Shown here in pieces: positions 1-64,000 of a stretch of 64,000 nt of DNA. The translations under genes and the position numbers were made by a program. The notes below the pieces were generated by a model. The model was not told the origin of the DNA and made no database searches. It worked only from the letters and a program-made list of their open reading frames with translations. Numbering within the stretch: position 1 is the first letter of the stretch; the number at the start of each line of letters is the position of its first letter. The stretch is from Patescibacteria group bacterium. Its GTDB lineage: Bacteria; Patescibacteriota; Minisyncoccia; Minisyncoccales; UBA10102. Where the stretch lies: assembly GCA_024239055.1 (NCBI GenBank), contig JANBVJ010000001.1, positions 496,572 to 560,571 of the forward strand. Reading direction: 5' to 3'.

Positions 1-1169
1 AGATTGGAGAAAAGCGTGAGGATGTTGTAAAAGCATTGGAAAAAACCTCAGGACTCACAAAAGAAGAAGCAAAAGAAGAGATTATAAAGCAGGTGGAAGT
101 GCAGTCAGAACAGGATATTCAAGTACGCATTAGAAAGCTTGAGGCTGATGCAGAAGACAGATATTCTCGCAGGGCAAAAGAGATTGTGGCCTATGCTATT
201 CAAAAGACAGCAGTCCCCCAGGCCCAAGAGATTACTACCTCTACTGTTATACTGCCTTCTGAAGACCTGAAGGGGAAGATTATTGGAAAGGAAGGAAGAA
301 ATATACGATCTTTAGAGCGTCTTGCGGGAGTTGAGATTGTTGTGGATGAGACTCCAGAAACAGTTGTTATCTCAGGATTTGATCCGCTTCGGCGTCACAT
401 TGCAAAGGTGGCTTTGGAGCGTCTTATTAAAGACGGCAGAATTCATCCCGCTCGCGTAGAAGAGGAGGTTGAGAAGGTAAAGGCCGAGGTTGAGATTCAG
501 ACGAAGGAGGCGGGAGAGGCTACTGTTTATGACCTTGGTATTGTCGGATTGGATCCAAAGTTGATTCAGCTTCTTGGACGTTTGAAGTTCCGTACCTCAT
601 TTGGTCAAAATGTACTCCTGCACTCAGTTGAGGTTGCATACTTAGCTTCAGCTCTCGCAGCTGAAATGGGAGCTGACATAAGTGTTGCAAAGAAGGCAGG
701 GCTCTTCCATGATATTGGAAAAGCGCTGGATCACGAGATTGAGGGATCCCACGTAGATATTGGAATGAAGGTGCTAGAGAAGTTCGGAGTTGAGAAAGAG
801 GTAGTTGACGCAATGAAGTCTCACCATGAGGATTATCCTTATGAATCAGTGGAGGCCATTTTAGTGCAGGCAGCTGACGCTATTTCAGCCTCACGCCCTG
901 GAGCGAGAAAAGACACCTTAGAGAATTATCTCAAACGTATTGGGGAACTTGAGACCTTAGCTTCCTCATTTGAGGGAGTGGAAAAGGCATATGCTATACA
1001 AGCGGGCAGAGAGATACGGGTATTTGTAACTCCTGAAAAGATTGATGATGCCGCCTCCCAACAGCTGGCACGGGATATTGCAAAGAGAATTGAGGAGGAG
1101 CTCAAGTATCCAGGAGAGATAAAGGTAACTCTTATTCGAGAGAATAGATTTGTAGAACACGCAAGATAA
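1..1169 (+). CDS. rny: Ribonuclease Y, 5'-truncated by the window edge
   Basis: The frame stays open to position 3 with no in-frame stop upstream of the listed start. It has a KH motif (GKIIGKEGRNIRSLE) and an HD domain (LLHSVEVA...FHDIGKA...KSHH). Confidence 0.85.
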   Translation, partial: IGEKREDVVKALEKTSGLTKEEAKEEIIKQVEVQSEQDIQVRIRKLEADAEDRYSRRAKEIVAYAIQKTAVPQAQEITTSTVILPSEDLKGKIIGKEGRNIRSLERLAGVEIVVDETPETVVISGFDPLRRHIAKVALERLIKDGRIHPARVEEEVEKVKAEVEIQTKEAGEATVYDLGIVGLDPKLIQLLGRLKFRTSFGQNVLLHSVEVAYLASALAAEMGADISVAKKAGLFHDIGKALDHEIEGSHVDIGMKVLEKFGVEKEVVDAMKSHHEDYPYESVEAILVQAADAISASRPGARKDTLENYLKRIGELETLASSFEGVEKAYAIQAGREIRVFVTPEKIDDAASQQLARDIAKRIEEELKYPGEIKVTLIRENRFVEHAR

Positions 1170-1176
1170 GAAAGAA

Positions 1177-1203
1177 CCACCCCTCTAGGGGTGGCTTTCT
1201 CTT
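1177..1203 (+). terminator. Rho-independent terminator after rny
   Basis: CCACCCCT / AGGGGTGG stem followed by the T-rich CTTTCTCTT. Confidence 0.55.
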
Positions 1204-1206
1204 GTG

Positions 1207-1278
1207 AGCGGGTGAACGGATTCGAACCGTCATCTTTTCCTTGGAAGGGAAAAATAATAGCCATTATACGACACCCGC
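1207..1278 (-). tRNA. tRNA-Gly (anticodon TCC)
   Basis: Minus-strand cloverleaf with acceptor GCGGGTG/CACCCGC, T-loop GGTTCGAATCC and anticodon arm TTTCC-CTTCCAA-GGAAA. Confidence 0.9.
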
Positions 1279-1293
1279 GGTGTTCTTTTTTTG

Positions 1294-1364
1294 TCGGGGC
1301 ACCCAGATTCGAACTGGAACTAAATCCTCCCAAAGGACTCGTGCTGCCGTTACACTATGCCCCG
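1294..1364 (-). tRNA. tRNA-Pro (anticodon TGG)
   Basis: Minus-strand acceptor CGGGGCA/TGCCCCG, anticodon arm AGTCC-TTTGGGA-GGATT and T-arm CCAGTTCGAATCTGG. Confidence 0.9.
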
Positions 1365-1426
1365 TCTCTAGTAATGTGTATACCATTTTTGTGGGTGCAG
1401 GTCAATTTATGGTATAATTTCTGAAT

Positions 1427-2398
1427 ATGACTTGGAAAGAGATTTTATCTGAACTTGATGTTTTAAACCAATGTAAGAAGTACGGTATTCCTTTGTGGCA
1501 GTGCCCGAATTTTTTGTTTTTGGTAATGGGAGGAATTATTATTTTCTCCACTCTCCTCTCCTATTTTTTGGGTAAGAGGTATATTGATGAACCTGAGGTA
1601 ACAGTCCTTATTGTTATTTTATTTACCATCATTCTTCTTATTCTTTCCTTTATCATCACACGCTCATTTGAAAGGTTGGCTGAGGCTTCACGTTTAAAGT
1701 CTGAGTTTGTGAGTATTGTTTCTCATCAACTTCGTGCCCCAATTTCTAATATGAAGTGGGCTTTAGACTTTTTGATGTCAGGAAGGTCTGGCAAGGTGGA
1801 GGATGCGCAGCTAGGATATTTTCAGATATTAAAACAGAACTCAGCACGCATGGAAGAGCTAGTCGCAGACCTTTTAGTTGTCTCGCGCATTGATCAGGGT
1901 ACGCTTCCTGTGAAAATGAGTAAATTTTCCTTTAGGGAACTCTTGGACGGAATTATCTTTGAATTTGATTCTTATTTAAAGGCCTCAAATGTTCAGCTCA
2001 AGATTGAGGGGCCAAAGATTCTGCCGCGGCTTTTACAGAATGAGGATCATATTCGAGACGTAATTCAGAATCTTTTAGATAACGCCATCCGTTACTCTGC
2101 GAATTCTGTAGAGGAAAAGAAAAGAAGTAAGATTCAGATTCGTTACGGTAAAAAAGGAAACCAGTTCTTTTTTGAAATTGAGGATAACGGAGTTGGCATT
2201 CCAAAAGAAGACCAAAAGCATATCTTTGAGAAGTTTTTCCGTTCTCGTAACGCACTAAAGCAAGAGACTCAGGGTTCAGGACTCGGGCTGTATATTGTAA
2301 AGTCTCTGATTGTATTAGCTAAAGGGCGTATTAGTTTTAAAAGTGAGCAGGATAAAGGTTCGACATTTTTATTCACTATTCCAATGTCATTAAAATGA
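1427..2398 (+). CDS. Membrane sensor histidine kinase
   Basis: N-terminal TM helices, an H-box (SHQLRAPISNM) and HATPase_c motifs (LDNAIRYS, DNGVGIP, GSGLGLYIVK). Confidence 0.85.
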   Translation: MTWKEILSELDVLNQCKKYGIPLWQCPNFLFLVMGGIIIFSTLLSYFLGKRYIDEPEVTVLIVILFTIILLILSFIITRSFERLAEASRLKSEFVSIVSHQLRAPISNMKWALDFLMSGRSGKVEDAQLGYFQILKQNSARMEELVADLLVVSRIDQGTLPVKMSKFSFRELLDGIIFEFDSYLKASNVQLKIEGPKILPRLLQNEDHIRDVIQNLLDNAIRYSANSVEEKKRSKIQIRYGKKGNQFFFEIEDNGVGIPKEDQKHIFEKFFRSRNALKQETQGSGLGLYIVKSLIVLAKGRISFKSEQDKGSTFLFTIPMSLK

Positions 2399-2763
2399 AG
2401 CAAATTTTATTCATTGAAGACGAATCAGCACTTCAGAAAACCATAGGGGAGTCGCTCAGACAGGAAGACTTTGAGGTGTTATCAGCTCTTGATGGGGAGA
2501 TAGGAATACGGACTGCAAAAGAGAAGCGTCCGGATCTTATTATTTTAGACCTTGTACTTCCCAAGAAAGATGGTTTTGAGGTTTTAGAAGATTTAAAAAA
2601 AGGAGAGGGAACTAAAAATATTCCTGTTATTGTTCTTACAAATCTAGAGGATTTAAAGGGCATACAGCGAGCTATTGATTTGGGAGCAACCACATATTTA
2701 GTAAAGTCCAATTACCGATTGGACGAGGTCGTGGAAAAAATCAAAGGTGTACTTTCCTCATGA
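2395..2763 (+). CDS. Stand-alone response-regulator receiver (CheY/PilH-like)
   Basis: 122 aa with receiver motifs (IEDE, DLIILDLVLPKKDG, VIVLTN...K) and no output domain. Its start overlaps the kinase stop by 4 nt. Confidence 0.85.
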   Translation: MKQILFIEDESALQKTIGESLRQEDFEVLSALDGEIGIRTAKEKRPDLIILDLVLPKKDGFEVLEDLKKGEGTKNIPVIVLTNLEDLKGIQRAIDLGATTYLVKSNYRLDEVVEKIKGVLSS

Positions 2764-4502
2764 AGGTTGAGAACCAGCAGTTAAAGGCCTTTCTCTTGGA
2801 CTCGGGTTTAGTGAAGAAAAAGGATTTAGATGCAGCTGATAAAAAGGCAGCTAAGACAAAAAAGCGTTTGTCTGATGTGCTGCTTGCGGGAGGCTTTATC
2901 TCAGAGGAGGAGCTGATTAAGATGGAAGCTTACATCTTGGGTATTCCTTTTGTAAACTTGATAGAAGAGAAGATTCCTTCTGAGATATTAAAACTTATTC
3001 CAGAACCTATTGCTCGCTCTCACAACATTGTGGCTTTCCGTAAAAAAGGCCAGGAGCTTGAAGTTGCTATGTTGGATCCCGAGGATTTGGCAACTATAGA
3101 CTTTATTAGAAAGAAGTCTAATCTCAAAATTCTTCCACGGCTTACGACCCCAGAGGGTATGAAGCAGGTCTTGCGCCAGTACTCAAAGACCTTGGAAGCT
3201 GAATTCGGGGATATTATTAAAAAGGATGTTGGCGGCATTAAATCTCTCAGAGATAAGGGTTTGGATGAAGGAAAAAATCTTAAAAAAACGGCGGAAGAGC
3301 TCCCTGTCATCCGTATCGTAGATACCTTGTTAAAGCATGCAATTCTACAGCGTGCTTCTGATATTCATATTGAACTTACTGAGAGAGAGGTTTTAGTACG
3401 TTATCGTATTGACGGTGTACTTCGTGACGCGATGGTGCTTCCCAGACAGGCCACCTCTGGTATAGTGGCGCGTATTAAAGTGCTGGCTAATTTAAAACTA
3501 GACGAGCATCGACTTCCTCAGGATGGTAGATTTAAAGTAGAGGCAGAGGAATATAAGTACTCTGTCCGTGTCTCAATTCTTCCGGTATTCGGGGGCGAGA
3601 AGGTGGTTATGCGTTTGCTTTCTGAAACCGCTGATGCCTTTACTTTAGAAGAACTTGGATTGCGTGGAGTGGCTCTAGAGGTTATACAGGATGGATTGAA
3701 ACGCCCGGTTGGCATGATTTTGGTCACAGGTCCCACGGGTTCAGGTAAAACTACCACTCTGTATTCCATGATGGAGATTTTAAATACACCTGAGGTGAAT
3801 ATCTCTACAGTAGAAGATCCCATAGAGTATAGGATGCCGCGTATTAATCAGACTCAGGTGAATTCAAGAATTGGGCTTACCTTTGCCTCAGGTCTCAGGT
3901 CTCTTTTGCGTCAGGACCCTGATATTATGATGGTAGGAGAGATTAGAGATAAGGAGACCGCGGGTCTTGCCATTAATTCAGCATTAACCGGGCACCTAGT
4001 GCTTTCTACTCTTCATACTAATAATGCCGCTGGGGCTGTACCAAGATTGATTGATATGAAAGTGGAACCATTTCTCATTTCTTCTACTTTAAGTGTTATC
4101 GTGGCGCAGCGATTAGTACGGAGACTGTGTGAGGATAAAAAAGAGTATAAACTTTCTCAAAAAGATATAGTTGAAATTGGGAAATACTGCGATCTGAAAA
4201 AAGTACTCAGTATGATACAAAAAGAGAAGGGAGCGAACGTAAAGACTATAGGAGATGTTGTGTTTTATCATCCTCAGGTAAAAAAGGTATGCCCCGATGG
4301 ATATAAGGGACGAGTTGGAATTTATGAAGTTATGCCAGTGACAGAAACCTTAAAACAGTTGTTCGTGAATGGAGCCACATCAGATCAGATTCAGGAAAGA
4401 GCGGTCACAGAAGGTATGGTTACTATGGTAGAGGATGGTCTTATAAAGGCTGCCCAAGGACTGACTTCTATTGAAGAGGTTCTGAGGGTTATTACTGAGT
4501 AA
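2760..4502 (+). CDS. pilB: Type IV pilus assembly ATPase PilB/GspE, copy 1
   Basis: T2SS-E N-terminal domain, RLPQDGRF, Walker A GPTGSGKTTTLYSM, Asp/His boxes and a C-terminal Cys cluster. Confidence 0.9.
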   Translation: MKVENQQLKAFLLDSGLVKKKDLDAADKKAAKTKKRLSDVLLAGGFISEEELIKMEAYILGIPFVNLIEEKIPSEILKLIPEPIARSHNIVAFRKKGQELEVAMLDPEDLATIDFIRKKSNLKILPRLTTPEGMKQVLRQYSKTLEAEFGDIIKKDVGGIKSLRDKGLDEGKNLKKTAEELPVIRIVDTLLKHAILQRASDIHIELTEREVLVRYRIDGVLRDAMVLPRQATSGIVARIKVLANLKLDEHRLPQDGRFKVEAEEYKYSVRVSILPVFGGEKVVMRLLSETADAFTLEELGLRGVALEVIQDGLKRPVGMILVTGPTGSGKTTTLYSMMEILNTPEVNISTVEDPIEYRMPRINQTQVNSRIGLTFASGLRSLLRQDPDIMMVGEIRDKETAGLAINSALTGHLVLSTLHTNNAAGAVPRLIDMKVEPFLISSTLSVIVAQRLVRRLCEDKKEYKLSQKDIVEIGKYCDLKKVLSMIQKEKGANVKTIGDVVFYHPQVKKVCPDGYKGRVGIYEVMPVTETLKQLFVNGATSDQIQERAVTEGMVTMVEDGLIKAAQGLTSIEEVLRVITE

Positions 4503-4503
4503 A

Positions 4504-5727
4504 ATGCCTCAATATTCATACACGGCTACCTCCTATAAGGGAAAGAAAATATCTGGGCAGGAGAGCGCAGCTTCTGTTCAGGAACTGGCTCGTTTACTTC
4601 ACAAGAAAGGATATGTTTTAGTTTCCTCAAAAGATGCAGAGAAGAAGGGAGTTTTCTCCATGGAAATCCAAAATCCCCTTGAGGCACTATTTGGAGTTTC
4701 TCTAGTGGATAAACTCATGTTTGTACGTAATCTTCAAGTGATGGTGGCTTCGGGCGTCTCTCTTCCAAGGGCTTTGGGTGTTCTTAGTCGCCAGACAAAG
4801 TCTCTGAAGTTTAAGAAATCCATTGAAGATATATCAGATAGGATTATAAAGGGATCTTCACTGTCTGATGCAATGGAAGCGCATGGAAAAATATTCTCAG
4901 AGCTTTTTGTGAATATGGTCAGGGTAGGAGAAGAATCAGGAACCATGGAAAAGGTACTGTCTAACCTGACGGTGCAGTTGGAACAGGAGCACGAGATACG
5001 TTCACGAGTTATGGGAGCTCTTATGTATCCTGCGGTTATCTTAGTTGCCATGTTTGGTATAGGAGTACTCATGCTTGTGCTTGTGGTGCCTACATTGGCT
5101 AAAACCTTTGAGGATTTGAATGTGGATCTTCCGCCAACCACTCAGGTTATAATTGGTCTTGGAGAGTTTGTTAGTAATTTTTGGTATTTTGCTATCCTTA
5201 TTTTGATTGTGCTCGTATGGGCAGGATATTTCCTTTTTCGCATGCCTCAGGTCAAGCGTATCTTTGATACAGTTATTCTGCGTACTCCTGTATTTGGAGA
5301 TATTGTGAGAAAGGTTAATGCTGCTTTTACCGCTCGTACTTTATCTTCACTTATATCTTCGGGAGTTCCTATTACAAGGTCACTTGAGATTACATCTCAT
5401 ATTTTGGGAAATGTGCATTTTCGAGATGCGCTTTTAGATGCGGCCACCCAGATGAAAAAAGGAGACAAGCTGTCTAAGATTTTAGGTAAATATGAGAACT
5501 TATATCCTGTGCTGGTGGTGCAAATGATAGAGGTTGGAGAGGAGACAGGACGGACAGCAGAGATATTAGAGAAGCTGGCTGATTTTTTTGAAGAAGAGGT
5601 GACTAGTATTACAGAAAATCTAACTTCAATTATAGAACCCATTTTGATGCTGATTATTGGAGCTGTTGTAGGGTTCTTTGCTATTTCTATGATTCAGCCA
5701 ATGTATTCGCTTTTGGGTTCAGTCTGA
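4504..5727 (+). CDS. pilC: Type IV pilus platform protein PilC/GspF, copy 1
   Basis: 407 aa with the duplicated GspF-type domain (GEESG..., GEETGR...) and three TM segments, immediately after pilB. Confidence 0.9.
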   Translation: MPQYSYTATSYKGKKISGQESAASVQELARLLHKKGYVLVSSKDAEKKGVFSMEIQNPLEALFGVSLVDKLMFVRNLQVMVASGVSLPRALGVLSRQTKSLKFKKSIEDISDRIIKGSSLSDAMEAHGKIFSELFVNMVRVGEESGTMEKVLSNLTVQLEQEHEIRSRVMGALMYPAVILVAMFGIGVLMLVLVVPTLAKTFEDLNVDLPPTTQVIIGLGEFVSNFWYFAILILIVLVWAGYFLFRMPQVKRIFDTVILRTPVFGDIVRKVNAAFTARTLSSLISSGVPITRSLEITSHILGNVHFRDALLDAATQMKKGDKLSKILGKYENLYPVLVVQMIEVGEETGRTAEILEKLADFFEEEVTSITENLTSIIEPILMLIIGAVVGFFAISMIQPMYSLLGSV

Positions 5728-6584
5728 TGAAAGGAGCTACACTTCTTGAGGTAATAATTGGAATAGCGGTTCTTTTTATTCTTGTTGCCATTGCGCTTCC
5801 GAGTTCTTCTACTAAAAAGACTACGGATATTCAGATAGATGCTCAACAGATTGTCTCTACTCTTTCTCTTGCGAGGAGTAGAACTACGGCTTCAGAATCA
5901 GCTTCCCAGCATGGTGTATTCTTTGATGTCGTATCTTCTAGCTATACACTCTTTGAGGGATCAGATTATATTTCCCGTGATATAGGAGAAGACCAGGTAT
6001 TTGAGCTTTCCTCCTCAGTTGAGATTTCCTCGGTGTCCTTTGCGGGAGGTAACGAGATTGTCTTTGAACGTATTTATGGAAGTACCCTCCAGTCAGGTTC
6101 TCTTGTTCTTGAGCTTGTTTCTGACCCAAGTGTTACTTCCACTGTGCTGGTTGCGCCTTCAGGACAGATTGATACATCTTCACCATTGGCTCCTTCAGAC
6201 AACGGTAGAGTGGTAGATTCAAGGCATGTCCACATAGAATATGTGGGACGTGATATAAATACGTCTATAGAAAATATTGTACTCACCTTTCCTACTGCAA
6301 CTGAGATTATTCCCATTTCAGATAATATGTCTGGAGGAGAGATTGTGTGGTCTTCAACTATTATGGTTGATGGGGAGGAGCAGCAACTTAGTATCCAGAC
6401 GCACAGGCTGAATGATATTATGCTTGGAACTCAGCTTTCTATAAAACGGGACAGAGGATTTAATACCAAGGCGTTGGAAGTGAGTCTGTCAGGAGACGTG
6501 AGCGGGGAGATAATAATTTATACAGCTTTAGGGGAATTAACGCCCGGAACTTCAATTTATGCGTCAACTCCAGATATTCAATAA
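5727..6584 (+). CDS. Minor pilin / pseudopilin-like protein (GspH/FimT-like N-terminus)
   Basis: Prepilin-like N-terminus MKG|ATLLEVIIGIAVLFILV followed by an ...ARSRTTA... region, located in the pilin operon. Confidence 0.55.
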   Translation: MKGATLLEVIIGIAVLFILVAIALPSSSTKKTTDIQIDAQQIVSTLSLARSRTTASESASQHGVFFDVVSSSYTLFEGSDYISRDIGEDQVFELSSSVEISSVSFAGGNEIVFERIYGSTLQSGSLVLELVSDPSVTSTVLVAPSGQIDTSSPLAPSDNGRVVDSRHVHIEYVGRDINTSIENIVLTFPTATEIIPISDNMSGGEIVWSSTIMVDGEEQQLSIQTHRLNDIMLGTQLSIKRDRGFNTKALEVSLSGDVSGEIIIYTALGELTPGTSIYASTPDIQ

Positions 6585-7083
6585 CAAAGACGGGGTAACA
6601 GTGGTTGAAATTATGGTGGCAGTTTCCATTCTTACCATAGCTTTAGGTGGTATATTAGCTCTGGCTTCTTTTTCTTTTGTTAGTACAGATTTAGCCTCAC
6701 AAAACCTGCAGGCCTCGGCCTTAGCTAAAGGAACGATAGAAGCTCTGCGTAACTACCGGGATGGCATTGCTTGGGATAATGATGACGCGGGCAATGAGTA
6801 CGATGGTTTGGGTGTTCTTTCTGTTGGAGTGCAATATTATCCTGAGATTTCAGGAGATGCCATTCCTAAATGGAAGTTTATACAGGGCGTTGAGACCACA
6901 GGCATCTTTGAGAGGAGCGTGGTCTTTGAAAATGTAGAGAGAGATGTTTTAGATACCATCACGGAATCAGGAGGAGTTGTGGACTTAAATACAAAGAAGG
7001 CAACAGTGACAGTCTTTTGGGAAGAGCGAGGCAGGACACATTCTGTTGACTTGGTAAGTTACTTTACGAACTGGAATAAATGA
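6559..7083 (+). CDS. Minor pilin-like protein (PilV-like)
   Basis: Class III signal-like N-terminus ...KDG|VTVVEIMVAVSILTIALGG. The start is uncertain because it overlaps the upstream gene by 26 nt. Confidence 0.5.
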   Translation: MRQLQIFNNKDGVTVVEIMVAVSILTIALGGILALASFSFVSTDLASQNLQASALAKGTIEALRNYRDGIAWDNDDAGNEYDGLGVLSVGVQYYPEISGDAIPKWKFIQGVETTGIFERSVVFENVERDVLDTITESGGVVDLNTKKATVTVFWEERGRTHSVDLVSYFTNWNK

Positions 7084-7607
7084 GAATTAAACTGCAACAG
7101 CATAATCGTGGATTTACCTTAATTGAGCTTCTTGTGTATGCGGCCCTCTTAGTTTTGATTGTAGCTGCGGTAACTACATTGCTTTTTGGAGTTTTAAAAT
7201 CCCATGTAAAAGCACGTGCTGTAAGGGATGTTATACATAATACCATTCTTGCAACAGATGCCGTCTCACTAGAGATAAAGGAAGCTACAAGTGTATATGA
7301 TTCTACGACAAGTAGTAGTCAACTGTCTTTGGAAACAACAAAAAATCTTCCTGTTGGGGAAACAAGTACGTATGTGGACTTTTTTATCTGTGAAAGTCGG
7401 CTGTGTATAAAGAGAGAATCTCAGTCCCCTATTGCTTTGACATCAGATTCAGTTGAGATTCGAAGTCTTGTATTTCAAAAGGTTGTGACCGGTTCCATCC
7501 CTTCTATTGTAATGAATCTACGCATTGGCTCTGTTAACCCAGAGAACAGATCAGATCTGGAGGCGGAGATAGAAACTACCTCTGTTATATCATTTAGGGC
7601 ATACTAA
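7080..7607 (+). CDS. Minor type IV pilin with a canonical prepilin motif
   Basis: N-terminus ...HNRG|FTLIELLVYAALLVLIV, which is the G/FTLIE N-methylation motif. Confidence 0.75.
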   Translation: MRIKLQQHNRGFTLIELLVYAALLVLIVAAVTTLLFGVLKSHVKARAVRDVIHNTILATDAVSLEIKEATSVYDSTTSSSQLSLETTKNLPVGETSTYVDFFICESRLCIKRESQSPIALTSDSVEIRSLVFQKVVTGSIPSIVMNLRIGSVNPENRSDLEAEIETTSVISFRAY

Positions 7608-7608
7608 T

Positions 7609-8901
7609 ATGTTTGGTTCTTCACAAAAAGGATTCGCAGCAATATATATTACCTTAGTGGTTCTTGCAGTTTTGTTTAGTATTGGCTCTTCTCTTTTCTT
7701 TACAACCTTTCAGGAACAGGCAAGGATACAGAATAATCTAAGGTCTTCTCAGGCGTATGTTGGCGCTGAGTCAGGTCTTGAGGATGCACTCTTGAGGGTA
7801 TCTGAAGCTATGAATGTACCTTCTACCTATACCTTTGCTGTTGCTGGTACGGAAGCTGAAGTTGTTGTTCTTGAGGATATTAGTGGAACCAGAACTATTA
7901 CGGTTAAGGGAGATAGATTGAATCGTATCCGTAATATTGAGGGTGTATATGCGCTTTCTGGGACGGGTTCTGCGTTCTTTTTCGGAGCTCAGGTAGGAGA
8001 GGGAGGTCTTGAGATGGATAATAATAGCACTGTGATTGGTAACGTTTACAGCAATGGTCCAATTGAGGGAGATAATGGAGCTGAGATTACGGGATCCGTG
8101 GTTGTGGCGGGGGATGCTTTAAGCGATAACGAGATTGAGGATGTAAGTATTAGCGGGAATGCTGCAGCTCCATCGTTTGACGACTGCAGTGTAGGAGGAG
8201 ATATTACCTTTGTGACTGGCGGGGAAGTGGATGACTGCCCTGCAGAAGGTTCTGTTATTGAGCAGTCAGACCCCATACCTTCTGCTGATTTTCCTATTGA
8301 GCAGGCGCAAATTGATGCATGGAAGGCGGATGCGGCAGCCGGAGGTATTATTTCGGCAGGTGACTTTTCTCCTCCTTCCGGGGATACCGTGAACATTGGT
8401 CCTGGGGTTATTGAAGGGGATATGGAGCTGAAGAATAATCAGACGGTGGTACTGACGGGAATTGTATATGTAAAAGGCGGCATTGATATTGATAATGGGG
8501 CTTCTGTTGTTCTCTCATCTTCATATGGAAGCTCTTCTGGTATTCTGCTAACCGACACGTGGATACATACAAAGAATAATGGAGAGTTTGGGGGATCTGG
8601 AGTTGAGGGCAGTTATCTTATGATGATGGCTCTTGGTGACTGTAAGGGAAGTCCAGGAGGTGATTGTACAGATCATGATGGAGCAATTGATCTTCATAAC
8701 AACGCAGAGGGAGCTATTTTTTACGCTCCCAATGGATTATTAAACCTTCATAACAATGTGAATGTTACCCAGGCAACTGCTTGGAAGTTAAAACTGTCAA
8801 AGAATACTGTTCTTGAATACTCCATTGGGTTGGAATCAGCTTTGTTTGTCTCCGGTCCGTCAGCGGGTTGGGAGGTTACGAGTTGGAAAGAGGTTGAGTA
8901 A
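7609..8901 (+). CDS. Large PilX-like minor pilin or pilus-tip protein
   Basis: N-terminus SQKG|FAAIYITLVVLAVLF followed by a 400-aa G/D/S-rich beta-like region. It is last in the minor-pilin row. Confidence 0.45.
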   Translation: MFGSSQKGFAAIYITLVVLAVLFSIGSSLFFTTFQEQARIQNNLRSSQAYVGAESGLEDALLRVSEAMNVPSTYTFAVAGTEAEVVVLEDISGTRTITVKGDRLNRIRNIEGVYALSGTGSAFFFGAQVGEGGLEMDNNSTVIGNVYSNGPIEGDNGAEITGSVVVAGDALSDNEIEDVSISGNAAAPSFDDCSVGGDITFVTGGEVDDCPAEGSVIEQSDPIPSADFPIEQAQIDAWKADAAAGGIISAGDFSPPSGDTVNIGPGVIEGDMELKNNQTVVLTGIVYVKGGIDIDNGASVVLSSSYGSSSGILLTDTWIHTKNNGEFGGSGVEGSYLMMMALGDCKGSPGGDCTDHDGAIDLHNNAEGAIFYAPNGLLNLHNNVNVTQATAWKLKLSKNTVLEYSIGLESALFVSGPSAGWEVTSWKEVE

Positions 8902-8925
8902 TGGTGCTACAATATCATATATACA

Positions 8926-10026
8926 ATGAATTTTAATTTTTTCAGTTTAAGACCAGATGCATTTGGGCTAGATATATCAGATCTTTCTATAAAGATTACG
9001 AGGCTCAAGCATTCTCGTAAGGGTTTAGTCTTGTCTTCGTTTGGCGAAGTTGAACTTATGGAAGGTATAGTGAAGGAGGGAGAGGTAAAAAATCCCGATC
9101 AGCTGGTTTCTGCAATACAAAAGGTAGTTAAAGAAGTGAAGGGAATATCCTTGGATACAAAATGGGCTGTTGTATCTTTGCCAGAGGAAAAGGCGTTTTT
9201 ACAGGTAGTTCAGTTACCTAAAATGAAGCCGGATCAGATTGAAAATGCCGTGCGTTTTGAATCTGAAAACTATATTCCATATTCTTTGGATACCGTATAT
9301 CTGGATTCGCAGATTGTTGCACCTTTAAAAGGCAGCCTTGATCATATGGATGTATTACTTGCCTCCCTGCCTCGTCTGACTGTGGATGCTTATCTTGCCG
9401 CCATACAAAAGGCGGGAGTTCTGCCGCTTGCATTTGAGATTGAGTCTTTGTCTATTGCGCGTTCTATTATTCCAAACGAGGTTACAGCAACTCCTCAGCT
9501 TATTATAGATCTTGGAGCGACACGTACATCCTTTATTATTTTTGCAGGATCTAGTCTCCGCTTTACCGCATCTATTCCAATCTCTTCTGTACAGTTATCA
9601 GAACACATTGCAAAATCTCTGAATATTGATGTAAAACAAGCAGAGTATGCCAAGGCTCATTATGGTTTGGTTGGCGTGAATGATCCCGAAGGAAGAGAGG
9701 TCTTTGATGCTCTTATTCCTCCTATTACAGATCTCTTAGAACAGATAAAAAAGCATATGAGCTTTTACGAATCTCATGCTCAGCATCAGCATCTTCCAGC
9801 GCGCAGGAGTGCCATTAAAAAGGTCTTGTTGTGCGGCGGCGGCGCAAATCTTCCCGGACTCACGGAGTTTCTTAGAAAGGAGTTGGATCTTGATGTAAAA
9901 TTAGGAAACCCTTGGTCTAACATTCTTCCTTCTCCTTTAAGAGAGGTTCCTGGAATGCCATTTAAGGATTCTGTACGTTATACTACAGCTCTAGGGCTTG
10001 CCCTTAGAGGCGTGAGAACAGAATAA
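8926..10026 (+). CDS. pilM: Type IV pilus assembly protein PilM, copy 1
   Basis: Actin-like ATPase fold motifs (GLDISDLSIK, IIDLGATRTS, LCGGGANLPGL). Its position before the PilN/O-like genes fits. Confidence 0.85.
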   Translation: MNFNFFSLRPDAFGLDISDLSIKITRLKHSRKGLVLSSFGEVELMEGIVKEGEVKNPDQLVSAIQKVVKEVKGISLDTKWAVVSLPEEKAFLQVVQLPKMKPDQIENAVRFESENYIPYSLDTVYLDSQIVAPLKGSLDHMDVLLASLPRLTVDAYLAAIQKAGVLPLAFEIESLSIARSIIPNEVTATPQLIIDLGATRTSFIIFAGSSLRFTASIPISSVQLSEHIAKSLNIDVKQAEYAKAHYGLVGVNDPEGREVFDALIPPITDLLEQIKKHMSFYESHAQHQHLPARRSAIKKVLLCGGGANLPGLTEFLRKELDLDVKLGNPWSNILPSPLREVPGMPFKDSVRYTTALGLALRGVRTE

Positions 10027-10027
10027 T

Positions 10028-10588
10028 ATGATTAATCTTCTTCCCCCATCTTTCAAAGAAAGCATTAGACAAGAGGAGAATCTACGTCTTCTTGCGATTC
10101 TTCTCGTACTCTTATTTTTATTTCTGCTTTCCCTGTCCTTTCTTTTAGTGTCTTTACGCATATTTCTTGGAGGAGAGATAAAGATAGAAAAAGCAAAACT
10201 TGTTGTGCAAGAAGAAACATTGGATAAACACAAAGAGCAGGAGGTTATTAAAAGTCTAAATTGGGATGTTCTCAATACGGTTCGGGTATACCGCAGGCAG
10301 GTACAGCTCAGAGCAGTATTTGCAAGTCTCACTGATAATCTTCCCAATAGTATGATTGTAGAGAACTTCAGCTATACTCCCTCTTCTGAGGTTGTAGTCA
10401 AAGAAGAGACCAAAATTATTCCAGCAAAGCTTATGTTGTCTGGTTTTGCGCCAACCAGAGAGATTCTCTTTTCTTTCAAGCAGAATCTAGAGACAGATTC
10501 CTTATTTAAGACAGTCACATTTCCTCCATCAAACTGGGTGAATTCTCAAGACATTATCTTTTCAGTATCACTTGAACTGGAATCATGA
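10028..10588 (+). CDS. pilN: PilN-like bitopic membrane protein, copy 1
   Basis: MINLLP start, a single TM helix and a coiled segment. The call rests on synteny after pilM. Confidence 0.6.
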   Translation: MINLLPPSFKESIRQEENLRLLAILLVLLFLFLLSLSFLLVSLRIFLGGEIKIEKAKLVVQEETLDKHKEQEVIKSLNWDVLNTVRVYRRQVQLRAVFASLTDNLPNSMIVENFSYTPSSEVVVKEETKIIPAKLMLSGFAPTREILFSFKQNLETDSLFKTVTFPPSNWVNSQDIIFSVSLELES

Positions 10589-11124
10589 TTTTACAATACA
10601 AGAAAATTATCATTTATGTCGGTGGAACAGTTATTTTACTCTCAATGACCGTCTTTATCTTATATTATTTAGGACAGGGCATTGTAGAGGATTACCAGAC
10701 CCTTCTAATGACAAAGAAGGAAACAGCGCGTATCACAAAGGATATAGAGAATATTGCTGAGTTTGAGAATATTGCCTTGAGTTATGAATCTGAGTTTGTA
10801 TCTTTTGAGGACATCTTCATTAATCCTGATATCCCTATTCCTTTTATTGAGTTTCTTGAAAGGGCTTCTCAAGCTTCTAGCCTGGAACTCAGAATCCTAG
10901 CTCATGACCCTAATAAGATTGAGGGAGATCCTTGGCCATCTATGGATTTTCAACTAACTCTTGAGGGATTTTATCCAAGCTTTATTGAATTTGTGGAGAA
11001 ATTGGAAGCCGCCCCATACCTTGTTGAATTGAGAAATCTTTCAATTAGAAAGTTTAAGAGCAGGACAGATAAACCCGCAGGCCATGGAGAGTTTACGTTA
11101 TTAGTAAGAACATTTGTAAAATGA
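10585..11124 (+). CDS. pilO: PilO-like protein, copy 1
   Basis: N-terminal TM helix and a C-terminal ...LEGFYPSFIEFVEKLEAAPYLVELRNLSI segment resembling PilO. The start overlaps the upstream stop by 4 nt. Confidence 0.55.
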   Translation: MILQYKKIIIYVGGTVILLSMTVFILYYLGQGIVEDYQTLLMTKKETARITKDIENIAEFENIALSYESEFVSFEDIFINPDIPIPFIEFLERASQASSLELRILAHDPNKIEGDPWPSMDFQLTLEGFYPSFIEFVEKLEAAPYLVELRNLSIRKFKSRTDKPAGHGEFTLLVRTFVK

Positions 11125-11423
11125 AGAAGTTCCAAAACATCATTCAAATAATATTACTGTATATAAGAAGGGCACCAAGAATTATTGGCACACATGCTTT
11201 CCCTGTCTTTCTTTTACTTATTACACTCTCCCTTCTAATCTCAGGTAGTATCTTTTTCTTCACTGTCCTTTCTTTGAGAGATGTGGAGCCTGACATTCAG
11301 GGTTCCAAGACAGCTTTTAAAAAAGAGATGTTCTTGGGTATTTTAGATATTTGGGAAAAGAGAAGTGTAATATTGGAGGAGACAGATACCAAAGTATATG
11401 AGGATCTCTTTGAAATAAGATAG
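11121..11423 (+). CDS. Small single-TM protein closing pilMNO cluster 1
   Basis: 100-aa ORF translationally coupled to the PilO-like gene, with one TM helix. It is the positional analogue of 48138..48401. Confidence 0.35.
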   Translation: MKKFQNIIQIILLYIRRAPRIIGTHAFPVFLLLITLSLLISGSIFFFTVLSLRDVEPDIQGSKTAFKKEMFLGILDIWEKRSVILEETDTKVYEDLFEIR

Positions 11424-11425
11424 AA

Positions 11426-11454
11426 TTGACTTTGACGCATATTTGCTGTATAAT
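11426..11454 (+). promoter_or_regulatory. Sigma-70-like promoter for the tRNA-Arg/His pair
   Basis: TTGACT-N17-TATAAT, ending 15 nt before the tRNA 5' end. Confidence 0.55.
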
Positions 11455-11468
11455 CAGATAGACTTTGA

Positions 11469-11545
11469 GCCTCCGTAGCTCAACCGGATAGAGCGACAGT
11501 TTTCTAAACTGTAGGTTGCAGGTTCAAGTCCTGCCGGAGGTACCA
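11469..11545 (+). tRNA. tRNA-Arg (anticodon TCT), CCA encoded
   Basis: Acceptor GCCTCCG/CGGAGGT and anticodon arm ACAGT-TTTCTAA-ACTGT. Confidence 0.9.
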
Positions 11546-11546
11546 T

Positions 11547-11620
11547 GGTGGGCGTAGCTCAATTGGTAGAGCACTTCTTTGTGGAAGAAGTGGTTGCGGG
11601 TTCAAATCCCGTCGCTCACC
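11547..11620 (+). tRNA. tRNA-His (anticodon GTG)
   Basis: Extra G-1, acceptor GTGGGCG/CGCTCAC and anticodon arm CTTCT-TTGTGGA-AGAAG. Confidence 0.9.
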
Positions 11621-11662
11621 CAAATACAAAAGATCGCCTGTTAGGCGGTTTTTTGGTATAAT

Positions 11663-12079
11663 GTGATTATGGAATTACAGGTTGGAGTCAAAATACTATT
11701 ACAGAATAAAGATGGAAAGTATCTTCTTGTTCGGCGTTCTCCAGAAAAGTATCCTGAGATTGAGGCAAAGAACTCATGGGGTATTGTAGGGGGACGCATC
11801 ACCCCAGGCTCTCCTTTGTTTGAGAATCTCAAGAGAGAGGTTAAAGAAGAAACAGAACTTGAGCTTACACAAAAGCCAAAACTCATTGCAGCTCAGGATA
11901 TTCTGCGGATTAGTGGGAGGCATGTTGTACGTTTAACTTATCTTGGAAGTGTAGATGGTGAACCCAAGCTGGATGAGGAGAATATTGATTTTCAGTGGCT
12001 TTCAAGAGATGAGCTTACGTCGGCTCAAGATCTGGATATATATTTTAGGGAACTTCTTGATAAGGGGGCGTTCTTTTAA
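11663..12079 (+). CDS. NUDIX hydrolase
   Basis: Nudix box GGRITPGSPLFENLKREVKEETEL. Confidence 0.8.
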   Translation: MIMELQVGVKILLQNKDGKYLLVRRSPEKYPEIEAKNSWGIVGGRITPGSPLFENLKREVKEETELELTQKPKLIAAQDILRISGRHVVRLTYLGSVDGEPKLDEENIDFQWLSRDELTSAQDLDIYFRELLDKGAFF

Positions 12080-12412
12080 TAATATGGAATACAAAGAGGA
12101 AACAAAAACCCCATCTGCTACGGGATTTTATTCTACTCCTCGTAGTTATAATCGTTGTAGTCATCTTCTTCATCTTCCTCATCATCCTTATTTTCTAGAT
12201 TTTCCTCTTCGGGATCTTCCTTAAGGATGTCATTATCTTCGTCTTCCATATCGAAGATGAAAAAAGGTATAGGGTTATAGTACGCCATTTTAGTATATTT
12301 TTATGTACCATATTATTATAAAAAGTATGGATACTATGTCAAATGAGTTTTTCACAAGAGCAGATTTTAGCTTGTAAATACCCTTATTTTGTAGTATAGT
12401 TGCACAAAGTTT

Positions 12413-12486
12413 GTCCCCGTAGCTCAACTGGATAGAGCGAGACACTCCTAACGTCTAGATTGCAGGTTCGAGTCCTGCCGGGGATA
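12413..12486 (+). tRNA. tRNA-Arg (anticodon CCT)
   Basis: Acceptor GTCCCCG/CGGGGAT and anticodon loop CTCCTAA, with an A-C at pair 31-39. Confidence 0.85.
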
Positions 12487-12487
12487 C

Positions 12488-12560
12488 GGGCCGTTGGCGC
12501 AGCTGGTAGCGCGCTTCCGTGGCACGGAAGAGGTCGCCGGTTCGAGCCCGGCACGGTCCA
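12488..12560 (+). tRNA. tRNA-Ala (anticodon GGC)
   Basis: Acceptor GGGCCGT/ACGGTCC carries the G3:U70 alanine identity pair. Anticodon arm is CTTCC-GTGGCAC-GGAAG. Confidence 0.85.
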
Positions 12561-12566
12561 CATAAA

Positions 12567-12649
12567 GGAGGGTTGGCAGAATGGTTATTGCGCGTCTCTC
12601 GAAAAGTCGTGGGAGAAATCCCTTGTAGGTTCGAATCCTACACCCTCCG
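12567..12649 (+). tRNA. tRNA-Ser (anticodon CGA)
   Basis: Acceptor GGAGGGT/ACCCTCC, G73, a long variable arm (GGGA-GAAA-TCCC) and loop CTCGAAA. The anticodon stem has one T-T mismatch. Confidence 0.75.
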
Positions 12650-12672
12650 CATTAAGTAATACATTTTATAAT

Positions 12673-13047
12673 ATGCCTAAACTTTCTATTTTTTCAAAAC
12701 ATAAGAAGTCTTCCTCTCTAAATGTGAGAGAGTTGGCAAAACAGGTAAAAGAGCTTTCCGAACAGTTAGAGGAGACCCGGCAGGAGTTATCTGTTTTTCA
12801 GAAGGCCATGGAAAAGGCTGTGCAAAAGGTTGCAATTATTAGATTTAACCCTTTTGGTGAACTTGGAGGAGATCAGAGTTTTTCTATTGCATTACTTGAT
12901 TATGATAATGATGGCGTAGTTGTGACGTCTCATTATGGTCGGGATGAGAATAGAGTATATGGCAAGAGAATTAAAAATGGAAAGTCAGAGTATACTCTCT
13001 CAAAAGAAGAGGAGGATGCTGTTACACAAGCAATACACCAAGAATAA
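12673..13047 (+). CDS. DUF4446-like small protein
   Basis: The ATG at 12673 lies after the tRNA cluster, so the listed ORF's first 71 codons are read-through of tRNAs. The motif RFNPFGELGGDQSFSIALLDYDNDGVVVTSHYGR resembles DUF4446 as I recall it. Confidence 0.6.
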   Translation: MPKLSIFSKHKKSSSLNVRELAKQVKELSEQLEETRQELSVFQKAMEKAVQKVAIIRFNPFGELGGDQSFSIALLDYDNDGVVVTSHYGRDENRVYGKRIKNGKSEYTLSKEEEDAVTQAIHQE

Positions 13048-13048
13048 A

Positions 13049-14530
13049 ATGTCAGATGTTGTAGTAAAAACAGATATACGTCCCCCTGTTGTTGTGGTAA
13101 TGGGTCATGTGGATCACGGCAAGTCTTCTATTTTAGAAGCCATACGAGAGGATTTTCGTATTACGGCAAAAGAATCAGGAGGTATTACCCAGCACATTGG
13201 TGCTTACGAAGTGGAACATAAAGGAAAGAAGATTACCTTTTTGGATACTCCGGGACACGAGGCTTTTTCTGCTATGCGAGCTCGGGGGGCCAAGATAGCG
13301 GATATTGCGGTTCTTGTAGTTGCAGCTGATGATAGCGTAAAGTCTCAGACTAAAGAAGCAATCAAGAGTATACAGGAGGCAGAACTTCCAATTGTTGTTG
13401 CCTTCAATAAAATAGATTTGCCTGGAGCCAACGTACAAAAGGCAAAGAATGAGCTAGCACAGAATGACGTTCTTTTAGAAGATGTGGGCGGAAAAGTGCC
13501 CTATGTGGAGACTTCAGCTACTACAAAACAGGGAATTTCTGAACTCTTAGATATGATTCTTTTGGTGGCTGAAATGGAGGAGCTGAAAGGTTCTCCCATA
13601 GGTTTAGCCACGGGAGCTGTAATTGAGTCTCATTTGGACTCCAAGAGAGGACCTGTTGCGACTCTGCTTATTAGACAAGGAAAGCTTTCTGTGGGAGATA
13701 TTATTGGAACTTCTTTTGCTGTTGGTAAGGTACGGATATTAGAGGATTTTGAAGGAAACTCTATTCCTTATGCCATTCCCTCAATGCCCGTGACCGTGCT
13801 GGGTCTTGAGACTCTTGCACCAGTTGGAGAAGAGTTCTCTGTTTTTGATAGTTTAGATGAGGCAAAGGCAGTAGTTAAAACGAAGGATAAGGAGCAGGTA
13901 GTTTTAGATCCAAAGAACGAGACCGTAAATATTGTCTTAAAAGCAGACGTGCAAGGTTCTTTGGAGGCGGTACAGCAGGCGCTCCTATCTTTACCACAAG
14001 ATAAGATTTCATTTAAGTTTATTAAAACTGAGGCAGGTGACATTACAGAGAATGATGTAAAGTTAGCAAGGAACGGAAGCGCCATGATATTGGGTTTTCA
14101 TACAAAGGTGTCTGCCTTTGTTGCTAGCTTGGCAGAACAAGAGAAAGTGCGTATTGAGACCTTTGACGTTATTTATGAGCTTATTGAGAGAGCTCGAAAG
14201 CTCCTGGAGGGTTCTATAAAAGAAGAGATAGTTCGTACGAATACAGGTTCCCTACGAATATTAGCTATTTTTCGAACAGACAAGGGAAAACAGATTATTG
14301 GCGGCGAGGTCTTCCGCGGAGAAGCAAGAAAAGGAGCTGAGGTTGAGATTATAAGGAACGAGGAGATGATAGGGAAAGGAAAGATTACAGGTCTTCAGCG
14401 CAACAAGAAGGAATCAAGTTCGGTACCAGAGGGTGAGGAAGCAGGGTTGTTATATGAAGGAGGAGAAAAGGTTGAAGAGGGAGATGTTCTGGAGTTTTAT
14501 GTAAAGGAAGTTCAGAAGCAAGAGCTGTGA
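13049..14530 (+). CDS. infB: Translation initiation factor IF-2, short form
   Basis: The ATG at 13049 sits 1 nt after the upstream stop. The G domain starts at about residue 10 ([26 protein letters not shown]) and is followed by the C-terminal IF-2 domains. Confidence 0.9.
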
Positions 14531-14868
14531 ACCAGAGAATTAAACAGATAAATGAATTGTTGCAGCGTGAGGTTGGAAGTTTGATTGCAAAAGAATCAGA
14601 ACTTCCAGAGGGCGCTGTTATAACCATAACGAGGGTTGACGCCTCTCCAAACTTGCAACAAGCCAAAGTTTATATTAGTGTAATCCCAGAAGAGCAAAAG
14701 GAGAATGCTCTTTTACTATTAAGAAGGAATATCTTTAATATTCAACAGGATCTGAATAAACGACTGCATATGCGTCCTGTTCCCAAGATTATATGGGTGG
14801 ATGATAAAGGAAGTAAAGAGGTAGGGCGGGTTGAGGAGATTTTAGATAATATACAGAAAGAGGAGTAG
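14527..14868 (+). CDS. rbfA: Ribosome-binding factor A
   Basis: 113 aa beginning RIKQINELLQREVGSLI, in the conserved infB-rbfA order with a 4-nt overlap. Confidence 0.85.
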   Translation: MNQRIKQINELLQREVGSLIAKESELPEGAVITITRVDASPNLQQAKVYISVIPEEQKENALLLLRRNIFNIQQDLNKRLHMRPVPKIIWVDDKGSKEVGRVEEILDNIQKEE

Positions 14869-14871
14869 TTA

Positions 14872-14942
14872 GGCGACATGGCCGAGTGGTTAGGCAGAGC
14901 TCTGCAAAAGCTCGTACGGCGGTTCAATTCCGCCTGTCGCCT
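14872..14942 (+). tRNA. tRNA-Cys (anticodon GCA)
   Basis: Acceptor GGCGACA/TGTCGCC, U73 and anticodon arm GAGCT-CTGCAAA-AGCTC. Confidence 0.9.
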
Positions 14943-14956
14943 CATATAGTATTCAT

Positions 14957-15041
14957 GCCCGGGTGGCGGAATTGGAATACGCGGGGGACTTAAAATCCCC
15001 TGCCGCAAGGCTTGTGGGTTCGAGTCCCACCCCGGGCACCA
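14957..15041 (+). tRNA. tRNA-Leu (anticodon TAA), CCA encoded
   Basis: Acceptor GCCCGGG/CCCGGGC, a long variable arm and anticodon arm GGGGA-CTTAAAA-TCCCC. Confidence 0.9.
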
Positions 15042-15174
15042 CGTTAGAAGAGTCAATGCCTCGCTCCGCCTCTGGTGGGGCTCGGCGACCAAATCGTACG
15101 GAGTTTTCGGAGCAAAAAGAAATCCCCGATTCCGTTAGAAGCAGAAAAGAAAAATTTTAAGCATTTAATTTTTG

Positions 15175-15209
15175 AAACGGAAACTTTTCTAAGTTTCTGT
15201 TTTCGTTTT
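15175..15209 (+). terminator. Rho-independent terminator
   Basis: Stem CGGAAACT / AGTTTCTG (one G-U) with a 6-nt loop, followed by TTTTCGTTTT. Confidence 0.5.
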
Positions 15210-15293
15210 GGATTGACGGTATCCATAAAATAATGTAAGGTGGTGAATCAGTTCTTCTTTCCAAATCCGACAAATTGAAGGAGGTGAGTTGCG

Positions 15294-15890
15294 GTGGAAA
15301 TCGCAATAAACGGGGTTGACGGTGTAGGTAAATCAACTTTCATGGATGCGACCCTTTCCCACTTTGAGAGGGCCGGGGTACGAGTATCGGTAGTCGATCT
15401 TCCGTACTTTCGAAAGACTCACGGTTTCAGTCGGGTAAGCCCCTATCTGACTATTTGCGGAGAGTGGATAGAAACGCGTAGTCGCTTTCTCTTCGCAACA
15501 TTCATGGTCTCCATGGCAGTTCTTTTCTTGTTTGCTAGGTGGCGGACACGGCGGGCACAAGTAGTGATTGTTGAGCATCATCCGCGAATTGCGATGATGC
15601 CGTATGCTCTGCTCTATGGTGGCCGTTTCGGTTTAGTTTTAGCTTCGGCTGTTCGAATTCTTTGGCCGAAGCCGGACTACCTCGTGCTCCTCACAGATGA
15701 CCCGTGTGAAATTCAAAGGAGGGTTGTTTGCCGCGGTAGACGCGCGCAGTGGCGACAGTCAGTAGAACGACTGTCATTACTCCAGCAACATATGCTGGAA
15801 GCAACAAGGGAGTTTCCGCGAAGTTATCTTGGGGTAAACATTAGTGCCAGCGAACTGCTCGAAAGTTTGAAGGCAGCGAAATTGCTCTAG
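15294..15890 (+). CDS. P-loop NTPase, thymidylate/nucleoside-kinase-like, in a higher-GC patch
   Basis: GTG start 8 nt after a GAAGGAGGTG SD. Walker A INGVDGVGKST resembles dTMP-kinase-type P-loops. GC is visibly higher than in the flanks. Confidence 0.45.
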   Translation: MEIAINGVDGVGKSTFMDATLSHFERAGVRVSVVDLPYFRKTHGFSRVSPYLTICGEWIETRSRFLFATFMVSMAVLFLFARWRTRRAQVVIVEHHPRIAMMPYALLYGGRFGLVLASAVRILWPKPDYLVLLTDDPCEIQRRVVCRGRRAQWRQSVERLSLLQQHMLEATREFPRSYLGVNISASELLESLKAAKLL

Positions 15891-15925
15891 GGGCGTCCAT
15901 AAACTTGGATGCCCCTTTCTTTTTG
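15890..15925 (+). terminator. Rho-independent terminator
   Basis: GGGGCGTCCA-TAAACT-TGGATGCCCC (one G-U) followed by TTTCTTTTT. Confidence 0.55.
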
Positions 15926-16109
15926 ATGATTTAAAAGAATAAAGAATTTGCCGCCAAAGAAAAACTTGAAATTGTCATTCGTATGGCTCCGTCGCCTTTC
16001 CGAATTTTTGCGGGGGACTTCCTCGCCGCCATAGGCGGCGAAAGCGGTTCGGACTAATTCAAGTATTCTGCATACACAAAAACAACCCTATTTATGGGCT
16101 GTTTTTGAT

Positions 16110-16589
16110 TTAACTTCCGAGTATCTCTACATCTACCAGCTTTGCTCCAAAGTTCTTGGCTTCTATATAAGATGGAAACCAGATGTCCACCTGATATTTT
16201 TTTCTGGGGTGCATTCTATCTTCTACGATGAATACCTTTTCACCATAGAGTTCAGGCAACTTAATTCTTGTTCCTATAGGGACAAAGTTTGCTGCCACAA
16301 TACCTTCTCTGACCCATGTACCTGAAGCCGTAATAAACGGAGTGCTATCTGTTTGGCTCTCCGTAGATGAGTATGCCGTCACCATTACTGGAATGGTTTT
16401 AACAACTCGTTCAGGTAATGTTGGTGCAATGATAGGTAATAGAGTGTTGGTTTGCGAGAGCACTAACCTTTCTCCAATACTTGGAGGTTCGTCTAATGTA
16501 GTCTCTAATGGTCCTCCGGCAGCAGGTATAATTGCCATAACTGAAAGAGAAATAGCAGCTGCCCCAATTTGTTTTGTAAGTGTTTTCAT
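16110..16589 (-). CDS. Secreted 3D-domain (RlpA/MltA-like double-psi barrel) protein
   Basis: Signal/TM N-terminus, then VTAYSSTESQTDSTPFITASGTWVREGIVAAN...GTRIKLP...FIVEDRMHPR...VDIW, which is typical of the 3D domain. Confidence 0.7.
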   Translation of the reverse strand: MKTLTKQIGAAAISLSVMAIIPAAGGPLETTLDEPPSIGERLVLSQTNTLLPIIAPTLPERVVKTIPVMVTAYSSTESQTDSTPFITASGTWVREGIVAANFVPIGTRIKLPELYGEKVFIVEDRMHPRKKYQVDIWFPSYIEAKNFGAKLVDVEILGS

Positions 16590-16784
16590 ATATTGTCTTT
16601 CTTACTCAGACATTCAGCTAGTATATACCATGTAAAGTGGAAAGTCAAGGTGTTGTACCGCATGTCTGATTTTATCCACAAAAGATGATTTGACACTTTT
16701 TTCCCATCCCATTACAATAGGACTTACCTTTGTTGTTGTATAGGGTGAAAGTGCTACTATACAACATATTGACATTTAAAGCAC

Positions 16785-17234
16785 ATGAATTGTCCAATTT
16801 GTCAAGGTGAAACTAAAGTAGTGAACTCGCGCCCTGGAGATCAGGGGCGTTCTATACGGAGACGTCGCGAGTGCTTGAAGTGCCGCCAGAGGTTTAGCAC
16901 ATACGAGAAGATATCCCTTATTGACTTTCAAGTACGAAAGTCAGACGGTAAAAAAGAGCCCTATTATCGACATAAGCTAGAAGGTGGATTAAGAAAGGCT
17001 TTGGATCGACGTCCTGTAGCTGAGAAAGAGTTTCAGAAGCTTCTCTTTACAATTGAGAACGATATCTTCAATCTTGAAAAGGAGACAGTATCCACTGAGC
17101 AGATTGGACGCATTGTACTTACCCACTTAAGAGAAATGGACAAGGTAGCATATCTAAGATTCGCGTCCATTCACCGAAACTTTAGAAGTCCTAGGGAGTT
17201 TGAGAGGGAGATTCAAAAACTTGAAAAGGCCTGA
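16785..17234 (+). CDS. nrdR: Transcriptional repressor NrdR
   Basis: Zn ribbon MNCPICQGETKVVNSR...RRRRECLKCRQRFSTYE plus an ATP-cone. Confidence 0.9.
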   Translation: MNCPICQGETKVVNSRPGDQGRSIRRRRECLKCRQRFSTYEKISLIDFQVRKSDGKKEPYYRHKLEGGLRKALDRRPVAEKEFQKLLFTIENDIFNLEKETVSTEQIGRIVLTHLREMDKVAYLRFASIHRNFRSPREFEREIQKLEKA

Positions 17235-17322
17235 TACATCATACATCCTCCATTCTGTTACACGAGAGGTGGAATGGAGTGGAGGGTGTGTGCACATACT
17301 AACTATTTAATATTGTCACGTT

Positions 17323-19758
17323 ATGTTGCAATTTTCAGCAGATCGCAGAGGAGACGTTAACGAGCAGTTTTCAGAGAATGCATTAAAGATAATGAGAAAG
17401 CGTTATCTTTTAGAGCACAAAGACAAAACTCAAGAAGAGCCAGCTGATCTTTATGCCAGAGTTGCTGGTGCTGTTGCTGATGTCGAAAAGAAGTACGGCA
17501 AGGACGAAGAATTTGTAGCTAAAACTACCAAGGACTTTTTTGATATTATGGCATCCAAGGAGTTTACTCCTGCCGGACGAACGCTTACTAATGCGGGAAC
17601 CGAGACTTCCTTGATTGCAAACTGTATTGTTCTTCCAATCCACGATTCTATGGAGAGTATCTTTCAGACAATGAAAGATGCCGCTTTATTGCAGCAGGCA
17701 GGATCTGGACTTGGCTTTGACTTTTCTGAGCTGCGGCCGGCTTACTTTATTACAAAGCGCTCTCGTGGACGCTCTTCAGGTCCAGTATCATTTCTAAGGG
17801 TATATGATGCGGCTTTCGGCACCATTAAGCAGCAGGGACGACATGGGGCTAACATGGCTATGATGCGAGTAGACCATCCAGATATACTGGACTTTATTCG
17901 GTGCAAAAAACAGGAAGGTCAGATTCGTAACTTTAATATCACAGTCACAATGACAGATGAGTTTATGGAGCAACTTCAGGAGAATCCTGATCAGTTGTGG
18001 CATGGAACATTTAAAGGAGAAAAATACAAGCCTCAAAATGTATTACGTTATCCTAATGGTGCGGTAAAGGGATCAGAAGAAATAGATATTACGGTTGGGG
18101 AATTGTACAACGAGTTAGTTGAGTCTGCCTGGAATAATGGGGAACCCGGCATTGCATTTATTGATACGGTCAATAAAACGAATCCCCTGCCTGGCTTGGG
18201 TCCCGTTGCGTCTTCTAATCCGTGCGGTGAGCAGTTTCTTCATCCGTATGATAACTGCAATCTAGGTTCTATTAATTTGGAACGTTTTGTTAAAGACGGA
18301 GAGATTGACTGGGAGCGTCTGCGCTTTGTGACTGTTGCTGCAACAAGAATGCTAGATAATGTTATTGATCTTTTTGAATTTCCTATACCCCAGGTCACGG
18401 AGTTGGCTTTAAAGAATAGGAGGGTTGGTCTTGGTATAATGGGATTTGGAGACATGCTTTATCAGTTGGATATTCCATATAATTCAGTTAAAGGAGTTGA
18501 GTTAGCAGAAAAGGTAATGGGATTTATTCAGGCGGTATCTCACGAGGCATCAGAGAAATTGGGAGATGAGAAAGGATCTTTTCCAAATTATGACAAGTCA
18601 ATATTTGCAGAAAGCGGAAGGAAGCGCAGGAATGCAGCCCTTACAACCGTGGCTCCAACAGGTTCTATTTCTATGATGTTTGATGTATCCTCTGGTATTG
18701 AGCCCATCTTTGCCTTAGCCTACGTTATGCAAGATAAAGACGGCCAGCAGTATCGCTATTTTAACAGGTACTTTGAGAAGGCTTTAGATGAACTTCAACT
18801 AAGCCAAGAGGAGAAGAACGGGATTATGGAGGAGGTTATTGAAAAGGGAAGTATTCAGCATTTAGAATCTCTTCCAAAGGAACTGAGGGATGTATTTGTA
18901 GTTGCAATGGATATTTCAGGGGGGGATCATATGAAAATGCAGGCTGCCTTTCAGAGGCACGTGGATAACTCAATCTCAAAGACCATTAATTTTCCTAATT
19001 CAGCTACAAAAGAGGATATTGCCAAGAGTTTTATTTCTGCTTGGAAGCTGGGATGTAAATCATCTACCGTTTATCGAGACGGAAGCAGAGTTATTCAAGT
19101 TCTAAATATTGGAAATGGAGATAATGTAGTCTCTATTACAGAAGATCCTACAAAGCAGTTAGAAAAGACTTCAGTTCAGAATAAAACTGAGAAGATAGAA
19201 GAGAACCCAGTTGAAGAGAAAATAGAAAAGAAAGGTTCTGGAATTGTTCCCAGAGAACGCCCTGATGTCATGACTGGAAAGACGTATCGCATGAAGACAG
19301 GGTATGGGAATTTATATGTTACGGTAAACAATGACGAAAAAGGAGTTCCATTTGAGATCTTTGCAACTATTGGCAAGTCAGGAGGATTCTTTCAAGAGCA
19401 GTCAGAAGCTATATGTCGCATGGTCTCCCTATCTTTAAGATCTGGCATTGATGTAAAAGAGGTAGTGGACAACTTAAAGGGTATTCGAGGTCCTTCCCCT
19501 ATACTTACAGGTAAGGGCATGGTTCTTTCTTTGCCGGATGCCGTAGGGCAGATATTAGAAGAGCACGTTACAACAACAAGTAAGATTCAGGAAGTTATTG
19601 AACGACCCGAAAACCAGGAGGTTCTTCCCTTTGAGCAAAAAGATCAGTCCATAGCTGACTATGGTTTTATGCCAGGATGTCCTGATTGTGGCTCACCACT
19701 TGCTATGTCAGAAGGTTGCATCTCTTGTAAGTCTTGCGGCTTTAGCAGATGCGGATAA
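17323..19758 (+). CDS. nrdJ: Class II (adenosylcobalamin-dependent) ribonucleotide reductase
   Basis: 811 aa with RNR barrel motifs (NCIVLP, SNPCGEQ, TVAPTGS, KTINFP) and a C-terminal Cys-rich tail CPDCGS...CISCKSCGFSRCG. Confidence 0.9.
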   Translation: MLQFSADRRGDVNEQFSENALKIMRKRYLLEHKDKTQEEPADLYARVAGAVADVEKKYGKDEEFVAKTTKDFFDIMASKEFTPAGRTLTNAGTETSLIANCIVLPIHDSMESIFQTMKDAALLQQAGSGLGFDFSELRPAYFITKRSRGRSSGPVSFLRVYDAAFGTIKQQGRHGANMAMMRVDHPDILDFIRCKKQEGQIRNFNITVTMTDEFMEQLQENPDQLWHGTFKGEKYKPQNVLRYPNGAVKGSEEIDITVGELYNELVESAWNNGEPGIAFIDTVNKTNPLPGLGPVASSNPCGEQFLHPYDNCNLGSINLERFVKDGEIDWERLRFVTVAATRMLDNVIDLFEFPIPQVTELALKNRRVGLGIMGFGDMLYQLDIPYNSVKGVELAEKVMGFIQAVSHEASEKLGDEKGSFPNYDKSIFAESGRKRRNAALTTVAPTGSISMMFDVSSGIEPIFALAYVMQDKDGQQYRYFNRYFEKALDELQLSQEEKNGIMEEVIEKGSIQHLESLPKELRDVFVVAMDISGGDHMKMQAAFQRHVDNSISKTINFPNSATKEDIAKSFISAWKLGCKSSTVYRDGSRVIQVLNIGNGDNVVSITEDPTKQLEKTSVQNKTEKIEENPVEEKIEKKGSGIVPRERPDVMTGKTYRMKTGYGNLYVTVNNDEKGVPFEIFATIGKSGGFFQEQSEAICRMVSLSLRSGIDVKEVVDNLKGIRGPSPILTGKGMVLSLPDAVGQILEEHVTTTSKIQEVIERPENQEVLPFEQKDQSIADYGFMPGCPDCGSPLAMSEGCISCKSCGFSRCG

Positions 19759-20295
19759 ATGAAATATCTTCCACTTCTCTTTCTTCTTGTTTTTACTGTA
19801 GCTGCTATTATTTTACGCCTGATTCCCCATCCAGCTAACTTTGCTGCCATTGCAGCTTTAGCTTTGTTTACTGGAACCTACTGTGTTAAATTCTCAAAAT
19901 GGTGGCTTCTGGCTCCTCTAGCTGCTATGGTTGTATCTGATATTTTTATTGGTACGTATGACTTCAGGATAATGGCTGCGGTTTATGGCAGCTTTTTGGT
20001 TGTAGGACTAATTGGTATTGTTGTGGCAAAACACAAGCGAGTAGGGTCTATATTACTTTCTAGTGTGACAGCCTCCATACTCTTTTATCTTACAACCAAC
20101 TTTGCCGTATGGATGTTCGGCACACTTTATCCTCTTACCTTTGAGGGCTTGATGGCTTCATATGTTATGGCGCTTCCATTCTTTCGTAATACCTTTCTCG
20201 GAGATTTATTTTACGTAAGTGTGTTCTTTGGAGTATATGAGTTTGCTGTGGCCGTACTACCTTCGTTGAAATCTATAAAAGTAAGAACAATATAA
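19759..20295 (+). CDS. Polytopic membrane protein (DUF6580-like putative transporter component)
   Basis: 178 aa with about 5 TM helices and N-terminal RLIPHPANFAAIAALALFTG. The ATG directly abuts the nrdJ stop. Confidence 0.4.
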   Translation: MKYLPLLFLLVFTVAAIILRLIPHPANFAAIAALALFTGTYCVKFSKWWLLAPLAAMVVSDIFIGTYDFRIMAAVYGSFLVVGLIGIVVAKHKRVGSILLSSVTASILFYLTTNFAVWMFGTLYPLTFEGLMASYVMALPFFRNTFLGDLFYVSVFFGVYEFAVAVLPSLKSIKVRTI

Positions 20296-20300
20296 CAAAA

Positions 20301-20328
20301 CCCCCTTATGCGGGGGAATTTTGTTTTT
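20301..20328 (+). terminator. Rho-independent terminator after the nrdJ operon
   Basis: CCCCC-TTATGC-GGGGG followed by AATTTTGTTTTT. Confidence 0.65.
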
Positions 20329-20330
20329 GG

Positions 20331-20401
20331 AGCGAGTGAAGGGAATCGAACCCTCGTACTCTGATTGGCAACCAGATGCACTACCACTGTGCTACACTCG
20401 C
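20331..20401 (-). tRNA. tRNA-Gly (anticodon GCC)
   Basis: Minus-strand acceptor GCGAGTG/CACTCGC and anticodon arm TCTGG-TTGCCAA-TCAGA. Confidence 0.9.
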
Positions 20402-20426
20402 GGCTACACTCGCGATGTTCTCTTTG

Positions 20427-20498
20427 TGCCACGGGGGTGAATTGAACACCCGACTCGAGGCTCTTCAAGCCCCAGCTCTACCACTGAGCTACCGTGGC
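20427..20498 (-). tRNA. tRNA-Phe (anticodon GAA)
   Basis: Minus-strand acceptor GCCACGG/CCGTGGC and anticodon arm GGGGC-TTGAAGA-GCCTC. Confidence 0.9.
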
Positions 20499-20499
20499 A

Positions 20500-20575
20500 T
20501 GGTGGGCGGTATAGGATTCAAACCTATGGCCTCCTCGGTGTAAACGAGGCGCTCTATCAGCTGAGCTAACCGCCC
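20500..20575 (-). tRNA. tRNA-Val (anticodon TAC), CCA encoded
   Basis: Minus-strand acceptor GGGCGGT/ACCGCCC and anticodon arm CCTCG-TTTACAC-CGAGG. Confidence 0.9.
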
Positions 20576-20586
20576 TTGTTTCTATG

Positions 20587-20669
20587 TGCGGACGAGAGGA
20601 TTCGAACCTCCACGGGAATAATCCCACTGGCCCCTCAAGCCAGCGCGTCTACCATTCCGCCACGTCCGC
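20587..20669 (-). tRNA. tRNA-Leu (anticodon GAG)
   Basis: Minus-strand acceptor GCGGACG/CGTCCGC, a long variable arm and anticodon arm CTGGC-TTGAGGG-GCCAG. Confidence 0.9.
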
Positions 20670-20677
20670 AAATATTG

Positions 20678-21181
20678 TTAAGCCTCTTTCTTCTCTTCTT
20701 TTTTAGGAGTTTCCTCTTTCTTTTCTGCTTCTACTGGCTTTTCTTCAGTAGTGGTTTCTTCTTTCTGTTCTGGTTCTTTTTGAGGCGTTTCTTCTGGAGC
20801 TTTCTCTTCCTCTGGCTCCTCGAATACCAGACCTACGGATTCCGCTTTTAGTCGTGCCTTTCTACCCTTTGCATTTCTTAGATAGTAGAGCTTGGCTCTT
20901 CTTACCTTAGCTCTGTTGATTACCTCTATTTTTTCAAGCACGGGTGAGTGAAGGGGAAATGTTCTCTCTACTCCATACCCTTTGCTTACTCTTCTTACAG
21001 TGATAGTTGCTGTAGGCCCTGAGCCATGTTTGTGGGCCAGGACTACTCCTTCAAAGACCTGGATTCGTTCCCTATCGCCTTCTTTAATCTTTTGGTGTAC
21101 ACGAACTGTATCTCCGGGTCTAATATCTGGGGTTGTTTTTTTCACCTGTGTTTTTTCAAATGTAGCTAACTTTTCGTTCAT
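20678..21181 (-). CDS. rplS: Ribosomal protein L19 with a K/E-rich C-terminal extension
   Basis: L19 core ([27 protein letters not shown]...RRAKLYYLR) followed by a tail of about 55 aa rich in E, K, P and T. Confidence 0.9.
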
Positions 21182-21852
21182 GATAATTTCTTGAGTATTT
21201 CATTCAGATCTTTTGGAAGCTCAGAAGTGAATTCTTCTATGGTGTCGTTTGGAAACGGAATTCTCAGAGAAGAGGCATGAAGGAAGTGCCTGTTTAATCC
21301 TTCTGGCGTAGGCTGTCCTTTAAAGCCGTACATCTTGTCTCCTGCGAGTGGGTGACCAATAGAAGCTAAATGTACTCGTATCTGATGCTTCCTTCCTGTT
21401 TTAGGTTTTACCTCCAATAGAGTGTAATCTTCAAACCTTTGGAGTACGCGATACGCAGTTTCAGCTTCTCGCTTCCCTTTGGCTTTGGGATCTGCTGGAA
21501 GAAATACCTTTTGTTTTCTTCTGTCAGAGGGAGCTCTCCCCAAGAGGGTTGTGATGCTTCCCTCCTCCTGTTTCACTTTGCCCACCACAAGACAGATGTA
21601 GGTTTTCTCAACCTTTCTCTGCTTGAACTGTTCTTGAAAGAACTTAAATGACTCTGGTGTTTTAGCAACCAGCAAGAGTCCTGACGTATCTTTATCCAGA
21701 CGATGGACAATACCATATCTCATTTCCTCTCCCAGCTCCTTTTGTTCAGGAATCTGGTTAATTAGCAGATTTGGTATATCAGATACAGACAGAGCAGCTG
21801 GTTTATCCAACACGAGCACTATATCATTCTTTGAGAGTATTTTCAATAGCAT
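21178..21852 (-). CDS. RluA-family pseudouridine synthase (no S4 domain)
   Basis: Catalytic motif [15 protein letters not shown], plus YICLV and HQIRVHL motifs. Confidence 0.85.
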
Positions 21853-21856
21853 TTTG

Positions 21857-21929
21857 TGGGCAATACAGGACTTGAACCTGTGACCTCCTCAATGTCAATG
21901 AGACGCTCTAGCCAGCTGAGCTAATTGCC
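21857..21929 (-). tRNA. tRNA-Val (anticodon GAC)
   Basis: Minus-strand acceptor GGGCAAT/ATTGCCC and anticodon arm TCTCA-TTGACAT-TGAGG. Confidence 0.9.
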
Positions 21930-22006
21930 CTGGTGGGCCAGGCAGGATTCGAACCTGCAAACCGGCAAGATATAAGCTTGCTGCTCTACCATTGAGCTAC
22001 TGGCCC
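21930..22006 (-). tRNA. tRNA-Ile (anticodon TAT), CCA encoded
   Basis: Minus-strand acceptor GGGCCAG/CTGGCCC, A73 and a perfect anticodon stem GCAAG/CTTGC around loop CTTATAT, giving anticodon UAU. Confidence 0.85.
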
Positions 22007-23826
22007 CTTTTCTTCCCTATAAGCTTCTCAAATTCCTCTTGTTCTAGGGTTTCCTTTTTTATAAGGGTTTTTGCTATTTTAGCAAGGGTTGTGCGTCTTT
22101 TTCTAAGAATATCCTCTGCTTTCTTAAGAGAAGATTCCAAGAGATTTTTTACTTCTTTGTCTATTTCGTTGGCAACTTCGTCAGAATAGTTGCGATATTC
22201 TCTTGCGTCTCTTCCCAAGAATATCATCTCTTCTTTCTCTCCAAAGGTAACAGGCCCGAGTTTTTCTGACATCCCGTATGTCTTTATCAGGGCTCTGGCA
22301 ACCTCAGATGCTTTTTGAAGGTCGTCTGAGGGACCCGTGGTAATGTCTTTAAAGATGAGACGTTCTGCAGCATATCCTCCCATGAGAACCGTAAGCTCGT
22401 CTAAGAAATCTGCTTTTGATCTAAGGTGCTTGTCTTCTGTCGGAAGTTTTAAGGTGTATCCTCCGGTATTGCCGCGAGAGATAATAGATACCTTTCTTAT
22501 TGGGTCGGCACCAGGTAGGGAGGCGGCCACTAAAGCATGTCCTCCTTCGTGGTAGGCTGTTATCTCCTTTTCTTTTTTAGAAAGTATGTGGCTCTTTCTT
22601 TCAGGTCCGAGTAATACCTTATCTATGGATTCTAAGATATCTGCCTGAGAAATTTGTTTTTTATTGCGACGTGCAGCAAGAATTGCAGATTCATTCACAA
22701 GATTAGCTAAATCAGCTCCTGAAAATCCTGGAGTTCGTTCTGCAACTTCTCGGAAATTGACGGCAGAGGAAGGGACTATTCGTGCATGAATTTTGAGAAT
22801 TGCTTCTCTGTCATTTATATCTGGGAGGTCCAATATAATCCTTCTATCAAATCTTCCAGGACGCAGGAGAGCTGAATCTAATACATCAGGACGGTTGGTA
22901 GCAGCCATCACAATTCTTGTGTCATCTCTCTCAAAACCATCCATCTCAACTAAGATTTGGTTTAAGGTTTGTTCTCTTTCATCATGCCCTCCTCCGTATC
23001 CTGCTCCACGCGTGCGTCCAATGGCGTCTAATTCATCAATAAAGATGATACTCCTGCCTGCTTTTTTGGCGGTTCCGAAGAGATCTCGTACACGGGATGA
23101 ACCTACCCCTACAAACATCTCAATGAATTCAGAACCCGAAGCCGAAAAGAAAGGAACCCCGGCTTCCGCCGCCACAGCTCTTGCGAGTAAAGTCTTTCCT
23201 GTGCCCGGAGGTCCAACCAGTAATACTCCCCTTGGAATTTTAGCTCCAATAGCTAAGTATTTCTTTGGATGTTTCAAGAAGTCTACTACTTCTTCCAATT
23301 CTTGTTTTGCTTCTTTAAGTCCCGCTACGTCTTTAAAGGTAATGCGTTCCTTGTCCTGTCCATCAGCTCCAAAGAGCCTTGCTTTGGCTTTCGTAAAGTC
23401 AAAGGCTTGAGAGACTCCAGCTTTGGCTTGTCTGAACATGAAGAAAAAGAAGAGTCCGAATAAAAGCAGAGGGATAAGAATGTAAGACAGTGGAAGCAGA
23501 AGAGCTGCTAGACCAGAAGGGTTTTTTTGCTCAATAATAAGAGAGGAGAGTTTTTCTGGTACAACCCCAAGATTTAAGAGAGTTTCAGATAGAGCCGCTC
23601 CCTGTTCCTTTTGTGATTCAGCTTTCCCTCCGTCTGTATATACAACAAGTAGTTTTTCACCCTCTATTGTTACTCTTTCTATCTTTTCTGAATTAATATC
23701 CTGTACTAATTCAGATAGTGATATCTCATTTTTCTCCTCAAAGGGATTTGCAAATAGCGCAAAAGCCAAAGAGATTCCAATGAGAATCAGAATAATGACA
23801 ATAAAGTTCTTTGATAGAGATTTCAT
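21997..23826 (-). CDS. ftsH: ATP-dependent zinc metalloprotease FtsH
   Basis: N-terminal TM helices, AAA+ Walker [12 protein letters not shown], Walker [12 protein letters not shown] and the Zn motif HEGGHAL. Confidence 0.95.
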
Positions 23827-23922
23827 GACGGATATATTGTAGCATAATTTAGGGGAAATTCAAGGAAAAAAAGTGCCCCCATGCCTACTTTTGATAGTAG
23901 AACACGGGGGCGGATCCTTTTG

Positions 23923-24981
23923 TTAGGATCTTGCTACTGCTTTTTTGTTTCCTCCATTCCCATTCCGATGAGCCTGACTTCGTATGGCACGGCATCGGAT
24001 AAGTCCAAGGTCGTACAATGGACAGAGGTCTTGCGGTGTTGAAGAGCATTGTCCCGTTTCACAAGTCTGTTGCCGTGTGGGTTCGTAGGTTCTCTCCAAT
24101 CCCAGTTCAATTGCCGAGAGGATTTCATCGAGCGAGAGTCTGGTTGGCGGAATATCCGGTCTGGATTTGCTGCCATTCATGACGTTGTTGGAATCTCGAT
24201 GGAAGAACCACTCGGTTACCTCGTCACATTCCTGATCTTCCAGGTAACGCCATTGTGGCAGGTCTTTGCTTTCTATTCCTTTCTTTCCGGCTTCCTTGAT
24301 TCGCAGGATGCGAACGATATCCCGCATATCAAGGGCAAACGAGTTGGTAGCGAGTATTTGGGTGTGATCATCTGGATGCCTAATCACTACGATAGCCGCA
24401 CCCTCATACCTTGCCATTCTGACGGTTGCGTCTTGCGGTTTCCGGATTACCGCAATCCAGCTTTCTCCTCCCCAGAGGTTGAACTCATGGCGTTCAATGT
24501 CCATGAGGTTTACCTGAAAGAACTCCTTTTGCTCCATCCACGCCGCTCGGATATCGTCTTCCGCGTGTTGGACTACTTCTGAGAGCGCCCAGTGCTTCTG
24601 TAGAAGCATTACGGTTCTCGAAAGATGAAGCGCAAGATTTGGAGGGTTCTTGTCGGTGTGAAGGACATCGTTTAGTATGCGGCTCCACCTGGGATCATTG
24701 TCCAACCCCAAATGCTTTGCGACAAGTGTCGCACAGCACTCTTTCGAGCGCTGTTCTTCAGGCAGTCCGTGTTCGTCGAAGAGTCCTCTCCCTACTCCCA
24801 GTAGAATGACATCCTTCCGTTTTGTCAGTTTCTCTACAGACTCGCCTTTCGCTAGGGTACGGAATTCGGCGTCCATAACACCTGGGAATTCATCCTCTCC
24901 ATGTCTCCAGAGTAAAATGGCTCCCAGAATTTCATCAAGGTGTGCGGGGCTTCCGTGAGTGACGATTTCTTTAATCATCAA
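23923..24981 (-). CDS. Hypothetical protein in a higher-GC patch, possibly a MYG1/UPF0160-like metal-dependent hydrolase
   Basis: 352-aa ORF with an AGGAGAGG SD; the ATG at 24978 is the likely start. N-terminal THGSPAHLDEILGAILL resembles the MYG1-family THxGxFHxDE motif. There are no other recognisable motifs. Confidence 0.35.
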   Translation of the reverse strand: MMIKEIVTHGSPAHLDEILGAILLWRHGEDEFPGVMDAEFRTLAKGESVEKLTKRKDVILLGVGRGLFDEHGLPEEQRSKECCATLVAKHLGLDNDPRWSRILNDVLHTDKNPPNLALHLSRTVMLLQKHWALSEVVQHAEDDIRAAWMEQKEFFQVNLMDIERHEFNLWGGESWIAVIRKPQDATVRMARYEGAAIVVIRHPDDHTQILATNSFALDMRDIVRILRIKEAGKKGIESKDLPQWRYLEDQECDEVTEWFFHRDSNNVMNGSKSRPDIPPTRLSLDEILSAIELGLERTYEPTRQQTCETGQCSSTPQDLCPLYDLGLIRCRAIRSQAHRNGNGGNKKAVARS

Positions 24982-25080
24982 CCTCTCCTATTGTGATTGT
25001 GCGCAGACAACATGTCTGTGTGCTAACTTATATTATACATTTTAATCTTCTATTTGTCAATGCTTCTTCCCTCTTAAATA

Positions 25081-25785
25081 ATGAGGTATAGTTATGATAT
25101 GAAGTACATTATTGTATTACTTTTACTCTTTCCTATATTTGTTTCAGCTCAACCTATTATTAATGAGATTGCCTGGATGGGTTCTTTGGTGGAAGGCGTG
25201 GATTCGGGACAGGAGTGGAGGTACGAATGGATTGAGTTGTTTAATGAGGGAGATACGATTGTATTAGATGGTTGGTCAATTGAGCTCTACCGTGATAAGT
25301 TAGATTTTTCTATTCCGCTTTCCGGTATTCTGTATTCTGGTGAATATTTGGTTTTTGGTGCATCAGATAAAATTACAGGAGTAGATGTTTCTTATAGTAA
25401 CCTTGGGGGAAAGTTTATGAATGGAGGGCAGAGAGTTGTCTTGCGTAATAGCAGTGGGATTGTTGAGGAATTGAATGCAAGAGATGGATGGTTTGCTGGA
25501 AGCAACAGAGATAAAAAGACCATGGAGCGCAAGGATTCTCTGAGGGACGCAGGAGATACTGGAAACTGGGGAACCTCTTTGTTAGTTGGCGGGACGCCAG
25601 GCTTTGAGAATACTTTGTATGGAACATATGGCAGAGAGGTATCTTTGAGTTTTGGAGAATCCAAAAAAGACCTTAGTAGGTCTTCTTCTATTAATCTTCC
25701 TTTGTATGCTGCAGCTTCTCTTACCGCTCTGGGTTCTGTTCTGACGGCGCTGTTTCTACGACGTCGTCTGCGCTTTCCGTGGTAA
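25081..25785 (+). CDS. Secreted lamin-tail-domain (LTD) protein with a C-terminal TM anchor
   Basis: Signal peptide (alternative start at 25099, MKYIIVLLLLFPIFVSAQ), LTD motifs PIINEIAWMG...EWIELFN...LDGWSIE, and a C-terminal hydrophobic helix plus RRRLR. Confidence 0.65.
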   Translation: MRYSYDMKYIIVLLLLFPIFVSAQPIINEIAWMGSLVEGVDSGQEWRYEWIELFNEGDTIVLDGWSIELYRDKLDFSIPLSGILYSGEYLVFGASDKITGVDVSYSNLGGKFMNGGQRVVLRNSSGIVEELNARDGWFAGSNRDKKTMERKDSLRDAGDTGNWGTSLLVGGTPGFENTLYGTYGREVSLSFGESKKDLSRSSSINLPLYAAASLTALGSVLTALFLRRRLRFPW

Positions 25786-26887
25786 TGGGTTCTGAACCCA
25801 ACTTTAAACTCATTCTGTGCTCTTCTGGGTTAATCTCCAGGATAGTAAAGTCATAGGTTTCTCCCTCTTTGAGTTTTTCTGCCATTGCCGATTCCGTCCC
25901 AAACTCTGATATATGAGTTAATCCCTGTATTAGGGGTTCAATTTCCACAAAAGCACCAAAGTGGTTGAACTTTTTTACCTTGCCCTTAACTACGTCCCCC
26001 CTTTTATACTTTCCTTCAACTCCCTTCCACGGGTCTTCCTTTAGAGCCTTAATAGATAGGGATACCTTGTCGTTTGTAATATCAATAATCTTGGCTTTTA
26101 CTTTTTCTCCAACTTTTAATACTTGGCCGGGGTCTTCAATAATCTGCCAGTCAATCTCTGAGATGTGAATTAATCCCTCAACCTGTTCCTCTTCTTTTCC
26201 AAAGCGAATAAATGCTCCAAAGTTTACAATTCCTGTAATCTCACCCTCTACTTCTTGGTCTACCTTGTATTGGGTTAGAGCTTCCTTTATCTTATCTTTG
26301 TCTCGTGCACGTTCAGATAGAATAAGCTTGTCTTCCTTTGGATTCATATCTATAGCTTGAACTTCAAGATCTTTGCCAATAAAGTCTTCTAGCTGTTCTA
26401 AGACCTTATTCATGTCTCCATTCTCGACTCTTGGATAGTGCTCTTGGGAAAGTTGGGATACCGGCAGGAATGCCTGGATTCCAAATGCTTCAGCCAAGAG
26501 CCCTCCTTTATTAGCCCCTGTAATTTTGACTGTTATATTCTCTTCTTTTTCCATGCTTTCTTTAACCTTTTTCCATGCCATCTCACGTCCAGCTTCACGG
26601 AGTGAGAGCTCAACATATCCTTCCTCATTATCTAAATCTTTTATTTTTGCGGTAATGGTAGCTCCAACAGTCGCGTCTTTTAAAGCTGACTTTTCATCCA
26701 AAAACTCCCGTCCGTATATAACACCGGTTCCCTGTGGTCCCAAGTCAAGATAGGCAGCTGATCTTCCTATTCCAATAATTTTACCCTCAACAACATCTCC
26801 CACACGAAGTGGTTTTATTGCAGTTGTTTTAGATTCTATGGTTTGTTCCATGCTGTCAAGTGTACACAATATATACATATTTTTCAA
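25721..26887 (-). CDS. rpsA: Ribosomal protein S1 (four S1 domains)
   Basis: Repeated S1 OB-fold motifs (GDVVEGKIIGIG, VEGEITGIVNFGAFIRF, GDVVKGKVKKFNHFGAFVEI). The start is ambiguous: TTG 26887, ATG 26878 or ATG 26851. Confidence 0.85.
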   Translation of the reverse strand: MKNMYILCTLDSMEQTIESKTTAIKPLRVGDVVEGKIIGIGRSAAYLDLGPQGTGVIYGREFLDEKSALKDATVGATITAKIKDLDNEEGYVELSLREAGREMAWKKVKESMEKEENITVKITGANKGGLLAEAFGIQAFLPVSQLSQEHYPRVENGDMNKVLEQLEDFIGKDLEVQAIDMNPKEDKLILSERARDKDKIKEALTQYKVDQEVEGEITGIVNFGAFIRFGKEEEQVEGLIHISEIDWQIIEDPGQVLKVGEKVKAKIIDITNDKVSLSIKALKEDPWKGVEGKYKRGDVVKGKVKKFNHFGAFVEIEPLIQGLTHISEFGTESAMAEKLKEGETYDFTILEINPEEHRMSLKLGSEPITTESADDVVETAPSEQNPER

Positions 26888-26942
26888 GGGTTTGAGGCTT
26901 GTAGGGGGTGAATTTCTATGCTAAAATGGATATATTAGTCAT

Positions 26943-27572
26943 ATGCAAATACAGTGGAAGGGACAATTTTGTTTTTTTATTACAGCAATCCTTGGAAAGC
27001 AGGAACAGGGTAAATTACTCATTGATCCATATTCTGATTCCACGGGTATGAAGTTTTCGCCTATAGAAACGGACGTTGTTTTAATGTCTTCAAATACCCC
27101 AGAACACAGCAATCTGAAGGCTACAAAGGGTGAACCTCCTTTTGTCATTTCTTTTCCGGGAGAGTATGAGGTGAAGGGAATGTTTGTACAGGGTATACCA
27201 AACGGAAATGGAGGAACTATATATACTATTGAAGCGGAAGGTATTAAACTCTGCCATTTAGGAGGATTAGGTGGGGCAGGACTAAAGGTAGAGCAGATTG
27301 AGATGATTGGAGATATAGATATTCTATTTGTGCCTGTTGGCGGTGGGGATTCCTTGGATGCGAAAGCCGCTTCTCATGTTGTTTCACAAATTGAGCCCAA
27401 GATGGTAATACCAATGGCATACAAACAGCCCAAGTTAAAGAAAAAGCTTGATTCAGTGGAGGCGTTTGTGAAGATTATGGGATTAAAAAATGGAGAAGTC
27501 CTGCCAAAACTATCAGTTAAGGTAAGAGATTTATCTGGCGAGGAAACCAAGATTACGATTTTAAGTTCATAG
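26943..27572 (+). CDS. Metallo-beta-lactamase-fold hydrolase (UPF0173-like)
   Basis: 209 aa with N-terminal MQIQWKGQFCFFI...LLIDPY and the overall pattern of UPF0173 metal-dependent hydrolases. Confidence 0.6.
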   Translation: MQIQWKGQFCFFITAILGKQEQGKLLIDPYSDSTGMKFSPIETDVVLMSSNTPEHSNLKATKGEPPFVISFPGEYEVKGMFVQGIPNGNGGTIYTIEAEGIKLCHLGGLGGAGLKVEQIEMIGDIDILFVPVGGGDSLDAKAASHVVSQIEPKMVIPMAYKQPKLKKKLDSVEAFVKIMGLKNGEVLPKLSVKVRDLSGEETKITILSS

Positions 27573-27573
27573 T

Positions 27574-27705
27574 ATGCTGCGGCGCGTTCGACAGTATCCA
27601 GAGAAAACAAGGAAGATAATTCTTTGGGTAAGTGTTGGGGTACTTGCCCTTATTCTTCTTGTTTGGCTGATAAGTGGAATCGGAGAAAGATTTTCAAATA
27701 TTTAA
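27574..27705 (+). CDS. Possible 43-aa single-TM peptide
   Basis: Unlisted short ORF MLRRVRQYPEKTRKIILWVSVGVLALILLVWLISGIGERFSNI, filling the gap before gyrA. There is no homology evidence. Confidence 0.25.
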   Translation: MLRRVRQYPEKTRKIILWVSVGVLALILLVWLISGIGERFSNI

Positions 27706-27711
27706 ATAAAA

Positions 27712-30180
27712 ATGGCACAAGAAACTAAAGAAATTGGATATATAAAGGGGAGGAAGATTACCCAGGAAATGGAGGAGTCTTATATTGATTATGCCATGTC
27801 CGTTATCGTGGCTCGTGCACTTCCCGATGTTCGAGATGGATTAAAACCCGTACATAGGCGTATTCTGTATGTCATGCATGAAGAGGGATTGGGTCACGCA
27901 GCTAAGTTTAGAAAGTCAGCTACGGTTGTTGGTTCCACCCTTGGACGTTATCATCCTCATGGAGATATGGCGGTGTACGATGCTATGGCGCGTTTAGCCC
28001 AGGATTTTTCACTTCGCTATCCCTTGATTGATGGTCAGGGGAACTTTGGTTCTTTAGATAACGATCCTCCTGCAGCCCAGAGATATACGGAAGCTAGGAT
28101 GTCGCACATCGGTGACATCATGCTTCAGGATATTGGAAGGGATACAGTTGACTTTATTGATAACTATGACGGTTCAAGGAAAGAACCTGTGGTGCTTCCA
28201 TCTCCTCTTCCACAGCTTCTTTTAAATGGAACATTAGGTATTGCCGTTGGCATGGCAACCAATATTCCTTCGCACAATCTCACAGAAGTGGTAGATGCGC
28301 TTTTATATATTATAGATAACCCAAAGGCAACGACCGAGGATCTGTTTGCATTTGTGAAGGGTCCTGACTTTCCTACAGGAGGCATCATCTTTAATAAAAA
28401 AGAAATCTTAGCCGCCTACTCACAAGGCAGAGGACCTATTGTGATGCGGGGAAAGGTTGAGATTACAGAAGAAGGCAAATCAAAGCATCCTCAGATTATC
28501 ATTACCGAGATTCCATATCAGGTGATGAAGTCAACGTTAGTTGAGCAGTTTGCAAAGCTCGTGGGAGACAAGAAGATTGACGGTATAAAGGATATTAGAG
28601 ATGAGTCTGATAAAGACGGACTTCGTATTGTATTTGATCTTCAACGGGAGGCTCATCCAAAAAAGATACTAAACCGATTATATAAGTTCTCAGATTTGCA
28701 AAAGACCTTTCATTTAAATATGTTGGCTTTGGTGGATGGCATTCAACCTGAAACCCTGTCTTTGGCGCAGGTACTTTCTTATTTTGTGAAGCATCGTATT
28801 GAGGTGGTGGAGCGCAGGACCAAGTATGATTTAAAGCGTGCCAAGGAACGAGAACATATATTGGAAGGTCTGCACAAGTGTTTGTCCAAGATTGACGAGG
28901 TTATAAAGATAATCAAGAACTCAGAATCTCGCGAGGACGCGCAGAAAAAGTTAATGAAGCGCTTTAAGTTGACGGAGATTCAAACAAACGCGATTTTGGA
29001 AACCAGATTAGCCGCCTTAGCTCGCCTTGCAAGAAAGCAGATTGAGGATGAGTTAAAGGAGATGAAGGCAAGAATTAAGGAATATACCACAATCTTAAAT
29101 TCACCCGCCAAGATTAAGAGCGTGGTTAAAAAGGAACTTCAGGTTATGAAAGAGACATATGGGGATGATAGGAGAACAAAGGTGCAGGCTCAGGGAGTTG
29201 GTGAGATTGCAGAAGAAGATCTTATTCCGCAAGAAGAAACCATTATTACCTTAACTCAGGGAGGGTACATAAAACGTATTAATCCTGCAACCTATAAGAT
29301 TCAGAAAAGAGGGGGTAAGGGAATTATTGGATTAAAGACCGTTTCCGATGATATTGTAGAGCACTTCCTGTATACTGAGACCCATGATGCCTTGATGGTC
29401 TTTACGGATTCTGGAAAGGTTTTTCAGACGCCGGTGTACGAAGTTCCAGAAGGCACGAGAGTATCTAAGGGGAGAGGATTAATGAACTTTCTTGAGATTG
29501 GAGCGCAAGACCATGTAATGTCCCTGTTTGCATTAGGAAAAAAGGATGCAGAGCAAGGTATTCAGTACATTATTATGGTGACAAAGCAGGGTATCATAAA
29601 GAAGGTAAAATTAGAGGACTTTAAAAATGTGAGAAAGTCTGGCCTTATTGCTATCTCTTTGAAAAAGGGAGATGAACTGCGCGCTGTGAGAAAGACCACT
29701 GGCAAAGACGAGATTATTCTTACTACAAAGCAGGGTCAGTCCATACGATTTAAGGAAGAAGGTGTGAGGTCTATGGGAAGAACGGCAGCTGGAATCAGGG
29801 GTATACGTTTAAAGCAGGGAGATGAGGTTATTGGCTTTGATGTTATTTCAGCTGCCTCTTTAAAGGAAAAGACCTCTCCATATCTTCTTGTACTTACAGA
29901 GAACGGATATGGAAAGCGTACAGATATAAAAGAGTACAGAATACAGACCAGAGGAGGTTCTGGTATCAAGACCGCAAACATTACTCAAAAAACCGGAGCT
30001 TTAGCGTATGCCAAGATTCTTACAGGGGGAGAGGAAGATCTTATTGTTATTTCTCGTAAAGCCCAGATTATTAGAACTGCTGTAGATTCTATTCCAAAGA
30101 TATCCCGCTCAACACAAGGAGTTAGGATTATGCGTCTGGATGAGGGAGATAAGGTAGCTTCTGCCGCTTGTACCGCTTAA
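27712..30180 (+). CDS. gyrA: DNA gyrase subunit A
   Basis: [24 protein letters not shown], the active-site region [10 protein letters not shown], and a C-terminal beta-pinwheel repeat region. Confidence 0.95.
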
Positions 30181-30233
30181 GTGGGGATAGAAGGTATTGC
30201 TCATATGATACTGCTGTACTATTCTATAATAAG

Positions 30234-33200
30234 ATGAATATTGGGATTCAAAAGTATACTGTAGTTTTATTACTATTAATCGTAGTTGTACTTAGCTTCT
30301 TTTTGTATGGAGAGAATTCCTCTGTGCAAGCTATTACAGTTCCGACCCCAATACTTCTGTCTCCGGCTAATCAATCAAATCCTGTTATTTTAGATAATGG
30401 TGCAATTCTACTTGATTGGAATACAGTCAACGTAAGTGGATTAGGTGCAGCTGAGAAATATGAGGTTGAGGTTATAAAAGAACCTACTATTGAATCATAT
30501 AATGATGGCGGCGTAACGTTATATAGAAAGAAAGGTTCAGCTCAACAATTTGACTTTACTGTTACTTCTTCGGTATCTCAGCTAGTGCTTTCCTCTTCTA
30601 ACTTAGGAAAGAATATTTCTCATGGTGATATATATAGATGGCGCGTTCGAGCATGTTCATTAAACTGTATTTTTAATGAAAGAGGTCCTTGGTCAGAACA
30701 ACGAACATTTATTACAAAGTTTAAAGACCCTGTATTAACAGAGCCACTTGATGGGAGACTTGTACTCTTTTCTCCTAAAAACCCACTAACATTTACATGG
30801 GGAGAGGTTGCTTCAGCTGAGCAGTACGAATTAAATCTTGTTGATACTGCTACTGGAGTAAATGCAATAACTCCTAGGTCTACATCTCAGAAAGAGATTG
30901 GGCTTGATTTCTCAACCTTTGCATATCTTATTCAAAAAACTTTTAATTGGACTATTGAACCTTTTGTTTTAGGTGAACGTGAAGAGTTTTTTGTAGCACT
31001 TCAGAATTTATTTCCAGGAGATAATATTCCATCAAAATCTATAAGCGCTCCAGAGAACTTCATTGTCCGTCTTATGCCTCCTAATGCTCCTATTTTTCCT
31101 GCGCATGAAGCGGAAATATCACAAACGTCATCCATAGAACTTAAATGGGATCCAATTTTAAAAGATTCATTAAATACTACATACCAAGTTAAAAAATCAG
31201 ATGGCAACGAAGTAAGCGAAGTATTTGTTCCATCAAATATAAATATACTTTCTGTATCTTCAGGAGAGTTATGTGAGTTAAGTACTTGGGAGGTACGTTC
31301 TTGCAATGAAAATGGAACGAACTGCGGACCATATCCATCACATTTAAGTGTTCAAGATGCATATCCATTAGATATAGTTGAATTAGGACCTTGGGAGTTT
31401 ACTGTTGTACCAGAGTTTTCTGGTTCTGATCTTAAGGTAGTTCCTTACTTTGATGAAGAAGGAAATCAGGGAGAAAGAGGAGATGTAAAAATTACAGCTA
31501 TAATTGAAACAAGTAATAGTACAGTTGTAATTAATTTTGGAGATGGTACTTCTGAACAAGTTACTCTTTCTGAAAATAAGTTTGAAGTCAGGCATACTTA
31601 TAGTCGTTCTAAATCATATCTTATTTCTATCTTTGTAGAAGGAGGTTGTAACGCTCCATATGAAGAAAATATAAATATAGATATTGATCCCCCTCGTGTT
31701 CGTAGTTTTAATGTAAGTCCAGAATCTCCTGATTGGGTGAATGCAGATAATCCTAATGTTGAGATTTCCTGGAATGTAACAGATAGCGGTGGATCATATC
31801 TTGATAAGGTTGAGGTATGGAGGACAATAAATATTACTAGTGGCCCAGATCCAGGTAATTGGAATGAAATAGGAGATGATATTACAGCTGGCTTAGAAAG
31901 TAATTCTTGGAATTGTTCAGGAAGTTGTCCAACAGACTTACCCGCTGATGGTACCTATTGGTATGGTATTCATGTCTTTGATGTTTTTGGAAATATGGTT
32001 ACTGAGGGTACAAAGGGACCTATTAAAGTACAGGTTGATAAAACTCCTCCCCCAGCTCCTTCAATAGATCTCCATCCGGATAGCGATTCTGGTTTTTCTA
32101 ATGAAGATAATATTACTAATAACACCACATTAACAATTATAGGAACAAAAGAAGAGGGAGGTAGTATTAAGATATATCGTAAATATTTGGCTGAGAAAAA
32201 ATTAGTAGAACAGAAGAGATTTATTGCTGATGAGTGGGGTATTACTTTATTAGTAGATGGGCTAGATGGTGAGTATGTTTATACTGCAAAAGTAGTTGAT
32301 GATGCTGGTAACGAAAGTGATTTTCAAGAGGAATTAATTGTAATAATTGATACAAAAGCTTCTCAGTGTGAGATTATTCCTAGCTTTGTTTCAAAGAGGA
32401 TTTCTTTTCTTCAAAAATTTAAGGCAATAAATGTTAATAATGATATAGTTACATACCTCTGGAATGGAAAAAGTATTGATAATAATTCATCAGAGTTTGA
32501 TAAATATTATGACCAAGTAATTAATGAGGAAATTAAATTAGAAGTATTTGATGCTGCAGGAAATTCAGAATCATGTACTGCAGAAGTAAGGGCTCTTCCA
32601 TCTTCTACTGAACCTGGAACGCCAGTTGGTGATTTTCCAGTCATTACAGGGATTGAACCAGGATCGATCGCAGTTAAAACAGGTGAGCGTATTGTATTTC
32701 AAGCTTCTTGGGAGTTTGCGGAAGAAGTGAGTTTAAAAGTATGTGATAGTGATGATTGTAGTGGTAAGATTTTTTGTAGAACCGGATTTTCAAAGAGAAC
32801 ACCTCCTGTACAATGTGAATATAAAGTTAGTGAAAATGATAGTGGCTATAACAGATATTATATATTTGTTTGTGGGGATAGTCGTTGCTCTATTCCATGG
32901 TCTAGTGGATTTGAAGTTCGGGATGCACCTTCTGTTCCATATGATCCTTCCCCTGGCGTTCCACCAGATGATGGTACACAGCCAGGCGATGTTGTATCTG
33001 CTACCCCAGGTGCCTGCAGTGAATACTGCAGCCTATTAGGTACCGATGATGCAATACTTCCTCCAGATGGTACTACCTGTATTTGTAATCCTTTAAGCAG
33101 TATAAAGTTCTCAGATATTTTTAATAGAATTGTTAACTTTCTTTTGAATGCTGCATTAGTGGTGGCTCCAATTGCACTTGTTGCATCAGGGTTTATGTTT

Positions 33201-33332
33201 ATCACAGCTGGAGGTAATCCAGAGCAGATTATACGGGCTCGGAGTATTATTATCTGGACAATAGTTGGAGTCGTTGTTATTCTGCTATCAAAGGGCTTAA
33301 TGAATGTACTTGGCGGAATTATAGGAATATAG
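30234..33332 (+). CDS. Giant secreted surface protein (FN3/Ig-like repeats) with a C-terminal VirB2/TrbC-like two-helix membrane module
   Basis: The ATG at 30234 gives an N-terminal signal/TM (MNIGIQKYTVVLLLLIVVVLSFF); the listed start at 30168 overlaps gyrA. It has repeated beta-domain modules and a D-AGNES motif. The last 75 aa or so align with the two downstream small proteins. Confidence 0.7.
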   Translation: MNIGIQKYTVVLLLLIVVVLSFFLYGENSSVQAITVPTPILLSPANQSNPVILDNGAILLDWNTVNVSGLGAAEKYEVEVIKEPTIESYNDGGVTLYRKKGSAQQFDFTVTSSVSQLVLSSSNLGKNISHGDIYRWRVRACSLNCIFNERGPWSEQRTFITKFKDPVLTEPLDGRLVLFSPKNPLTFTWGEVASAEQYELNLVDTATGVNAITPRSTSQKEIGLDFSTFAYLIQKTFNWTIEPFVLGEREEFFVALQNLFPGDNIPSKSISAPENFIVRLMPPNAPIFPAHEAEISQTSSIELKWDPILKDSLNTTYQVKKSDGNEVSEVFVPSNINILSVSSGELCELSTWEVRSCNENGTNCGPYPSHLSVQDAYPLDIVELGPWEFTVVPEFSGSDLKVVPYFDEEGNQGERGDVKITAIIETSNSTVVINFGDGTSEQVTLSENKFEVRHTYSRSKSYLISIFVEGGCNAPYEENINIDIDPPRVRSFNVSPESPDWVNADNPNVEISWNVTDSGGSYLDKVEVWRTINITSGPDPGNWNEIGDDITAGLESNSWNCSGSCPTDLPADGTYWYGIHVFDVFGNMVTEGTKGPIKVQVDKTPPPAPSIDLHPDSDSGFSNEDNITNNTTLTIIGTKEEGGSIKIYRKYLAEKKLVEQKRFIADEWGITLLVDGLDGEYVYTAKVVDDAGNESDFQEELIVIIDTKASQCEIIPSFVSKRISFLQKFKAINVNNDIVTYLWNGKSIDNNSSEFDKYYDQVINEEIKLEVFDAAGNSESCTAEVRALPSSTEPGTPVGDFPVITGIEPGSIAVKTGERIVFQASWEFAEEVSLKVCDSDDCSGKIFCRTGFSKRTPPVQCEYKVSENDSGYNRYYIFVCGDSRCSIPWSSGFEVRDAPSVPYDPSPGVPPDDGTQPGDVVSATPGACSEYCSLLGTDDAILPPDGTTCICNPLSSIKFSDIFNRIVNFLLNAALVVAPIALVASGFMFITAGGNPEQIIRARSIIIWTIVGVVVILLSKGLMNVLGGIIGI

Positions 33333-33353
33333 TATATTTAGATAAGTGAATTT

Positions 33354-33695
33354 ATGATAAAGAATATTCTTTTTGGACTTATTATAGCAGGGGTTATCTT
33401 TAGCTTTAGCATTCCTATGGTTGTTTTAGCTCAGGAAGATTATGAAGTTCCTGACCTAAATAAGAATCAGATTTTTGAGATGATAGAAAAGATTGCCGAT
33501 TGGATGTTTACTATCCTTCTTATTACTTCTGTATTTGTAATTCTTATCTCCGCATTTCAGTTTGTTACTGGAGGAGACAATCCGGAGAATCTGACAAAAG
33601 CGCGTCAAAAACTTATTTGGGCTGTAGTTGGAATTGGATTAGCTGTAGCAGCAAAGGGTATCCCTACTGTTATTATTAGTGTTTTAAATCCATAA
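33354..33695 (+). CDS. Small VirB2/TrbC-like (T4SS-pilin-fold) membrane protein, paralog 1
   Basis: 113 aa with a signal peptide and two hydrophobic helices flanking FQFVTGGDNPENLTKARQKLIWAVVGIGLAVAAKG. This is the T4SS-pilin-like architecture as I recall it for CPR genomes. Confidence 0.5.
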   Translation: MIKNILFGLIIAGVIFSFSIPMVVLAQEDYEVPDLNKNQIFEMIEKIADWMFTILLITSVFVILISAFQFVTGGDNPENLTKARQKLIWAVVGIGLAVAAKGIPTVIISVLNP

Positions 33696-33797
33696 TAGTG
33701 GATAAGTTATTTGCTTTTGTATTTATTTGTGAGTTAGAATTAAGATAGATAGTTTGTAAAGGTCGTGCATTACAAATAAAACATAATATATAATATA

Positions 33798-34136
33798 ATG
33801 AAAAAATTTGTTCTAATAGTTGTCCTAATTGGATTTGCTCTCTCTATAAGTGGAGGCTTTGTTTTAGCAGATGTTTTTGATACAGGAGGAACACTTCCCG
33901 ATATAGAAAGTGATGCTGAACTCTTGACTAAGGTTTCAACCGCTGCAGATTGGGTCTTTACAGTACTTCTTGTGTTGTCTGTCTTCGCTATTTTAATGGC
34001 AGCATTCCAGTTTGTTACTGGAGGACCAGAAGGAGTATCAGAGGCACGACAGAAACTTATTTGGGCTGTAGTTGGAATTGGATTAGCTTTACTGGCAAAG
34101 GGTATTCCTACCGTTATTGTATCAATTTTAGGATAG
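33798..34136 (+). CDS. Small VirB2/TrbC-like (T4SS-pilin-fold) membrane protein, paralog 2
   Basis: 112 aa with the same architecture. It shares an identical 36-bp stretch with paralog 1 (33608-33643 equals 34053-34088). Confidence 0.5.
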   Translation: MKKFVLIVVLIGFALSISGGFVLADVFDTGGTLPDIESDAELLTKVSTAADWVFTVLLVLSVFAILMAAFQFVTGGPEGVSEARQKLIWAVVGIGLALLAKGIPTVIVSILG

Positions 34137-34213
34137 AGTTATTTCGAATTAACTTTTGTATAAGGGATTGATTTTCCTTTGCATTTTATGTAGAATACGC
34201 GTATAGTTTTTTT

Positions 34214-34296
34214 GCCCCTGTGGCGGAATTGGCTAGACGCGCTAGGTTTAGGACCTAGTACCGCAAGGTGTGCAGGTTCGACTCCTGCCAGGGGCA
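34214..34296 (+). tRNA. tRNA-Leu (anticodon TAG)
   Basis: Acceptor GCCCCTG/CAGGGGC, a long variable arm and anticodon arm CTAGG-TTTAGGA-CCTAG. Confidence 0.9.
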
Positions 34297-34300
34297 CTAT

Positions 34301-34325
34301 AAAAACACCACCCAATGGGTGGTGT
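34301..34325 (-). terminator. Terminator hairpin downstream of the hsp20 gene
   Basis: Perfect 9-bp stem ACACCACCC-AAT-GGGTGGTGT. A T-run follows on the minus strand (complement of AAAAA at 34301-34305). Confidence 0.65.
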
Positions 34326-34331
34326 TGTGCG

Positions 34332-34847
34332 TTAACTTTTTACCTTTATCTTTCTTGTTGTCTTTCTTGCGAGTTTGGGCATTCTTACGGTAAGAACATT
34401 ATTTTGGAATGATGCAGCCATCTTACTTACATCCACTTCTTCAGGGAGAATAATTTGTCTTGAGAAAGATCCCCAGAAGCATTCTTGAAAAAAGTAATCT
34501 TTTTCAGACTCCTCTGTTATTTCTCTTCTCTCTCCTCGAATGGTAATAACGTCATCTTCAATTGAGATATCAATGTCTTCTGGTTTGATCCCAGCTACCG
34601 CGGTCTGAATAACAATATCTTTGTCTGTCTGGTATACGTCTACGGTAAGTTCACCCTCAGCTTTGAGTATATTATTTTCTTCTTTCTCCTCTTTCTTGCT
34701 TGGCTTTAAGGGTTCTTCTTTTACCTCTATTTTTCTTGAGGTCTTCTTTTCTTTCTTCTTTGATTTCTTTTTCTTTACTTCTTTTACCTCTTCCTCTTCA
34801 AAATCTTCAAGACCCATTCCCCCTTTTAATTTATCAAATATAGACAT
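34332..34847 (-). CDS. Small heat-shock protein (Hsp20/alpha-crystallin) with a K/E-rich N-terminal region
   Basis: Alpha-crystallin domain (LTVDVYQTDKDIVIQTAVAGIKPEDIDISIEDDVITIRGER...FSRQIILPEEVD...ASFQNNVLTVRMPK). Confidence 0.85.
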   Translation of the reverse strand: MSIFDKLKGGMGLEDFEEEEVKEVKKKKSKKKEKKTSRKIEVKEEPLKPSKKEEKEENNILKAEGELTVDVYQTDKDIVIQTAVAGIKPEDIDISIEDDVITIRGERREITEESEKDYFFQECFWGSFSRQIILPEEVDVSKMAASFQNNVLTVRMPKLARKTTRKIKVKS

Positions 34848-35554
34848 TATGTAGTTATTTTTGTTGTAATTCTTTTTAAGTATTTAAATGCAACGAAGAG
34901 GAATATTCCAAGTCCTGTAAGTATAAGGACGGGATAGAGTAGTTGCTCCACTCCCTGCCCCTTGATTATATAAATATTAAAGAGTCCGTGCAAGAAGGTA
35001 GCAACTCCCAATCCAATTGGAATGGCAAAAAGGCGTTGCCGGGGATTAAGAATAGAGATTGCAATGAAGTAGCCGAAGGTTCCAGAAACCAGAGCATGGA
35101 GGAGGGTCGCTCCCACAAACCGGAATGCAGAAAGCGCAAGTACATCTCCTCCGGGGGCAGCAAATCCAAGGCCAAATAGAATGAAGATGTTTTCCAAAGC
35201 CGCAAATCCAAGGGCTGAGATAATCATATACAAAGGAACATCTATTGCTTCATCTAGGGCTTTATTGTGTAAGACCACAAAGTGAAAGACTCCGTACTTT
35301 AAGACTTCTTCTACCAGAGCTATTACAATGAATATATAAAGGTAGAAGGTAATGGTTTCTGACAAAGCAAAGGACTTAAGGAACGGAAGGAGACCAAGTT
35401 CAATAAGAACTGCGGGAATGGTGACAAGCATGCCCCAGAAAAACACCTTTATGATCATGCGGTTGGGTTCTGGATGCACATCTGTTCTTAAGTAAAAGGC
35501 AAGCCAGATTAAACTTGGTACAATGCCAAAGATAATGGCTAGAGGTATTATCAT
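34847..35554 (-). CDS. PrsW-family intramembrane protease
   Basis: Polytopic membrane protein with EEVLKYG and HALVSG / HGLFN motifs. Confidence 0.7.
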   Translation of the reverse strand: MIIPLAIIFGIVPSLIWLAFYLRTDVHPEPNRMIIKVFFWGMLVTIPAVLIELGLLPFLKSFALSETITFYLYIFIVIALVEEVLKYGVFHFVVLHNKALDEAIDVPLYMIISALGFAALENIFILFGLGFAAPGGDVLALSAFRFVGATLLHALVSGTFGYFIAISILNPRQRLFAIPIGLGVATFLHGLFNIYIIKGQGVEQLLYPVLILTGLGIFLFVAFKYLKRITTKITT

Positions 35555-37725
35555 GTAGGCCAGGATTCAATCATTATGGTTGTCTGCTTCTTTTGCAAAG
35601 GTAGTTGCTGGTAGATTTCTTCTGTAATAAAGGGCATGAAAGGATGGAGGAGTTTTAAGGAATCTCCTAATACTTTTACTAATACATACTGACGGGCTGC
35701 TCTTGTTTTTGTATTATTGAGAATTGGTTTTGAGTCTTCAATTACCTTGTCAGCATACGTATGCCAGATGTAATGGTAGAGATTTTCGGCTGCATGGGAG
35801 AAACGGAATTCATCCAATGCTTTTGTTGTCTGTTTCACTATCTTCTCAAAGTTCTTTAGTATCGCCTTGTCTTTTACACTTAGGGTTGGGCGTTTATTTT
35901 GGTTATAGTTTTTTGTTTCCAAATGCACAAATCGGGAGATATTCCAGAGTTTGTTTACAAAGTTTCTATATCCTCTAATTTTATCCTCTGATATTGCAGT
36001 ATCTTTACCCGGCATATTTCCAATAGTCAAGGCTATTCTTAAAGCATCAGTACCGTAAGTGTCAATAACGCCTAAAGGATCAATTACATTACCCTTTGAC
36101 TTTGACATCTTTTGTCTATCTTTATCGCGTACAAGCCCATGTAGGTATACATACTTAAAAGGAGCTTTCTTTGTTTGGTATATAGAAAGCATCATCATTC
36201 TAGCTACCCAGAAGAATAAGATGTCAGCTGCCGTTTCCATTACGTCAGTTGGATAGAAGGTTTTAAAGTCTTTGTGGTTAGGATACTTTAGAGTTGCAAA
36301 AGGCCACTGACTGGAAGAGAACCATGTATCAAATACATCTTCATCTTGTTTGAGATTCTTCCCTTTGCATTTACTGCAAGAGGTTGGTTTCTTCCCATCT
36401 GTCACAGTCCATTCGCCTTTTGGGCAGTCTTCGCATAGCCATGCAGGAATTGATATGCCCCACCAGTTCTGGCGTGATATATTCCAGTCTCTAATATTGT
36501 TCATCCAGTGAAAGTAAATCTTCTCGTAGTTTTTTGGAAGAATGGTAGTCTCTTTTTCTTTTACCGCCTTAATAGCTTCCTTTGCTAACGGTTTTGTCTT
36601 TACAAACCACTGGCGCATGAGCATGGGTTCAATAACATTGTTGCATTTGTAACAGAGGGCTATTGTGTGTTCATAATCTTCATCTATCTTTTCAATTAAT
36701 CCTTTGGTCTTCATGTCTTTTACAATCTTTTCTCTGGCTTCTTCAACTTTCATACCCTCATATAGTCCTGTATTTTCATTTAGTCTTCCGTCCAGGCCGA
36801 TTACCTGAAGGGGTCCTTCAATCTCTTTTTTGTGGCGTTCCCACATAGCAAAGTCATTGGCATCGTGGGCTGGTGTTACCTTTACCGCTCCCGTTCCAAA
36901 CTCAGGGTCTACCTCTTTGTCTGCAATTACTTTAAGAGTTCGTTTGCCTACAACTGTTTCTATTTTTAATTCTTTTCCAATATATTTCTTGTATCTTTTG
37001 TCATCTGGATGTACTGCAATTGCGGTATCTCCAAACTTGGTTTCAGGACGTACGGTAGCTACAACAATTGGACCGTATTTCATATAATATAGAGGGTCTT
37101 TTCTTGTCTCATGCTTTATTTCAAGATCAGCAAAGGCAGTCCTGTGTTTTGTGCAGTAGTTTACAAGACGCTCACCTCGATAGACCAATCCTTCATCTGC
37201 CATTTTCTTGAAGGTCTTGTATACCGTCTTTATGATATGCGCATCTAAAGTAAAGGTGTCTCGCGTCCAGTCGCAGGAGGCTCCGAGTTTCTTTAGCTGC
37301 TCCTTTACTGTTTTCCTGTTTTTTTGTGTATAGTCCCACACTTCCTTGTAGAACTCCTCTCTTTTCATATCAAAGCGGGATCTTCCCTGTTTTGCCAGCT
37401 TCTTTTCATATACAACCTGTGTCTCAAATCCTGCGTGGTCGGCTCCCGGCAGCCATAGAGTTTTCTTTCCCTGCATTCTATTGTAGCGAATAAGTATGTC
37501 TTCTAAGGTTACAAAGACCGCATGTCCTACGTGCAGAGGATCATTTGCATTGGGAGGCGGCATTAAGATAGTAAAAGGAGTTTTGTGTCTTTTGGGGAGT
37601 TTGTCTGGATTAAAAAACCCGCTCTTTTCCCAGAGCTTGTATATTCTATCCTCTACCTTTTTTGCCTCGTATGCCTTGTTGAGTTCTGCCATATATTGAG
37701 GTATTGTATCATACTTTAGAGGCAA
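35551..37725 (-). CDS. valS: Valyl-tRNA synthetase (short form)
   Basis: PPPNANDPLHVGHA (HIGH), WLPGADHAGFETQ and KMSKSKGN. Confidence 0.9.
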   Translation of the reverse strand: MPLKYDTIPQYMAELNKAYEAKKVEDRIYKLWEKSGFFNPDKLPKRHKTPFTILMPPPNANDPLHVGHAVFVTLEDILIRYNRMQGKKTLWLPGADHAGFETQVVYEKKLAKQGRSRFDMKREEFYKEVWDYTQKNRKTVKEQLKKLGASCDWTRDTFTLDAHIIKTVYKTFKKMADEGLVYRGERLVNYCTKHRTAFADLEIKHETRKDPLYYMKYGPIVVATVRPETKFGDTAIAVHPDDKRYKKYIGKELKIETVVGKRTLKVIADKEVDPEFGTGAVKVTPAHDANDFAMWERHKKEIEGPLQVIGLDGRLNENTGLYEGMKVEEAREKIVKDMKTKGLIEKIDEDYEHTIALCYKCNNVIEPMLMRQWFVKTKPLAKEAIKAVKEKETTILPKNYEKIYFHWMNNIRDWNISRQNWWGISIPAWLCEDCPKGEWTVTDGKKPTSCSKCKGKNLKQDEDVFDTWFSSSQWPFATLKYPNHKDFKTFYPTDVMETAADILFFWVARMMMLSIYQTKKAPFKYVYLHGLVRDKDRQKMSKSKGNVIDPLGVIDTYGTDALRIALTIGNMPGKDTAISEDKIRGYRNFVNKLWNISRFVHLETKNYNQNKRPTLSVKDKAILKNFEKIVKQTTKALDEFRFSHAAENLYHYIWHTYADKVIEDSKPILNNTKTRAARQYVLVKVLGDSLKLLHPFMPFITEEIYQQLPLQKKQTTIMIESWPT

Positions 37726-38770
37726 ACCGTAAGTTGGGTAGAGCTTTTAGTTCCTTCATATTTTTTGCAATAGCGCCTTTCTTAAAGCGATAGTATCCCG
37801 CCACACCAATCATAACAGCGTTGTCTCCACAGAGCTCTACGGGAGGAATAAAAAGAGGAATATTCTTAAATGTTTTTTGAAACTGGGCTCTTAGTTCTTT
37901 GTTTGCGATAACTCCTCCTCCAATTATGATACTCTTTGCCTGGTATTCCAAAGCCGCTCTTTTTGTCTTTTTTAACAGAACATCAATGATTGCCTGCTGT
38001 ATTTCTTTTGCCATGGCTCTTACATAGGGGAGAGTAATTGTATGTTTTTTTGCTTGGTAGAGTACAGCTGTTTTTAAACCAGAAAAGCTAAAGTCATAAT
38101 CTTTGGTGTATAGCATGGGACGGGGAAGGGATACCTTAATGTTGGAGGACTCATCTGCTTTTTTTGAAATCTCAGGGCCTCCTGGATATGGAAGTCCCAA
38201 GATGCGGGCTGTTTTGTCAAAGCATTCGCCAGCGGCATCGTCCCTAGTTTCGCCAATTAAAGAGTAGTCTCCAATAGCTTTTATTAATACGAGTTGTGTA
38301 TGGCCTCCTGAAACCGTAAGGCCAATTGCAGGAAAGATGTTCTTTGTATCCACATTGAGCAGAGAAACTAGGAGGTGTCCTTCCATATGATCTGTTGGAA
38401 TTAAGGGAATACCCCATTTAAAAGCCAATTCTGTAGCTTTATTTAAACCGGTCCACAGGCATGGTGAGAGGCCAGGTCCTATAGTTACAGCTATTGCGTC
38501 TATATCAGGTTTTGTTGTAGATAACTTGGCTTTCTTTAAAGCTTCTTTAACAACCATAGGGAGATTCTTTTCATGTTCACGCTTTGCTAGCATAGGGTAT
38601 ACGCCACCGTATTCTCGATGTAGCTCTATTTGCGAGGAGACTATATTTGAGAGTATGGTAAACTTGCCATCCTCTATATTAAGAACCGCAGCTGCTGTTT
38701 CATCACAAGATGTTTCAATTCCTAGTATCTTCATACTATGTGTTGTATCCTTTTCCTTGATTTTTTGCAA
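37709..38770 (-). CDS. tsaD: tRNA N6-adenosine threonylcarbamoyltransferase TsaD
   Basis: ILGIETSCDETAAAV, the HMEGHLL metal site and VSGGHTQL. The probable true start is the ATG at 38734. Confidence 0.9.
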   Translation of the reverse strand: MQKIKEKDTTHSMKILGIETSCDETAAAVLNIEDGKFTILSNIVSSQIELHREYGGVYPMLAKREHEKNLPMVVKEALKKAKLSTTKPDIDAIAVTIGPGLSPCLWTGLNKATELAFKWGIPLIPTDHMEGHLLVSLLNVDTKNIFPAIGLTVSGGHTQLVLIKAIGDYSLIGETRDDAAGECFDKTARILGLPYPGGPEISKKADESSNIKVSLPRPMLYTKDYDFSFSGLKTAVLYQAKKHTITLPYVRAMAKEIQQAIIDVLLKKTKRAALEYQAKSIIIGGGVIANKELRAQFQKTFKNIPLFIPPVELCGDNAVMIGVAGYYRFKKGAIAKNMKELKALPNLRFASKV

Positions 38771-38797
38771 TTTTTAGGTACAATATGGAGCAATTAA

Positions 38798-38871
38798 GGT
38801 CCCGTCGTCTAGCCCGGTTAGGACGCCTGGTTTTCATCCAGGTAACAGGGGTTCAAATCCCCTCGGGACCG
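38798..38871 (+). tRNA. tRNA-Glu (anticodon TTC)
   Basis: Acceptor GGTCCCG/CGGGACC and anticodon arm CCTGG-TTTTCAT-CCAGG. Confidence 0.9.
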
Positions 38872-38877
38872 CTTAAT

Positions 38878-40458
38878 ATGTCGCAAAATACATATCTCAC
38901 CATAGGCAGAGCATCAGATATTCAAGACCCTGGAGATAGGGTACTATTTCGTTTTTTTGAGATGCTACCCGGTATTCTTTCATGGACTACAATTATTGGT
39001 GCTGTAGTTTTTTCTTGGTTATTTCCACAATGGACCGCGTTCTTTATTATCGCTTTTGTCATGTACTGGCTTTTGCGTACGGTATATTTTTCCTTTCATT
39101 TAAGGTCAGGATACAAGAAGATGCGAGAGAATGAGAATATTGATTGGATAGCAAGACTAAATGATTTAAAAGAGTATCAAGTTGATATTACTTCATGGAG
39201 AGATCTCTACCACTTAGTTATTATCCCAACCTATAAAGAATCCTATGAGGTAGTTGCTCAAAGTATTCGTTCTTTAAAATCCGCAAATTATCCTTCCGAC
39301 CGTCTTATAGTGATTTTGGCAATTGAAGAAAGAGAGGGAGAAGATGGAATTCAGAAAGCAGAGCGCTTAAAGAAAGAATTTCAAGGAGTCTTTAATGAGT
39401 TTCTTGTAACTATTCATCCAGATGGAGTTGCAGGTGAGATTGCGGGAAAGGGGGCTAACGAAGCCTGGGCTGGGCCTAAAGCTCAGGAACTAATTGATCA
39501 AAAGAAGATTCCATACGAAAGAGTTATTGTAACTTCTTTGGATGCAGATACCGTAGTGTATCCTGAATACTTTGGATGTTTAAGTTATTACTATCTTACG
39601 ACTGAAGATCCTCAAAGAACTTCTTTCCAGCCAATTCCTTTGTTTTTAAATAACATATGGCAGGCAAATCCTATTTCAAAGATATTTTCTTTTGCTTCTA
39701 CCTTCTGGCATACCATGAATCAGGAACGTCCAGAAAAGCTTGTTACCTTCTCCACTCATGCAATGTCGTTTCAGGCTTTAGTAGACGTGGGATTTAAACT
39801 TCCAAATGTTGTGTCTGATGATTCCCGCATCTTTTGGCAGTGTTTCTTATACTATGACGGGGATTATAAGGTACAGCCTATTTATTATCCTATTTCTATG
39901 GATGCGAACGCAGCTCCCAATTTTCTTTTAACTCTGCGCAATATGTATCTTCAGCAGAGGAGATGGGCATATGGGGTTGGAGAGATTCCTTATTTTCTAT
40001 TTGGTTTTGTAAAGAATAAGAAGATACCAATGAAAAAAAAGATTGTAATGACATTTGAGCTTTTGGAAAGCCATTGGTCATGGGCTACTTCTTCATTTTT
40101 AATCTTTATACTGGGATGGCTTCCATTGTTCTTGGGGGGAGAGGTATTTGCCGACACCTTGCTTTCCTATAGCCTTCCTCGTTTTATCTCTGGAATGATG
40201 ACAATATCCATGGTTGGAATCATTGGTTCGGTCTTTTTAAGCATTAATTTACTTCCTGAAACAAAGCCAAAGTATGGCAGAGGCAAGCTTGTTGTTTTTG
40301 CCTTACAATGGGTATTCCTTCCGTTCTTGATGATATTCTTTACTGCTCTTCCTGCATTAGATGCCCAAACCAGATGGATGTTCGGAAAGTATATGGGATT
40401 CTGGGTAACTCCAAAGTTCAGAAAAGATGAGGCTACTCCAAGTGCAACTTCTCTCTAA
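38878..40458 (+). CDS. Membrane-embedded family-2 glycosyltransferase, processive-synthase type
   Basis: The ATG at 38878 follows the tRNA. It has N- and C-terminal TM bundles and the GT2 motifs VIIPTYKE, SLDADT and QQRRWAYG (QxxRW). Confidence 0.75.
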   Translation: MSQNTYLTIGRASDIQDPGDRVLFRFFEMLPGILSWTTIIGAVVFSWLFPQWTAFFIIAFVMYWLLRTVYFSFHLRSGYKKMRENENIDWIARLNDLKEYQVDITSWRDLYHLVIIPTYKESYEVVAQSIRSLKSANYPSDRLIVILAIEEREGEDGIQKAERLKKEFQGVFNEFLVTIHPDGVAGEIAGKGANEAWAGPKAQELIDQKKIPYERVIVTSLDADTVVYPEYFGCLSYYYLTTEDPQRTSFQPIPLFLNNIWQANPISKIFSFASTFWHTMNQERPEKLVTFSTHAMSFQALVDVGFKLPNVVSDDSRIFWQCFLYYDGDYKVQPIYYPISMDANAAPNFLLTLRNMYLQQRRWAYGVGEIPYFLFGFVKNKKIPMKKKIVMTFELLESHWSWATSSFLIFILGWLPLFLGGEVFADTLLSYSLPRFISGMMTISMVGIIGSVFLSINLLPETKPKYGRGKLVVFALQWVFLPFLMIFFTALPALDAQTRWMFGKYMGFWVTPKFRKDEATPSATSL

Positions 40459-42529
40459 GTTCTTCCATACGTTTTTTTAGGATTGGATGTTTTTTTAACT
40501 CCAGGTCTTTTTCTAGTATTTCGTTGGCCGCTTCCTTTGCCTCCTCGACAAGCTGAAGGTTGAGTAACTGCTCCATTGCAAAATCTGGCACTCCCCATTG
40601 TTTTAGTCCAGTAAAATCTCCAGGTCCACGTATCTTTAGATCCTGTTCTGCTAACTCAAAGCCAGAAGTCGAGGTTGCCAATGCCTGCAGTCTTTTACGT
40701 GTAGTTTCAGAATTTGAATCAGTGAACAGAAAGCAGTAGGATTGATGTTCAGCTCTTCCTACTCGTCCACGAAACTGATGAAGTTGGGCTAATCCAAAGT
40801 GTTCTACTCCTTCAATAAACATGACGGAAGCGTTTGGAATGTCTATTCCAACTTCCACAACAGAGGTTGAGACAAGTACGTCCGTTGTACCTCTCTTGAA
40901 CTTCTGCATTACAACTTCCTTTTCTTTGGTAGTCATTTTTCCGTGAAGCATGTCTACGTTGTAATCAGGAAAGATTTCTTCCTCCAACTTCTTATGCTCT
41001 TCTTGCACTGTCCTTATTATTTTTCCATCTTCCGTCTCCTTATCACTTTTGGCCTCAATCCTAGGACATATAACAAAGACCTGTCGCCCTTTTTCTATCT
41101 CTTTTGCCATAAACTTATATGCGTTCTCTCGTTCTCTGGGAGGAATAATGCTGGTTTTAACCTTCTTTCTTCCTTTTGGAAGTTCGTCTAATACCGTTAA
41201 GTCCAAGTCTCCGTAAATTGAGAGGGCTAGGGTACGAGGAATTGGGGTAGCAGTCATTGAAAGTAAATGCGGAATGAGAGTGGTCTTATGTAAGAGCTTT
41301 GCCCTTTGGCGCACCCCAAAGCGATGTTGTTCGTCTACAATAACTAGAGCCAAGTCTGAAAACTTTACTTGATCTTGAATAATAGCATGGGTTCCAATAA
41401 GTAAGTTAATACTTCCGTCCTTTGCACGTTCTAAAAGCTTCCTGCGAGATATTTCAATAACATCTTTGGGAAGTTTTTTTGATATGAACTTATCTTCCTT
41501 TCCTGTAAGGAGACCAATATCCATTCGAAAAGGAGATAGGAGTTGTCCTAAGGATTTAAAGTGTTGTTTTGCTAAAATCTCAGTAGGGGCGAGAAGGGCC
41601 ACCTGATATCCCTCTCTTATCGTAGCTAAAGCTGCAATGGCGGCCACAATAGTTTTACCAGACCCCACATCTCCTTCAAGAAGTCTATTCATTGGACGAG
41701 GTTTTTCAATATCTTTTAATATCTGCCATGTAGCTTTTCTTTGGGCGTCTGTAAGTTTATATGGAAGTTTGCTTAGTAGTCTTTTTACCAAATCAATTGA
41801 TAGTGGAACCGGAATTGCCTTTACTTTAGCTAGTCTTTTACGCTCAGTTAAGACAAAGAGCATAATTTGAAAGAGTTCTTCAAAAGCAAAGCGTTTCTTG
41901 GCTTCCTTTGCCTGCTGTTTGGAATCTGGGAAATGAGCTTGTTTTAATGCCTCTTGAAACTCTAGGATGTCTCGCTTCTTGAGTATTTCCTTTGGCAGAG
42001 TTTCAGGGAGTGAATCTAACTGGTCTAAGATTGTCTTTACCATCTGACGTATCCATCTGGAAGATATTCCTGAGGTTTCCGGGTATATAGATACTAGGCG
42101 TCCGACATGAATGTGCTCTTCCTGTTCTGTTTTTTCGTATGAAGGATTAGATAAGGTAATCCCAGTTTTATTGCGTATTACCTTTCCAACAAATAAAGCT
42201 TCATCGTCTTTCTGAAGATTAGTTGTAATATATGGTTGGTTAAACCAAATTAGTTTTAGGGATCCGGTTTTGTCTTCTATAACAGCTTGTGTAATAGACA
42301 TTCTTCTTTGCCATATTCTTTTTAACTTTATGTCTAGTATTCTTCCTTTAATACAATAAGTCTGCCCCTCCCTTACCTTATTAATAGAGGTTATCTTTGA
42401 GAAGTCCTGATATTCTTTTGGGAAATGAAAAAGAAGATCACGTGTTGTGGTGATTCCTAGTTTCTTCAATCTTTTTTCATATATTGGCCCTACCCCGGGC
42501 AGGCGTGTAATTGGAGTGGAAAGATTCAT
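40433..42529 (-). CDS. recG: ATP-dependent DNA helicase RecG
   Basis: The ATG at 42529 gives MNLSTPITRLPGVGP. It has a wedge domain plus helicase motifs (GDVGSGKT, DEQHRFG, SMTATPIPRT, QLHQFRGRVGR). The listed ORF extends into a tRNA. Confidence 0.9.
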   Translation of the reverse strand: MNLSTPITRLPGVGPIYEKRLKKLGITTTRDLLFHFPKEYQDFSKITSINKVREGQTYCIKGRILDIKLKRIWQRRMSITQAVIEDKTGSLKLIWFNQPYITTNLQKDDEALFVGKVIRNKTGITLSNPSYEKTEQEEHIHVGRLVSIYPETSGISSRWIRQMVKTILDQLDSLPETLPKEILKKRDILEFQEALKQAHFPDSKQQAKEAKKRFAFEELFQIMLFVLTERKRLAKVKAIPVPLSIDLVKRLLSKLPYKLTDAQRKATWQILKDIEKPRPMNRLLEGDVGSGKTIVAAIAALATIREGYQVALLAPTEILAKQHFKSLGQLLSPFRMDIGLLTGKEDKFISKKLPKDVIEISRRKLLERAKDGSINLLIGTHAIIQDQVKFSDLALVIVDEQHRFGVRQRAKLLHKTTLIPHLLSMTATPIPRTLALSIYGDLDLTVLDELPKGRKKVKTSIIPPRERENAYKFMAKEIEKGRQVFVICPRIEAKSDKETEDGKIIRTVQEEHKKLEEEIFPDYNVDMLHGKMTTKEKEVVMQKFKRGTTDVLVSTSVVEVGIDIPNASVMFIEGVEHFGLAQLHQFRGRVGRAEHQSYCFLFTDSNSETTRKRLQALATSTSGFELAEQDLKIRGPGDFTGLKQWGVPDFAMEQLLNLQLVEEAKEAANEILEKDLELKKHPILKKRMEELREKLHLE

Positions 42530-42531
42530 TG

Positions 42532-42604
42532 TATCCCCGGCAGGATTTGAACCTGCGGCCTCTTGGTCCGCAACCAAGCGCTCTATCCGCTGAGCTACGG
42601 GGAC
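42532..42604 (-). tRNA. tRNA-Arg (anticodon GCG)
   Basis: Minus-strand acceptor GTCCCCG/CGGGGAT and anticodon arm CTTGG-TTGCGGA-CCAAG. Confidence 0.85.
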
Positions 42605-42681
42605 ATATCAGTAGTCTAGCTGTATTTCTTTGGAATTTCAAGCTTGATTTTCCTCTATTTCTCCGTATAATATGCTTTATA

Positions 42682-42771
42682 GGAGAGGTGGCTGAGCGGC
42701 TGAAAGCAGCACACTGCTAATGTGCTAGGGGAGAAATCCTCTCGTGGGTTCGAATCCCACCCTCTCCGCCA
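42682..42771 (+). tRNA. tRNA-Ser (anticodon GCT), CCA encoded
   Basis: Acceptor GGAGAGG/CCTCTCC, G73, a long variable arm and anticodon arm GCACA-CTGCTAA-TGTGC. Confidence 0.9.
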
Positions 42772-42774
42772 TAC

Positions 42775-42859
42775 GGAGGAGTTGAGCAACGGTGGCTCTC
42801 TTGTCTTGAAAACAAGCGCCAGAAATGGCATGTGGGTTCGAATCCCTCCTCCTCCGCCA
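42775..42859 (+). tRNA. tRNA-Ser (anticodon TGA), CCA encoded
   Basis: Acceptor GGAGGAG/CTCCTCC, G73, a long variable arm and anticodon arm CTTGT-CTTGAAA-ACAAG. Confidence 0.85.
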
Positions 42860-42860
42860 A

Positions 42861-43505
42861 TTATTTTATCCCTGCAACAATCTGGGCGAGTCCTTTAAAG
42901 AAGGTTCGCTTTTTTGTTTGAGTAAATCCTATTTGTGAGAGTTCTTCTTGTAAGGGTTCAGTAAATATCCCCCAAGCTTCTTTGTTCTCTACTAAAAAGA
43001 ACTGAATATATATAGGAAGGCGAAAGAGAGGGAATTGAGGCATATGGTATTCATATATAATAAATACACCTCCTTTTTTTAAGAGACGGTATGCTTCTTT
43101 CATAACCAAAAGTCGTTGCGTATGTGGAAGGTCGTGAATGGCAAAGCTTATTATTACCGTATCTGCTATGTTTGACGAATATGAGGTATGAACCGCATCT
43201 TGAAGGGATATCTCAATTTCAATATTTTGTTTTACGGCTTTTCTTTGTATTTGTTTCAACATACCCTCAGATAGGTCAGAAGCCAAAACACGAGAGTTAG
43301 GATACTCTTTCTTTAATAAAAGAGCTGCCTCTCCTGTTCCGCAGGCCAAATCAATGATTATCTTTGGGTTTTTAGGAATGAATTGAAGTATTTTTCTTCT
43401 TAGTGCTTTTGTATTTCCTAGTACTCCAATTGAAACCCATAGGTCATACATGGGTGGTAGCCATCTTGATACAAAGAGTCCTCTGTAATATGTAGGTTTT
43501 TTCAC
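42861..43505 (-). CDS. Class I SAM-dependent methyltransferase
   Basis: Motif I IIDLACGTGEAA, followed by the VLASDLS and ISFAIHDL motifs. Confidence 0.75.
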   Translation of the reverse strand: MKKPTYYRGLFVSRWLPPMYDLWVSIGVLGNTKALRRKILQFIPKNPKIIIDLACGTGEAALLLKKEYPNSRVLASDLSEGMLKQIQRKAVKQNIEIEISLQDAVHTSYSSNIADTVIISFAIHDLPHTQRLLVMKEAYRLLKKGGVFIIYEYHMPQFPLFRLPIYIQFFLVENKEAWGIFTEPLQEELSQIGFTQTKKRTFFKGLAQIVAGIK

Positions 43506-43578
43506 AAGTGTTTTTATATTTTGGAATTAATTTATATTTATAGAGATAATTATAAAAAAGTTTTGTCTAAATAATATA

Positions 43579-44553
43579 TTAATTCTTTGTAGAGTTTTCA
43601 ATGTATTTTTTGTAATTAATAAGTGATTTTCGTCTTTTTTTAATATATATTTTTTGATTTAGTATTAATGAGCGCTTTAATTTATTTTTTGTTCTATCGA
43701 TTTTCGATTTTGTTTTTCCACCAATAGATAATCTGTTTCTATACATTTTTAATCCTAGATGTTCCATACCTTCTTCATGAGATATTATATCTTTTTTGGA
43801 ATCATTTAGAGGAAGTCCTTGATTTTTATCTATTAAGAATAATTGTTTAATTTCATCATAAAGTTTTTCCATCTGAGCTTTTGAAACTCTACTTGCAGTT
43901 ATACCTATGTCATCTACATAAATTGCTATGCGTGGATCTTTGCCTTTCAAACGTTTTTTTACAAGTTGATCAAGTTTTAAAAAGATATCAAGATTACACC
44001 ATATGGCTAGTCGTGATGATGTAGCAAATCCACGTGCTATTGTTTTTTGCGTATTAGGATTTTCTTTTGGACCAATTGGAACACAACAAAATTTTGCTAG
44101 TAATCTAGCTCCTGTTTCACTACACTCACATTTGTTTCTAAAAAAATGATATACTCTTTCTTCACTAATTTGTTCAAAAAAATGGGTTATATCTAATTTC
44201 AATATAGTCCGTTCTCTTTTTACGCCAAGTAAATGTTTTACAGCTTTTGTGTGATTTAATTTTTTAACACCTCCAAAAATAAAATTAGGGAGCATCTTAT
44301 CATGAGGAGCTAGAACAGTTTTATTTATATTATCTAATAATCTACCTAATGGAGTTCTTTTTGCACTTCGGACATATTTTTCTTTTTCTGGCTCTGATTG
44401 GCTTTTATTATCTCTCCAATAATTATCGAAGTTTTTTATAACATCATTTATTAATACTAGTACATCTTCTTTTGGGAATTTAGTATGACTTAGATGTTTT
44501 GCTAATTCATTTTTGCTTCGTATATAAAGTCTTGGATATCGTCTATTTTCCAT
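43579..44553 (-). CDS. Reverse transcriptase, small retron-like / defence-type RT
   Basis: 324 aa with RT motifs FIFGGVKKLNHTKAVKHLLG, ILKLDITHFFEQIS (motif A Asp), IARGFATSSRLAIWCN, IAIYVDDIGITAS (YxDD) and GLPLNDSKK...EHLGLKM. It has no maturase or endonuclease domains. The gene is very AT-rich. Confidence 0.8.
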   Translation of the reverse strand: MENRRYPRLYIRSKNELAKHLSHTKFPKEDVLVLINDVIKNFDNYWRDNKSQSEPEKEKYVRSAKRTPLGRLLDNINKTVLAPHDKMLPNFIFGGVKKLNHTKAVKHLLGVKRERTILKLDITHFFEQISEERVYHFFRNKCECSETGARLLAKFCCVPIGPKENPNTQKTIARGFATSSRLAIWCNLDIFLKLDQLVKKRLKGKDPRIAIYVDDIGITASRVSKAQMEKLYDEIKQLFLIDKNQGLPLNDSKKDIISHEEGMEHLGLKMYRNRLSIGGKTKSKIDRTKNKLKRSLILNQKIYIKKRRKSLINYKKYIENSTKN

Positions 44554-44869
44554 CTTGTTTCAAAAGTTTTGCACGATTCTTAATTAAATGTTCCTGTAGT
44601 TTTTCACCAAACTCAATAAGCCTTTTTTCTATTTTTGAGAGATTTTGTTCGGATTCGTTTTTATTATAATAAAGAAAAGGAGTAATTGATGATGGATGTA
44701 TTTTTAAGCTTTCAGCAATTTTTGTGATTAAATTTTTCGATACATCTTTTTGGCCTGTTTCTACCATAGCAATAAGTACAGTAGAAACACCGATAGCTTT
44801 TGCAAATTCAGCTTGTGTCAGTCCAGCCTCATTTCTTATTTCTTTTAATAATTCTGGGAAAGTATACAT
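44543..44869 (-). CDS. XRE-family helix-turn-helix protein
   Basis: LKEIRNEAGLTQAEFAKAIGVSTVLIAMVETGQKDVSKNLITKIAESL is a canonical XRE HTH. Its stop overlaps the RT start by 11 nt (ATGGAAAATAG). Confidence 0.85.
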   Translation of the reverse strand: MYTFPELLKEIRNEAGLTQAEFAKAIGVSTVLIAMVETGQKDVSKNLITKIAESLKIHPSSITPFLYYNKNESEQNLSKIEKRLIEFGEKLQEHLIKNRAKLLKQDGK

Positions 44870-45376
44870 ATAAACGACTACAGGGCGATCATTATAGAAG
44901 ATCTTTGAGGATGTGAATAATCGCAGAGATTATTCGTAGGAGCCTCATTAGCTTCATTATTTTTGATCGCCCTGTGATACGGAAGGTACAATTCATCTCT
45001 AGGGTCCAAGTATTTGTGCATCATATTTTGTACTTAAGCGTTTAACATAGGCAATGTAGTCTTGCGACTGTTAGTTTATTAAGGACATACTCAGTTCCTC
45101 GCGGTTGTCAGTTTCGATCAAAACCTTCCGGTAATACCAGCAACCACGAGGTTGTAGGTAGTCCCCTGCAAGCAAGGCATAAATCTAATTAGTAATTGCT
45201 TGTCTTAACTTGTCTAACAACACGTGCACGCTACTTAATTTGCATGTAGGTGCTGGAACAAGGTCCGCTCCTTGTAAAAGAGAGGTCAGATGTTCTTTAA
45301 GTAAGAACAATCTATAATCTTCGAAATGAATTCCGCTTTTATCTGAATTGATTTTTAAATTAAGGTACTGCCTTAG
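44870..45376 (-). ncRNA. Candidate structured non-coding RNA / long leader of the HTH-RT operon
   Basis: No ORF of 60 aa or more on either strand. It lies downstream of a near-consensus promoter and holds at least 7 stem-loops. One 11-bp stem is fully paired (with a G-U) only on the minus-strand transcript. GC is higher than in the adjacent ORFs. Confidence 0.45.
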
Positions 45377-45381
45377 TATCT

Positions 45382-45409
45382 ATTATACAAAACGTATAAG
45401 TTTAGTCAA
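45382..45409 (-). promoter_or_regulatory. Sigma-70-like promoter driving the leader-HTH-RT unit
   Basis: On the minus strand: TTGACT (45409-45404), N16, TATAAT (45387-45382). Confidence 0.55.
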
Positions 45410-45453
45410 GGGTGATTATCTACAAGTAATCATAATTGAGCATGCAGGTATAT

Positions 45454-46005
45454 TTATCTTGCAACTACCATTCCCCATATATCTTGAGCTCCTTGTTTCT
45501 TTAATTTGCTAGCCATATCTTCCATGCGTTCCCCTGTGTCATATATGTCATCTACAAGGAGTATTCTTTTGTTTGGTAGCTCTTTAATAGATACAATGGG
45601 AATATTAAGAGAAGAGGAAAGTTCTCTTGTAATTTCTTTAATATGATTGAATCCCCTGCGTCGCTGTTCTTTTTTTGGTACAGGAATAGGAAGAAGAACC
45701 GAGTTATTTAAAAGCTTCTCATTGTGCGAGTTGAGAACGTGGGATATAATTAGAAAAGCGAATTGAGAGGAGAGATCACGAAGAAATGGAGGATTTTTAT
45801 AATGTGCTAGTGCTTTTTGAATGAGAGGTTCCTTAATAGAAGTTGCAGAAAGAAGTCCTGTGAGAGAGGGGCTGTTGTGCGAAAACACCTCTTTGTTTGG
45901 AGATATTGTTGCGAGGCAGTCCTCACAGAGATGAGTTCCTTCATTTTTACACGAGATGCAGATTTTCGGCCATAGAATAGTGAGTAAGGAATGAAGGATA
46001 AACAT
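45454..46005 (-). CDS. comFC: ComF-family phosphoribosyltransferase-like competence protein
   Basis: N-terminal Zn-finger Cys pairs (CISCKNEGTHLCEDC) and a C-terminal PRTase motif ILLVDDIYDTGERM. Confidence 0.75.
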   Translation of the reverse strand: MFILHSLLTILWPKICISCKNEGTHLCEDCLATISPNKEVFSHNSPSLTGLLSATSIKEPLIQKALAHYKNPPFLRDLSSQFAFLIISHVLNSHNEKLLNNSVLLPIPVPKKEQRRRGFNHIKEITRELSSSLNIPIVSIKELPNKRILLVDDIYDTGERMEDMASKLKKQGAQDIWGMVVAR

Positions 46006-46017
46006 TATATATATTGT

Positions 46018-47088
46018 ATGACGTTACCTAAAATAATTCCATCATTTAATTCCATTCCTTTTATTCCCAAGGTGGCTTTAGGAATAGATATTGGGACATC
46101 TTCTTTAAAGATAGTGGAGATATCCAAATGGGCAGGCAGAAAGTCTTTAAAAAACTACGGAGAGTTAAAAGCTATAACTCTATATGACAAACCATTTCGT
46201 ACCTTTGAGAAAAATACTCTTGTTCTCTCTAGCAAGGATATTGCTCGGGCTTTGAGGGCGATTATTCAGGAGTCTAAGATTACAAGCAAGAGGGCGGTTT
46301 TTTCCATCCCTGACTTTTCTTCTTTTTTTACTTCTTTTGAGCTCCCTCCTATGACTAAAGAAGAGCTTCCAGGGGCCGTTGACTTTGAGGCAAGAAAGCA
46401 TGTGCCCATGCCGTTATCTGAGGTAATTTTTGACTGGCAGATACTTTCTGGACGAGTTAAGCAGAATACTCCATTGAAGATTCTTTTGGTTGCGGTCCCC
46501 AGAGAGGTGGTAAATCAGTACCAGGAGATAGCCGCTCTTTCCAAACTAGAGCTTGTGGCTTTGGAAGCAGAAGCATTTGGGCTTATTCGCGCGACCTTGG
46601 AGGATGAGACAGAGTCAATGCTTGTCTTAGATATTGGTGCTCAGTCCACCACTGTAAATACTGTTATTGCCGGTCAACTTCATTCTTCTCGTTCATTTGA
46701 TATTGCCGGTAACGCGTTTTCTGAAAGAATAGCCCGTTCTCTTTCTATTAATGCTAAGGAAGCTGATGAAAAAAAGATGTCAAAAGGTATGGAAGACAAG
46801 TATATCCTTGAGATACTTACTCCTTTGGTGGATTTAGTTTCAGCTGAAATTAAAAAGTCAGTAGTACAGTTTCCAAAGGATATAAAACCATCCAAGTTGG
46901 TGCTGGCAGGCGGCACTTCCCGCCTTCCTGGACTGCGTGAGTATCTTAAAGAACAGACCGGAATTGTAACAGAATATGCCTCTCCTTTTAATTCGGTCTT
47001 TTATCCTCCGATTTTAGAGAGTACAATAAAGGTAATGGGCCCTTCTTATGCGGTAGCCGTTGGCGCGGCTCTTAGAGGAACCCAGTAG
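46018..47088 (+). CDS. pilM: Type IV pilus assembly protein PilM, copy 2
   Basis: GIDIGTSSLKIVE, VLDIGAQSTT and LAGGTSRLPGL. The ATG at 46018 is preferred because the listed start at 45991 overlaps comFC. Confidence 0.85.
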   Translation: MTLPKIIPSFNSIPFIPKVALGIDIGTSSLKIVEISKWAGRKSLKNYGELKAITLYDKPFRTFEKNTLVLSSKDIARALRAIIQESKITSKRAVFSIPDFSSFFTSFELPPMTKEELPGAVDFEARKHVPMPLSEVIFDWQILSGRVKQNTPLKILLVAVPREVVNQYQEIAALSKLELVALEAEAFGLIRATLEDETESMLVLDIGAQSTTVNTVIAGQLHSSRSFDIAGNAFSERIARSLSINAKEADEKKMSKGMEDKYILEILTPLVDLVSAEIKKSVVQFPKDIKPSKLVLAGGTSRLPGLREYLKEQTGIVTEYASPFNSVFYPPILESTIKVMGPSYAVAVGAALRGTQ

Positions 47089-47090
47089 AT

Positions 47091-47615
47091 ATGGTTGATA
47101 TAATACCAAAACAACAAGAGACGGAATTGAGTTCAATTGCGCTGACCATAGCCATCGTTATTCTTGTTATATCTGTTGGGAGTTTTGGCATCTTTGCTTT
47201 TTTAAAGACAAGGACTGAAAGTAAATTGGAGGAGGCAACAATATTCCTACTGGAAGGAAAATCAAAGGAACAGGCAGAACTGGAATCTCAGATTTTAGAC
47301 ATCAAGACAAAGCTGGAGGACTTTTCAGTATTGGCTTTAAGACAAAATAACCCATCTGCTTTCTTTGAGTTTATTGAAGAGAATACACATCCTGATATTA
47401 TATTTTCTCAGCTTTCTCTTAATCCACAGGATAGGAAGGCGGTCATAAATGGAGAGACCAGAACTTTTCGTAACTTGCAGGAACAGATTTTACTACTTAA
47501 AGAACAGGCAGACTCAGAAGAGGTAGAGCTTACCTCCATATCTCTTGGGCAGGAAGGACAGGTAAAATTTACTTTGGTTTTAGAATTTGAACATTCATTC
47601 TTTCTTAATCTATGA
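47091..47615 (+). CDS. pilN: PilN-like protein, copy 2
   Basis: Single TM helix plus a coiled coil. The call rests on synteny after pilM. Confidence 0.55.
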   Translation: MVDIIPKQQETELSSIALTIAIVILVISVGSFGIFAFLKTRTESKLEEATIFLLEGKSKEQAELESQILDIKTKLEDFSVLALRQNNPSAFFEFIEENTHPDIIFSQLSLNPQDRKAVINGETRTFRNLQEQILLLKEQADSEEVELTSISLGQEGQVKFTLVLEFEHSFFLNL

Positions 47616-48136
47616 ACCGTCCATTTGTAATTATTGGAATTGTAGTCATTGTTCTGGTTATTCTGGCCTTCTGGGTCTTTCCTATGTATCAGGATTTTCA
47701 GGAACTTTCTGTTGAGTTGATTGAGAAGGACGCCGAACTTCAGAATAGAGAAGATTACTTTTCTGAGATTCAATCTATTAATGATAGACTAAAAATATAT
47801 GAGGAGGAATTGGCAAAGCTACATGCCGCCATTCCCAATGATTCATCTCTCCCTTCTTTGTATGATTTGGTTCAGCGCCTTAGTTCAGAATCAGGCCTTG
47901 TGCTCCGTCAGATCTCAGCTATTGAGGATACAAAGACGGTATCTGGTATTCAAGCTCAGACCATTGCAGTCAGTCTGAATCTGGAAGGTTCTTATGATGG
48001 GTTAAAGGCATTTTTAAATAGAATACAGACAGCTCCCCGTTTGCTTGACGTAACTTCTGTTGGCTTTGTATCACCTGCTACAGGTCTGCCATTCCAGTTT
48101 CAGTTCGCTATTTTTCTAAACGCATTTTCCTACTAA
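47612..48136 (+). CDS. pilO: PilO-like protein, copy 2
   Basis: TM helix, a coiled coil and ...LNLEGSYDGLKAFLNRIQTAPRLLDVTSV, which resembles PilO. Confidence 0.6.
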   Translation: MNRPFVIIGIVVIVLVILAFWVFPMYQDFQELSVELIEKDAELQNREDYFSEIQSINDRLKIYEEELAKLHAAIPNDSSLPSLYDLVQRLSSESGLVLRQISAIEDTKTVSGIQAQTIAVSLNLEGSYDGLKAFLNRIQTAPRLLDVTSVGFVSPATGLPFQFQFAIFLNAFSY

Positions 48137-48137
48137 T

Positions 48138-48401
48138 ATGGCTATTACATTTATTCAACAAAAAAAACGACAGAAATACTTCCTTGCTGCCCTATCTGCA
48201 GTGATACTTATTACTGGATTCGTGCTCTGGCAGGGATTTGTTTCAGATGTTGGTACTGAGGGTCCTTTAATAAAACCTCCCCAGGAAGTTGTTCTGCGAT
48301 TTGATGTTTTAGAAAGTGAGGCCTTAAACAGACTAGAGAATCCAGGAGTTGAGCTTACTTTACCAACTGAGACAGGAAAAGGAAATCCATTTCTTAAGTA
48401 A
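48138..48401 (+). CDS. Small single-TM protein closing pilMNO cluster 2
   Basis: 87 aa with one TM helix. It is the positional analogue of 11121..11423. Confidence 0.35.
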   Translation: MAITFIQQKKRQKYFLAALSAVILITGFVLWQGFVSDVGTEGPLIKPPQEVVLRFDVLESEALNRLENPGVELTLPTETGKGNPFLK

Positions 48402-48404
48402 CAT

Positions 48405-50132
48405 ATGAGTACTCTTACGCGACTTGTAAAACAAAAGGTTATTACAAAAGAACAGGCATCTGAGTTGGAGGCTGCAGCTCAGTCTGCTTCAGTTTCAGTT
48501 GAAGAGTTGGCGCTCCAGAAGAATATTGTTAACGAGGATATTCTATTTTCTGCAAAGGCTGAAGAGTTAAAACTTCCACTGCGTAAAGTGACAGCGGAAT
48601 CCATTTCTCCTGAGATTCTAGAATTAATACCAGAGGATTCTGCAAAGTACTATCGCATAGCCCCACTCTCTTTAAAGAACAATAAGTTGGAAGTTGGCAT
48701 GGTGGAACCCGAAAACACGCAAGCCCAGCAGGCACTGAAGTTCTTGGCGCGCCAGGGGAACTTCTCTTATGTTTCAGCTTTGATTACCCCTTCTACATTT
48801 CATAAAATCTTTGCTCAGTATCGGAATACGAAGACGGAAACCGGCAAGGTGCTAGAGGAACTGGAACAAGAGATAAAGATAGAAAAACCTACTACATTAA
48901 GAGATGCGGTACAGAGGCTTGTTGAGGAGGCTCCTGTTACCAAGATGGTTGCCGTTATCTTAAGAACTGCTGTTGAGGGAGGAGCATCTGATATTCATGT
49001 GGAACCTGTAAAAGACAGGTTGCGAGTGAGATTCCGTTCTTTAGGGGAACTTCACTCTTCTTTGTTTTTGCCAGCGAACGTGCATCAGACTATTATTGCG
49101 AGAATCAAGATTCTTGCCAATTTAAAGATTGACGAGAGCCGTACTCCTCAGGATGGTAGGTTTTCTGCCACGATTGATGACAAGTCTGTGGATTTTCGTG
49201 TTGCAACCTTTCCTACAGCGTTAGGTGAGAAGGTGGCAATTAGAGTATTGGATCCATCTAAGGGTCTCAAGGGTCTTGAGAATCTTGGTTTGGAGGGAAC
49301 AAACCTCACAAAGGTAAAAGAAGCCTTAAAAAAGCCATTTGGTCTTGTACTTTCTACCGGCCCCACGGGTTCTGGTAAGACAACTACGCTTTACTCAATG
49401 CTCAGCTCTATAAACCGAGAAGGAGTAAATATTGTGAGCTTGGAAGATCCAATTGAGTATTTAATAAAAGGAGTGAATCAGTCCCAGATACGGCCTGAAT
49501 TGGGATATGACTTTGCCCAGGGACTGCGCCAAGTGCTTAGGCAAGACCCAGATATTATTATGGTAGGTGAGATTAGAGACATTGAGACTGCCTCCCTCGT
49601 GACACATGCGGCCTTAACCGGGCATATCGTGCTCTCTACTCTTCATACCAACAACGCCGGGAGTGTGGTGATAAGGTTGTTAAATATGGGAGTGGATAAA
49701 TATCTTATTCCGGCCACCCTTTCCATTGCTTTGGCGCAGCGTCTTGTGCGGCGCTTGTGCGATGCCTGCAAGGAAGCTGTTCCTGCATCAAAGGAGATTA
49801 GAGAACTTATGATAAAAGAGCTTGAGTCAGCTCCGCCTTCTCTTCAAAAACAACTTGCTTCTCATCTTTCAAATAAGGAGAGCATTAAGGTGTACAAAGC
49901 AGTGGGATGTAAGAAGTGCGGGGGGTCTGGATACTCAGGACGCACTGGAATATTTGAGGTTGTGGAGATGACGCCACAGCTTGCTGCCATTATTCTTTCT
50001 GAACCTACAGAATCCAAGATTACGCAAGAGCTTAAGGCTCAAGGTATGGTAACAATGGCTCAAGATGGGTTTGCCAAGGTATTGGATGGCGTGACAACGC
50101 CAGAGGAGATATTGCAGCAGACCGGCGAATGA
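48405..50132 (+). CDS. pilB: Type IV pilus assembly ATPase PilB/GspE, copy 2
   Basis: T2SS-E N-terminal domain, RTPQDGRF, Walker A GPTGSGKTTTLYSM and a tetracysteine motif CDAC...CKKCGGSG. Confidence 0.9.
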   Translation: MSTLTRLVKQKVITKEQASELEAAAQSASVSVEELALQKNIVNEDILFSAKAEELKLPLRKVTAESISPEILELIPEDSAKYYRIAPLSLKNNKLEVGMVEPENTQAQQALKFLARQGNFSYVSALITPSTFHKIFAQYRNTKTETGKVLEELEQEIKIEKPTTLRDAVQRLVEEAPVTKMVAVILRTAVEGGASDIHVEPVKDRLRVRFRSLGELHSSLFLPANVHQTIIARIKILANLKIDESRTPQDGRFSATIDDKSVDFRVATFPTALGEKVAIRVLDPSKGLKGLENLGLEGTNLTKVKEALKKPFGLVLSTGPTGSGKTTTLYSMLSSINREGVNIVSLEDPIEYLIKGVNQSQIRPELGYDFAQGLRQVLRQDPDIIMVGEIRDIETASLVTHAALTGHIVLSTLHTNNAGSVVIRLLNMGVDKYLIPATLSIALAQRLVRRLCDACKEAVPASKEIRELMIKELESAPPSLQKQLASHLSNKESIKVYKAVGCKKCGGSGYSGRTGIFEVVEMTPQLAAIILSEPTESKITQELKAQGMVTMAQDGFAKVLDGVTTPEEILQQTGE

Positions 50133-50148
50133 GTGTATTATAATATAT

Positions 50149-50295
50149 ATGATGTCAAAAATTCTTCTTATTGAGGACGACCCTCTTTTAATAGACATTT
50201 ATACTACTAAGTTTAAAGAACATAGTTTTGAGGTGCAGGTTGAAGATGATGGGGAAAGGGTAGTAGGAGAGATACAAAAATTACTACAAATCTAA
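50149..50295 (+). pseudogene. Truncated response-regulator receiver fragment (48 codons)
   Basis: MMSKILLIEDDPLLIDIYTTKFKEHSFEVQVEDDGERVVGEIQKLLQI matches the first third of a receiver domain and stops before the phospho-acceptor Asp. Its TAA overlaps the pilT ATG (TAATG). Confidence 0.5.
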
Positions 50296-51356
50296 TGCCG
50301 GAAGTTAATATGCAAAGTTTACTAGAGCTGACTGTTAAGGAATGTGCATCTGACCTTCATCTTTCTGTGGGACATCCTCCAGTACTCAGAATTTCAGGGC
50401 GTTTAGTGCCATTAATTAAGGAGAAGAAGTTGGACGCAGAAGAGATAAGAGCATTGGCTCTTTCTATTATGACAGAAGAGCAGGCTCAGCGTTTGGAAAA
50501 GGATCGAGAGATTGATTTTTCTTATAACATAGAAGACAGAGGCAGATTTCGTGTTAATATCTTTTTTCAGCAGGGAACTGTTAGTTGCGCACTAAGACTC
50601 ATTCCAAGCAAGATTAAGACTATAGAGGAGCTGAGTCTTCCCAGGGTTCTTCATAAGTTTACAGAAGCTCATCAGGGTTTTGTTATTATTACAGGTCCAT
50701 CCTCTCACGGAAAGTCCACGACTCTGGCTGCCTTAATTGACGAGATTAATCATACGAGGTCAGATCACATTATTACCATTGAAGACCCTATTGAGTATGT
50801 GTTTGAGGATGATAAAGCCATTATTGACCAGCGAGAGGTGAACCAGGATACAAAGTCCTTTCAAAGCGCTCTGCGTGCGACCTTCAGGCAAGATCCAGAT
50901 GTAATTATGGTAGGTGAGATGCGGGATGCAGAAACTATGGCGACAGCCATAACAGCGGCTGAAACCGGACATCTTGTTTTTGCTACATTACATACAAACT
51001 CAGCAGCTCAGACTATTCACCGTATCGTGGACTCCTTTCCTCCAGGTCAGCAGGGGCAGGTCAGAGCTCAACTTTCAGGTTCTCTCTTGGGCGTGGTTTC
51101 CCAACGTTTAATACCAAGAATAAAGGGAGGGTTAATCCCGGCTTGCGAGGTTATGCTGGCTTCCCCTGCCATTGGAAACCTTATTCGAGAGAATAAGACC
51201 CATGAACTACCCTTGGTTATCGAGACTTCAGGTGAGCAAGGCATGGTTTCTTTAAATAGAGCTTTGGCAAATCTTGTAAAGGCAAAAGAGATAACTCTAG
51301 AGAACGCGCTCGCCTACTCGCTCAATGCAGCTGAGCTTCGTTCCCTTGCCAGGTAA
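50295..51356 (+). CDS. pilT: Twitching-motility retraction ATPase PilT
   Basis: ASDLHLSVGHPPVLRISG, Walker A GPSSHGKSTTLAALI and GHLVFATLHTNSA. Confidence 0.9.
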   Translation: MPEVNMQSLLELTVKECASDLHLSVGHPPVLRISGRLVPLIKEKKLDAEEIRALALSIMTEEQAQRLEKDREIDFSYNIEDRGRFRVNIFFQQGTVSCALRLIPSKIKTIEELSLPRVLHKFTEAHQGFVIITGPSSHGKSTTLAALIDEINHTRSDHIITIEDPIEYVFEDDKAIIDQREVNQDTKSFQSALRATFRQDPDVIMVGEMRDAETMATAITAAETGHLVFATLHTNSAAQTIHRIVDSFPPGQQGQVRAQLSGSLLGVVSQRLIPRIKGGLIPACEVMLASPAIGNLIRENKTHELPLVIETSGEQGMVSLNRALANLVKAKEITLENALAYSLNAAELRSLAR

Positions 51357-52561
51357 TGAAGTTTAACTATCAAGCTAGAGACCAAAAAGGACAGACTCAG
51401 GTTGGAGTTGTTGAGGCATCTTCAAGAGAGTCAGCTTTTCAGTTATTGGGACGGTCAGGTTTAGTTGTTACTGTATTGGAGGAAGCCGGAGCCCGACCCA
51501 TTTATGCCCGTCGTATTACGTTCTTTGATAAGGTTTCAGCAAAAGACCTTGTTTTGTTTTCTCGTCAGTTAGCTATTCTCTTTCGTTCTAAGGTTTCACT
51601 TATTGAGGCGCTCCAAACTATTGCCAAGCAGGCAGAACACCAGACGTTTCGAGAAAAGATAATCAGGTTATCTGAAAGCGTAGAAGGCGGAACTGCGTTT
51701 TCTGATGCATTAGGTGAGTATCCAAAGGTCTTTTCTTCTTTTTACGTGAATATTGTAAAGTCTGGAGAGGCATCTGGAAAGCTCTCTGATGTTTTAGAAT
51801 ATTTGGCAGATCATCTAGAACGTGAGTATGAGCTGAATTCAAAGATAAAGGGAGCTATGGTGTATCCTGCCTTTGTTATTTTTATAGCTATAGCTGTCCT
51901 TGGTCTGATGATGTTTTTTGTGATTCCTAACCTTTCTGCTGTATTAATGTCTACGGGTCAGGAGCTGCCCATTGTTACAAAGGTGGTCTTGGGATTTGCT
52001 TCTTTTTTGCGCTCCTGGGGCTGGATTTTTATTCTTTTGCTTAGTGGAATCGGGGTTATGGCATTCAGGTATATTCGTACTCCAAAAGGCAAAAGGTTTA
52101 TGGATAAAATTATACTGCAGATTCCTATGCTCAATTCTTTTGTTCGTATGATTTACCTCTCTCGTTTTGCTGAAAACCTCTCTACATTAGTTTCAGGAGG
52201 TCTTCCTATTGTGCAGTCCCTTGATATTACGGCCAAAATTATTGGAAACGATGTATATAAAGATATTATATTGGAAGCAAAAATAGGGGTGAGTAAAGGA
52301 GAGCGTATTGGGCAGATACTAGAGCGTTATCCCAAGGAGTTTCCTCCAGTGTTTACGCAGATGGTTATTGTGGGAGAGAAGTCAGGGTCTTTGGATACGA
52401 CATTGCTGAATGTGGTGGAGTTTTACCGAGACGAGGTGGTTCGTACGACAGATACCTTTTTAAGTATTTTGGAACCTGCCCTTATTGTTGTTCTTGGAGG
52501 AGTTGTCGGAGGGTTAATGGCCTCTATTTTACTGCCATTGTATCAATTATCCTCGTTTTAA
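51356..52561 (+). CDS. pilC: Type IV pilus platform protein PilC, copy 2
   Basis: 401 aa with duplicated GspF domains (GEASGKL, GEKSGSL) and three TM segments. Confidence 0.9.
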   Translation: MKFNYQARDQKGQTQVGVVEASSRESAFQLLGRSGLVVTVLEEAGARPIYARRITFFDKVSAKDLVLFSRQLAILFRSKVSLIEALQTIAKQAEHQTFREKIIRLSESVEGGTAFSDALGEYPKVFSSFYVNIVKSGEASGKLSDVLEYLADHLEREYELNSKIKGAMVYPAFVIFIAIAVLGLMMFFVIPNLSAVLMSTGQELPIVTKVVLGFASFLRSWGWIFILLLSGIGVMAFRYIRTPKGKRFMDKIILQIPMLNSFVRMIYLSRFAENLSTLVSGGLPIVQSLDITAKIIGNDVYKDIILEAKIGVSKGERIGQILERYPKEFPPVFTQMVIVGEKSGSLDTTLLNVVEFYRDEVVRTTDTFLSILEPALIVVLGGVVGGLMASILLPLYQLSSF

Positions 52562-52572
52562 AGTTATGCACA

Positions 52573-52602
52573 TTGCCTTTAATGTATCAAAGTAGGTATA
52601 AT
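52573..52602 (+). promoter_or_regulatory. Sigma-70-like promoter upstream of the first pilin gene
   Basis: TTGCCT-N18-TATAAT. Confidence 0.45.
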
Positions 52603-52608
52603 ATATGA

Positions 52609-53061
52609 ATGGTTTTTTCTATGAGAAATAGAGGATTTACCTTAATTGAGCTTTTAGTTGTCATAGCAATTATTGGTATTCTTTCCTCAACTATTCTTGT
52701 CTCTCTGGGGTCAGCAAGGGGAAAGGCCAGGGATGCAAGGCGTCAGTCTGATATGCACCAGATTTCCCTTGCAATGGAATTGGATTACTCAGATGAAGAG
52801 CGTTTTTCCCAGTACACACCCGCTGAATGGGAGAGTATTGCAAAGATTGATAGAGATAATGGAAGGTATTTGGATCCCACACCTATGGATCCGCAAACCG
52901 GGGCTTATCCCTGGATTGATAATTCGTCCGGGGCTACAACAGGTTGTTCCAGTCAGCTGTATTGCGTGTATACGAACTTAGAGGAGGGTGATTATTTTGC
53001 AGCCTCTGAGAAGGGAAGTCGAGAGATAAGTTCAGCTCCTACTCAGTGTCCTTGCTGGTAA
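52609..53061 (+). CDS. Type IV pilin, paralog 1
   Basis: Prepilin motif RNRG|FTLIELLVVIAIIGIL. The likely true start is the ATG at 52621, given the short leader. It has a conserved ARDARRQSDM block and a C-terminal Cys pair. Confidence 0.85.
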   Translation: MVFSMRNRGFTLIELLVVIAIIGILSSTILVSLGSARGKARDARRQSDMHQISLAMELDYSDEERFSQYTPAEWESIAKIDRDNGRYLDPTPMDPQTGAYPWIDNSSGATTGCSSQLYCVYTNLEEGDYFAASEKGSREISSAPTQCPCW

Positions 53062-53094
53062 AATGGTGTATACTATATAAATACATAATATTCT

Positions 53095-53556
53095 ATGCAA
53101 CATATATTTAAACGACGTACAAAAGGTTTTACTTTAATTGAGCTTTTAGTTGTGATTGCGGTTATTGGAATGCTAGCATCTATTGTATTGGTTTCTTTGG
53201 GTCCTGCTCGTGAAAAGGCAAGGGATGCAAGGAGAAAGTCAGATATTCGTCAGATTTCCTTAGCCATGGAATTGTGTTATGACGATTCTGCTTGTGGAAC
53301 AGCAAGAGAGCAGTATCTTGCCATGTCAGCTGGGGCTAACGCGGTATCGGCGATTGGGACATATATGGATCCTGTACCTTCAGACCCTTCAGATTCCTCA
53401 CCAAATCAATATATTTGGGTTAGTAATGCAGGTAATCTGGATAAATTCTGTGTGTCTGCGAAGTTGGAAAACGAGGCAAATACATGGATTGCGGCTTCTG
53501 AAAAAGGAACGAGATTTGACCTTACAGCAGTCCCGGCAGCAATACCATGCTGGTAA
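53095..53556 (+). CDS. Type IV pilin, paralog 2
   Basis: RTKG|FTLIELLVVIAVIGML, ARDARRKSDIRQISLAMEL and C-terminal cysteines. Confidence 0.85.
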   Translation: MQHIFKRRTKGFTLIELLVVIAVIGMLASIVLVSLGPAREKARDARRKSDIRQISLAMELCYDDSACGTAREQYLAMSAGANAVSAIGTYMDPVPSDPSDSSPNQYIWVSNAGNLDKFCVSAKLENEANTWIAASEKGTRFDLTAVPAAIPCW

Positions 53557-53617
53557 ATGAAATTTGGAATTTAGTAACTAAAGGTCGTGTGAACGTAAAT
53601 AGATTAAACATACTACT

Positions 53618-54031
53618 ATGAAAAAAGGTTTTACGCTCATTGAGCTTTTGGTTGTTATTGCCATCATTGGAATTTTAGCTGGTATTGTACTTGTCTCTTT
53701 AGGTGGAGCTCGTAGTTCAGCTAGGGATGCAAGACGTCAGTCAGACATGCGTCAGGTTAGCACGGCACAAGAACTTTACTACAACGATAACGCCGCTTAC
53801 ATGTCTTCTGCATCAGCTCCATCTGATATTGGAACCTATCTTGCAACCTTTCCAACAGATCCTCAGGGATCAGCATATGGATGGGCAGATAACTCTAGTG
53901 ATGCGCAGGATTACTGTGCTTATGCAACCTTAGAGAAGACAGGAACAGATACAGTTTATTTTGTAGCAGGACCTAATGGGGCAAAGGAAGTTGATTCAGC
54001 ATCAGCTCCAACACTCGCCTCTTGTGAGTAG
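53618..54031 (+). CDS. Type IV pilin, paralog 3
   Basis: MKKG|FTLIELLVVIAIIGIL, ARDARRQSDMRQVSTAQEL and C-terminal cysteines. Confidence 0.85.
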   Translation: MKKGFTLIELLVVIAIIGILAGIVLVSLGGARSSARDARRQSDMRQVSTAQELYYNDNAAYMSSASAPSDIGTYLATFPTDPQGSAYGWADNSSDAQDYCAYATLEKTGTDTVYFVAGPNGAKEVDSASAPTLASCE

Positions 54032-54052
54032 TTTGGTTGTTGAGAAATAGAG

Positions 54053-54083
54053 GATGCCCTTCTGTTGGAGGGCATTTTCTTTT
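54053..54083 (+). terminator. Rho-independent terminator after the pilin genes
   Basis: ATGCCCT-TCTGTTGG-AGGGCAT followed by TTTTCTTTT. Confidence 0.6.
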
Positions 54084-54159
54084 GCCCAAATCAGGTTTAG
54101 TTTACTGGTATACATAATAGTTGACATCATTTTTAGGATTGATACGATGTATATATGAT

Positions 54160-54326
54160 ATGGCAACAATCACCATTCCCAAAAATTTGCTCAGAAAGAC
54201 GATCTCGTAGTAATTCCTCGCAAGCAATACGAGACGCTTTTGGAAATTGTAGAGAAGAAAACGCTTGACGCAGATATCCAGAAGTCTCTGGAAGATTACA
54301 AAGAAGGAAGGTATTACTCCGCATAA
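54160..54326 (+). pseudogene. Frameshifted small antitoxin-like gene
   Basis: MATITIPKNLLRK (frame of 54160) stops after 17 codons. The -1 frame continues KDDLVVIPRKQYETLLEIVEKKTLDADIQKSLEDYKEGRYYSA*. A single missing A in AGAAAGAC would join the two frames. Confidence 0.4.
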
Positions 54327-54458
54327 GTGGTGTTACGACTTTGAGGGATTACAGTACCTTCTCAAACACTCAAAAGTATTTAAAGATATAAGAAGACTCA
54401 CGACTTAAGATGAACTTGCAAGCACTCCATTTATCCATAATAGACCAGAAGAAGATGT

Positions 54459-54890
54459 ATGCGTGATTGCAAGAAAAAAATAGATATTCCAGAGAAACAT
54501 CCGAATGTTTCAGTGAAGGCTGTCTTAAAATGGAAGAATAAGATTCTTATTTTACAGCATGGAAATGGATCAATAGACTTTCCAGGGGGAAGGATGGAGT
54601 TTAAAGAAACACTCTTGGGAACGTTACGTCGAGAATTAGAAGAGGAGCTTAACTATACTCTCTCAGAAGAACCAGAGTTGTTTGATGTTTGGAATTACAT
54701 TTCCAAAAACAAAAGACGCCACAGTGTATTAATATTCTATATTGTAGAACTATTGGAACAACCAAAAAACATGTCTCTTGAGAGAGGGGTTACTGCTTTG
54801 TGGCTGACAAAAGATCAATTTCTACAAAAGAATATAATTCAAAATCGCGACTTTCTTGAAAAACTATTTCGTTGGCAAAAGGCAGGATAA
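54459..54890 (+). CDS. NUDIX hydrolase
   Basis: Nudix box GGRMEFKETLLGTLRRELEEELN. Confidence 0.8.
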   Translation: MRDCKKKIDIPEKHPNVSVKAVLKWKNKILILQHGNGSIDFPGGRMEFKETLLGTLRRELEEELNYTLSEEPELFDVWNYISKNKRRHSVLIFYIVELLEQPKNMSLERGVTALWLTKDQFLQKNIIQNRDFLEKLFRWQKAG

Positions 54891-55019
54891 CATAATCTTA
54901 ATACAAGCCGTTATTGGAATTCAATATACCAAAAAGAACTCAAAAATGGAGATATACTGCAAGCAGATTATCATCGGAATTACCAGTGGTAAGAAGTTTG
55001 GTATACTATTCTTATATAT

Positions 55020-55766
55020 ATGATACTCGTTGTATTTATTCTTGGGTTGATTATCGGAAGTTTCATGAATGCCGTGATTTGGCGTATGGGAACAGGGTTG
55101 AGTGTGCTGAAGGGACGCTCTGTCTGTCCTCACTGCAAGCACACCCTCAGACTGACAGACCTCATTCCTGTAGTGAGTATCGTATTGCTGCGCGGGAAGT
55201 GCCGGTACTGTAGCAAACCAATATCTATTCAATATCCTGTAGTGGAAGTAGCAACAGGTTTTATATTTGCCTTTTTACTTTGGTTTATTGGATTAAATAT
55301 ATTAGAGCTTCTAGTTTTATGGATTCTAGCATCTCTTTTAATTGTTATCTTTGTGTATGACCTTAAGCATTTTATTATTCCAGATACCATGGTGTTTGGG
55401 TCTATATTTTTGGCTGTAGTATGGCAGGTTATACAGGGAGATATAATCTCAGGTTTAATTTCAGGTATTGGGGCCGCAGCCTTCTTCTTTTTGTTATTCT
55501 TTATTTCCAAAGGAACATGGATGGGGTTTGGAGACGTAAAGTTAGCTTTGTTTATGGGTTTATTCCTTGGTTGGCCCAATATTATTGTTGCCTTGTTTAT
55601 AGCTTTTCTTGTGGGGGCTATGGTTGGTGTTGCGCTTGTTGCATTAAAAAAGAAAGGAATGCGCTCTGAGGTTCCATTTGGTCCTTTTCTTTTATTTGGT
55701 AGTGCTATTGCCTTTGTATTGGGGAATACTCTTGTTGATTGGTATTACAATCTGCTGATGGTATAA
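55020..55766 (+). CDS. pilD: Prepilin peptidase (A24 family) PilD
   Basis: N-terminal Cys motif CPHCKHTL...CRYC, polytopic TM helices and catalytic-Asp contexts (VYDLKHFIIPD, MGFGDVKL). Confidence 0.9.
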   Translation: MILVVFILGLIIGSFMNAVIWRMGTGLSVLKGRSVCPHCKHTLRLTDLIPVVSIVLLRGKCRYCSKPISIQYPVVEVATGFIFAFLLWFIGLNILELLVLWILASLLIVIFVYDLKHFIIPDTMVFGSIFLAVVWQVIQGDIISGLISGIGAAAFFFLLFFISKGTWMGFGDVKLALFMGLFLGWPNIIVALFIAFLVGAMVGVALVALKKKGMRSEVPFGPFLLFGSAIAFVLGNTLVDWYYNLLMV

Positions 55767-55806
55767 TATAACAAGGTCAAGTTTATATATTAAAATTACA
55801 TAATTT

Positions 55807-56238
55807 ATGCCAAACGTAAATCAAATTATTATTGGAATCATCGTTATTGTAATTGTGGTCGTTGGAATCTTCCTCTTCTCTACAGGAAAGATTACTTTAG
55901 TAGAAAGCCCTGAGGAGGATACATTAGCTGCTGAAACCTTTAGTCTAGCGGGTAAGGTAATGTCAGTGGATGCTGGCAATAACTCTTTTGTAATGACAGA
56001 TGGGCAGAGTAAGCAGGAGTTTACGATTAAAATAGGAGATGAAACCGAGTTTATACGCCTTGGCTTTCCATTTGATCCAGCTTCTCCTCCAGAGAATATT
56101 GAATCATTTGTGCCAGAGCGTTTAGATACTACAATTGAAGAATTAGTAGAAGGAGACTTTGTCTTTGTTCGTTCTTCTCATCAAGTAGAATCAGGGAAAG
56201 AAGTTGTAGATCCTATTGAGATTCAGATATTACCGTAA
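55807..56238 (+). CDS. Hypothetical N-terminally anchored small protein
   Basis: 143 aa with a single N-terminal TM helix and no recognisable motifs. Confidence 0.4.
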   Translation: MPNVNQIIIGIIVIVIVVVGIFLFSTGKITLVESPEEDTLAAETFSLAGKVMSVDAGNNSFVMTDGQSKQEFTIKIGDETEFIRLGFPFDPASPPENIESFVPERLDTTIEELVEGDFVFVRSSHQVESGKEVVDPIEIQILP

Positions 56239-56326
56239 TAGTTTAAAGTAGATGAAGACATTAATCAAGCCTTTCAAGGTCGGCAATACTGGAAAATTGT
56301 AGATTTATACACTTTAATACAATACA

Positions 56327-56743
56327 ATGCGAACCACAAATTTTGGGTTATTCATTATCGTAGGACTCATCTTATTAGGATTGGGTTACGGATTTGCACA
56401 GCTCACAATTCAAGAACAACAAACAGGTACTACAATCTCTCTTCCTAATTTCCCCCTTATTCAGGAGTGGAAATCTGTTGCTATTGGAGACGTAGTTGAG
56501 ATTACAGATCTGTCTCTCATCATTTCTTCTGAGGGCTCCACTCTCACTATTCCGTTTTCCGAGGAGGTTGAGATTAGTAAAAGTATTACGATTGGAGATG
56601 AATTGATTGAGGAAGTGAAAAATCTTACTACTCAAGATATAAAAGTAGGGGATAGGATAATTTCTGTTATTTCTATAGATACTGAAGGGAATCTTCGAAC
56701 CGATGATGTTAGTATTCTCGAGATACAGCAAGAGCAAGAGTAA
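56327..56743 (+). CDS. Hypothetical N-terminally anchored small protein
   Basis: 138 aa with a single N-terminal TM helix and no recognisable motifs. Confidence 0.4.
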   Translation: MRTTNFGLFIIVGLILLGLGYGFAQLTIQEQQTGTTISLPNFPLIQEWKSVAIGDVVEITDLSLIISSEGSTLTIPFSEEVEISKSITIGDELIEEVKNLTTQDIKVGDRIISVISIDTEGNLRTDDVSILEIQQEQE

Positions 56744-56763
56744 TATCATAACGCCCTTTTCCA

Positions 56764-59700
56764 ATGGTGCTGGTTTTACAACATAAGAAGTACTTCGTTT
56801 TTATACTCGTAATCTTGGGTATAGTTGGAGGTGTTTTATTTGCGGTAGTCTTGCCCAATATTCCTGTAGCCGACGCAGCTATTAGTTGTTCATGGCAGGA
56901 CTGCAAAAATATATGGGTTCCAGAAGAATGGGGTCAGGAGTGGGATTCCTGTAAGACCACCACAGACCAGTGTTCCGGTGGCTGGGTATATGATAGCTGT
57001 AAGTACACCACAGCCCAGTGTTCCGGTGGCTGGGTATATGATAGCTGTAAAACCAGCACATGGGTCTGTTTTTCTGAAATAGGTTTTTGCTACCAGGAAT
57101 GTTCCGGCGGTTGGGTATGGGATTCCTGTAAGACCACTACGCTCCAGTGTTCCGGCGGTTGGGTATGGGATTCCTGTAAGACCACCACAGACCAGTGTTC
57201 CGGTGGCTGGGTATATGATAGCTGTAAGACCACTACAGAAGTATGCCAGGGTGGGTATAAAGATGTGTTGGTTTCATCAGGATACTGGGATAATCAGTGT
57301 ACTACGAAATCAGAGACCTGTCCTTCTGATACAGCGACGACAATTTATAGTTGTGGAGATACTGGTTGTGTAGCTACTGCACGAGATACCCAGCCACCAT
57401 CAGGTTCAGTCTTAATTAATTCTGGTAGTACCTATACAAAATCAATATCGGTGACCCTTTCTCTTTCTTGCAGTGATAACTCAGGATCATGTTCAAAGAT
57501 GAGGATTGCCAATACCTTTTCTGGTGTGAGTAGTGCTACGATTCGTAGTTTCTCCACTTCAACTTCTTGGACTCTTTTATCAGGAGATGGAACAAAGGCA
57601 GTATATATTAAATATCAGGATAATTCTGGAAACTGGTCTAATACATTCGCAGACACCATTGTGTTGGATACGACTGTGCCGGATAAAGCTCCTACAGTAA
57701 GTATCTCAACAGATAAATCTTCTTATAAAATAGGGGAGAATATTAGCATTAAAGTCGTAGGGACGGATGATATCGATGTTAGCTCTGTGCAGGCATATTA
57801 TAATGGAAGTTGGCATACAACAATGTGTACTGGTATCCAAACAACTTGTACGCGTTTCTTTACTGCATCTGAGTCTTCCGCTGGTAGTTTTACCTATACG
57901 GGTAATGCATGGGATAATACAGGCCAGGGAGCATCTCCAAAGACTGTATCAATAACTATAGAGCAAACTGCTCAGTGTTCTGCGCCCATAAACCCAACAT
58001 GTAGTTATAACACAATAGAAAATACTCTCAATCTGCAGTGGAATCCTGTGAGTAACGCTACTACTTACAAGATGGAGTGGGCAAGAGTTGATAAATCCTA
58101 TGGAGATAGCACAGATACATTAGGGGGAACAAGTAGAATTGTGAGTAGTACCTCCAGTAATACTTTTGGGCTTAAGAGTAGTACGTTATACAAGCTACGT
58201 ACAAGAGTAGAGACTGGAAGTGCTTGCACACCCCCAGGTTTATGGAGCTCAGATATTGAATGTTCTACGGGTTCTTGCTCAAAAACCTCTTCTCTTCCTT
58301 CAAAGTCTGCTTCTGTGTCACTTCCAAATGGAAATTGTTCTTTAACAATTACTCCAATAGGATTTGATAGAAGCGATGAAAGTAGTGTCTCATACGAGGA
58401 ATTAAGCAGCGCAACGAACTCCGTCAGGGTCGGTATGGATGATAATCCAGTATTTGGCTGCGAAAATAATCTTAAATGGTCTACAGCGTGGGATAGAATA
58501 TCTGGCGAGTATAATTATACTGTGGGAGTTACCAATGTTGACTATGATAAGAAGCCGACGCATGATCTCGGGTATGGATTTGAAATTTCTTCTTCCCAAT
58601 GTGTTATTAAAGATTTTGTGGATGCTTGTAGTACGGGTACCTGCTCATACGTTTTTCCAGAGAAAGTTTCAGATAGAAAAATGAAGATAACTTCTGTGTA
58701 TAGCGAGGGAAAGAATCTTCCTTACAATAACAGCGGATTTGGCTTTAATTTTGAGTTTGTTGAGTGTACTCAAAACTCACATTGTACTGCAGATGTAAAT
58801 AAGACAACGTGCAATGTTGGCATTACCACAGACTTACCACAAAATACCTGTATTAATCAAGATATAGAAGATGCTATTGTTAATTTAGATACACAAGCTC
58901 CTGTAGTTTCTATTACTGCAATTGAGGGTTGGCAGAAGTCAAATCCAAGTATTGCAGTAGGGTTTACCGACAATGTGAGTTTAAATAGAGCAGAGTATAG
59001 GGTAGATAAAGCAATCTGGAAGCAGAATCCAGATACCGAGTGGCAGAAAACCAATGAGATACTAAATGCTATTACTTCCATAAGTGCTAAAGTATCTTTT
59101 AGTATTGATACCAGACTTTGGAATAATCTTGCAGATGGAACATATACTGTCTCAGTTCGCGTCTTTGATGATGCAGGCCTTAGGAGTAGTGTGGAATCTA
59201 TTGAGATAAAAAAGGATACAAAAGCACCTGGTATTGAGACACAAAAACTTAGTTTATGGTATACAACAATACCGCCTCAACTCTTCCCTGTTTTTTCTGA
59301 TAATATCGAGTTAAATAGTGCGCAGTATAGGATTGGAATATCAGGAACATGGACAATAATTCCTGGATTTATCAGTAATAGCTCAAAGAGTTTTTCAAAG
59401 CTTTTTAGGCCAGATGGATCAGAAGATATTAAAGATTGGGAGAAAATTCTAGATGGAATAGATCGGAGAATATATATTCGAGCATGTGATAGTGCCAATA
59501 ATTGTACTGGGTATGATAACTTTAAATTCTTTTCTGTGAAGAAGGATATTACACCTCCGACAATTAAATTGAATAAATTAATTGCAAACTCTGATCCTGG
59601 TGCTGAGCTTAAAGATAAGAGATTGCGTTGGATTAATGATGAAGGGTTTACTTTTACCACATCAGAAACTGATGCCACATCAGGTCTTGCATCTTGTAGT

Positions 59701-59901
59701 TATAAATTACAGAGTAGTACTGGAGCAATAACAAATACATTTATCTGTAATTCTACTTCGTTAAGCGTACCTATAGCATCTGCCTGTGCAATAGAAGGTA
59801 AGGGAGAATGTATACTTTATATTACAGTTATTGATAAGGCAGGAAATCCGAAAACTTATAAACCAATATATTTAAGTATTGATAGAACTTCTCCTAGATA
59901 A
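56764..59901 (+). CDS. Giant surface protein with N-terminal Cys-rich 16-aa tandem repeats and Ig/FN3-like domains
   Basis: 1045 aa with an N-terminal TM helix, six DSCKTTTxQCSGGWVx units, repeated beta-domain modules and D-AGN motifs (VFDDAGLRS, VIDKAGNP). Confidence 0.75.
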   Translation: MVLVLQHKKYFVFILVILGIVGGVLFAVVLPNIPVADAAISCSWQDCKNIWVPEEWGQEWDSCKTTTDQCSGGWVYDSCKYTTAQCSGGWVYDSCKTSTWVCFSEIGFCYQECSGGWVWDSCKTTTLQCSGGWVWDSCKTTTDQCSGGWVYDSCKTTTEVCQGGYKDVLVSSGYWDNQCTTKSETCPSDTATTIYSCGDTGCVATARDTQPPSGSVLINSGSTYTKSISVTLSLSCSDNSGSCSKMRIANTFSGVSSATIRSFSTSTSWTLLSGDGTKAVYIKYQDNSGNWSNTFADTIVLDTTVPDKAPTVSISTDKSSYKIGENISIKVVGTDDIDVSSVQAYYNGSWHTTMCTGIQTTCTRFFTASESSAGSFTYTGNAWDNTGQGASPKTVSITIEQTAQCSAPINPTCSYNTIENTLNLQWNPVSNATTYKMEWARVDKSYGDSTDTLGGTSRIVSSTSSNTFGLKSSTLYKLRTRVETGSACTPPGLWSSDIECSTGSCSKTSSLPSKSASVSLPNGNCSLTITPIGFDRSDESSVSYEELSSATNSVRVGMDDNPVFGCENNLKWSTAWDRISGEYNYTVGVTNVDYDKKPTHDLGYGFEISSSQCVIKDFVDACSTGTCSYVFPEKVSDRKMKITSVYSEGKNLPYNNSGFGFNFEFVECTQNSHCTADVNKTTCNVGITTDLPQNTCINQDIEDAIVNLDTQAPVVSITAIEGWQKSNPSIAVGFTDNVSLNRAEYRVDKAIWKQNPDTEWQKTNEILNAITSISAKVSFSIDTRLWNNLADGTYTVSVRVFDDAGLRSSVESIEIKKDTKAPGIETQKLSLWYTTIPPQLFPVFSDNIELNSAQYRIGISGTWTIIPGFISNSSKSFSKLFRPDGSEDIKDWEKILDGIDRRIYIRACDSANNCTGYDNFKFFSVKKDITPPTIKLNKLIANSDPGAELKDKRLRWINDEGFTFTTSETDATSGLASCSYKLQSSTGAITNTFICNSTSLSVPIASACAIEGKGECILYITVIDKAGNPKTYKPIYLSIDRTSPR
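56941..57228 (+). repeat. 48-bp in-frame tandem repeat array (coding)
   Basis: A 63-bp block at 56941-57003 recurs exactly at 57166-57228. Intervening units have a 48-bp period, and one unit carries an insertion. Confidence 0.85.
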
Positions 59902-59910
59902 AAAGAAAGA

Positions 59911-59939
59911 CCTCTGAGTTCCTAATTCAGAGGCTTTTT
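59911..59939. terminator. Bidirectional terminator hairpin between convergent genes
   Basis: CCTCTGA-GTTCCTAAT-TCAGAGG followed by CTTTTT. It overlaps the last codons of the minus-strand gene. Confidence 0.55.
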
Positions 59940-60782
59940 GATTGTGGTCATCATCCAGGGTTCAAATCCAGCTGGGTGTACGTAGATGATGATGGAGTCT
60001 ATTGTCTCCTTGACCCTCAAACGACTGATCGGTTCATCTTCAACTGAGTCTGGAGGTACAGGATAGGATGCAAACTGCGTCCATGATTTCCCGTTGTCTT
60101 CAGACAAGATAAGCCAAGTACGATGCCCAGCCCTCCAAAGCAACTCATTCATTATGTCAGATGACACAACAATGTCCATGAAAGCAACAATAACATCATT
60201 GTCTTCATGGATATCCAGATTTACAGGATGAATAGCCGCAAACAACAAGTCGTTTAGTTCTGGGAAGAACTGCGATGCCCATTCTGCTGTTTCTTCCCCA
60301 GTGTTAGCTTTATAGGCGTACTGAGGGGTACCAGGTTGGAATGGAGGAATGGAATCAAGGTCTTCAACCTTTATCCAATCAACATCAAGCATTGGGAACG
60401 AAGTTGTAAATGGATCAACTTCAACCTGTTCCACCATAACTACTGCGGTAGGGATTGCTTTCTCCACTGCAGAAGTTTCCTCCACAATCACTGCATCAGA
60501 GATGAGTTTCTCTGTCGCAGGAGCTTTTTCAACTTGTTCCATCACAACTGCTGCATCAGAGATGGGTTTCTCTACCGCAGGAGCTTGCTTGAATACAGGT
60601 TGTTCCAGAGATGGTTTTTGTATCTCAGGAGCCACAACAAGTTCGTTCTGGCCTTGAGAGATAAAGAACCAAGTTGCTCCCACTATAATCGCCAGTACGA
60701 CGAGTATAATAGCTGGAAGATGACCAATAGGAGACGACTCATGCCGTCTCGCAACAGTTTCAGTTCTGTTTAGAATCGTCAT
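59922..60782 (-). CDS. Hypothetical membrane-anchored protein with internal A/V/E-rich repeats, in a higher-GC patch
   Basis: 286 aa with one TM helix near the N-terminus and repeated AVEKPISDAAVVMEQVEKA-type units. I recognise no family. Confidence 0.45.
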   Translation of the reverse strand: MTILNRTETVARRHESSPIGHLPAIILVVLAIIVGATWFFISQGQNELVVAPEIQKPSLEQPVFKQAPAVEKPISDAAVVMEQVEKAPATEKLISDAVIVEETSAVEKAIPTAVVMVEQVEVDPFTTSFPMLDVDWIKVEDLDSIPPFQPGTPQYAYKANTGEETAEWASQFFPELNDLLFAAIHPVNLDIHEDNDVIVAFMDIVVSSDIMNELLWRAGHRTWLILSEDNGKSWTQFASYPVPPDSVEDEPISRLRVKETIDSIIIYVHPAGFEPWMMTTIKKPLN

Positions 60783-60930
60783 GGTAGTGTCTCCTTCCCA
60801 TGTTCAATTTTTAAAGCTGCCAGGGTGGTAGCTGATTATATTATACCTTGTTAAATGGGGACTTGTCAAGGGCAAGCATTTCGTTTCTCTTTGTGAAGTG
60901 ATTTTATGGTATAATATACTAATTCTTCTT

Positions 60931-63900
60931 ATGAAAAAGTATTGTTTATTTAGCTTTATATTTGTAGGTATACTTGTTCTTGGATTTGGAGTTCCTTATA
61001 TAGTTTCAGCAGTTACTACTTGTAATTTAGATCCTGGTCATCCTGATGGATCTACCTGCACTGTGGATATTTTATATGAGGATCCAAAACCAGAAATTAA
61101 TTCAGGACTGAAGGTTTGCGAATACCAGGTGGTATTAAAGGATAGTGCCACTAGTGATAATTGGCAGTCTGCAGGTGCTTGTAGTGGAAAAGATCCCGTA
61201 ACTATATCTGTAAATATTGATATTTCTACTAATAATCCAGAAATTAGTGAATCTGGAATATATCGTATTTGGAAAAGAGCTACTGATGAAGCAAATAATA
61301 CAAGTACCCCACTTTATACTGGAGTATCGTTTCTTGCAGATTTAGAGAAGCCTTTAGTGAGTGCTGATAATTCAAGCAGTTCTTGGATTAATGAGAGCGT
61401 AACTATAACATTAAGTACGAGTGATACAGGAGGATCTGGGTGGAAAGAAGCTAGATATAGCTGGGATGATAATGCTATGAATGCTTTTTGCACATCTGGC
61501 GGGACTAAGTTTAATAATAATAAGAAATTGTCTGCGGATGAAGGCTCTCATGTTTTATATCTTTGTGCTAGAGATGCCGCAGGGAATACTAATACATGGA
61601 ATGGTGAATATAAGGTAGATTCAGAAAAACCGGAGATTACGGTATTTAATGCTGAACCAACTCTACTTTCTCTTTCAAATCTTACAACGATCATCAGTTA
61701 CACAGTATCTGATCCAACTCCAGGTTCTGGTTTAAATAGAGTAGAGCTCTGGAAAAAAAGAGCAGAAGATAATTGGCCTAGTTCTACTAAGGAAGATTTT
61801 AAACAGTCAGTTTCAGGGAATATAGATTCAGGAAGTTTTCAAGATACCTTTTTACCTGGAGCTGATGGAATCTATAATTATGGTATTCATGTAATAGATA
61901 ACGTAGATAATAGATGTACTGAAAGTGATAACCCATGCGGGAAGCTTGTTTCTGTTCTTACGGTAGAAGTAAAAACCCTTCCAGATGCACCTTATAACTT
62001 ACATGCTTCAGGTGAAGGACCAGCTGTTATTGATCTGAATTGGACTAAGGGAGATGGTGCAGGTAGGACAATAATACGAAGAAAGACTGGAGGTTTTCCA
62101 ACTTCTATAACAGAGGGAAATGAAGCATATAATGGAACGGGCAGTAGTGTTATTGATACGGGTTTGACTGAGAGTACAACATATTATTACCGCGCATGGT
62201 CTGTGAAATCCGTAGTGGGGTATGGAGATTTGCAGTCTTCTTCATATGATGAAGTTATTGAGAGCACAACCATTTCAAACTCTCCTCCCTCCATTTCTTC
62301 TGTCTCAGATGCTCCAGATCCAATCAGAGCAGATGTATCTCTCACTTTTAATGTTAACTGGTCAGATCCTAATGGAGATTCAGTGAAACTCTTTATTTGT
62401 AAGTCAGCTAATGGAGTTACGGGTGGAAATTGTCAGGGTAGTTCAAATACCTGGTGTAAGGATGCTTCAGCCACCAGTACTTCTCCTGCTTTCTGTTCAT
62501 ATATAACTAACTCTGGGGATGCAGGGACTAAGAATTATTACGCGTATGTATGTGATGGTAGCGCATGTTCTTCTCCTTCATCTGGCTCATTTTTAGTAGA
62601 TGCAATACTTCCTACTATTTCTTTCTTTGATGTTACACCTATTCCTCCAGAATGGATTAGTAGTATTAGCGAAGACGTTACTATATCGTGGACGGTTGGC
62701 GATTCAGGAGGTTCTTTCTTAAAGGATGTACAGATTTGGCGAAGTGGAGATGGTGGAGGAAGTTGGGTCTTAGCTTCAACTGTTCCAGCTCCTTTGAGCT
62801 ACAACTCATGGGAGAGTTTTACTACAGATGCTCCAAGTAGTGGTACGTATCTATATGGTATTCATGTGTTAGATAATGCAGATAATGAGATTACGGAATC
62901 AGAAGCCGGCTTTACTCCTATTTCAATACAGGCAGATACAACGAATCCTACCGCTGCCATTACTAATCCCGGGGCTGGCACATGGTTTAAGGAGCCTGAT
63001 CCCGAGAAACCCGAGGAGTACTTGGTTGCAACCTTTGACGATTCTGATTTGGGTGGTTCGGGTCTTGTTAACACCTGTGAGTATAGATTCATTGGATTGA
63101 ATCCAAGCGGTTCGGACTTTACTTCTGGGGATTTAACCCGAGACTGCGATTTTGATACAAAAACCATTGAATTAGGAGTTGGTGAAGTATGTCAGTTTGA
63201 GGGGCAGAATCGGTGTAAGGTACAAACAAGAGCATTTGATAATGCAGGGAATACCTCTGGATGGCAGAGCAGAAGTTTTGGCGTAGATTTCACAGATCCC
63301 GAAATTACCAATATTCAACCCTCAGCCGTACAGGTTGGAGCTGTAACAACGGTAATCGCTGACCTTGTAGATCCTATTGGTCATATCACAGGGTGTACTT
63401 TATATGCATATCCCGTTGGTAGCAGTGAATGGATACCATATTCAACTACCATAGATCCTATTCCGTGTGAAAATGGAGGTGCGTGTACAGTTTCAGGAGA
63501 CTATATTTTTCCTGATATAGGGGAGTACGATGTGAAGTTTGCATGTATTGATCAGGCGGGAAATACAGGATGGGGAGCTTCAACAACGCAAGCTGATACC
63601 TTATCTGTTGTGGGTGTAGCTATTCCTTCTTCAGGAACACAACAAACTCAGTTTGATCTGGAAGCTACGGTTTCGGGCACTATTGCAGGCACAATAAATT
63701 ATAAGTTTGATTGTACTTCAGATGGTACTTGGGAGTTGGAAGTGGATGGAGAGGCGGCTTCTGTATATATTGCAGAGGATGTCTGCTCTTATTCGTCAGA
63801 AGATACATATATTGCCAAGGTATTGGCAGAACGGGGTATAGGGAGCGCAGAAGATACGGTATCAATTATTGTTTCTTCTAATGGTTTACCCTCCGCAATA

Positions 63901-64000
63901 AATCTGCAGGATAATAATGACACAGTAGACTACTGTCCAGTCGGCGCTCCTCCTATTATACTTTCGTGGGACTTTGACGACCCGAATCTTCCCGGAGATT
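60931..64000 (+). CDS. Giant surface protein, 3'-truncated by the window edge (absent from the ORF track)
   Basis: My by-eye translation from ATG 60931 meets no stop up to 64000 (at least 1023 codons). N-terminal signal/TM is MKKYCLFSFIFVGILVLGFGVPYIVSA. It has an FN3-like segment (PDAPYNLHASGEG...YYYRAWS) and repeated D-AGN motifs. An extended -10 TGGTATAAT sits at 60908-60916. Confidence 0.7.
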   Translation, partial: MKKYCLFSFIFVGILVLGFGVPYIVSAVTTCNLDPGHPDGSTCTVDILYEDPKPEINSGLKVCEYQVVLKDSATSDNWQSAGACSGKDPVTISVNIDISTNNPEISESGIYRIWKRATDEANNTSTPLYTGVSFLADLEKPLVSADNSSSSWINESVTITLSTSDTGGSGWKEARYSWDDNAMNAFCTSGGTKFNNNKKLSADEGSHVLYLCARDAAGNTNTWNGEYKVDSEKPEITVFNAEPTLLSLSNLTTIISYTVSDPTPGSGLNRVELWKKRAEDNWPSSTKEDFKQSVSGNIDSGSFQDTFLPGADGIYNYGIHVIDNVDNRCTESDNPCGKLVSVLTVEVKTLPDAPYNLHASGEGPAVIDLNWTKGDGAGRTIIRRKTGGFPTSITEGNEAYNGTGSSVIDTGLTESTTYYYRAWSVKSVVGYGDLQSSSYDEVIESTTISNSPPSISSVSDAPDPIRADVSLTFNVNWSDPNGDSVKLFICKSANGVTGGNCQGSSNTWCKDASATSTSPAFCSYITNSGDAGTKNYYAYVCDGSACSSPSSGSFLVDAILPTISFFDVTPIPPEWISSISEDVTISWTVGDSGGSFLKDVQIWRSGDGGGSWVLASTVPAPLSYNSWESFTTDAPSSGTYLYGIHVLDNADNEITESEAGFTPISIQADTTNPTAAITNPGAGTWFKEPDPEKPEEYLVATFDDSDLGGSGLVNTCEYRFIGLNPSGSDFTSGDLTRDCDFDTKTIELGVGEVCQFEGQNRCKVQTRAFDNAGNTSGWQSRSFGVDFTDPEITNIQPSAVQVGAVTTVIADLVDPIGHITGCTLYAYPVGSSEWIPYSTTIDPIPCENGGACTVSGDYIFPDIGEYDVKFACIDQAGNTGWGASTTQADTLSVVGVAIPSSGTQQTQFDLEATVSGTIAGTINYKFDCTSDGTWELEVDGEAASVYIAEDVCSYSSEDTYIAKVLAERGIGSAEDTVSIIVSSNGLPSAINLQDNNDTVDYCPVGAPPIILSWDFDDPNLPGD

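Follow-up and report, generated by a model that had tools for sequence, protein, structure and literature searches.

A tRNA-Ile with the anticodon UAU, conserved beside ftsH in Patescibacteria, as the likely replacement of lysidine-dependent AUA decoding

How does a bacterium read the isoleucine codon AUA when its tRNA-Ile carries the anticodon UAU? Discrimination between AUA and AUG is a classic weak point of the genetic code. In the canonical bacterial system, C34 of a tRNA-Ile2(CAU) is turned into lysidine-34 by the enzyme TilS, a PP-loop ATPase (PF01171), and textbooks treat a bacterial tRNA-Ile(UAU) as a rare exception. The stretch of DNA analysed here (64,000 nucleotides, hereafter the window) encodes such a tRNA at the 3' end of ftsH (Table 1). 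We consider it probable that it is a functional minor tRNA-Ile whose UAU anticodon pairs directly with AUA and which most likely replaces the tRNA-Ile2(CAU)/TilS lysidine system.

ARAGORN, run on the 64-kb window, called the gene as a tRNA-Ile with the anticodon tat, so that tRNA software returned the same isotype and anticodon as an earlier reading made without database searches (the sequence-only reading). The gene scored 70.5 bits with the Rfam model RF00005 (gathering score 29), which ranks it third among the 20 tRNAs of the window. Its sequence is GGGCCAG-TA-GCTC-AATGGTA-GAGC-A-GCAAG-CTTATAT-CTTGC-CGGTTT-GCAGG-TTCGAAT-CCTGC-CTGGCCC-A-CCA, with the anticodon loop C32-U33-U34-A35-U36-A37-U38 and a genomically encoded 3' CCA. 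The anticodon stem GCAAG/CTTGC, the loop CTTATAT, the anticodon TAT, A73 and the Ile-like 5' half that had been described earlier all agree with this read-out. The start at 21930 was off by one, since base 21930 is the first of tRNA-Val(gac) and the tRNA-Ile starts at 21931.

Table 1. Features of the window around the tRNA-Ile(UAU) gene and other genes referred to in the text.
Feature	Position	Strand	Basis or remark
tRNA-Ile(UAU)	21931..22006	-	ARAGORN, Rfam, sequence, 53 syntenic homologues with covariation
tRNA-Val(GAC)	21856..21930	-	ARAGORN, sequence
ftsH (AAA + M41 protease)	21997..23826	-	Pfam, coordinates, synteny; conserved anchor gene
Slot between S1 and ftsH	23827..25720	.	No TilS; holds the 352-aa ORF and the LTD-domain ORF
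352-aa ORF, no family match	23923-24981	-	Pfam, NCBIfam and PDB sequence searches without match
LTD-domain ORF	25081-25785	+	In the slot between S1 and ftsH
S1-domain (RpsA-like) protein	25721..26887	-	Pfam; upstream neighbour defining the tilS slot
RluA-family pseudouridine synthase	21178..21852	-	Pfam; just downstream of both tRNAs
rplS	20678-21181		Downstream of the RluA-family pseudouridine synthase gene
TsaD, t6A37 synthesis subunit	37709..38770	-	NCBIfam TIGR03723, 373 bits
ValRS	35551-37725	-	724 aa; valS models covered to about position 700 of 860
Reverse transcriptase (RVT_1)	43579-44869	-	Adjacent HTH_3 regulator; beside a tRNA-Ser/tRNA-Arg cluster

The identity set recognised by the IleRS of E. 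coli comprises A73, U12-A23, C4-G69, A35-U36, A37, C29-G41 and A38. The window tRNA has the full set of A73, U12-A23, C4-G69, A35-U36 and A37; at the other two places it has A29-U41 and U38, not the C29-G41 and A38 of E. coli. Among 54 copies of the UAU tRNA (those of the 53 relatives described below and that of the window) the 29-41 pair covaries freely and position 38 is C in 34, A in 14 and U in 6 copies. C29-G41 and A38 are therefore E. coli-specific elements that are not kept in the UAU family. The origin of the UAU tRNA could not be read from pairwise identity: compared with all other tRNAs of the loci and with approximate sequences of Ile1, Ile2 and Met from E. coli, it reached 0.72-0.76 with many isotypes, without discrimination. 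Because these identities do not discriminate, we infer its descent from tRNA-Ile2(CAU) from the locus and from loop and stem features.

Read on the ftsH strand, the gene order is Lactamase_B_3 (on the opposite strand), S1, the LTD ORF (opposite), the 352-aa ORF, ftsH (its product is NCBI MCP6726963.1), tRNA-Ile(UAU), tRNA-Val(GAC), the RluA-family gene and rplS. The last 10 nt of ftsH are positions 1-10 of the tRNA-Ile (22006-21997), and its TAG stop codon at 21999-21997 forms tRNA positions 8-10. The tRNA-Val(GAC) begins at the base right after the CCA of the tRNA-Ile, with a spacer of zero (21930/21931). In the relatives, the distance from ftsH to the tRNA is mostly +9 to +200 nt and not an overlap, the Ile(UAU)-Val pair is found again in many of them, and the CCA is encoded in only 10 of the 54 UAU tRNAs of the clade. 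If ftsH and the tRNA-Ile are co-transcribed in the host, cleavage by RNase P at the 5' end of the tRNA-Ile would strip the stop codon off the ftsH mRNA.

The S1 protein is kept upstream of ftsH in 32 loci and directly adjoins ftsH in seven of them (L005, L009, L012, L017, L018, L024 and L030). In the window the two genes are separated by a slot that is occupied by other ORFs. For the 352-aa ORF, a MYG1/DHH-like function was considered on account of the N-terminal motif THGSPAHLDE and rejected, as neither Pfam nor NCBIfam nor PDB sequence searches gave a match. Its homologues occur in only three loci (L011, L014 and L029), and the ORF is therefore not part of a conserved UAU system. A perfect sigma-70 consensus promoter (TTGACA-17-TATAAT) lies ahead of the ORF at 25060-25032; the scan for promoters and terminators as a whole yielded consensus-level hints only, with no excess over shuffled sequences. 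The RluA-family pseudouridine synthase on the other side of ftsH was likewise discarded as a candidate modifier of U34/U36, since its gene accompanies the UAU tRNA in no more than 11 loci, all of the subclade to which the window belongs.

The host belongs to the Patescibacteria (CPR), within the Parcubacteria/Paceibacteria group and close to the Wildermuthbacteria. In a neighbour-joining tree of FtsH the window clusters with L002, L003, L004 and L029 (Wildermuthbacteria), and a neighbouring hypothetical protein falls in a cluster of at least 90% identity with a protein from a Candidatus Wildermuthbacteria MAG. The gene content is also typical of CPR, with T4SS_pilin genes, two type IV pilus clusters and DUF6580. 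The two pilus gene sets have their PilB at 2760-4502 and 48405-50132, and the window furthermore encodes large Big_13/PKD surface proteins.

The codon AUA is in heavy use in this genome. In the 57 non-overlapping ORFs of the window it makes up 23.4 per 1000 codons and 28% of the isoleucine codons, is commoner than AUC and occurs in 56 of the 57 genes, including ftsH, infB, gyrA, valS and recG. In an alignment of 81 FtsH sequences, the columns at AUA codons of the window contain I at a frequency of 0.43, V at 0.33 and M at 0.02; the columns at AUU codons have the same profile, and those at AUG codons contain M at 0.62. Judged by these profiles AUA is isoleucine in the host, which means that a capable decoder of AUA is needed. 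As AUA is so frequent, the tRNA-Ile(UAU) would do routine work in nearly every gene.

Relatives of the locus were collected by searching the window FtsH against one genome per GTDB species, which gave 80 loci with a best identity of 71%. Almost all are labelled Patescibacteria, Parcubacteria or "Candidatus X-bacteria"; the few labelled Gammaproteobacteria, Burkholderiales, Nanoarchaeia etc. look like mislabelled MAGs. A tRNA-Ile(tat) lies near ftsH in 53 of these 80 species-level loci (within 200 nt downstream in 28, within 1 kb in 45 and on the ftsH strand in 47). The premise of the sequence-only reading, that such a tRNA is rare in bacteria and confined to a few reduced genomes, thus does not hold within the phylum Patescibacteria. 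Seven of the 27 loci without it are uninformative, as they stop less than 500 nt past ftsH. The UAU loci account for two large clades of FtsH in the neighbour-joining tree, and a third clade is mostly without the UAU tRNA. By name, the lineages that bear it include Yanofsky-, Wildermuth-, Sungii-, Nomura-, Kaiser-, Taylor- and Adlerbacteria and Paceibacterota.

The stems of the 54 UAU tRNAs vary widely. C32, U33, the anticodon UAU and A37 are nevertheless present in all 54 copies, A73 in 52, U12-A23 in 51 and C4-G69 in 41. When 34 diverse copies were folded by RNAalifold, the cloverleaf came out again; 18 of its 21 base pairs show compensatory double changes, and the loop CUUAUA is invariant. 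Such a pattern marks the tRNA-Ile(UAU) as a gene that works and has long been under selection. A large clade of Patescibacteria shares it as a conserved trait, and it is no peculiarity of one genome.

The lysidine system was looked for with E. coli TilS (NC_000913.3) by tblastn and phmmer and then with an HMM built from E. coli TilS and two hits. With the HMM, L019 and L022 were the only ones of the 80 loci to show a tilS; in each of them the gene directly precedes ftsH, and a UAU tRNA is missing. The HMM had no match in the 64-kb window, whose slot between S1 and ftsH is occupied by unrelated ORFs, and none of the 54 UAU loci had a tilS within 10 kb of ftsH. Across about 80 kb (positions 205,688-285,068) of the contig, whose length is at least 568 kb, neither tilS nor IleRS nor a further relevant tRNA was found (positions refer to scaffold_9 of ENA ERZ23499938, 285,276 bp, on which the window spans about 214,262-278,261). 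The 20 tRNAs of the window include no CAU tRNA; initiator and elongator Met are absent as well, so this tRNA set is partial. From these regional results we infer that tilS and tRNA-Ile2(CAU) are probably absent from the whole genome. A query with E. coli IleS against the window, its flanks and all loci matched only the ValRS of the window. This ValRS seems to lack its C-terminal part.

Eight further contigs with TilS (L087-L094) all have tilS next to ftsH, and none of the eight has a tRNA-Ile(tat). The order is tilS-ftsH-murJ in L087-L089, with two CAU tRNAs upstream in L088 and L089, and S1-tilS-ftsH in L022 and L090-L094; in some of L090-L094 other genes intervene between S1 and tilS. With Lactamase_B_3 upstream as well, L090 and L091 share the backbone of the window. 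CAU tRNAs are nearby in three of the eight contigs (L088, L089 and L091); the one in L091, an Andersenbacteria MAG, lies beside a pseudouridine synthase-gmk-rplS group and, as we take it, closely resembles E. coli tRNA-Ile2. Taken together, the UAU tRNA occurs in 0 of 10 TilS loci versus 54 of 72 informative TilS-less loci (Fisher's exact test, p = 6e-6 with phylogeny ignored). The short, Patescibacteria-type TilS family is small, with a few dozen 90% clusters, and its named members come from Andersenbacteria, Moranbacteria and unclassified Parcubacteria/Patescibacteria, with no lineage named for the UAU loci among them. No confirmed relative came out of scanning metagenomes with only the TilS protein of L022.

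Near ftsH, about 18 informative loci lack both tilS and the UAU tRNA, which means that the AUA decoder is not always placed at this locus. Two UAU loci (L024 and L030) lie inside the FtsH clade that holds TilS loci, and mixed or transitional states are therefore possible in that clade. The median frequency of AUA is 24 per 1000 codons in UAU loci versus 11.5 in TilS loci, a gap that mostly follows GC content; a crude adjustment for GC leaves about +6 per 1000.

As a control we used 80 generic TilS loci of other bacteria (L097-L176); they came from a scan of JGI metagenomes with an alignment of Patescibacteria TilS, which yielded nothing but generic TilS of 30-45% identity. Within 6 kb of tilS, 22 of 24 tRNAs were CAU tRNAs; as a rule they directly precede tilS, and their loop is often CUCAUAU or CUCAUAC. 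The order tilS then ftsH occurred in 35 of the 80 loci, and tRNA-Ile(tat) in none. This indicates a widespread module tRNA(CAU)-tilS-ftsH in generic bacteria, and the AUA-decoding module thus adjoins ftsH in other bacteria too. The system of the window shares with the lysidine system its task (AUA as Ile) and its neighbourhood next to ftsH. TilS recognises E. coli tRNA-Ile2 by C4-G69 and C5-G68, and both pairs are present in the window UAU tRNA; moreover, 40 of the 54 UAU tRNAs have C or U at position 38, as do most CAU tRNAs beside tilS. It differs from the lysidine system in that position 34 of the gene is T, which leaves no C-to-lysidine step, and in that no tilS was detected in the region searched.

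The strongest competitor is a redundant decoder, in which tilS and tRNA-Ile2(CAU) are kept elsewhere in the genome and the UAU tRNA only adds capacity for a frequent codon. Some bacteria do have both LAU and UAU tRNAs, and the evolutionary scheme of Taniguchi et al. contains an intermediate stage with both decoders (Taniguchi et al., PMC3575796). Redundancy would also fit with the occurrence of tilS in some Patescibacteria, with a scan that covered about 80 kb of the at least 568 kb of the contig, and with the loci that have neither component at ftsH, which show that the module can sit elsewhere. Against it, the two decoders never co-occur in the 54 UAU loci or the 10 TilS loci, the conserved tilS slot by ftsH is empty or occupied by unrelated genes, and the small TilS family of the Patescibacteria type is without named members from UAU-bearing lineages. 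We therefore regard a redundant role as unlikely, though as the one alternative with some weight.

Much less probable is a change in the identity of the tRNA or the meaning of the codon, with the UAU tRNA charged with, for example, Met, or recruited from a non-Ile tRNA. AUA is read as Met in many mitochondria, U34 could in principle also read AUG, and overall sequence identity cannot assign the tRNA to one isoacceptor family. The FtsH columns contradict this, as those at AUA behave like those at AUU and hardly contain Met, unlike those at AUG, and A73, U12-A23 and C4-G69 are kept across the UAU family; we consider such a change very improbable. Less credible still, to the point that we give it next to no weight, is that the gene does not work for the host, being a pseudogene, a chance cloverleaf or a tRNA of a mobile element or phage. 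Nothing specific speaks for a mobile origin, the nearest hint being a reverse transcriptase gene about 21 kb off, and no mobile-element genes are adjacent. A non-working gene would fit neither with the high Rfam score nor with a position by ftsH that is kept in 53 species-level relatives along with compensatory changes in the stems. The reverse transcriptase itself could be that of a retron, a diversity-generating retroelement or a defence system.

A replacement of the lysidine system thus remains the preferred reading, and the alternative AUA-decoding strategy that the sequence-only reading had suggested is supported: AUA is frequent and means Ile, tilS is absent from the ftsH slot and from about 80 kb around it, and the UAU tRNA and tilS exclude each other at the loci. 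In the proposed mechanism, tilS would have been lost from the slot between S1 and ftsH, with the U34 tRNA located on the opposite side of ftsH. The 10-nt overlap and the zero spacer suggest that ftsH, tRNA-Ile(UAU) and tRNA-Val are most likely one transcript, from which the tRNA-Ile would be released by RNase P and 3' processing; an RNase P cut at the 5' end of the tRNA-Val would leave the CCA 3' end of the tRNA-Ile. Charging is presumably carried out by IleRS via A73, U12-A23, C4-G69 and A35-U36. ANN-decoding tRNAs carry t6A37 as a known rule, and since TsaD is encoded in the window and A37 is invariant in the UAU tRNAs, t6A37 is likely to be present on the tRNA-Ile(UAU) as well. The UAU anticodon would then read AUA directly, U34 making lysidine unnecessary. 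Avoidance of AUG could come from an unmodified U34 together with adaptation of the ribosome and IleRS, as in Mycoplasma mobile, or else from some modification of U34.

This type of mechanism is already known. A tRNA-Ile(UAU) without TilS is established in M. mobile, a few other Mollicutes, Bifidobacterium and Neorickettsia (PMC3575796), and the same strategy is used by M. haemofelis, M. suis and the deep-sea 'Ca. Spiroplasma holothuricola' (PMC5861454). In M. mobile the hallmarks are an IleRS with Arg865 at the position of E. coli W905, a U34 that stays unmodified and rejection of AUG by the ribosome (PMC3575796). The system described here is like that of M. mobile in the UAU encoded on a tRNA-Ile, the small reduced genome, the lack of tilS at the expected site and an A37 for t6A. 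In M. mobile, however, it arose as a tip-lineage event in a TilS-positive group, whereas here it is found in dozens of species-level CPR lineages in synteny with ftsH. In Bifidobacterium and Neorickettsia UAU is recognised via a horizontally acquired IleRS of the eukaryotic type (PMC3575796). There, as probably here, the UAU tRNA replaces tRNA-Ile2(CAU) without tilS, which in our case is read from about 80 kb. No IleRS gene was present in the window or the fetched loci.

The paper on tRNAscan-SE 2.0 lists 17 bacterial genomes with tRNA-Ile(UAU) and reports its use by the archaea Nanoarchaeum equitans and Korarchaeum (PMC8450103), and a 2026 preprint calls bacterial tRNA-Ile(UAU) "rare cases". 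The two archaea are similar to our case in that a U34 tRNA stands in place of one with a modified C34 (agmatidine or lysidine) and in being other ultra-small symbionts, but they, like the eukaryotes, belong to another domain of life. Eukaryotic tRNA-Ile(UAU) has a pseudouridine-A-pseudouridine anticodon. The gene for an RluA-family pseudouridine synthase next to the window tRNA recalls this, as a gene adjacency only and in one subclade. In our literature search, no paper linked CPR/Patescibacteria with lysidine, TilS or tRNA-Ile(UAU). What is new is the scale, with a deep and species-rich CPR clade, conserved synteny and abundant AUA.

Other parts of the tRNA set are also of note. The 20 tRNA genes that ARAGORN found in the window (1-64000) include several tight clusters. 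The CGN box is served in the window by a tRNA-Arg(GCG) at 42531-42604 (minus strand) and likewise by tRNA-Arg(GCG) in L041, and it is read by tRNA-Arg(UCG) in L015, L020 and L077. A tRNA-Arg(ACG) was found neither in the window nor in any Patescibacteria locus examined. There are hints that the TadA/inosine system, too, may have been replaced by directly decoding tRNAs. In four related loci ARAGORN called a tRNA-Ser with the unusual anticodon ACU beside tRNA-Ser(GCU) (L053, 16232-16319; L054, 15445-15530; L058, 14145-14232; L063, 17342-17431).

A broader reading, which we favour by a small degree only, is that a class-level Parcubacteria/Paceibacteria radiation dropped the lysidine system and reads its frequent AUA codons by a U34 tRNA tethered to ftsH at the old tilS locus. 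This radiation would include the Wildermuth-, Yanofsky-, Nomura-, Kaiser-, Taylor- and Adlerbacteria, with AUA at roughly 8-55 per 1000 codons. With AUA so common, the clade would need an efficient means to stop U34 from misreading AUG; if the class-level reading is true, a new U34 modification or a clade-wide adaptation of IleRS or the ribosome is possible. In that case tRNA-Ile(UAU) would count as a main way of decoding in bacteria and no longer as a rarity. If a large CPR clade uses the UAU tRNA as its standard, TilS would be no dependable universal bacterial marker or drug target there, and pipelines for tRNA annotation should reckon with Ile(UAU) in place of Ile2(CAU) in genomes of the clade. 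It would also offer many independent sequences for studying how IleRS and the ribosome accept U34 without mistranslating AUG, and it would fit a wider trend in which ultra-small genomes swap modification-dependent tRNAs for directly decoding ones.

Follow-up and report, generated by a model that had tools for sequence, protein, structure and literature searches.

The cassette at positions 43579 to 45409 of the window (the whole stretch of DNA analysed, 64,000 nucleotides long, from a Patescibacteria group bacterium) raises two questions, namely to which class of reverse transcriptase (RT) system it belongs and what is encoded in the long leader upstream of its genes. An earlier note on this DNA had described a small stand-alone RT with an upstream structured RNA and a helix-turn-helix (HTH) protein, that is, a cassette of the retron type, and had suggested that it may belong to an unclassified group. 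HTH-partnered retrons have been defined as type VI, with an HTH protein of 91–110 aa and a gene for a small accessory protein (SP) that has been annotated for only some of the members catalogued (Mestre et al., 2020; PMC7736814). The effector of this type is a small toxin whose gene lies within the RNA (bioRxiv 10.1101/2025.10.22.683967). The results described below point to a type VI retron of a divergent, Patescibacteria-wide lineage, with a proposed toxin and a proposed coupling scheme, as the very probable explanation of the cassette as a whole. In its basic identity, the element appears to be ordinary, representing a known system in a divergent patescibacterial lineage; the peculiarity of the lineage, judging from the comparison of loci, is an unusually small putative toxin gene that lies within another conserved reading frame.

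Organization and genomic setting of the cassette

The cassette is AT-rich, lies on the minus strand, and consists of a promoter, a leader of ~505 nt, a gene for a 108-aa XRE-HTH protein, and a gene for a 324-aa RT with a YVDD motif (Table 1). Every feature described in the earlier note was found on the minus strand and where it had been placed, including the 11-nt overlap between the stop of the HTH gene and the ATG of the RT gene. The distance from the HTH start codon (44869) to the comFC stop codon (45454) is 584 bp, in line with the ~580 bp reported earlier, but this interval is not devoid of open reading frames as had been stated, with the leader containing two conserved, overlapping small ones (48 aa and 21–34 aa). 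The length of ~505 nt applies to the leader if the transcript begins near 45375. Altogether, this is a compact RT-RNA cassette of ~1.8 kb.

Table 1. Positions of the cassette features in the window, listed from the promoter onward
Feature	Position	Strand	Remarks
Sigma-70-type promoter	45382..45409	-	TTGACT 45409-45404, 16-nt spacer, TATAAT 45387-45382; start near 45375
Palindrome TTATAC-GTTTT-GTATAA	45383..45399	no strand	covers promoter spacer and -10
Structured leader	44870..45375	-	proposed hyRNA equivalent; msr/msd-like non-coding part plus small putative toxin ORF
a1/a2-like helix, 5' arm CAAUUCA	45344..45350	-	pairs with 44995-44989
Two conserved 5' stem-loops, msr-like	45265..45314	-	P1 and P2
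Segment varying in length and sequence	45169..45262	-	hairpins; candidate msd template
Hairpin H3, CCUCGUGGUUG / CAACCGCGAGG	45097..45151	-	33-nt loop with pseudoknot 5' strand
Pseudoknot 5' strand CGGAAGGU	45123..45130	-	in H3 loop; pairs with 44987-44980
a1/a2-like helix, 3' arm UGAAUUG	44989..44995	-	one base upstream of pseudoknot 3' strand
Pseudoknot 3' strand ACCUUCCG	44980..44987	-	immediately 5' of toxin hairpin
Toxin hairpin, 96 nt	44880..44975	-	12-bp base ACAGGGCGAUCA / UGAUCGCCCUGU; encloses putative toxin ORF
Frame-A ORF MMHKYLDPRDELYLPYHRAIK...IMIAL	44878..45024	-	48 aa; spans whole putative toxin ORF, -1 frame
Frame-B small ORF MKLMRLLRIISAIIHILKDLL	44892..44957	-	21 aa; 34 aa from ATG 44996
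HTH protein, Cro/C1-type	44543..44869	-	108 aa; HTH_3 5.9e-13
Reverse transcriptase, YVDD	43579..44553	-	324 aa; motifs LKLDITHFFEQIS, IAIYVDDIGITAS, EHLGLKM

The GC content of the RT and HTH genes is 25–31%, versus 39–43% in the flanks, confirming the difference in composition noted earlier. The flanking genes comprise recG, a SAM methyltransferase gene, three tRNAs, a comFC-like gene, pilM, pilO, and pilB, and thus include the comFC, T4P, and recG neighbors that had been named. In none of the 53 related loci are flanking genes shared with this cassette, so that there is no case for a common insertion site or for an additional gene of the system (the downstream methyltransferase, for instance). 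The unshared flanks and the drop in GC content both support the idea of an acquired cassette.

The near-consensus promoter proposed earlier (TTGACT-N16-TATAAT) was also confirmed, with a match of 11/12 that makes it the best promoter-like site within 43400–45600, and its -35 and -10 positions are conserved across the aligned homologous loci. The palindrome lying over it has half-sites (TATAC/GTATA) that are invariant in 18/18 aligned loci and show no covariation, with only the 5-nt spacer varying, which argues for a constraint on the DNA rather than on the RNA. The exact TATAC-N5-GTATA sequence occurs only once in the 64-kb window. From this pattern, the palindrome is inferred to be a candidate operator for the HTH protein, mediating autorepression.

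Assignment of the RT and HTH protein

Pfam RVT_1 (6e-10) is the sole domain in the RT, consistent with the palm motifs and the lack of maturase, endonuclease, and integrase domains that had been read from the sequence. In the profile-HMM classification, the RT was matched best, and over its full length, by PADLOC RT_VI (3.5e-29, 100 bits), followed by RT_IV (5e-17, 60 bits), with the DRT, UG, and Abi classes weaker; the top PADLOC match of the HTH protein was HTH_VI (8.9e-15), and three other members of the RT family likewise have RT_VI and HTH_VI as their top matches. The suggestion of an unclassified group thus gives way to type VI, the clade 3 group of retron RTs, in the sense of Mestre et al. 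(2020). The RT_VI scores in this lineage (81–101 bits) are far below the 273 bits of a canonical member. Compared with one canonical type VI RT, the RT is 23% identical over 318 aa (E 2e-14) and colinear, and the HTH protein shares 30% identity with its counterpart in a canonical type VI retron. Furthermore, hhalign of the RT family profile against 24 canonical type VI RTs returned a probability of 98.5%. Based on this ranking of HMM scores and the profile-profile comparison, the RT is best placed as a divergent type VI retron RT. The HTH protein agrees with the type VI definition in its length, its HTH_3 domain, its HTH_VI match, and its overlap with the RT gene, and by homology it would serve as antitoxin, repressor, and RT partner. 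The cassette would most probably be detected by defence-system finders that include type VI models.

The RT family comprises 448 homologues, and almost all of those that are named, like almost all of the 53 genome loci retrieved, are patescibacterial. No variation was seen among family members in the catalytic YVDD or the remaining palm motifs, and the HTH gene lies directly upstream of the RT gene in nearly all 53 loci. One locus seemingly without it (L001) lacks it in appearance only, the gap being a run of masked N.

An alternative reading, that the RT is a non-retron defence RT of a DRT/UG or Abi class adjoining an HTH regulator by chance, could draw on the weaker PADLOC matches to Drt3a (1.4e-13), UG17 (1e-12), and AbiA (2e-8), and on NCBIfam giving no usable class, with retron_St85_RT as the best match at 56.6 bits against a cut-off of 235. 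It could also draw on the fact that the sole PDB sequence match of the RT is to a group II intron RT. However, the matches to Drt3a, UG17, UG26, and AbiA are partial and at least 50 bits below RT_VI, which leads by 40 bits over the full length and is accompanied by an HTH_VI partner. In addition, the Drt3, UG17, and AbiA proteins are of greater size and associate with different partners, whereas the gene order, overlap, small ORF, and structured RNA found here all fit type VI; the alternative is therefore highly improbable.

Even less probability, close to none, attaches to the cassette being the remnant of a group II intron or of a diversity-generating retroelement (DGR). Such an origin would accord with the generic RVT_1 similarity, with a TIGR04416 match of 35.8 bits against an NCBIfam cut-off of 300, and with the single weak match obtained when PDB sequences were searched with the family profile, that is, the palm of a group II intron maturase (6me0), a result also indicating that there is no close solved structure. 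Domain, Rfam, and repeat searches effectively refute it, however: a maturase or endonuclease domain is absent, no intron RNA or other Rfam match at E ≤ 1 was found over the locus, and the search for TR/VR-like direct repeats of at least 30 nt in 39000–50000 yielded none except one 73%-identical, AT-rich chance pair. The matching intron RNA or TR/VR near the RT, which the earlier note had named as evidence against a retron-like system, was thus looked for, and neither was found.

Structure and conservation of the leader RNA

The leader folds better than 100/100 shuffled sequences (MFE z = -4.9), and nhmmer found full-length matches to it in at least 17 loci whose RTs are 55–78% identical. In the homologous loci, it is conserved from the promoter through the start of the HTH gene. 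Five helices were recognized in the alignment, with 95.9% of cells paired, compared with 32–44% in slid controls, and with changes on both sides at 31 of 38 pairs. The earlier expectation of an upstream region conserved as structured RNA is thus borne out, and together with the RT_VI and HTH_VI matches this covariation upholds the retron-type reading; like a type VI hyRNA, the leader is a conserved structured RNA that encloses the putative SP coding region, with a long-range pseudoknot (found in 42/43 loci) as one of the five covarying helices and, in SD-using relatives, with the SD paired in the hairpin base. No Rfam match to the leader was obtained over the locus at E ≤ 1, and at gathering thresholds the whole window gave only tRNAs and chance matches.

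At the 5' end, a long-range inverted repeat resembling a1/a2, which had been reported as not identifiable, is in fact present (45350–45344 with 44995–44989). It forms 7 bp, with 90.5% paired and both-side changes at 6/7 pairs, and was recovered again in the 43-locus alignment. The a1-like arm is followed by a G in the window (45343) and in roughly half of the 18 aligned loci, whereas the remaining loci have a G displaced by 1–3 nt or none at all. Downstream of it lie the stem-loops P1 (45313–45309 with 45292–45288; 97.8% paired, two pairs changed on both sides) and P2 (45285–45280 with 45270–45265; 82% paired, both-side changes at 5/6 pairs). The variable segment that follows corresponds to unalignable columns 190–370 of alignment A2, between conserved blocks, and forms hairpins in the constrained fold; analogous to the variable SL3 of Retron-Sen3 (bioRxiv 10.64898/2026.04.27.721009), it is one candidate for the reverse-transcription template (msd).

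Hairpin H3 has eight core pairs (96.5% paired, both-side changes at 7/8), extended to 11 bp in the window. Its 3' strand has a weaker alternative partner ~220 nt upstream (about 45336–45327; 78.7% paired), and an outer extension (GGGGAC/GUCCUU) was discarded with only 47.7% paired in the alignment. The pseudoknot formed by the H3 loop is 97.2% paired in the alignment, with both-side changes at 7/8 pairs. In an alignment-free complementarity test over the 43 loci, its 8-bp complement was perfect in 42, in 27 distinct variants, compared with 6.9% in the cross-locus control; the automatic helix scan of the 43-locus alignment missed it, the subclades being out of register by one column. The base of the toxin hairpin is a perfect 12-nt inverted repeat, of which 10 pairs are 97.2% paired and 9/10 changed on both sides. 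In Saccharibacteria-like relatives, the toxin SD (GGAGG) lies in the 5' strand of this hairpin, paired with CCUCC of the 3' strand. A simple terminator scan revealed no intrinsic terminator after the hairpin.

The covarying helices all surround translation signals, as would be expected if the leader were solely a cis-regulatory 5' UTR, with the RT making no cDNA from it and either copying another template or acting non-catalytically. A conserved branching G could not be fixed, and, to the extent that Khan et al. (2025) are cited in bioRxiv 10.64898/2026.04.27.721009, six type VI retrons, one from Levybacteria, were without detectable ssDNA in E. coli. This reading is nevertheless quite unlikely. 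The YVDD and palm motifs are invariant in the RT family, and it is not obvious how the conserved 5' stem-loops and the a1/a2-like helix would act in controlling translation. Furthermore, defence by Retron-Vpa2 requires RT activity, with low-level cDNA mapping to the hyRNA (bioRxiv 10.1101/2025.10.22.683967), and Retron-Sen3 produces ssDNA constitutively (bioRxiv 10.64898/2026.04.27.721009).

Two overlapping reading frames in the putative toxin hairpin

The leader had been taken to be purely non-coding, and the HTH protein had been considered as the accessory or effector component. In type VI, however, the effector is the small toxin inside the RNA, and a counterpart was found here in the toxin hairpin, together with a second conserved small ORF. 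The shorter frame, frame B, is open in 42/43 loci, compared with 19.8 expected given the frame-A peptide, and in 40/43 has an ORF of 20 or more codons beginning with ATG. Its entropy at the three codon positions (1.50/0.93/1.69) indicates protein-level selection. When an HMM of 41 canonical type VI SPs was applied, the top 31 matches were all in frame B, with a likeness that is weak for individual sequences (best E 5e-5, from a very small database; E ~1 for the window's own peptide) and may be partly compositional. The peptide is predicted to form a cationic amphipathic helix (muH 0.50, net charge +3) and resembles, by sequence, the helix at the C-terminus of the 57-aa toxins of canonical type VI loci; no NCBIfam matches were found for either small ORF. 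It lies in the syntenic place of the SP, yet measures 21–34 aa versus 55–79 aa. One canonical type VI locus, carried by an Acetobacter plasmid, likewise has a hairpin formed by the 3' end of its SP coding region. By analogy with characterized members, the 21-aa frame-B peptide is likely the SP toxin and the effector of the retron.

The longer frame, frame A, is open in 43/43 loci, compared with 13.5 expected given the frame-B peptide, and has a conserved ATG and, in 17/43 loci, a strong SD; in the window itself, a clear SD is absent for both small ORFs. Its stop codon accounts for two of the three invariant columns of the 43-locus alignment and lies ~8 nt before the HTH ATG in the window (median of 11 nt over the loci), and 41/43 loci have no SD-like core before the HTH gene. 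The position of this stop just before an SD-less gene suggests translational coupling, and frame A is proposed to be a leader or coupling ORF. No frame-A counterpart was found in 47 canonical type VI loci.

Being longer and near the size of the Vpa2 SP (55 aa), and ending with a short hydrophobic tail, frame A could instead be regarded as the real toxin, that is, as the counterpart of the 55–79-aa SPs, with its universal openness, conserved start, and strong SDs pointing the same way and the hydrophobic frame-B reading being a by-product of an AT-rich hairpin. This is unlikely, however, for the codon-position entropy of frame A in the overlap (1.69/1.50/0.93) is the opposite of that of a protein-selected frame, with the first position the most variable and the third the most conserved. 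Its conserved residues ('LPY', encoded by CCUUCCGUAU, and 'V-AL') result from the reading of covarying RNA strands and differ whenever the RNA partner differs. In contrast, the canonical-SP HMM prefers frame B, which stays open in more than twice the number of loci expected. Frame B is thus retained as the toxin candidate. A programmed frameshift leading from frame A to frame B was also considered and is unlikely, because frame B keeps its own ATG/GTG and, in SD-using relatives, its own SD.

Proposed mechanism

The following scheme takes the type VI retrons Vpa2 and Sen3 (bioRxiv 10.1101/2025.10.22.683967; 10.64898/2026.04.27.721009), which appear to use different control logics, as its source. 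A single promoter would drive the HTH and RT genes and, ahead of them, the structured RNA of ~505 nt, and the HTH protein, as suggested by the sequence, would repress this promoter via the invariant TTATAC-N5-GTATAA palindrome. In the RNA, the a1/a2-like helix links the 5' end with the segment just upstream of the 3' hairpin, the pseudoknot links the H3 loop with the same segment, and the ribosome-binding region of frame B sits in the paired hairpin base. By homology to Vpa2 and Sen3, the frame-B peptide would be a toxic effector restrained by the RNA structure and the HTH protein, with the RT, HTH protein, and RNA forming a complex; upon phage infection, RT-made cDNA and/or the loss of restraint by the HTH protein would free the toxin, and the infected cell would stop growing or die (abortive infection).

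Frame A would begin in the linker, run through the pseudoknot strand and the toxin hairpin, and stop near the HTH ATG. Its translation would most likely unwind the hairpin and bring ribosomes to the SD-less HTH gene and then to the overlapping RT gene, whereby the synthesis of antitoxin and RT would be coupled to access to the toxin ORF. More tentatively, and as a possibility with the odds against it, the two frames may constitute a dual-coding switch: translated frame A would be the only ribosome route to the HTH and RT genes, while the frame-B toxin, out of frame inside it, would have its start locked in the hairpin base until reverse transcription or RNase H cleavage at the H3 loop, or lost HTH/RT binding, breaks the pseudoknot and resets the frame that is read. 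If true, this switch would be a retron-embedded analogue of mok/hok control.

Significance

The type VI design, in which a toxin gene is hidden in the retron RNA, appears to extend recognizably to a large family of homologues in the ultra-small Patescibacteria, for which no analysis of a retron RNA or effector was found in the searched literature. With 27 pseudoknot variants, a minimal putative toxin of 21 aa, and a second frame open in 43/43 loci, the lineage offers an unusually clean comparative set, and these features allow direct and inexpensive testing of how type VI retrons connect RNA structure and translation with reverse transcription. The small size of the cassette may also be of interest for retron engineering.

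Comparison with known systems

The hok/mok/sok system is a type I toxin-antitoxin system in which the start region of a short, membrane-type toxin ORF is locked in RNA structure and is overlapped by a longer, out-of-frame ORF, translation of which opens the structure. The present locus resembles it, as a functional analogy only, in its structure-locked putative toxin start and its longer overlapping ORF; unlike hok/mok/sok, it forms part of a retron with an RT, shows no evident antisense RNA, and has an overlapping ORF that also ends beside the HTH gene, and the two have no sequence relationship.

Among the catalogued type VI retrons, a member from Candidatus Levybacteria (Mestre-729) belongs to the same superphylum (Patescibacteria/CPR; bioRxiv 10.64898/2026.04.27.721009), so that the host range had already been catalogued; it is the Levybacteria retron mentioned above from the citation of Khan et al. 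(2025), and the searched literature yielded no study of its RNA or of its small ORFs.

With the Retron-Sen3/cl2075 lineage (Garcia-Rodriguez et al.; bioRxiv 10.64898/2026.04.27.721009), the cassette shares the SP-HTH-RT order, an SP coding region (putative here) under RNA structural selection, an internal stem-loop with a non-conserved central segment as candidate msd, long-range pairing between the ncRNA and the SP region, and an amphipathic C-terminal helix in the SP. It differs in that the Sen3 SP, at 79 aa, has a two-helix core extended at the N-terminus, whereas a single helix is predicted here, and in that the IR1-IR2 stem of Sen3 shows no significant covariation, whereas the pseudoknot of the present lineage covaries in 27 variants. 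The hosts of the Sen3/cl2075 lineage are Beta- and Gammaproteobacteria.

Retron-Vpa2 of Vibrio parahaemolyticus (Zhang et al.; bioRxiv 10.1101/2025.10.22.683967) is functionally characterized, whereas the present cassette is known from sequence. The RT described here is distant (~23% identity to a canonical type VI RT), the putative toxin is of 21–34 aa rather than 55 aa, the toxin hairpin is crossed by a second ORF whose stop lies close upstream of an HTH gene lacking an SD, the long-range contact partly takes the form of a pseudoknot between a loop and a single strand, and the host is a patescibacterium and an uncultured episymbiont. Nevertheless, both systems have a structured RNA with an embedded toxin ORF (putative here) followed by the HTH and RT genes, a hybrid RNA of similar length (~470 nt in Vpa2 versus ~505 nt here), stem-loops that bury both the ribosome-binding site and the coding sequence of the toxin, inverted repeats connecting the 3' and 5' parts over a long range, and an RT with a catalytic YxDD motif.

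Classification and layout of the cassette

Profile-HMM classification, which an earlier note on this DNA had suggested, gave RT_VI as the best PADLOC match of the reverse transcriptase (RT), with the whole protein covered (3.5e-29, 100 bits; second-best RT_IV, 60 bits), and HTH_VI as that of its helix-turn-helix (HTH) partner (8.9e-15), a ranking repeated in three further members of the RT family. Relative to L054, the reference canonical type VI retron from an Acetobacter plasmid (RT_VI 273 bits, HTH_VI 113 bits), the window RT is colinear, with 23% identity across 318 aa (E 2e-14), and the HTH is 30% identical; profile-profile comparison of 24 window-RT relatives with 24 canonical type VI RTs returned a probability of 98.5%. 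The type VI class is defined by an RT of clade 3 together with a Cro/C1 HTH protein of 91-110 aa; a small accessory protein is often present as well (PMC7736814). In the cassette, RVT_1 is the only Pfam domain in the RT and HTH_3 the only one in its partner. Readings as a group II intron, a diversity-generating retroelement (DGR) or a UG/DRT/Abi system were rejected, the defining tests of each having failed.

On sequence comparison, the cassette is a real, well-delimited type VI retron of a divergent, Patescibacteria-wide lineage. The RT lineage is clearly divergent within the profile ranking: with RT_VI it scores roughly one third as high as the canonical member. The class of system is already known; type VI models in defence finders would most likely pick up the cassette. 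The general proposal of a retron-type RT-ncRNA system is thus borne out by the type VI profile matches and by the conserved structured leader, whereas the option of an unclassified group falls, both proteins matching type VI profiles best.

ORF calls and a promoter scan recovered the previously described RT, HTH, 11-nt overlap, promoter and gap of about 580 bp, all on the minus strand. The comFC-like gene lies 584 bp from the HTH ATG, and the leader would be ~505 nt long if transcription starts near 45375.

Coordinates of the cassette features
Feature	Position	Strand	Description
RT ORF	43579..44553	minus	324 aa; motifs LKLDITHFFEQIS, IAIYVDDIGITAS, EHLGLKM
HTH ORF	44543..44869	minus	108 aa; stop overlaps RT ATG by 11 nt
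Frame A	45024-44878	minus	48 aa
Frame B	44957-44892	minus	21 aa, MKLMRLLRIISAIIHILKDLL; 34 aa from upstream ATG
Promoter TTGACT-N16-TATAAT	45409-45382	minus	11/12 match, best site of region
Palindrome TTATAC-GTTTT-GTATAA	45399-45383		promoter spacer and -10
a1/a2-like long-range helix	45350-45344 with 44995-44989	minus	A2 covariation
Stem-loop P1	45313-45309 with 45292-45288	minus	A2 covariation
Hairpin H3	45148-45141 with 45107-45100	minus	A2 covariation; 11 bp in window
Pseudoknot	45130-45123 (CGGAAGGU, H3 loop) with 44987-44980 (ACCUUCCG)	minus	A2 covariation
96-nt hairpin base	44975-44966 with 44889-44880	minus	A2 covariation

Leader RNA and putative operator

The leader folds with better energy than 100 of 100 shuffles (z = -4.9), and in nhmmer it matched at least 17 loci from promoter to HTH start; no Rfam family matched it. 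Helix statistics were computed on A2, an alignment of 18 loci, in which five covarying helices comprise 38 pairs, with 95.9% of cells paired (32-44% in a control with partners slid) and both-side changes in 31 of the 38 pairs, showing the leader to be conserved as RNA. A second 5' stem-loop, P2, has moderate support. The 3' strand of the pseudoknot occupies the 8 nt immediately upstream of the last hairpin. In an alignment-free test, a perfect 8-bp complement was found in 42 of 43 non-redundant loci, with 27 different sequences, as against 6.9% for mismatched locus pairs; support for the pseudoknot is exceptionally good. Canonical a1/a2 repeats with a branching G had not been identified earlier: an a1/a2-like helix does exist and covaries, but a G directly following its a1-like arm is not fixed across the A2 loci. 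For the 3' strand of H3, a segment ~220 nt upstream, near the 5' end of the RNA (about 45336-45327 with 45110-45101; A2 columns 98-107 with 469-478), offers a second, weaker pairing that would displace the 5' strand of H3, with 78.7% paired and both-side changes in 9 of 10 pairs; this suggests two mutually exclusive folds and may point to a conformational switch.

The half-sites of the promoter palindrome are invariant in 18/18 A2 loci, while the 5-nt spacer varies, and among those of the 43 loci that are aligned as far as the promoter, most still show them recognisably. The exact TATAC-N5-GTATA occurs once in the 64-kb window, at the promoter. Autorepression by the HTH protein through this candidate operator would be the obvious reading.

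A putative toxin and an overlapping frame

In the type VI retrons described in the literature, a small toxic protein (SP) acts as the effector; it is encoded within a 'hybrid RNA' whose stems take up both the SP ribosome-binding site and the SP coding sequence (bioRxiv 10.1101/2025.10.22.683967). Two overlapping small ORFs, frames A and B, occupy the SP-equivalent place in every locus; the leader is therefore not free of ORFs, as it had been taken to be, and the earlier effector assignment missed frame B, which is protein-selected and resembles canonical SPs. Frame B (family consensus MKxxLRILRIILQIVRIIRDLI, with polar residues every 3-4 positions) is under protein-level selection with a conserved hydrophobic peptide signature, as judged from entropies of 1.50/0.93/1.69 at codon positions 1/2/3 over the overlap and a nearly fixed T at position 2. 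With a muH of 0.50 and a net charge of +3, the window peptide is a predicted cationic amphipathic helix, similar to the C-terminal helix of a canonical SP (muH 0.46, +4). For comparison, 47 non-redundant canonical type VI loci were drawn from metagenomes; the median SP among them is 57 aa long, and these SPs finish in helices such as GPWIAKILRLAIELVKLFKG. When an HMM of 41 canonical SPs was run against the three frames of the Patescibacteria loci, the best 31 matches all fell in frame B, with weak individual scores. In Saccharibacteria-like relatives, a frame-B GGAGG Shine-Dalgarno (SD) sequence lies 5-6 nt ahead of an ATG or GTG; it belongs to the 5' strand of the hairpin base, where it pairs with CCUCC of the 3' strand. 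Frame B lacks an ATG of suitable length in L027 and L028 (both about 3540-3640), and L027 has AGGAGG followed by GTG at the correct distance; alternative start codons are probably used. In a Paceibacterota locus (L006:3560-3665), frame B is interrupted by an in-frame stop (…FFRAL*ILLQVVRILRDLLC) with frame A open; either the toxin has been inactivated or the read is in error, both being possible.

Frame A is open over the 21-codon overlap in 43/43 loci, against 13.5 expected from synonymous resampling of the frame-B peptide, and the third frame in 1/43; its counterpart in the canonical type VI set is open in no more than 19/47 loci, although their GC is much higher. Its ATG is conserved, with AGGAGG-type SDs in 17/43 loci, and its stop codon, which contributes two of the three invariant columns of the 43-locus alignment, precedes the HTH ATG by a median of 11 nt (range 4-38). 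The HTH gene is without an SD-like core in 41/43 loci, unlike that of the canonical Acetobacter retron, which has its own SD. These features could also mark a second protein in its own right, to which some probability must be left. The third codon position of frame A is the most conserved over the overlap because frame-B position 2 has the lowest entropy, and its conserved residues read RNA motifs, 'LPY' being the pseudoknot strand, which varies together with its pairing partner. We favour translation of frame A for hairpin unwinding rather than for its product, and for coupling HTH and RT translation: ribosomes would be passed from frame A to the HTH gene and then to the overlapping RT gene.

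Distribution and genomic surroundings

In a large protein collection, 448 RT homologues were found at E<=1e-3; those with names, and 53 loci of species-representative genomes, are almost all from Patescibacteria (Saccharibacteria, Paceibacterota and several 'Candidatus ...bacteria' groups). The HTH gene lies directly upstream of the RT gene in essentially all loci not cut by a contig end, and across the loci it is preceded by ~500 nt or more of leader that contains no large ORF. The Doudnabacteria locus L019 (3670-4000), in which the C-terminal half of the HTH alone is detectable and the upstream region is without leader or small ORFs, may have decayed or undergone rearrangement. In a passage of bioRxiv 10.64898/2026.04.27.721009, a Levybacteria type VI retron is cited as yielding no ssDNA in E. 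coli; the literature searched mentions no other retron in the Patescibacteria superphylum.

The cassette is flanked by recG, a SAM methyltransferase gene, three tRNAs, and comFC-like, pilM, pilO and pilB genes. GC drops from 39-43% in the flanks to 25-31% in the RT and HTH genes, and none of the 53 loci compared shares the flanking genes; together these support a horizontally moving cassette, in line with the AT-richness and acquisition first proposed. L054 (Acetobacter sp. AC2005 plasmid NZ_CP149627.1, 76816-82652) is a canonical SP-HTH-RT retron on a conjugative plasmid, flanked by two IS110-family transposase genes and possibly a composite element.

There are 20 tRNA genes in the 64-kb window, most of them closely clustered (e.g. 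11469-12649, 20331-20669, 21857-22006, 42532-42856), and the cassette lies ~720 bp from a three-tRNA cluster (Arg, Ser, Ser), with the methyltransferase gene alone between. Two long ORFs carry false N-terminal extensions across tRNA genes (42531-42604, 38798-38871): the recG ORF (40433..42577) starts inside tRNA-Arg, a tRNA likewise underlies the start of a 557-aa ORF at 38785, and the genuine starts are further in. At least one start of the divergent comFC-like (minus) and pilM (plus) ORFs is probably mis-called, since the two ORFs share 15 nt at the 5' end (45991-46005).

Comparison with characterized type VI retrons

Sequence comparison directly shows which parts make up the cassette, that they are conserved, and which RNA segments pair. 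Novelties of this lineage may be the small size of the putative toxin, an overlapping frame that is conserved and apparently coupled to HTH and RT translation, and the exceptionally well-supported pseudoknot; no published analysis of any of them in the lineage was found in the literature searched. Two published control logics are represented by Vpa2 and Sen3, with phage cues such as recombination proteins or RecBCD inhibition (bioRxiv 10.1101/2025.10.22.683967; 10.64898/2026.04.27.721009). By analogy with these retrons, RT, HTH and RNA would form a complex, and the small peptide would be toxic and held back by RNA structure and/or the HTH protein; on phage cues, cDNA would accumulate or the HTH would lose its hold, and the toxin would then act and bring about abortive infection. 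Furthermore, the sequestered ribosome-binding site of Vpa2 is seen for the frame-B SD in the Saccharibacteria-like relatives, and the proposed DNA-templating variable stem of Retron-Sen3 resembles the window segment between P2 and H3 (45262-45169), which is variable in both length and sequence.

Follow-up and report, generated by a model that had tools for sequence, protein, structure and literature searches.

A probable type VI retron in a Patescibacteria genome, with a toxin-like small reading frame nested in a covarying hybrid RNA

Introduction

Retrons are anti-phage reverse-transcriptase (RT) systems. In canonical retrons the msDNA acts as an antitoxin, whereas in type VI it has been reported as an activator; to our knowledge, no other retron type has msDNA that reportedly turns a toxin on instead of holding it off. 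The type VI hybrid RNA (hyRNA), as described in one report, is ~470 nt long and joins an msr-msd region to a translationally repressed small-protein (SP) toxin, with the ribosome-binding site (RBS) as well as the AUG sequestered (10.1101/2025.10.22.683967). Long-range pairing of an msd-candidate stem-loop with the SP flank has been described for type VI (10.64898/2026.04.27.721009), and each of the two type VI retrons examined produces RT-dependent single-stranded DNA (ssDNA) from the equivalent RNA region (10.1101/2025.10.22.683967; 10.64898/2026.04.27.721009). The two systems differ in mechanism, one being under translational control and the other post-translational (10.1101/2025.10.22.683967; 10.64898/2026.04.27.721009). 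For published type VI retrons, the helix-turn-helix (HTH) protein is reported to serve as antitoxin and as a brake on the RT, and in Retron-Sen3 the HTH-SP pair forms a toxin-antitoxin module independent of the RT (10.64898/2026.04.27.721009). The route from cDNA synthesis to the ribosome-binding site is named as an open question in the first study (10.1101/2025.10.22.683967). Here, we describe a related locus from a divergent clade (448 RT relatives; 127 loci read), a divergence that makes RNA contacts visible by covariation alone.

Results

The window analysed is a stretch of 64,000 nucleotides from a Patescibacteria group bacterium (contig JANBVJ010000001.1); the genes and RNA elements described below lie on its minus strand. 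Judged by the class criteria of the Mestre et al. 2020 classification, positions 45424-43579 probably constitute a complete type VI retron, comprising a promoter/operator, a ~507-nt hybrid RNA, an HTH gene and an RT gene, and this degree of confidence refers to the explanation as a whole, its conditional mechanistic steps included. Type VI membership of the locus is well supported; msDNA synthesis, toxicity of the small open reading frame (ORF) that we call SP-B, and the switching mechanism are predictions. The RT (324 aa; 43579-44553) retains an intact YVDD catalytic motif (residues 212-215) and has the PADLOC model RT_VI as its best match (3.5 × 10−29, 100 bits), ahead of RT_IV (5.3 × 10−17). 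Immediately upstream, overlapping the RT gene by 11 nt, lies the gene for a Cro/C1-type HTH protein (44543-44869; Pfam HTH_3, 5.9 × 10−13; PADLOC HTH_VI, 8.9 × 10−15), which at 108 aa falls within the ~91-110 aa of type VI HTH proteins encoded upstream of or overlapping the RT. A locus in Yersinia phage vB_YenM_56.17 has the same SP-HTH-RT order, with an SP of 54 residues; its RT is 26% identical to that of the window (BLASTP, E = 5 × 10−14) and the HTH proteins are homologous as well.

The limits of the module were drawn from related loci (127 read; RT relatives collected at E ≤ 1 × 10−10). Nearly all 127 carry the HTH gene. The neighbouring MTase and comF genes were considered as members and rejected; flanking genes are not conserved neighbours across loci, so the module consists of promoter, RNA, HTH and RT only. 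Searches with the RT (tBLASTn) returned no match in plasmids and distant matches only in phages, and a scan of IMG/VR with the Yersinia phage RT returned near-identical copies only. No Rfam family (4227 models) matched the region, either in a permissive scan of 43000-47000, where STnc410 scored best with 22.5 bits (threshold 50; E = 0.086), or in a scan of the whole window at the gathering threshold, which only tRNAs passed.

Transcription from a distal promoter, as an earlier sequence-only reading of the leader had supposed, is supported. The −35 hexamer TTGACT (45404-45409) and the −10 hexamer TATAAT (45382-45387; invariant in the 12 closest relatives) match the consensus at 11 of 12 positions across a 16-nt spacer, homology among related loci begins at the −35 hexamer, and the promoter is the best-conserved block among relatives; transcription would start at ~45377-45374. 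Overlapping the −10 box is a strand-symmetric palindrome, TTATAC-N5-GTATAA (45383-45399), which is a candidate operator of the HTH protein. When up to 6 mismatches are allowed, 83 of 115 loci have it, in most cases 485-607 nt before the HTH ATG. Both half-sites persist even in distant loci, where the spacer between them is inverted (GTTTT or AAAAA). The HTH protein would repress the promoter at this palindrome and, as in published type VI retrons, may also serve as an antitoxin and RT brake.

The hyRNA-like transcript, which extends for ~507 nt between promoter and HTH start codon (44870-45376), folds better than dinucleotide-shuffled controls when read as minus-strand RNA (45376-44870; minimum free energy −137 kcal/mol, z = −5.3), which was the first check proposed for the leader; the plus strand reaches z = −4.0. 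The second was for compensatory changes in homologues: in an alignment of the 12 closest relatives (A2), RNAalifold predicted 122 pairs, 24 of them with compensatory changes. The seven pairings noted from the letters all occur where they had been placed, the 6-, 6-, 7-, 8- and 12-bp stems and the long-range 8-bp pairing being perfectly Watson-Crick and the 11-bp stem combining 10 Watson-Crick pairs with a single position that reads G-U in the minus strand but C-A in the plus strand. In A2 these stems are 83-100% paired, with 13 pairs changed on both sides and a covariation score of 0.193 (0.118 when shuffled, with 0 of 500 shuffles reaching the stem score; 0.04-0.075 for slid controls). In the 45258/45275 and 45169/45202 stems, the outer 1-2 pairs occur in the window only. 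The argument for minus-strand RNA from that one G-U position extends to the whole family: consensus pairs contain 145 G-U cells against 21 A-C cells in the minus-strand reading, which identifies the minus strand as the RNA strand. The region is also GC-richer than the ORFs it precedes, as had been judged by eye (37.8% for 44870-45409, compared with 30.0% for HTH and 27.9% for RT; window average 40.7%). What did not survive is its description as a non-coding leader. The first ~320 nt (45373-45049) form an msr-msd-like domain enclosed by retron-type terminal inverted repeats, and the last ~180 nt contain two overlapping conserved ORFs, SP-B (21 codons) and ORF-A (48 codons). We infer that the msr-msd region and SP-B share a single transcript because there is a single conserved promoter.

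The msr-msd-like domain is closed by a covarying terminal helix between a1 (AGGCAG, 45368-45373) and a2 (UUGCCU, 45049-45054), a1 pairing with 45054-45049. The window itself has 3 compensatory changes in this helix relative to its relatives, and family-wide, across 67 transcripts with many variants, self duplexes were distinguished from cross-locus duplexes (P = 2.7 × 10−6); a1/a2 thus supplies the paired 5′/3′ inverted repeats of the upstream non-coding RNA (ncRNA) that characterize type VI. Inside the domain, stem-loop I (45287-45314) extends a 6-bp stem to 11 bp (93% paired, 3 double-change pairs). Stem-loop II (ACAAGG/CCUUGU, 45258-45275; 5 bp conserved, 83% paired, 1 double change) is rivalled by pairing of CCUCUC (45285-45280) with GGAGCGG (45271-45265), the alternative that RNAalifold favours. 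Region III (45165-45250), the most variable block of A2, holds the 7-bp stem and two elements that had been put forward as protein-binding sites: the palindrome CGTGCACG (45223-45230), which is present but not conserved in relatives, and the tandem repeat CTTGTCTTAA/CTTGTCTAA (45199-45217), also present but only partly kept, its second copy being an arm of a conserved helix. What is retained in region III is CAAG(N)/(N)CUUG, with one covarying pair (UA in 7, CG in 4 and AU in 1), and the conserved palindrome of the locus is instead the one at 45399-45383 in the promoter. Stem-loop IV (45097-45151), an extension of the 11-bp stem, is 100% paired with 4-5 covarying pairs; it stands ~44 nt 5′ of a2, which is the canonical retron geometry, and by analogy is the putative msd (reverse-transcription template) hairpin.

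Three further helices involve the downstream ORFs, two of them with an arm in this domain. In the first, which we call P-link, CAAUUCA (45344-45350), next to a1 and inside the conserved motif AAAAUCAAUUCA, pairs with UGAAUUG (44989-44995). Among 60 loci this helix has at least 14 compensatory variants, and its self duplex is more stable than the cross-locus mean in 53 of the 60 (P = 5 × 10−10). The second (PK) joins the apical loop of stem-loop IV (CGGAAGGU, 45123-45130) to ACCUUCCG (44980-44987), 4 nt upstream of IR1. Proposed originally as a possible long-range 8-bp contact, PK turns out to be real: at least 15 compensatory variants were found (P = 9 × 10−11), and a formal count in sequence-anchored windows from 33 distinct loci gave double changes at 8 of 10 pairs (53 cells versus 13 ± 3 when shuffled, 0 of 500). 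The third is an inverted repeat of 12-19 bp between IR1 (ACAGGGCGAUCAAA, 44962-44975), which holds the purine run that forms the SP-B RBS, and IR2 (44880-44893), and it buries that site; the self duplex (−25.2 kcal/mol) is more stable than cross-locus duplexes (−14.8 kcal/mol) in 53 of 54 loci (P = 9 × 10−11). Across the 54 loci the SD window of SP-B is 89% paired, and its AUG is paired at 42% of positions in single-sequence folds (in A2, AUG columns 520-522 pair with 580-581), so that, as in the hyRNA, the site for SP translation is sequestered within the same transcript, the start codon less completely than the SD. Within the SP-B coding sequence, an inner hairpin (44912-44938) containing the 8-bp stem is 98% paired, and its pair 549/555 changes from UA to CG in 5 of 12 sequences. 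Together, P-link, PK and IR2 hold the 34-nt strand 44995-44962 almost fully in duplex; the a1/a2, P-link and PK helices cross one another and form either a multi-pseudoknot or alternative conformers.

These helices bear on the strongest competing explanation, that the region is an ordinary cis-regulatory 5′ leader (an attenuator or riboregulator) for HTH-RT and never an RT template, the RT acting on another substrate. The IR1/IR2 hairpin does stand immediately upstream of an HTH start without an SD, no Rfam retron family matches, and a census, as cited in the Sen3 report, detected no ssDNA from six type VI retrons in Escherichia coli, including one from Candidatus Levybacteria (cited in 10.64898/2026.04.27.721009). 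Nonetheless, we consider such a leader unlikely: the a1/a2 repeat covaries strongly and stands at the very 5′ end of the transcript, the geometry by which retron ncRNAs are defined; translational control alone can hardly account for ~320 nt of conserved structure ahead of the ORFs; and RT-dependent ssDNA has been found from the equivalent region in both studied type VI retrons.

SP-B (44892-44957) encodes 21 codons (MKLMRLLRIISAIIHILKDLL) plus a stop in the +1 frame relative to ORF-A and is a putative toxin. The peptide, 21-31 residues long over the family, was called in ~105 of 113 loci scanned and checked by hand in all 40 genome-derived loci; in-frame stops occur in two loci, and a few loci have GUG or no clear start. 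Differences by codon position (0.57/0.31/0.66) point to selection at the amino-acid level, and the peptide is predicted to form a cationic amphipathic helix (μH 0.57 versus 0.26 shuffled, net charge +3.3). An SD-like motif precedes SP-B in 28 of 43 loci; in the window, the SD-like run AGGG lies far from the AUG, 14 nt upstream. A conserved ORF thus stands between ncRNA and HTH, where type VI retrons have an SP gene with a hydrophobic helix, but its assignment as that gene is tentative: it has 21-31 rather than 55-79 residues and is nested in a second ORF, with no Pfam match in a search of the small peptides and no detectable sequence similarity to known SP clusters.

ORF-A (44878-45024) spans the P-link 3′ arm, the PK 3′ arm, IR1, SP-B and IR2, and ends with a UAG stop 8 nt before the HTH AUG (median over the family 9 nt). 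Its frame is open with an AUG in 47 of 48 loci, compared with 1 of 48 for each other frame, and the HTH gene that follows lacks a Shine-Dalgarno sequence (an SD-like motif was present in only 2 of 43 loci). We rejected ORF-A as a conventional protein gene: in the overlap with SP-B its third codon positions are the most conserved, its unique N-terminal part has no codon-position bias (193/230/238), and two segments that look conserved, LPY and VVAL, correspond to the RNA arms PK3/IR1 and IR2 and undergo radical amino-acid changes when the helices covary. Within the overlap, frame A is bound to be open, since T fills most second positions of SP-B and frame-A codons are hence NNT; the AUG and the upstream openness of ORF-A are selected nonetheless. 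A +1 frameshift joining ORF-A to SP-B was also set aside, because nearly all loci provide SP-B with a separate start (AUG or GUG) and SD, and because in many loci a frame-B stop lies a few codons upstream of the SP-B start. Both small ORFs are missing from public annotation.

A long ORF maintained as an open frame with a small toxin-like ORF in its +1 frame, an SD buried by long-range fold-back helices and a cationic, amphipathic peptide are also what a self-contained type I toxin-antitoxin cassette of the hok/mok kind would offer, with a nested hydrophobic toxin ORF silenced by fold-back and merely co-located with an RT. This is quite improbable, given that in none of the 127 loci is the cassette separate from this HTH-RT pair, and that the partners of its locks are the a1-proximal motif and the loop of the a2-proximal hairpin, which physically integrates it with the retron RNA; the explanation also overlaps the one we prefer, since the Sen3 HTH-SP pair works as a toxin-antitoxin without the RT. 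That the inverted repeats act as DNA, as protein-binding palindromes or recombination sites, is barely credible: the plus strand too folds better than shuffles and the promoter palindrome is probably a DNA operator, but the G-U excess over A-C makes sense only for minus-strand RNA, helices with arms 140-360 nt apart covary, and the palindrome of region III is not conserved.

Discussion

Read as a type VI retron, the locus has Retron-Vpa2 of Vibrio parahaemolyticus (Zhang et al., 10.1101/2025.10.22.683967) among its closest known counterparts. Both have a ~470-510-nt transcript from a native promoter in the order msr-msd, toxin ORF, HTH, RT; in both, the RBS lies in stems, inverted repeats link the 3′ part to an msr-msd arm, and a short conserved msd hairpin-loop motif is linked to the toxin leader. 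P-link and PK may overlap the 'inverted repeats' of the Vpa2 covariance model. The Vpa2 SP is a single-frame protein of 55 residues, whereas here the hydrophobic helix is a separate ORF of 21-31 codons in the +1 frame of a longer one, and Vpa2 is described as having 7-nt direct repeats such that its msDNA would hybridize to the riboregulator. Direct repeats between msd loop and riboregulator loop were not found here; the two motifs are complementary within the RNA itself and covary, which implies direct RNA pairing; msDNA would then be a mimic of the leader arm and not its binding partner. Complementarity of the Vpa2 kind between the predicted msDNA and the downstream leader gave no locus-specific signal in a crude duplex search of long sequences (P = 0.66).

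The Retron-Sen3/cl2075 lineage (Garcia-Rodriguez et al., 10.64898/2026.04.27.721009) shares with this locus the SP-HTH-RT order, an HTH gene overlapping the RT gene, an ncRNA with terminal inverted repeats, an msd-candidate stem-loop that pairs with the flank of the SP gene, and an SP with a hydrophobic or amphipathic helix, which in Sen3/cl2075 is C-terminal. In Sen3, however, the IR1-IR2 pairing of the 3′ SL3 segment has its partner site beyond the SP stop, on the downstream side, and its covariation did not reach significance, whereas here the partner of the loop lies upstream of the SP-B RBS and covariation is heavy; the SPs of cl2075 have 75-79 residues and no nested second frame, in contrast to the nested SP-B, and Sen3 acts post-translationally with constitutive ssDNA. 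The RT here has only ~26% identity to those of proteobacterial type VI members. Canonical msr-msd RNAs (for example, Retron-Eco1/Ec86) likewise have a1/a2 at the RNA ends, short 5′ stem-loops, a longer hairpin by a2 and an RT downstream on the same strand, but the domain here is ~320 nt rather than ~150-200 nt, the RNA runs into coding sequence, the putative effector lies inside the RNA rather than in a separate gene, and there is no Rfam retron match. With hok/mok/sok of plasmid R1, the locus has in common a long-range fold-back closing the mRNA and the overlap of a small hydrophobic ORF, a toxin there and a putative one here, with a longer ORF of another frame (SP-B being +1 of ORF-A) whose translation would open the toxin start. 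In hok/mok/sok the antitoxin is an antisense RNA, whereas here the locks come from the retron template domain; a further role of ORF-A seems to be the delivery of ribosomes to HTH-RT, and the systems have no sequence relationship. The nested two-frame layout and the direct pairing of msd loop and leader appear to be undescribed variants of a known system.

The arrangement suggests how such a retron might operate. The RT would prime beside a1/a2 and copy the a2-proximal tail and stem-loop IV into msDNA; the PK lock would then be lost through template copying, through RNase H removal, or through msDNA mimicking the PK 3′ arm in trans, in which case activation would depend on the ACCTTCCGG loop. 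Loss of PK would loosen the composite helix and allow ribosomes to start on SP-B, whose peptide would damage the membrane and abort phage infection. ORF-A would be translated for the act rather than the product, bringing ribosomes through the locked helix to the SD-less HTH start and then to the overlapping RT. We tentatively propose, with somewhat more doubt than conviction, a dual-frame 'triple-lock' switch: with the 34-nt strand 44995-44962 held by the a1-proximal motif, the msd loop and IR2, a minimal toxin of 21 residues, nested within the leader ORF in its +1 frame, would have its start buried; leader translation would be the sole ribosome route to HTH/RT; and the switch would be opened directly by reverse transcription, either through consumption of the msd loop or through an msDNA decoy identical to the leader arm, without msDNA-leader hybridization. 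If true, the model would explain, in concrete terms that mutants could test, how type VI retrons couple cDNA synthesis to toxin translation. The pairing of the msd hairpin loop with a segment just upstream of the buried toxin start is a prediction for a few compensatory mutants, and in this clade the putative toxin seems to be pared down to one amphipathic helix. The whole module is compact (~1.85 kb) and widespread in reduced-genome Patescibacteria.

Module boundaries and promoter

The locus lies in a metagenome-assembled genome of the Patescibacteria (candidate phyla radiation) and holds a retron-type gene pair on the minus strand: a Cro/C1 HTH gene (108 residues; 44869-44543) and, overlapping it by 11 nt, a reverse transcriptase (RT) gene (324 residues; 44553-43579) with an intact YVDD motif and 100% identity to an NCBI protein labelled Patescibacteria. 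PADLOC models assign both proteins to retron type VI (for the RT, RT_VI at 3.5e-29 with RT_IV second at 5e-17; for the HTH protein, HTH_VI at 8.9e-15). A 584-nt gap separates the HTH gene from a ComF-like phosphoribosyltransferase gene (46005-45454, minus strand), and the RT gene is followed, in minus-strand order, by an unrelated SAM methyltransferase gene (42861-43505), tRNA genes and recG.

At E <= 1e-10 the RT had 448 relatives, with named sources almost all labelled Patescibacteria, and we retrieved 47 genome and 80 metagenome loci for comparison, nearly all with the HTH gene immediately preceding that for the RT. Neither the methyltransferase nor the ComF-like gene was a retron neighbour in these 127 loci (the sole flank match was a 23%-identity ComF in L032, downstream of the RT and on the opposite strand). 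Because the flanking genes are not conserved, the module comprises promoter, RNA, HTH and RT (~1.85 kb), and it was found in differing genomic contexts; at 28-30% GC, its two genes are richer in AT than the window (40.7% GC). Four close relatives (L009, L019, L023 and L027) come from MAGs labelled Gammaproteobacteria, Planctomycetota or Bdellovibrionales, labels that could reflect either mis-binning or horizontal transfer. Among the flanking features, three tRNA genes (of 20 in the window) lie just past the methyltransferase, at 42532-42856; the TTG listed as start codon for the RecG ORF (42577) overlaps a tRNA gene and is unlikely to be genuine; and the ComF-like gene and the plus-strand pilM are divergent, with start codons overlapping by 15 nt (45991-46005).

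Similarity between the window and the related loci starts exactly at a conserved minus-strand promoter (TTGACT, 45409-45404; 16-nt spacer; TATAAT, 45387-45382). The best-conserved block across loci, AACTTATACGTTTTGTATAAT, contains a palindrome, TTATAC-N5-GTATAA (45399-45383), that overlaps the -10 box and is distinct from the palindrome picked out by the sequence-only reading. Allowing up to 6 mismatches, it was found in 83 of 115 loci, in most of them 485-607 nt upstream of where the HTH gene starts, and it is kept even where RT identity falls to 40-45%. In distant loci the spacer is inverted and both half-sites are retained; this pattern fits an operator for a dimeric HTH protein, and the palindrome is a likely candidate for one.

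Architecture of the leader RNA

The region between promoter and HTH gene had been described, from sequence, as a hairpin-dense, non-coding leader acting as a minus-strand RNA. The structural part of that description held: every proposed stem was present and paired as described, the palindrome and tandem repeat were both in the sequence, and the leader was GC-richer (37.8%) than the HTH (30.0%) and RT (27.9%) genes. The proposed transcript (minus strand, 45376-44870) folded at -137 kcal/mol (z = -5.3 versus dinucleotide shuffles), but energy alone leaves the strand undecided because the opposite, plus strand also folds well (z = -4.0). Comparison settled it as minus: among the consensus pairs in an alignment of the 12 closest relatives, 145 cells are G-U and 21 are A-C. 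The single non-Watson-Crick position of the 11-bp stem reads G-U on that strand but C-A on the plus strand. In the alignment of these 12 leaders, the proposed stems were 83-100% paired, with 13 pairs changed on both sides and both controls clean; the full consensus held 122 pairs, 24 with compensatory changes.

For distant loci, duplex stability within each locus was compared with stability across loci, and together these analyses supported four covarying long-range helices, all on the minus strand. The first, a1/a2 (45373-45368 with 45054-45049; p = 2.7e-6), closes a ~320-nt domain at the extreme 5' end of the transcript and occurs in many variants, including AGGACGAUC/AAUCGUCCC, GAACGGU/ACCGUUC and GGGUGUU/AACACCC. 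P-link joins CAAUUCA (45350-45344) to UGAAUUG (44995-44989), with at least 14 variants (p = 5e-10). PK, which the sequence-only reading had tentatively suggested as a long-range pairing, joins CGGAAGGU (45130-45123), which lies in the apical loop of stem-loop IV (the hairpin built on the 11-bp stem and the putative msd hairpin), to ACCUUCCG (44987-44980). At least 15 PK variants were recovered (for example, CGGAUGCC/GGCAUCCG, CGGACACC/GGUGUCCG, CGGGAAAC/GUUUCCCG, CAGGAGGC/GCCUCCUG and AGGGUGAC/GUCACCCU), and the self duplex beat the cross-locus mean stability in 58 of 60 loci (p = 9e-11). With windows anchored by flanking sequence only, double changes were counted at 8 of 10 PK pairs (53 cells versus 13 +/- 3 shuffled; 0 of 500 shuffles), and slid controls were flat. 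Finally, IR1/IR2 (44975-44962 with 44893-44880; 12-19 bp) was more stable as a self than as a cross-locus duplex (-25.2 versus -14.8 kcal/mol, p = 9e-11).

As a1/a2, P-link and PK mutually cross, the RNA would form a multi-pseudoknot or else adopt alternative states. The 3' arms of P-link and PK and the IR1 arm are consecutive, so that the strand 44995-44962 is almost wholly duplexed by three different partners. Covariation also extended to local hairpins I and IV and the inner hairpin, and region III is the variable part of the leader. In stem II, ACAAGG/CCUUGU competes with CCUCUC (45280-45285)/GGAGCGG (45265-45271); both are conserved and neither is favoured by covariation, and the pair may constitute a local switch.

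Two overlapping ORFs in the leader

The 'non-coding' part of the earlier description did not stand, as the family as a whole carries two overlapping ORFs immediately 5' of the HTH gene; the observation of a structured leader was confirmed and its interpretation partly right. The smaller, the toxin-like SP-B (MKLMRLLRIISAIIHILKDLL; frame B, 44957-44892, minus strand), encodes 21-31 residues across the family, with the motif LRILRIILQIVRIIxDLL. Mean pairwise differences at codon positions 1, 2 and 3 were 0.57, 0.31 and 0.66 (codon alignment of 40 loci), which indicates that the frame-B protein is under selection. As helices the peptides are amphipathic and carry a positive charge (67% of residues hydrophobic; mean hydrophobic moment 0.57, versus 0.26 for shuffled sequences; net charge +3.3). 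Ahead of the SP-B AUG, 28 of 43 loci have a purine run resembling an SD, in some as canonical GGAGG; it is buried, falling within IR1 and being 89% paired in folds. In the 150-nt stretch leading up to the HTH start, two loci carry an in-frame SP-B stop (UGA in L006, UAG in L072) with ORF-A and the RNA helices intact; these stops may reflect toxin inactivation.

The longer leader ORF, ORF-A (frame A, 48 codons in the window; 45024-44878, minus strand), with SP-B in its +1 frame, is open with an AUG in 47 of 48 loci, versus 1 of 48 for each other frame. Its unique N-terminal part showed neither codon-position bias nor selection at the amino-acid level, and the stretches that are conserved are the arms of the RNA helices. 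The frame closes with a conserved UAGUCGU, whose stop lies 8 nt short of the HTH AUG (median for the family, 9 nt); at that AUG an SD-like motif occurs in only 2 of 43 loci. The open frame, the nearby stop and the HTH AUG without an SD together suggest termination-reinitiation coupling, in which ribosomes on ORF-A may traverse the locked helix and so reach HTH-RT. Neither SP-B nor ORF-A was present in the public protein collection.

Relation to known type VI retrons

The locus belongs with the known type VI retrons and shares the hybrid-RNA layout published for them. In Retron-Vpa2, a ~470-nt structured 'hybrid RNA' combines the msr-msd template with the ORF for a small protein toxin (SP), whose start codon and ribosome-binding site are both sequestered; msDNA builds up only upon phage triggering and is required for derepression of SP translation, and a 7-nt direct repeat, shared by the msd loop and a riboregulator loop, was proposed to let msDNA hybridise to the leader (Zhang et al., 10.1101/2025.10.22.683967). 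Here, by contrast, the conserved motifs are each other's pairing partners within the RNA, and complementarity between msDNA and leader was sought in a crude test with a negative result, so that the proposed Vpa2 mechanism is not directly transferable. In Retron-Sen3, the HTH protein is an antitoxin against constitutively made SP, and a stem-loop that is the msd candidate pairs over long range with a site lying 3' of the SP gene (Garcia-Rodriguez et al., 10.64898/2026.04.27.721009).

Following canonical retron geometry and these two preprints, cDNA synthesis would begin beside a2 and copy the tail and stem-loop IV, which would destroy or compete for the PK lock; SP-B, once the lock was lost, would be translated and toxic. 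The HTH protein would repress the promoter and perhaps also neutralise SP-B and restrain the RT. Three features appear to be absent from the text of both preprints: a toxin cut to one helix and nested +1 in a conserved leader ORF, a heavily covarying direct pairing between msd loop and toxin leader, and a three-partner composite helix; the published covariance model (81 homologs) may already depict part of them. In this variant, the coupling of reverse transcription to toxin translation becomes directly testable.

Both window proteins also have homologues at a locus of Yersinia phage vB_YenM_56.17 (RT 26% identity, E = 5e-14; HTH 31%), which has the type VI gene order of 54-residue small protein, HTH, RT, and the SP-B peptides are similar to the hydrophobic helix at the C terminus of the phage small protein. 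In this P2-like phage, the retron-type locus (record 19407-20827) is inserted with tail completion gene S on one side and baseplate gene V on the other, and seven IMG/VR contigs carry near-identical copies.
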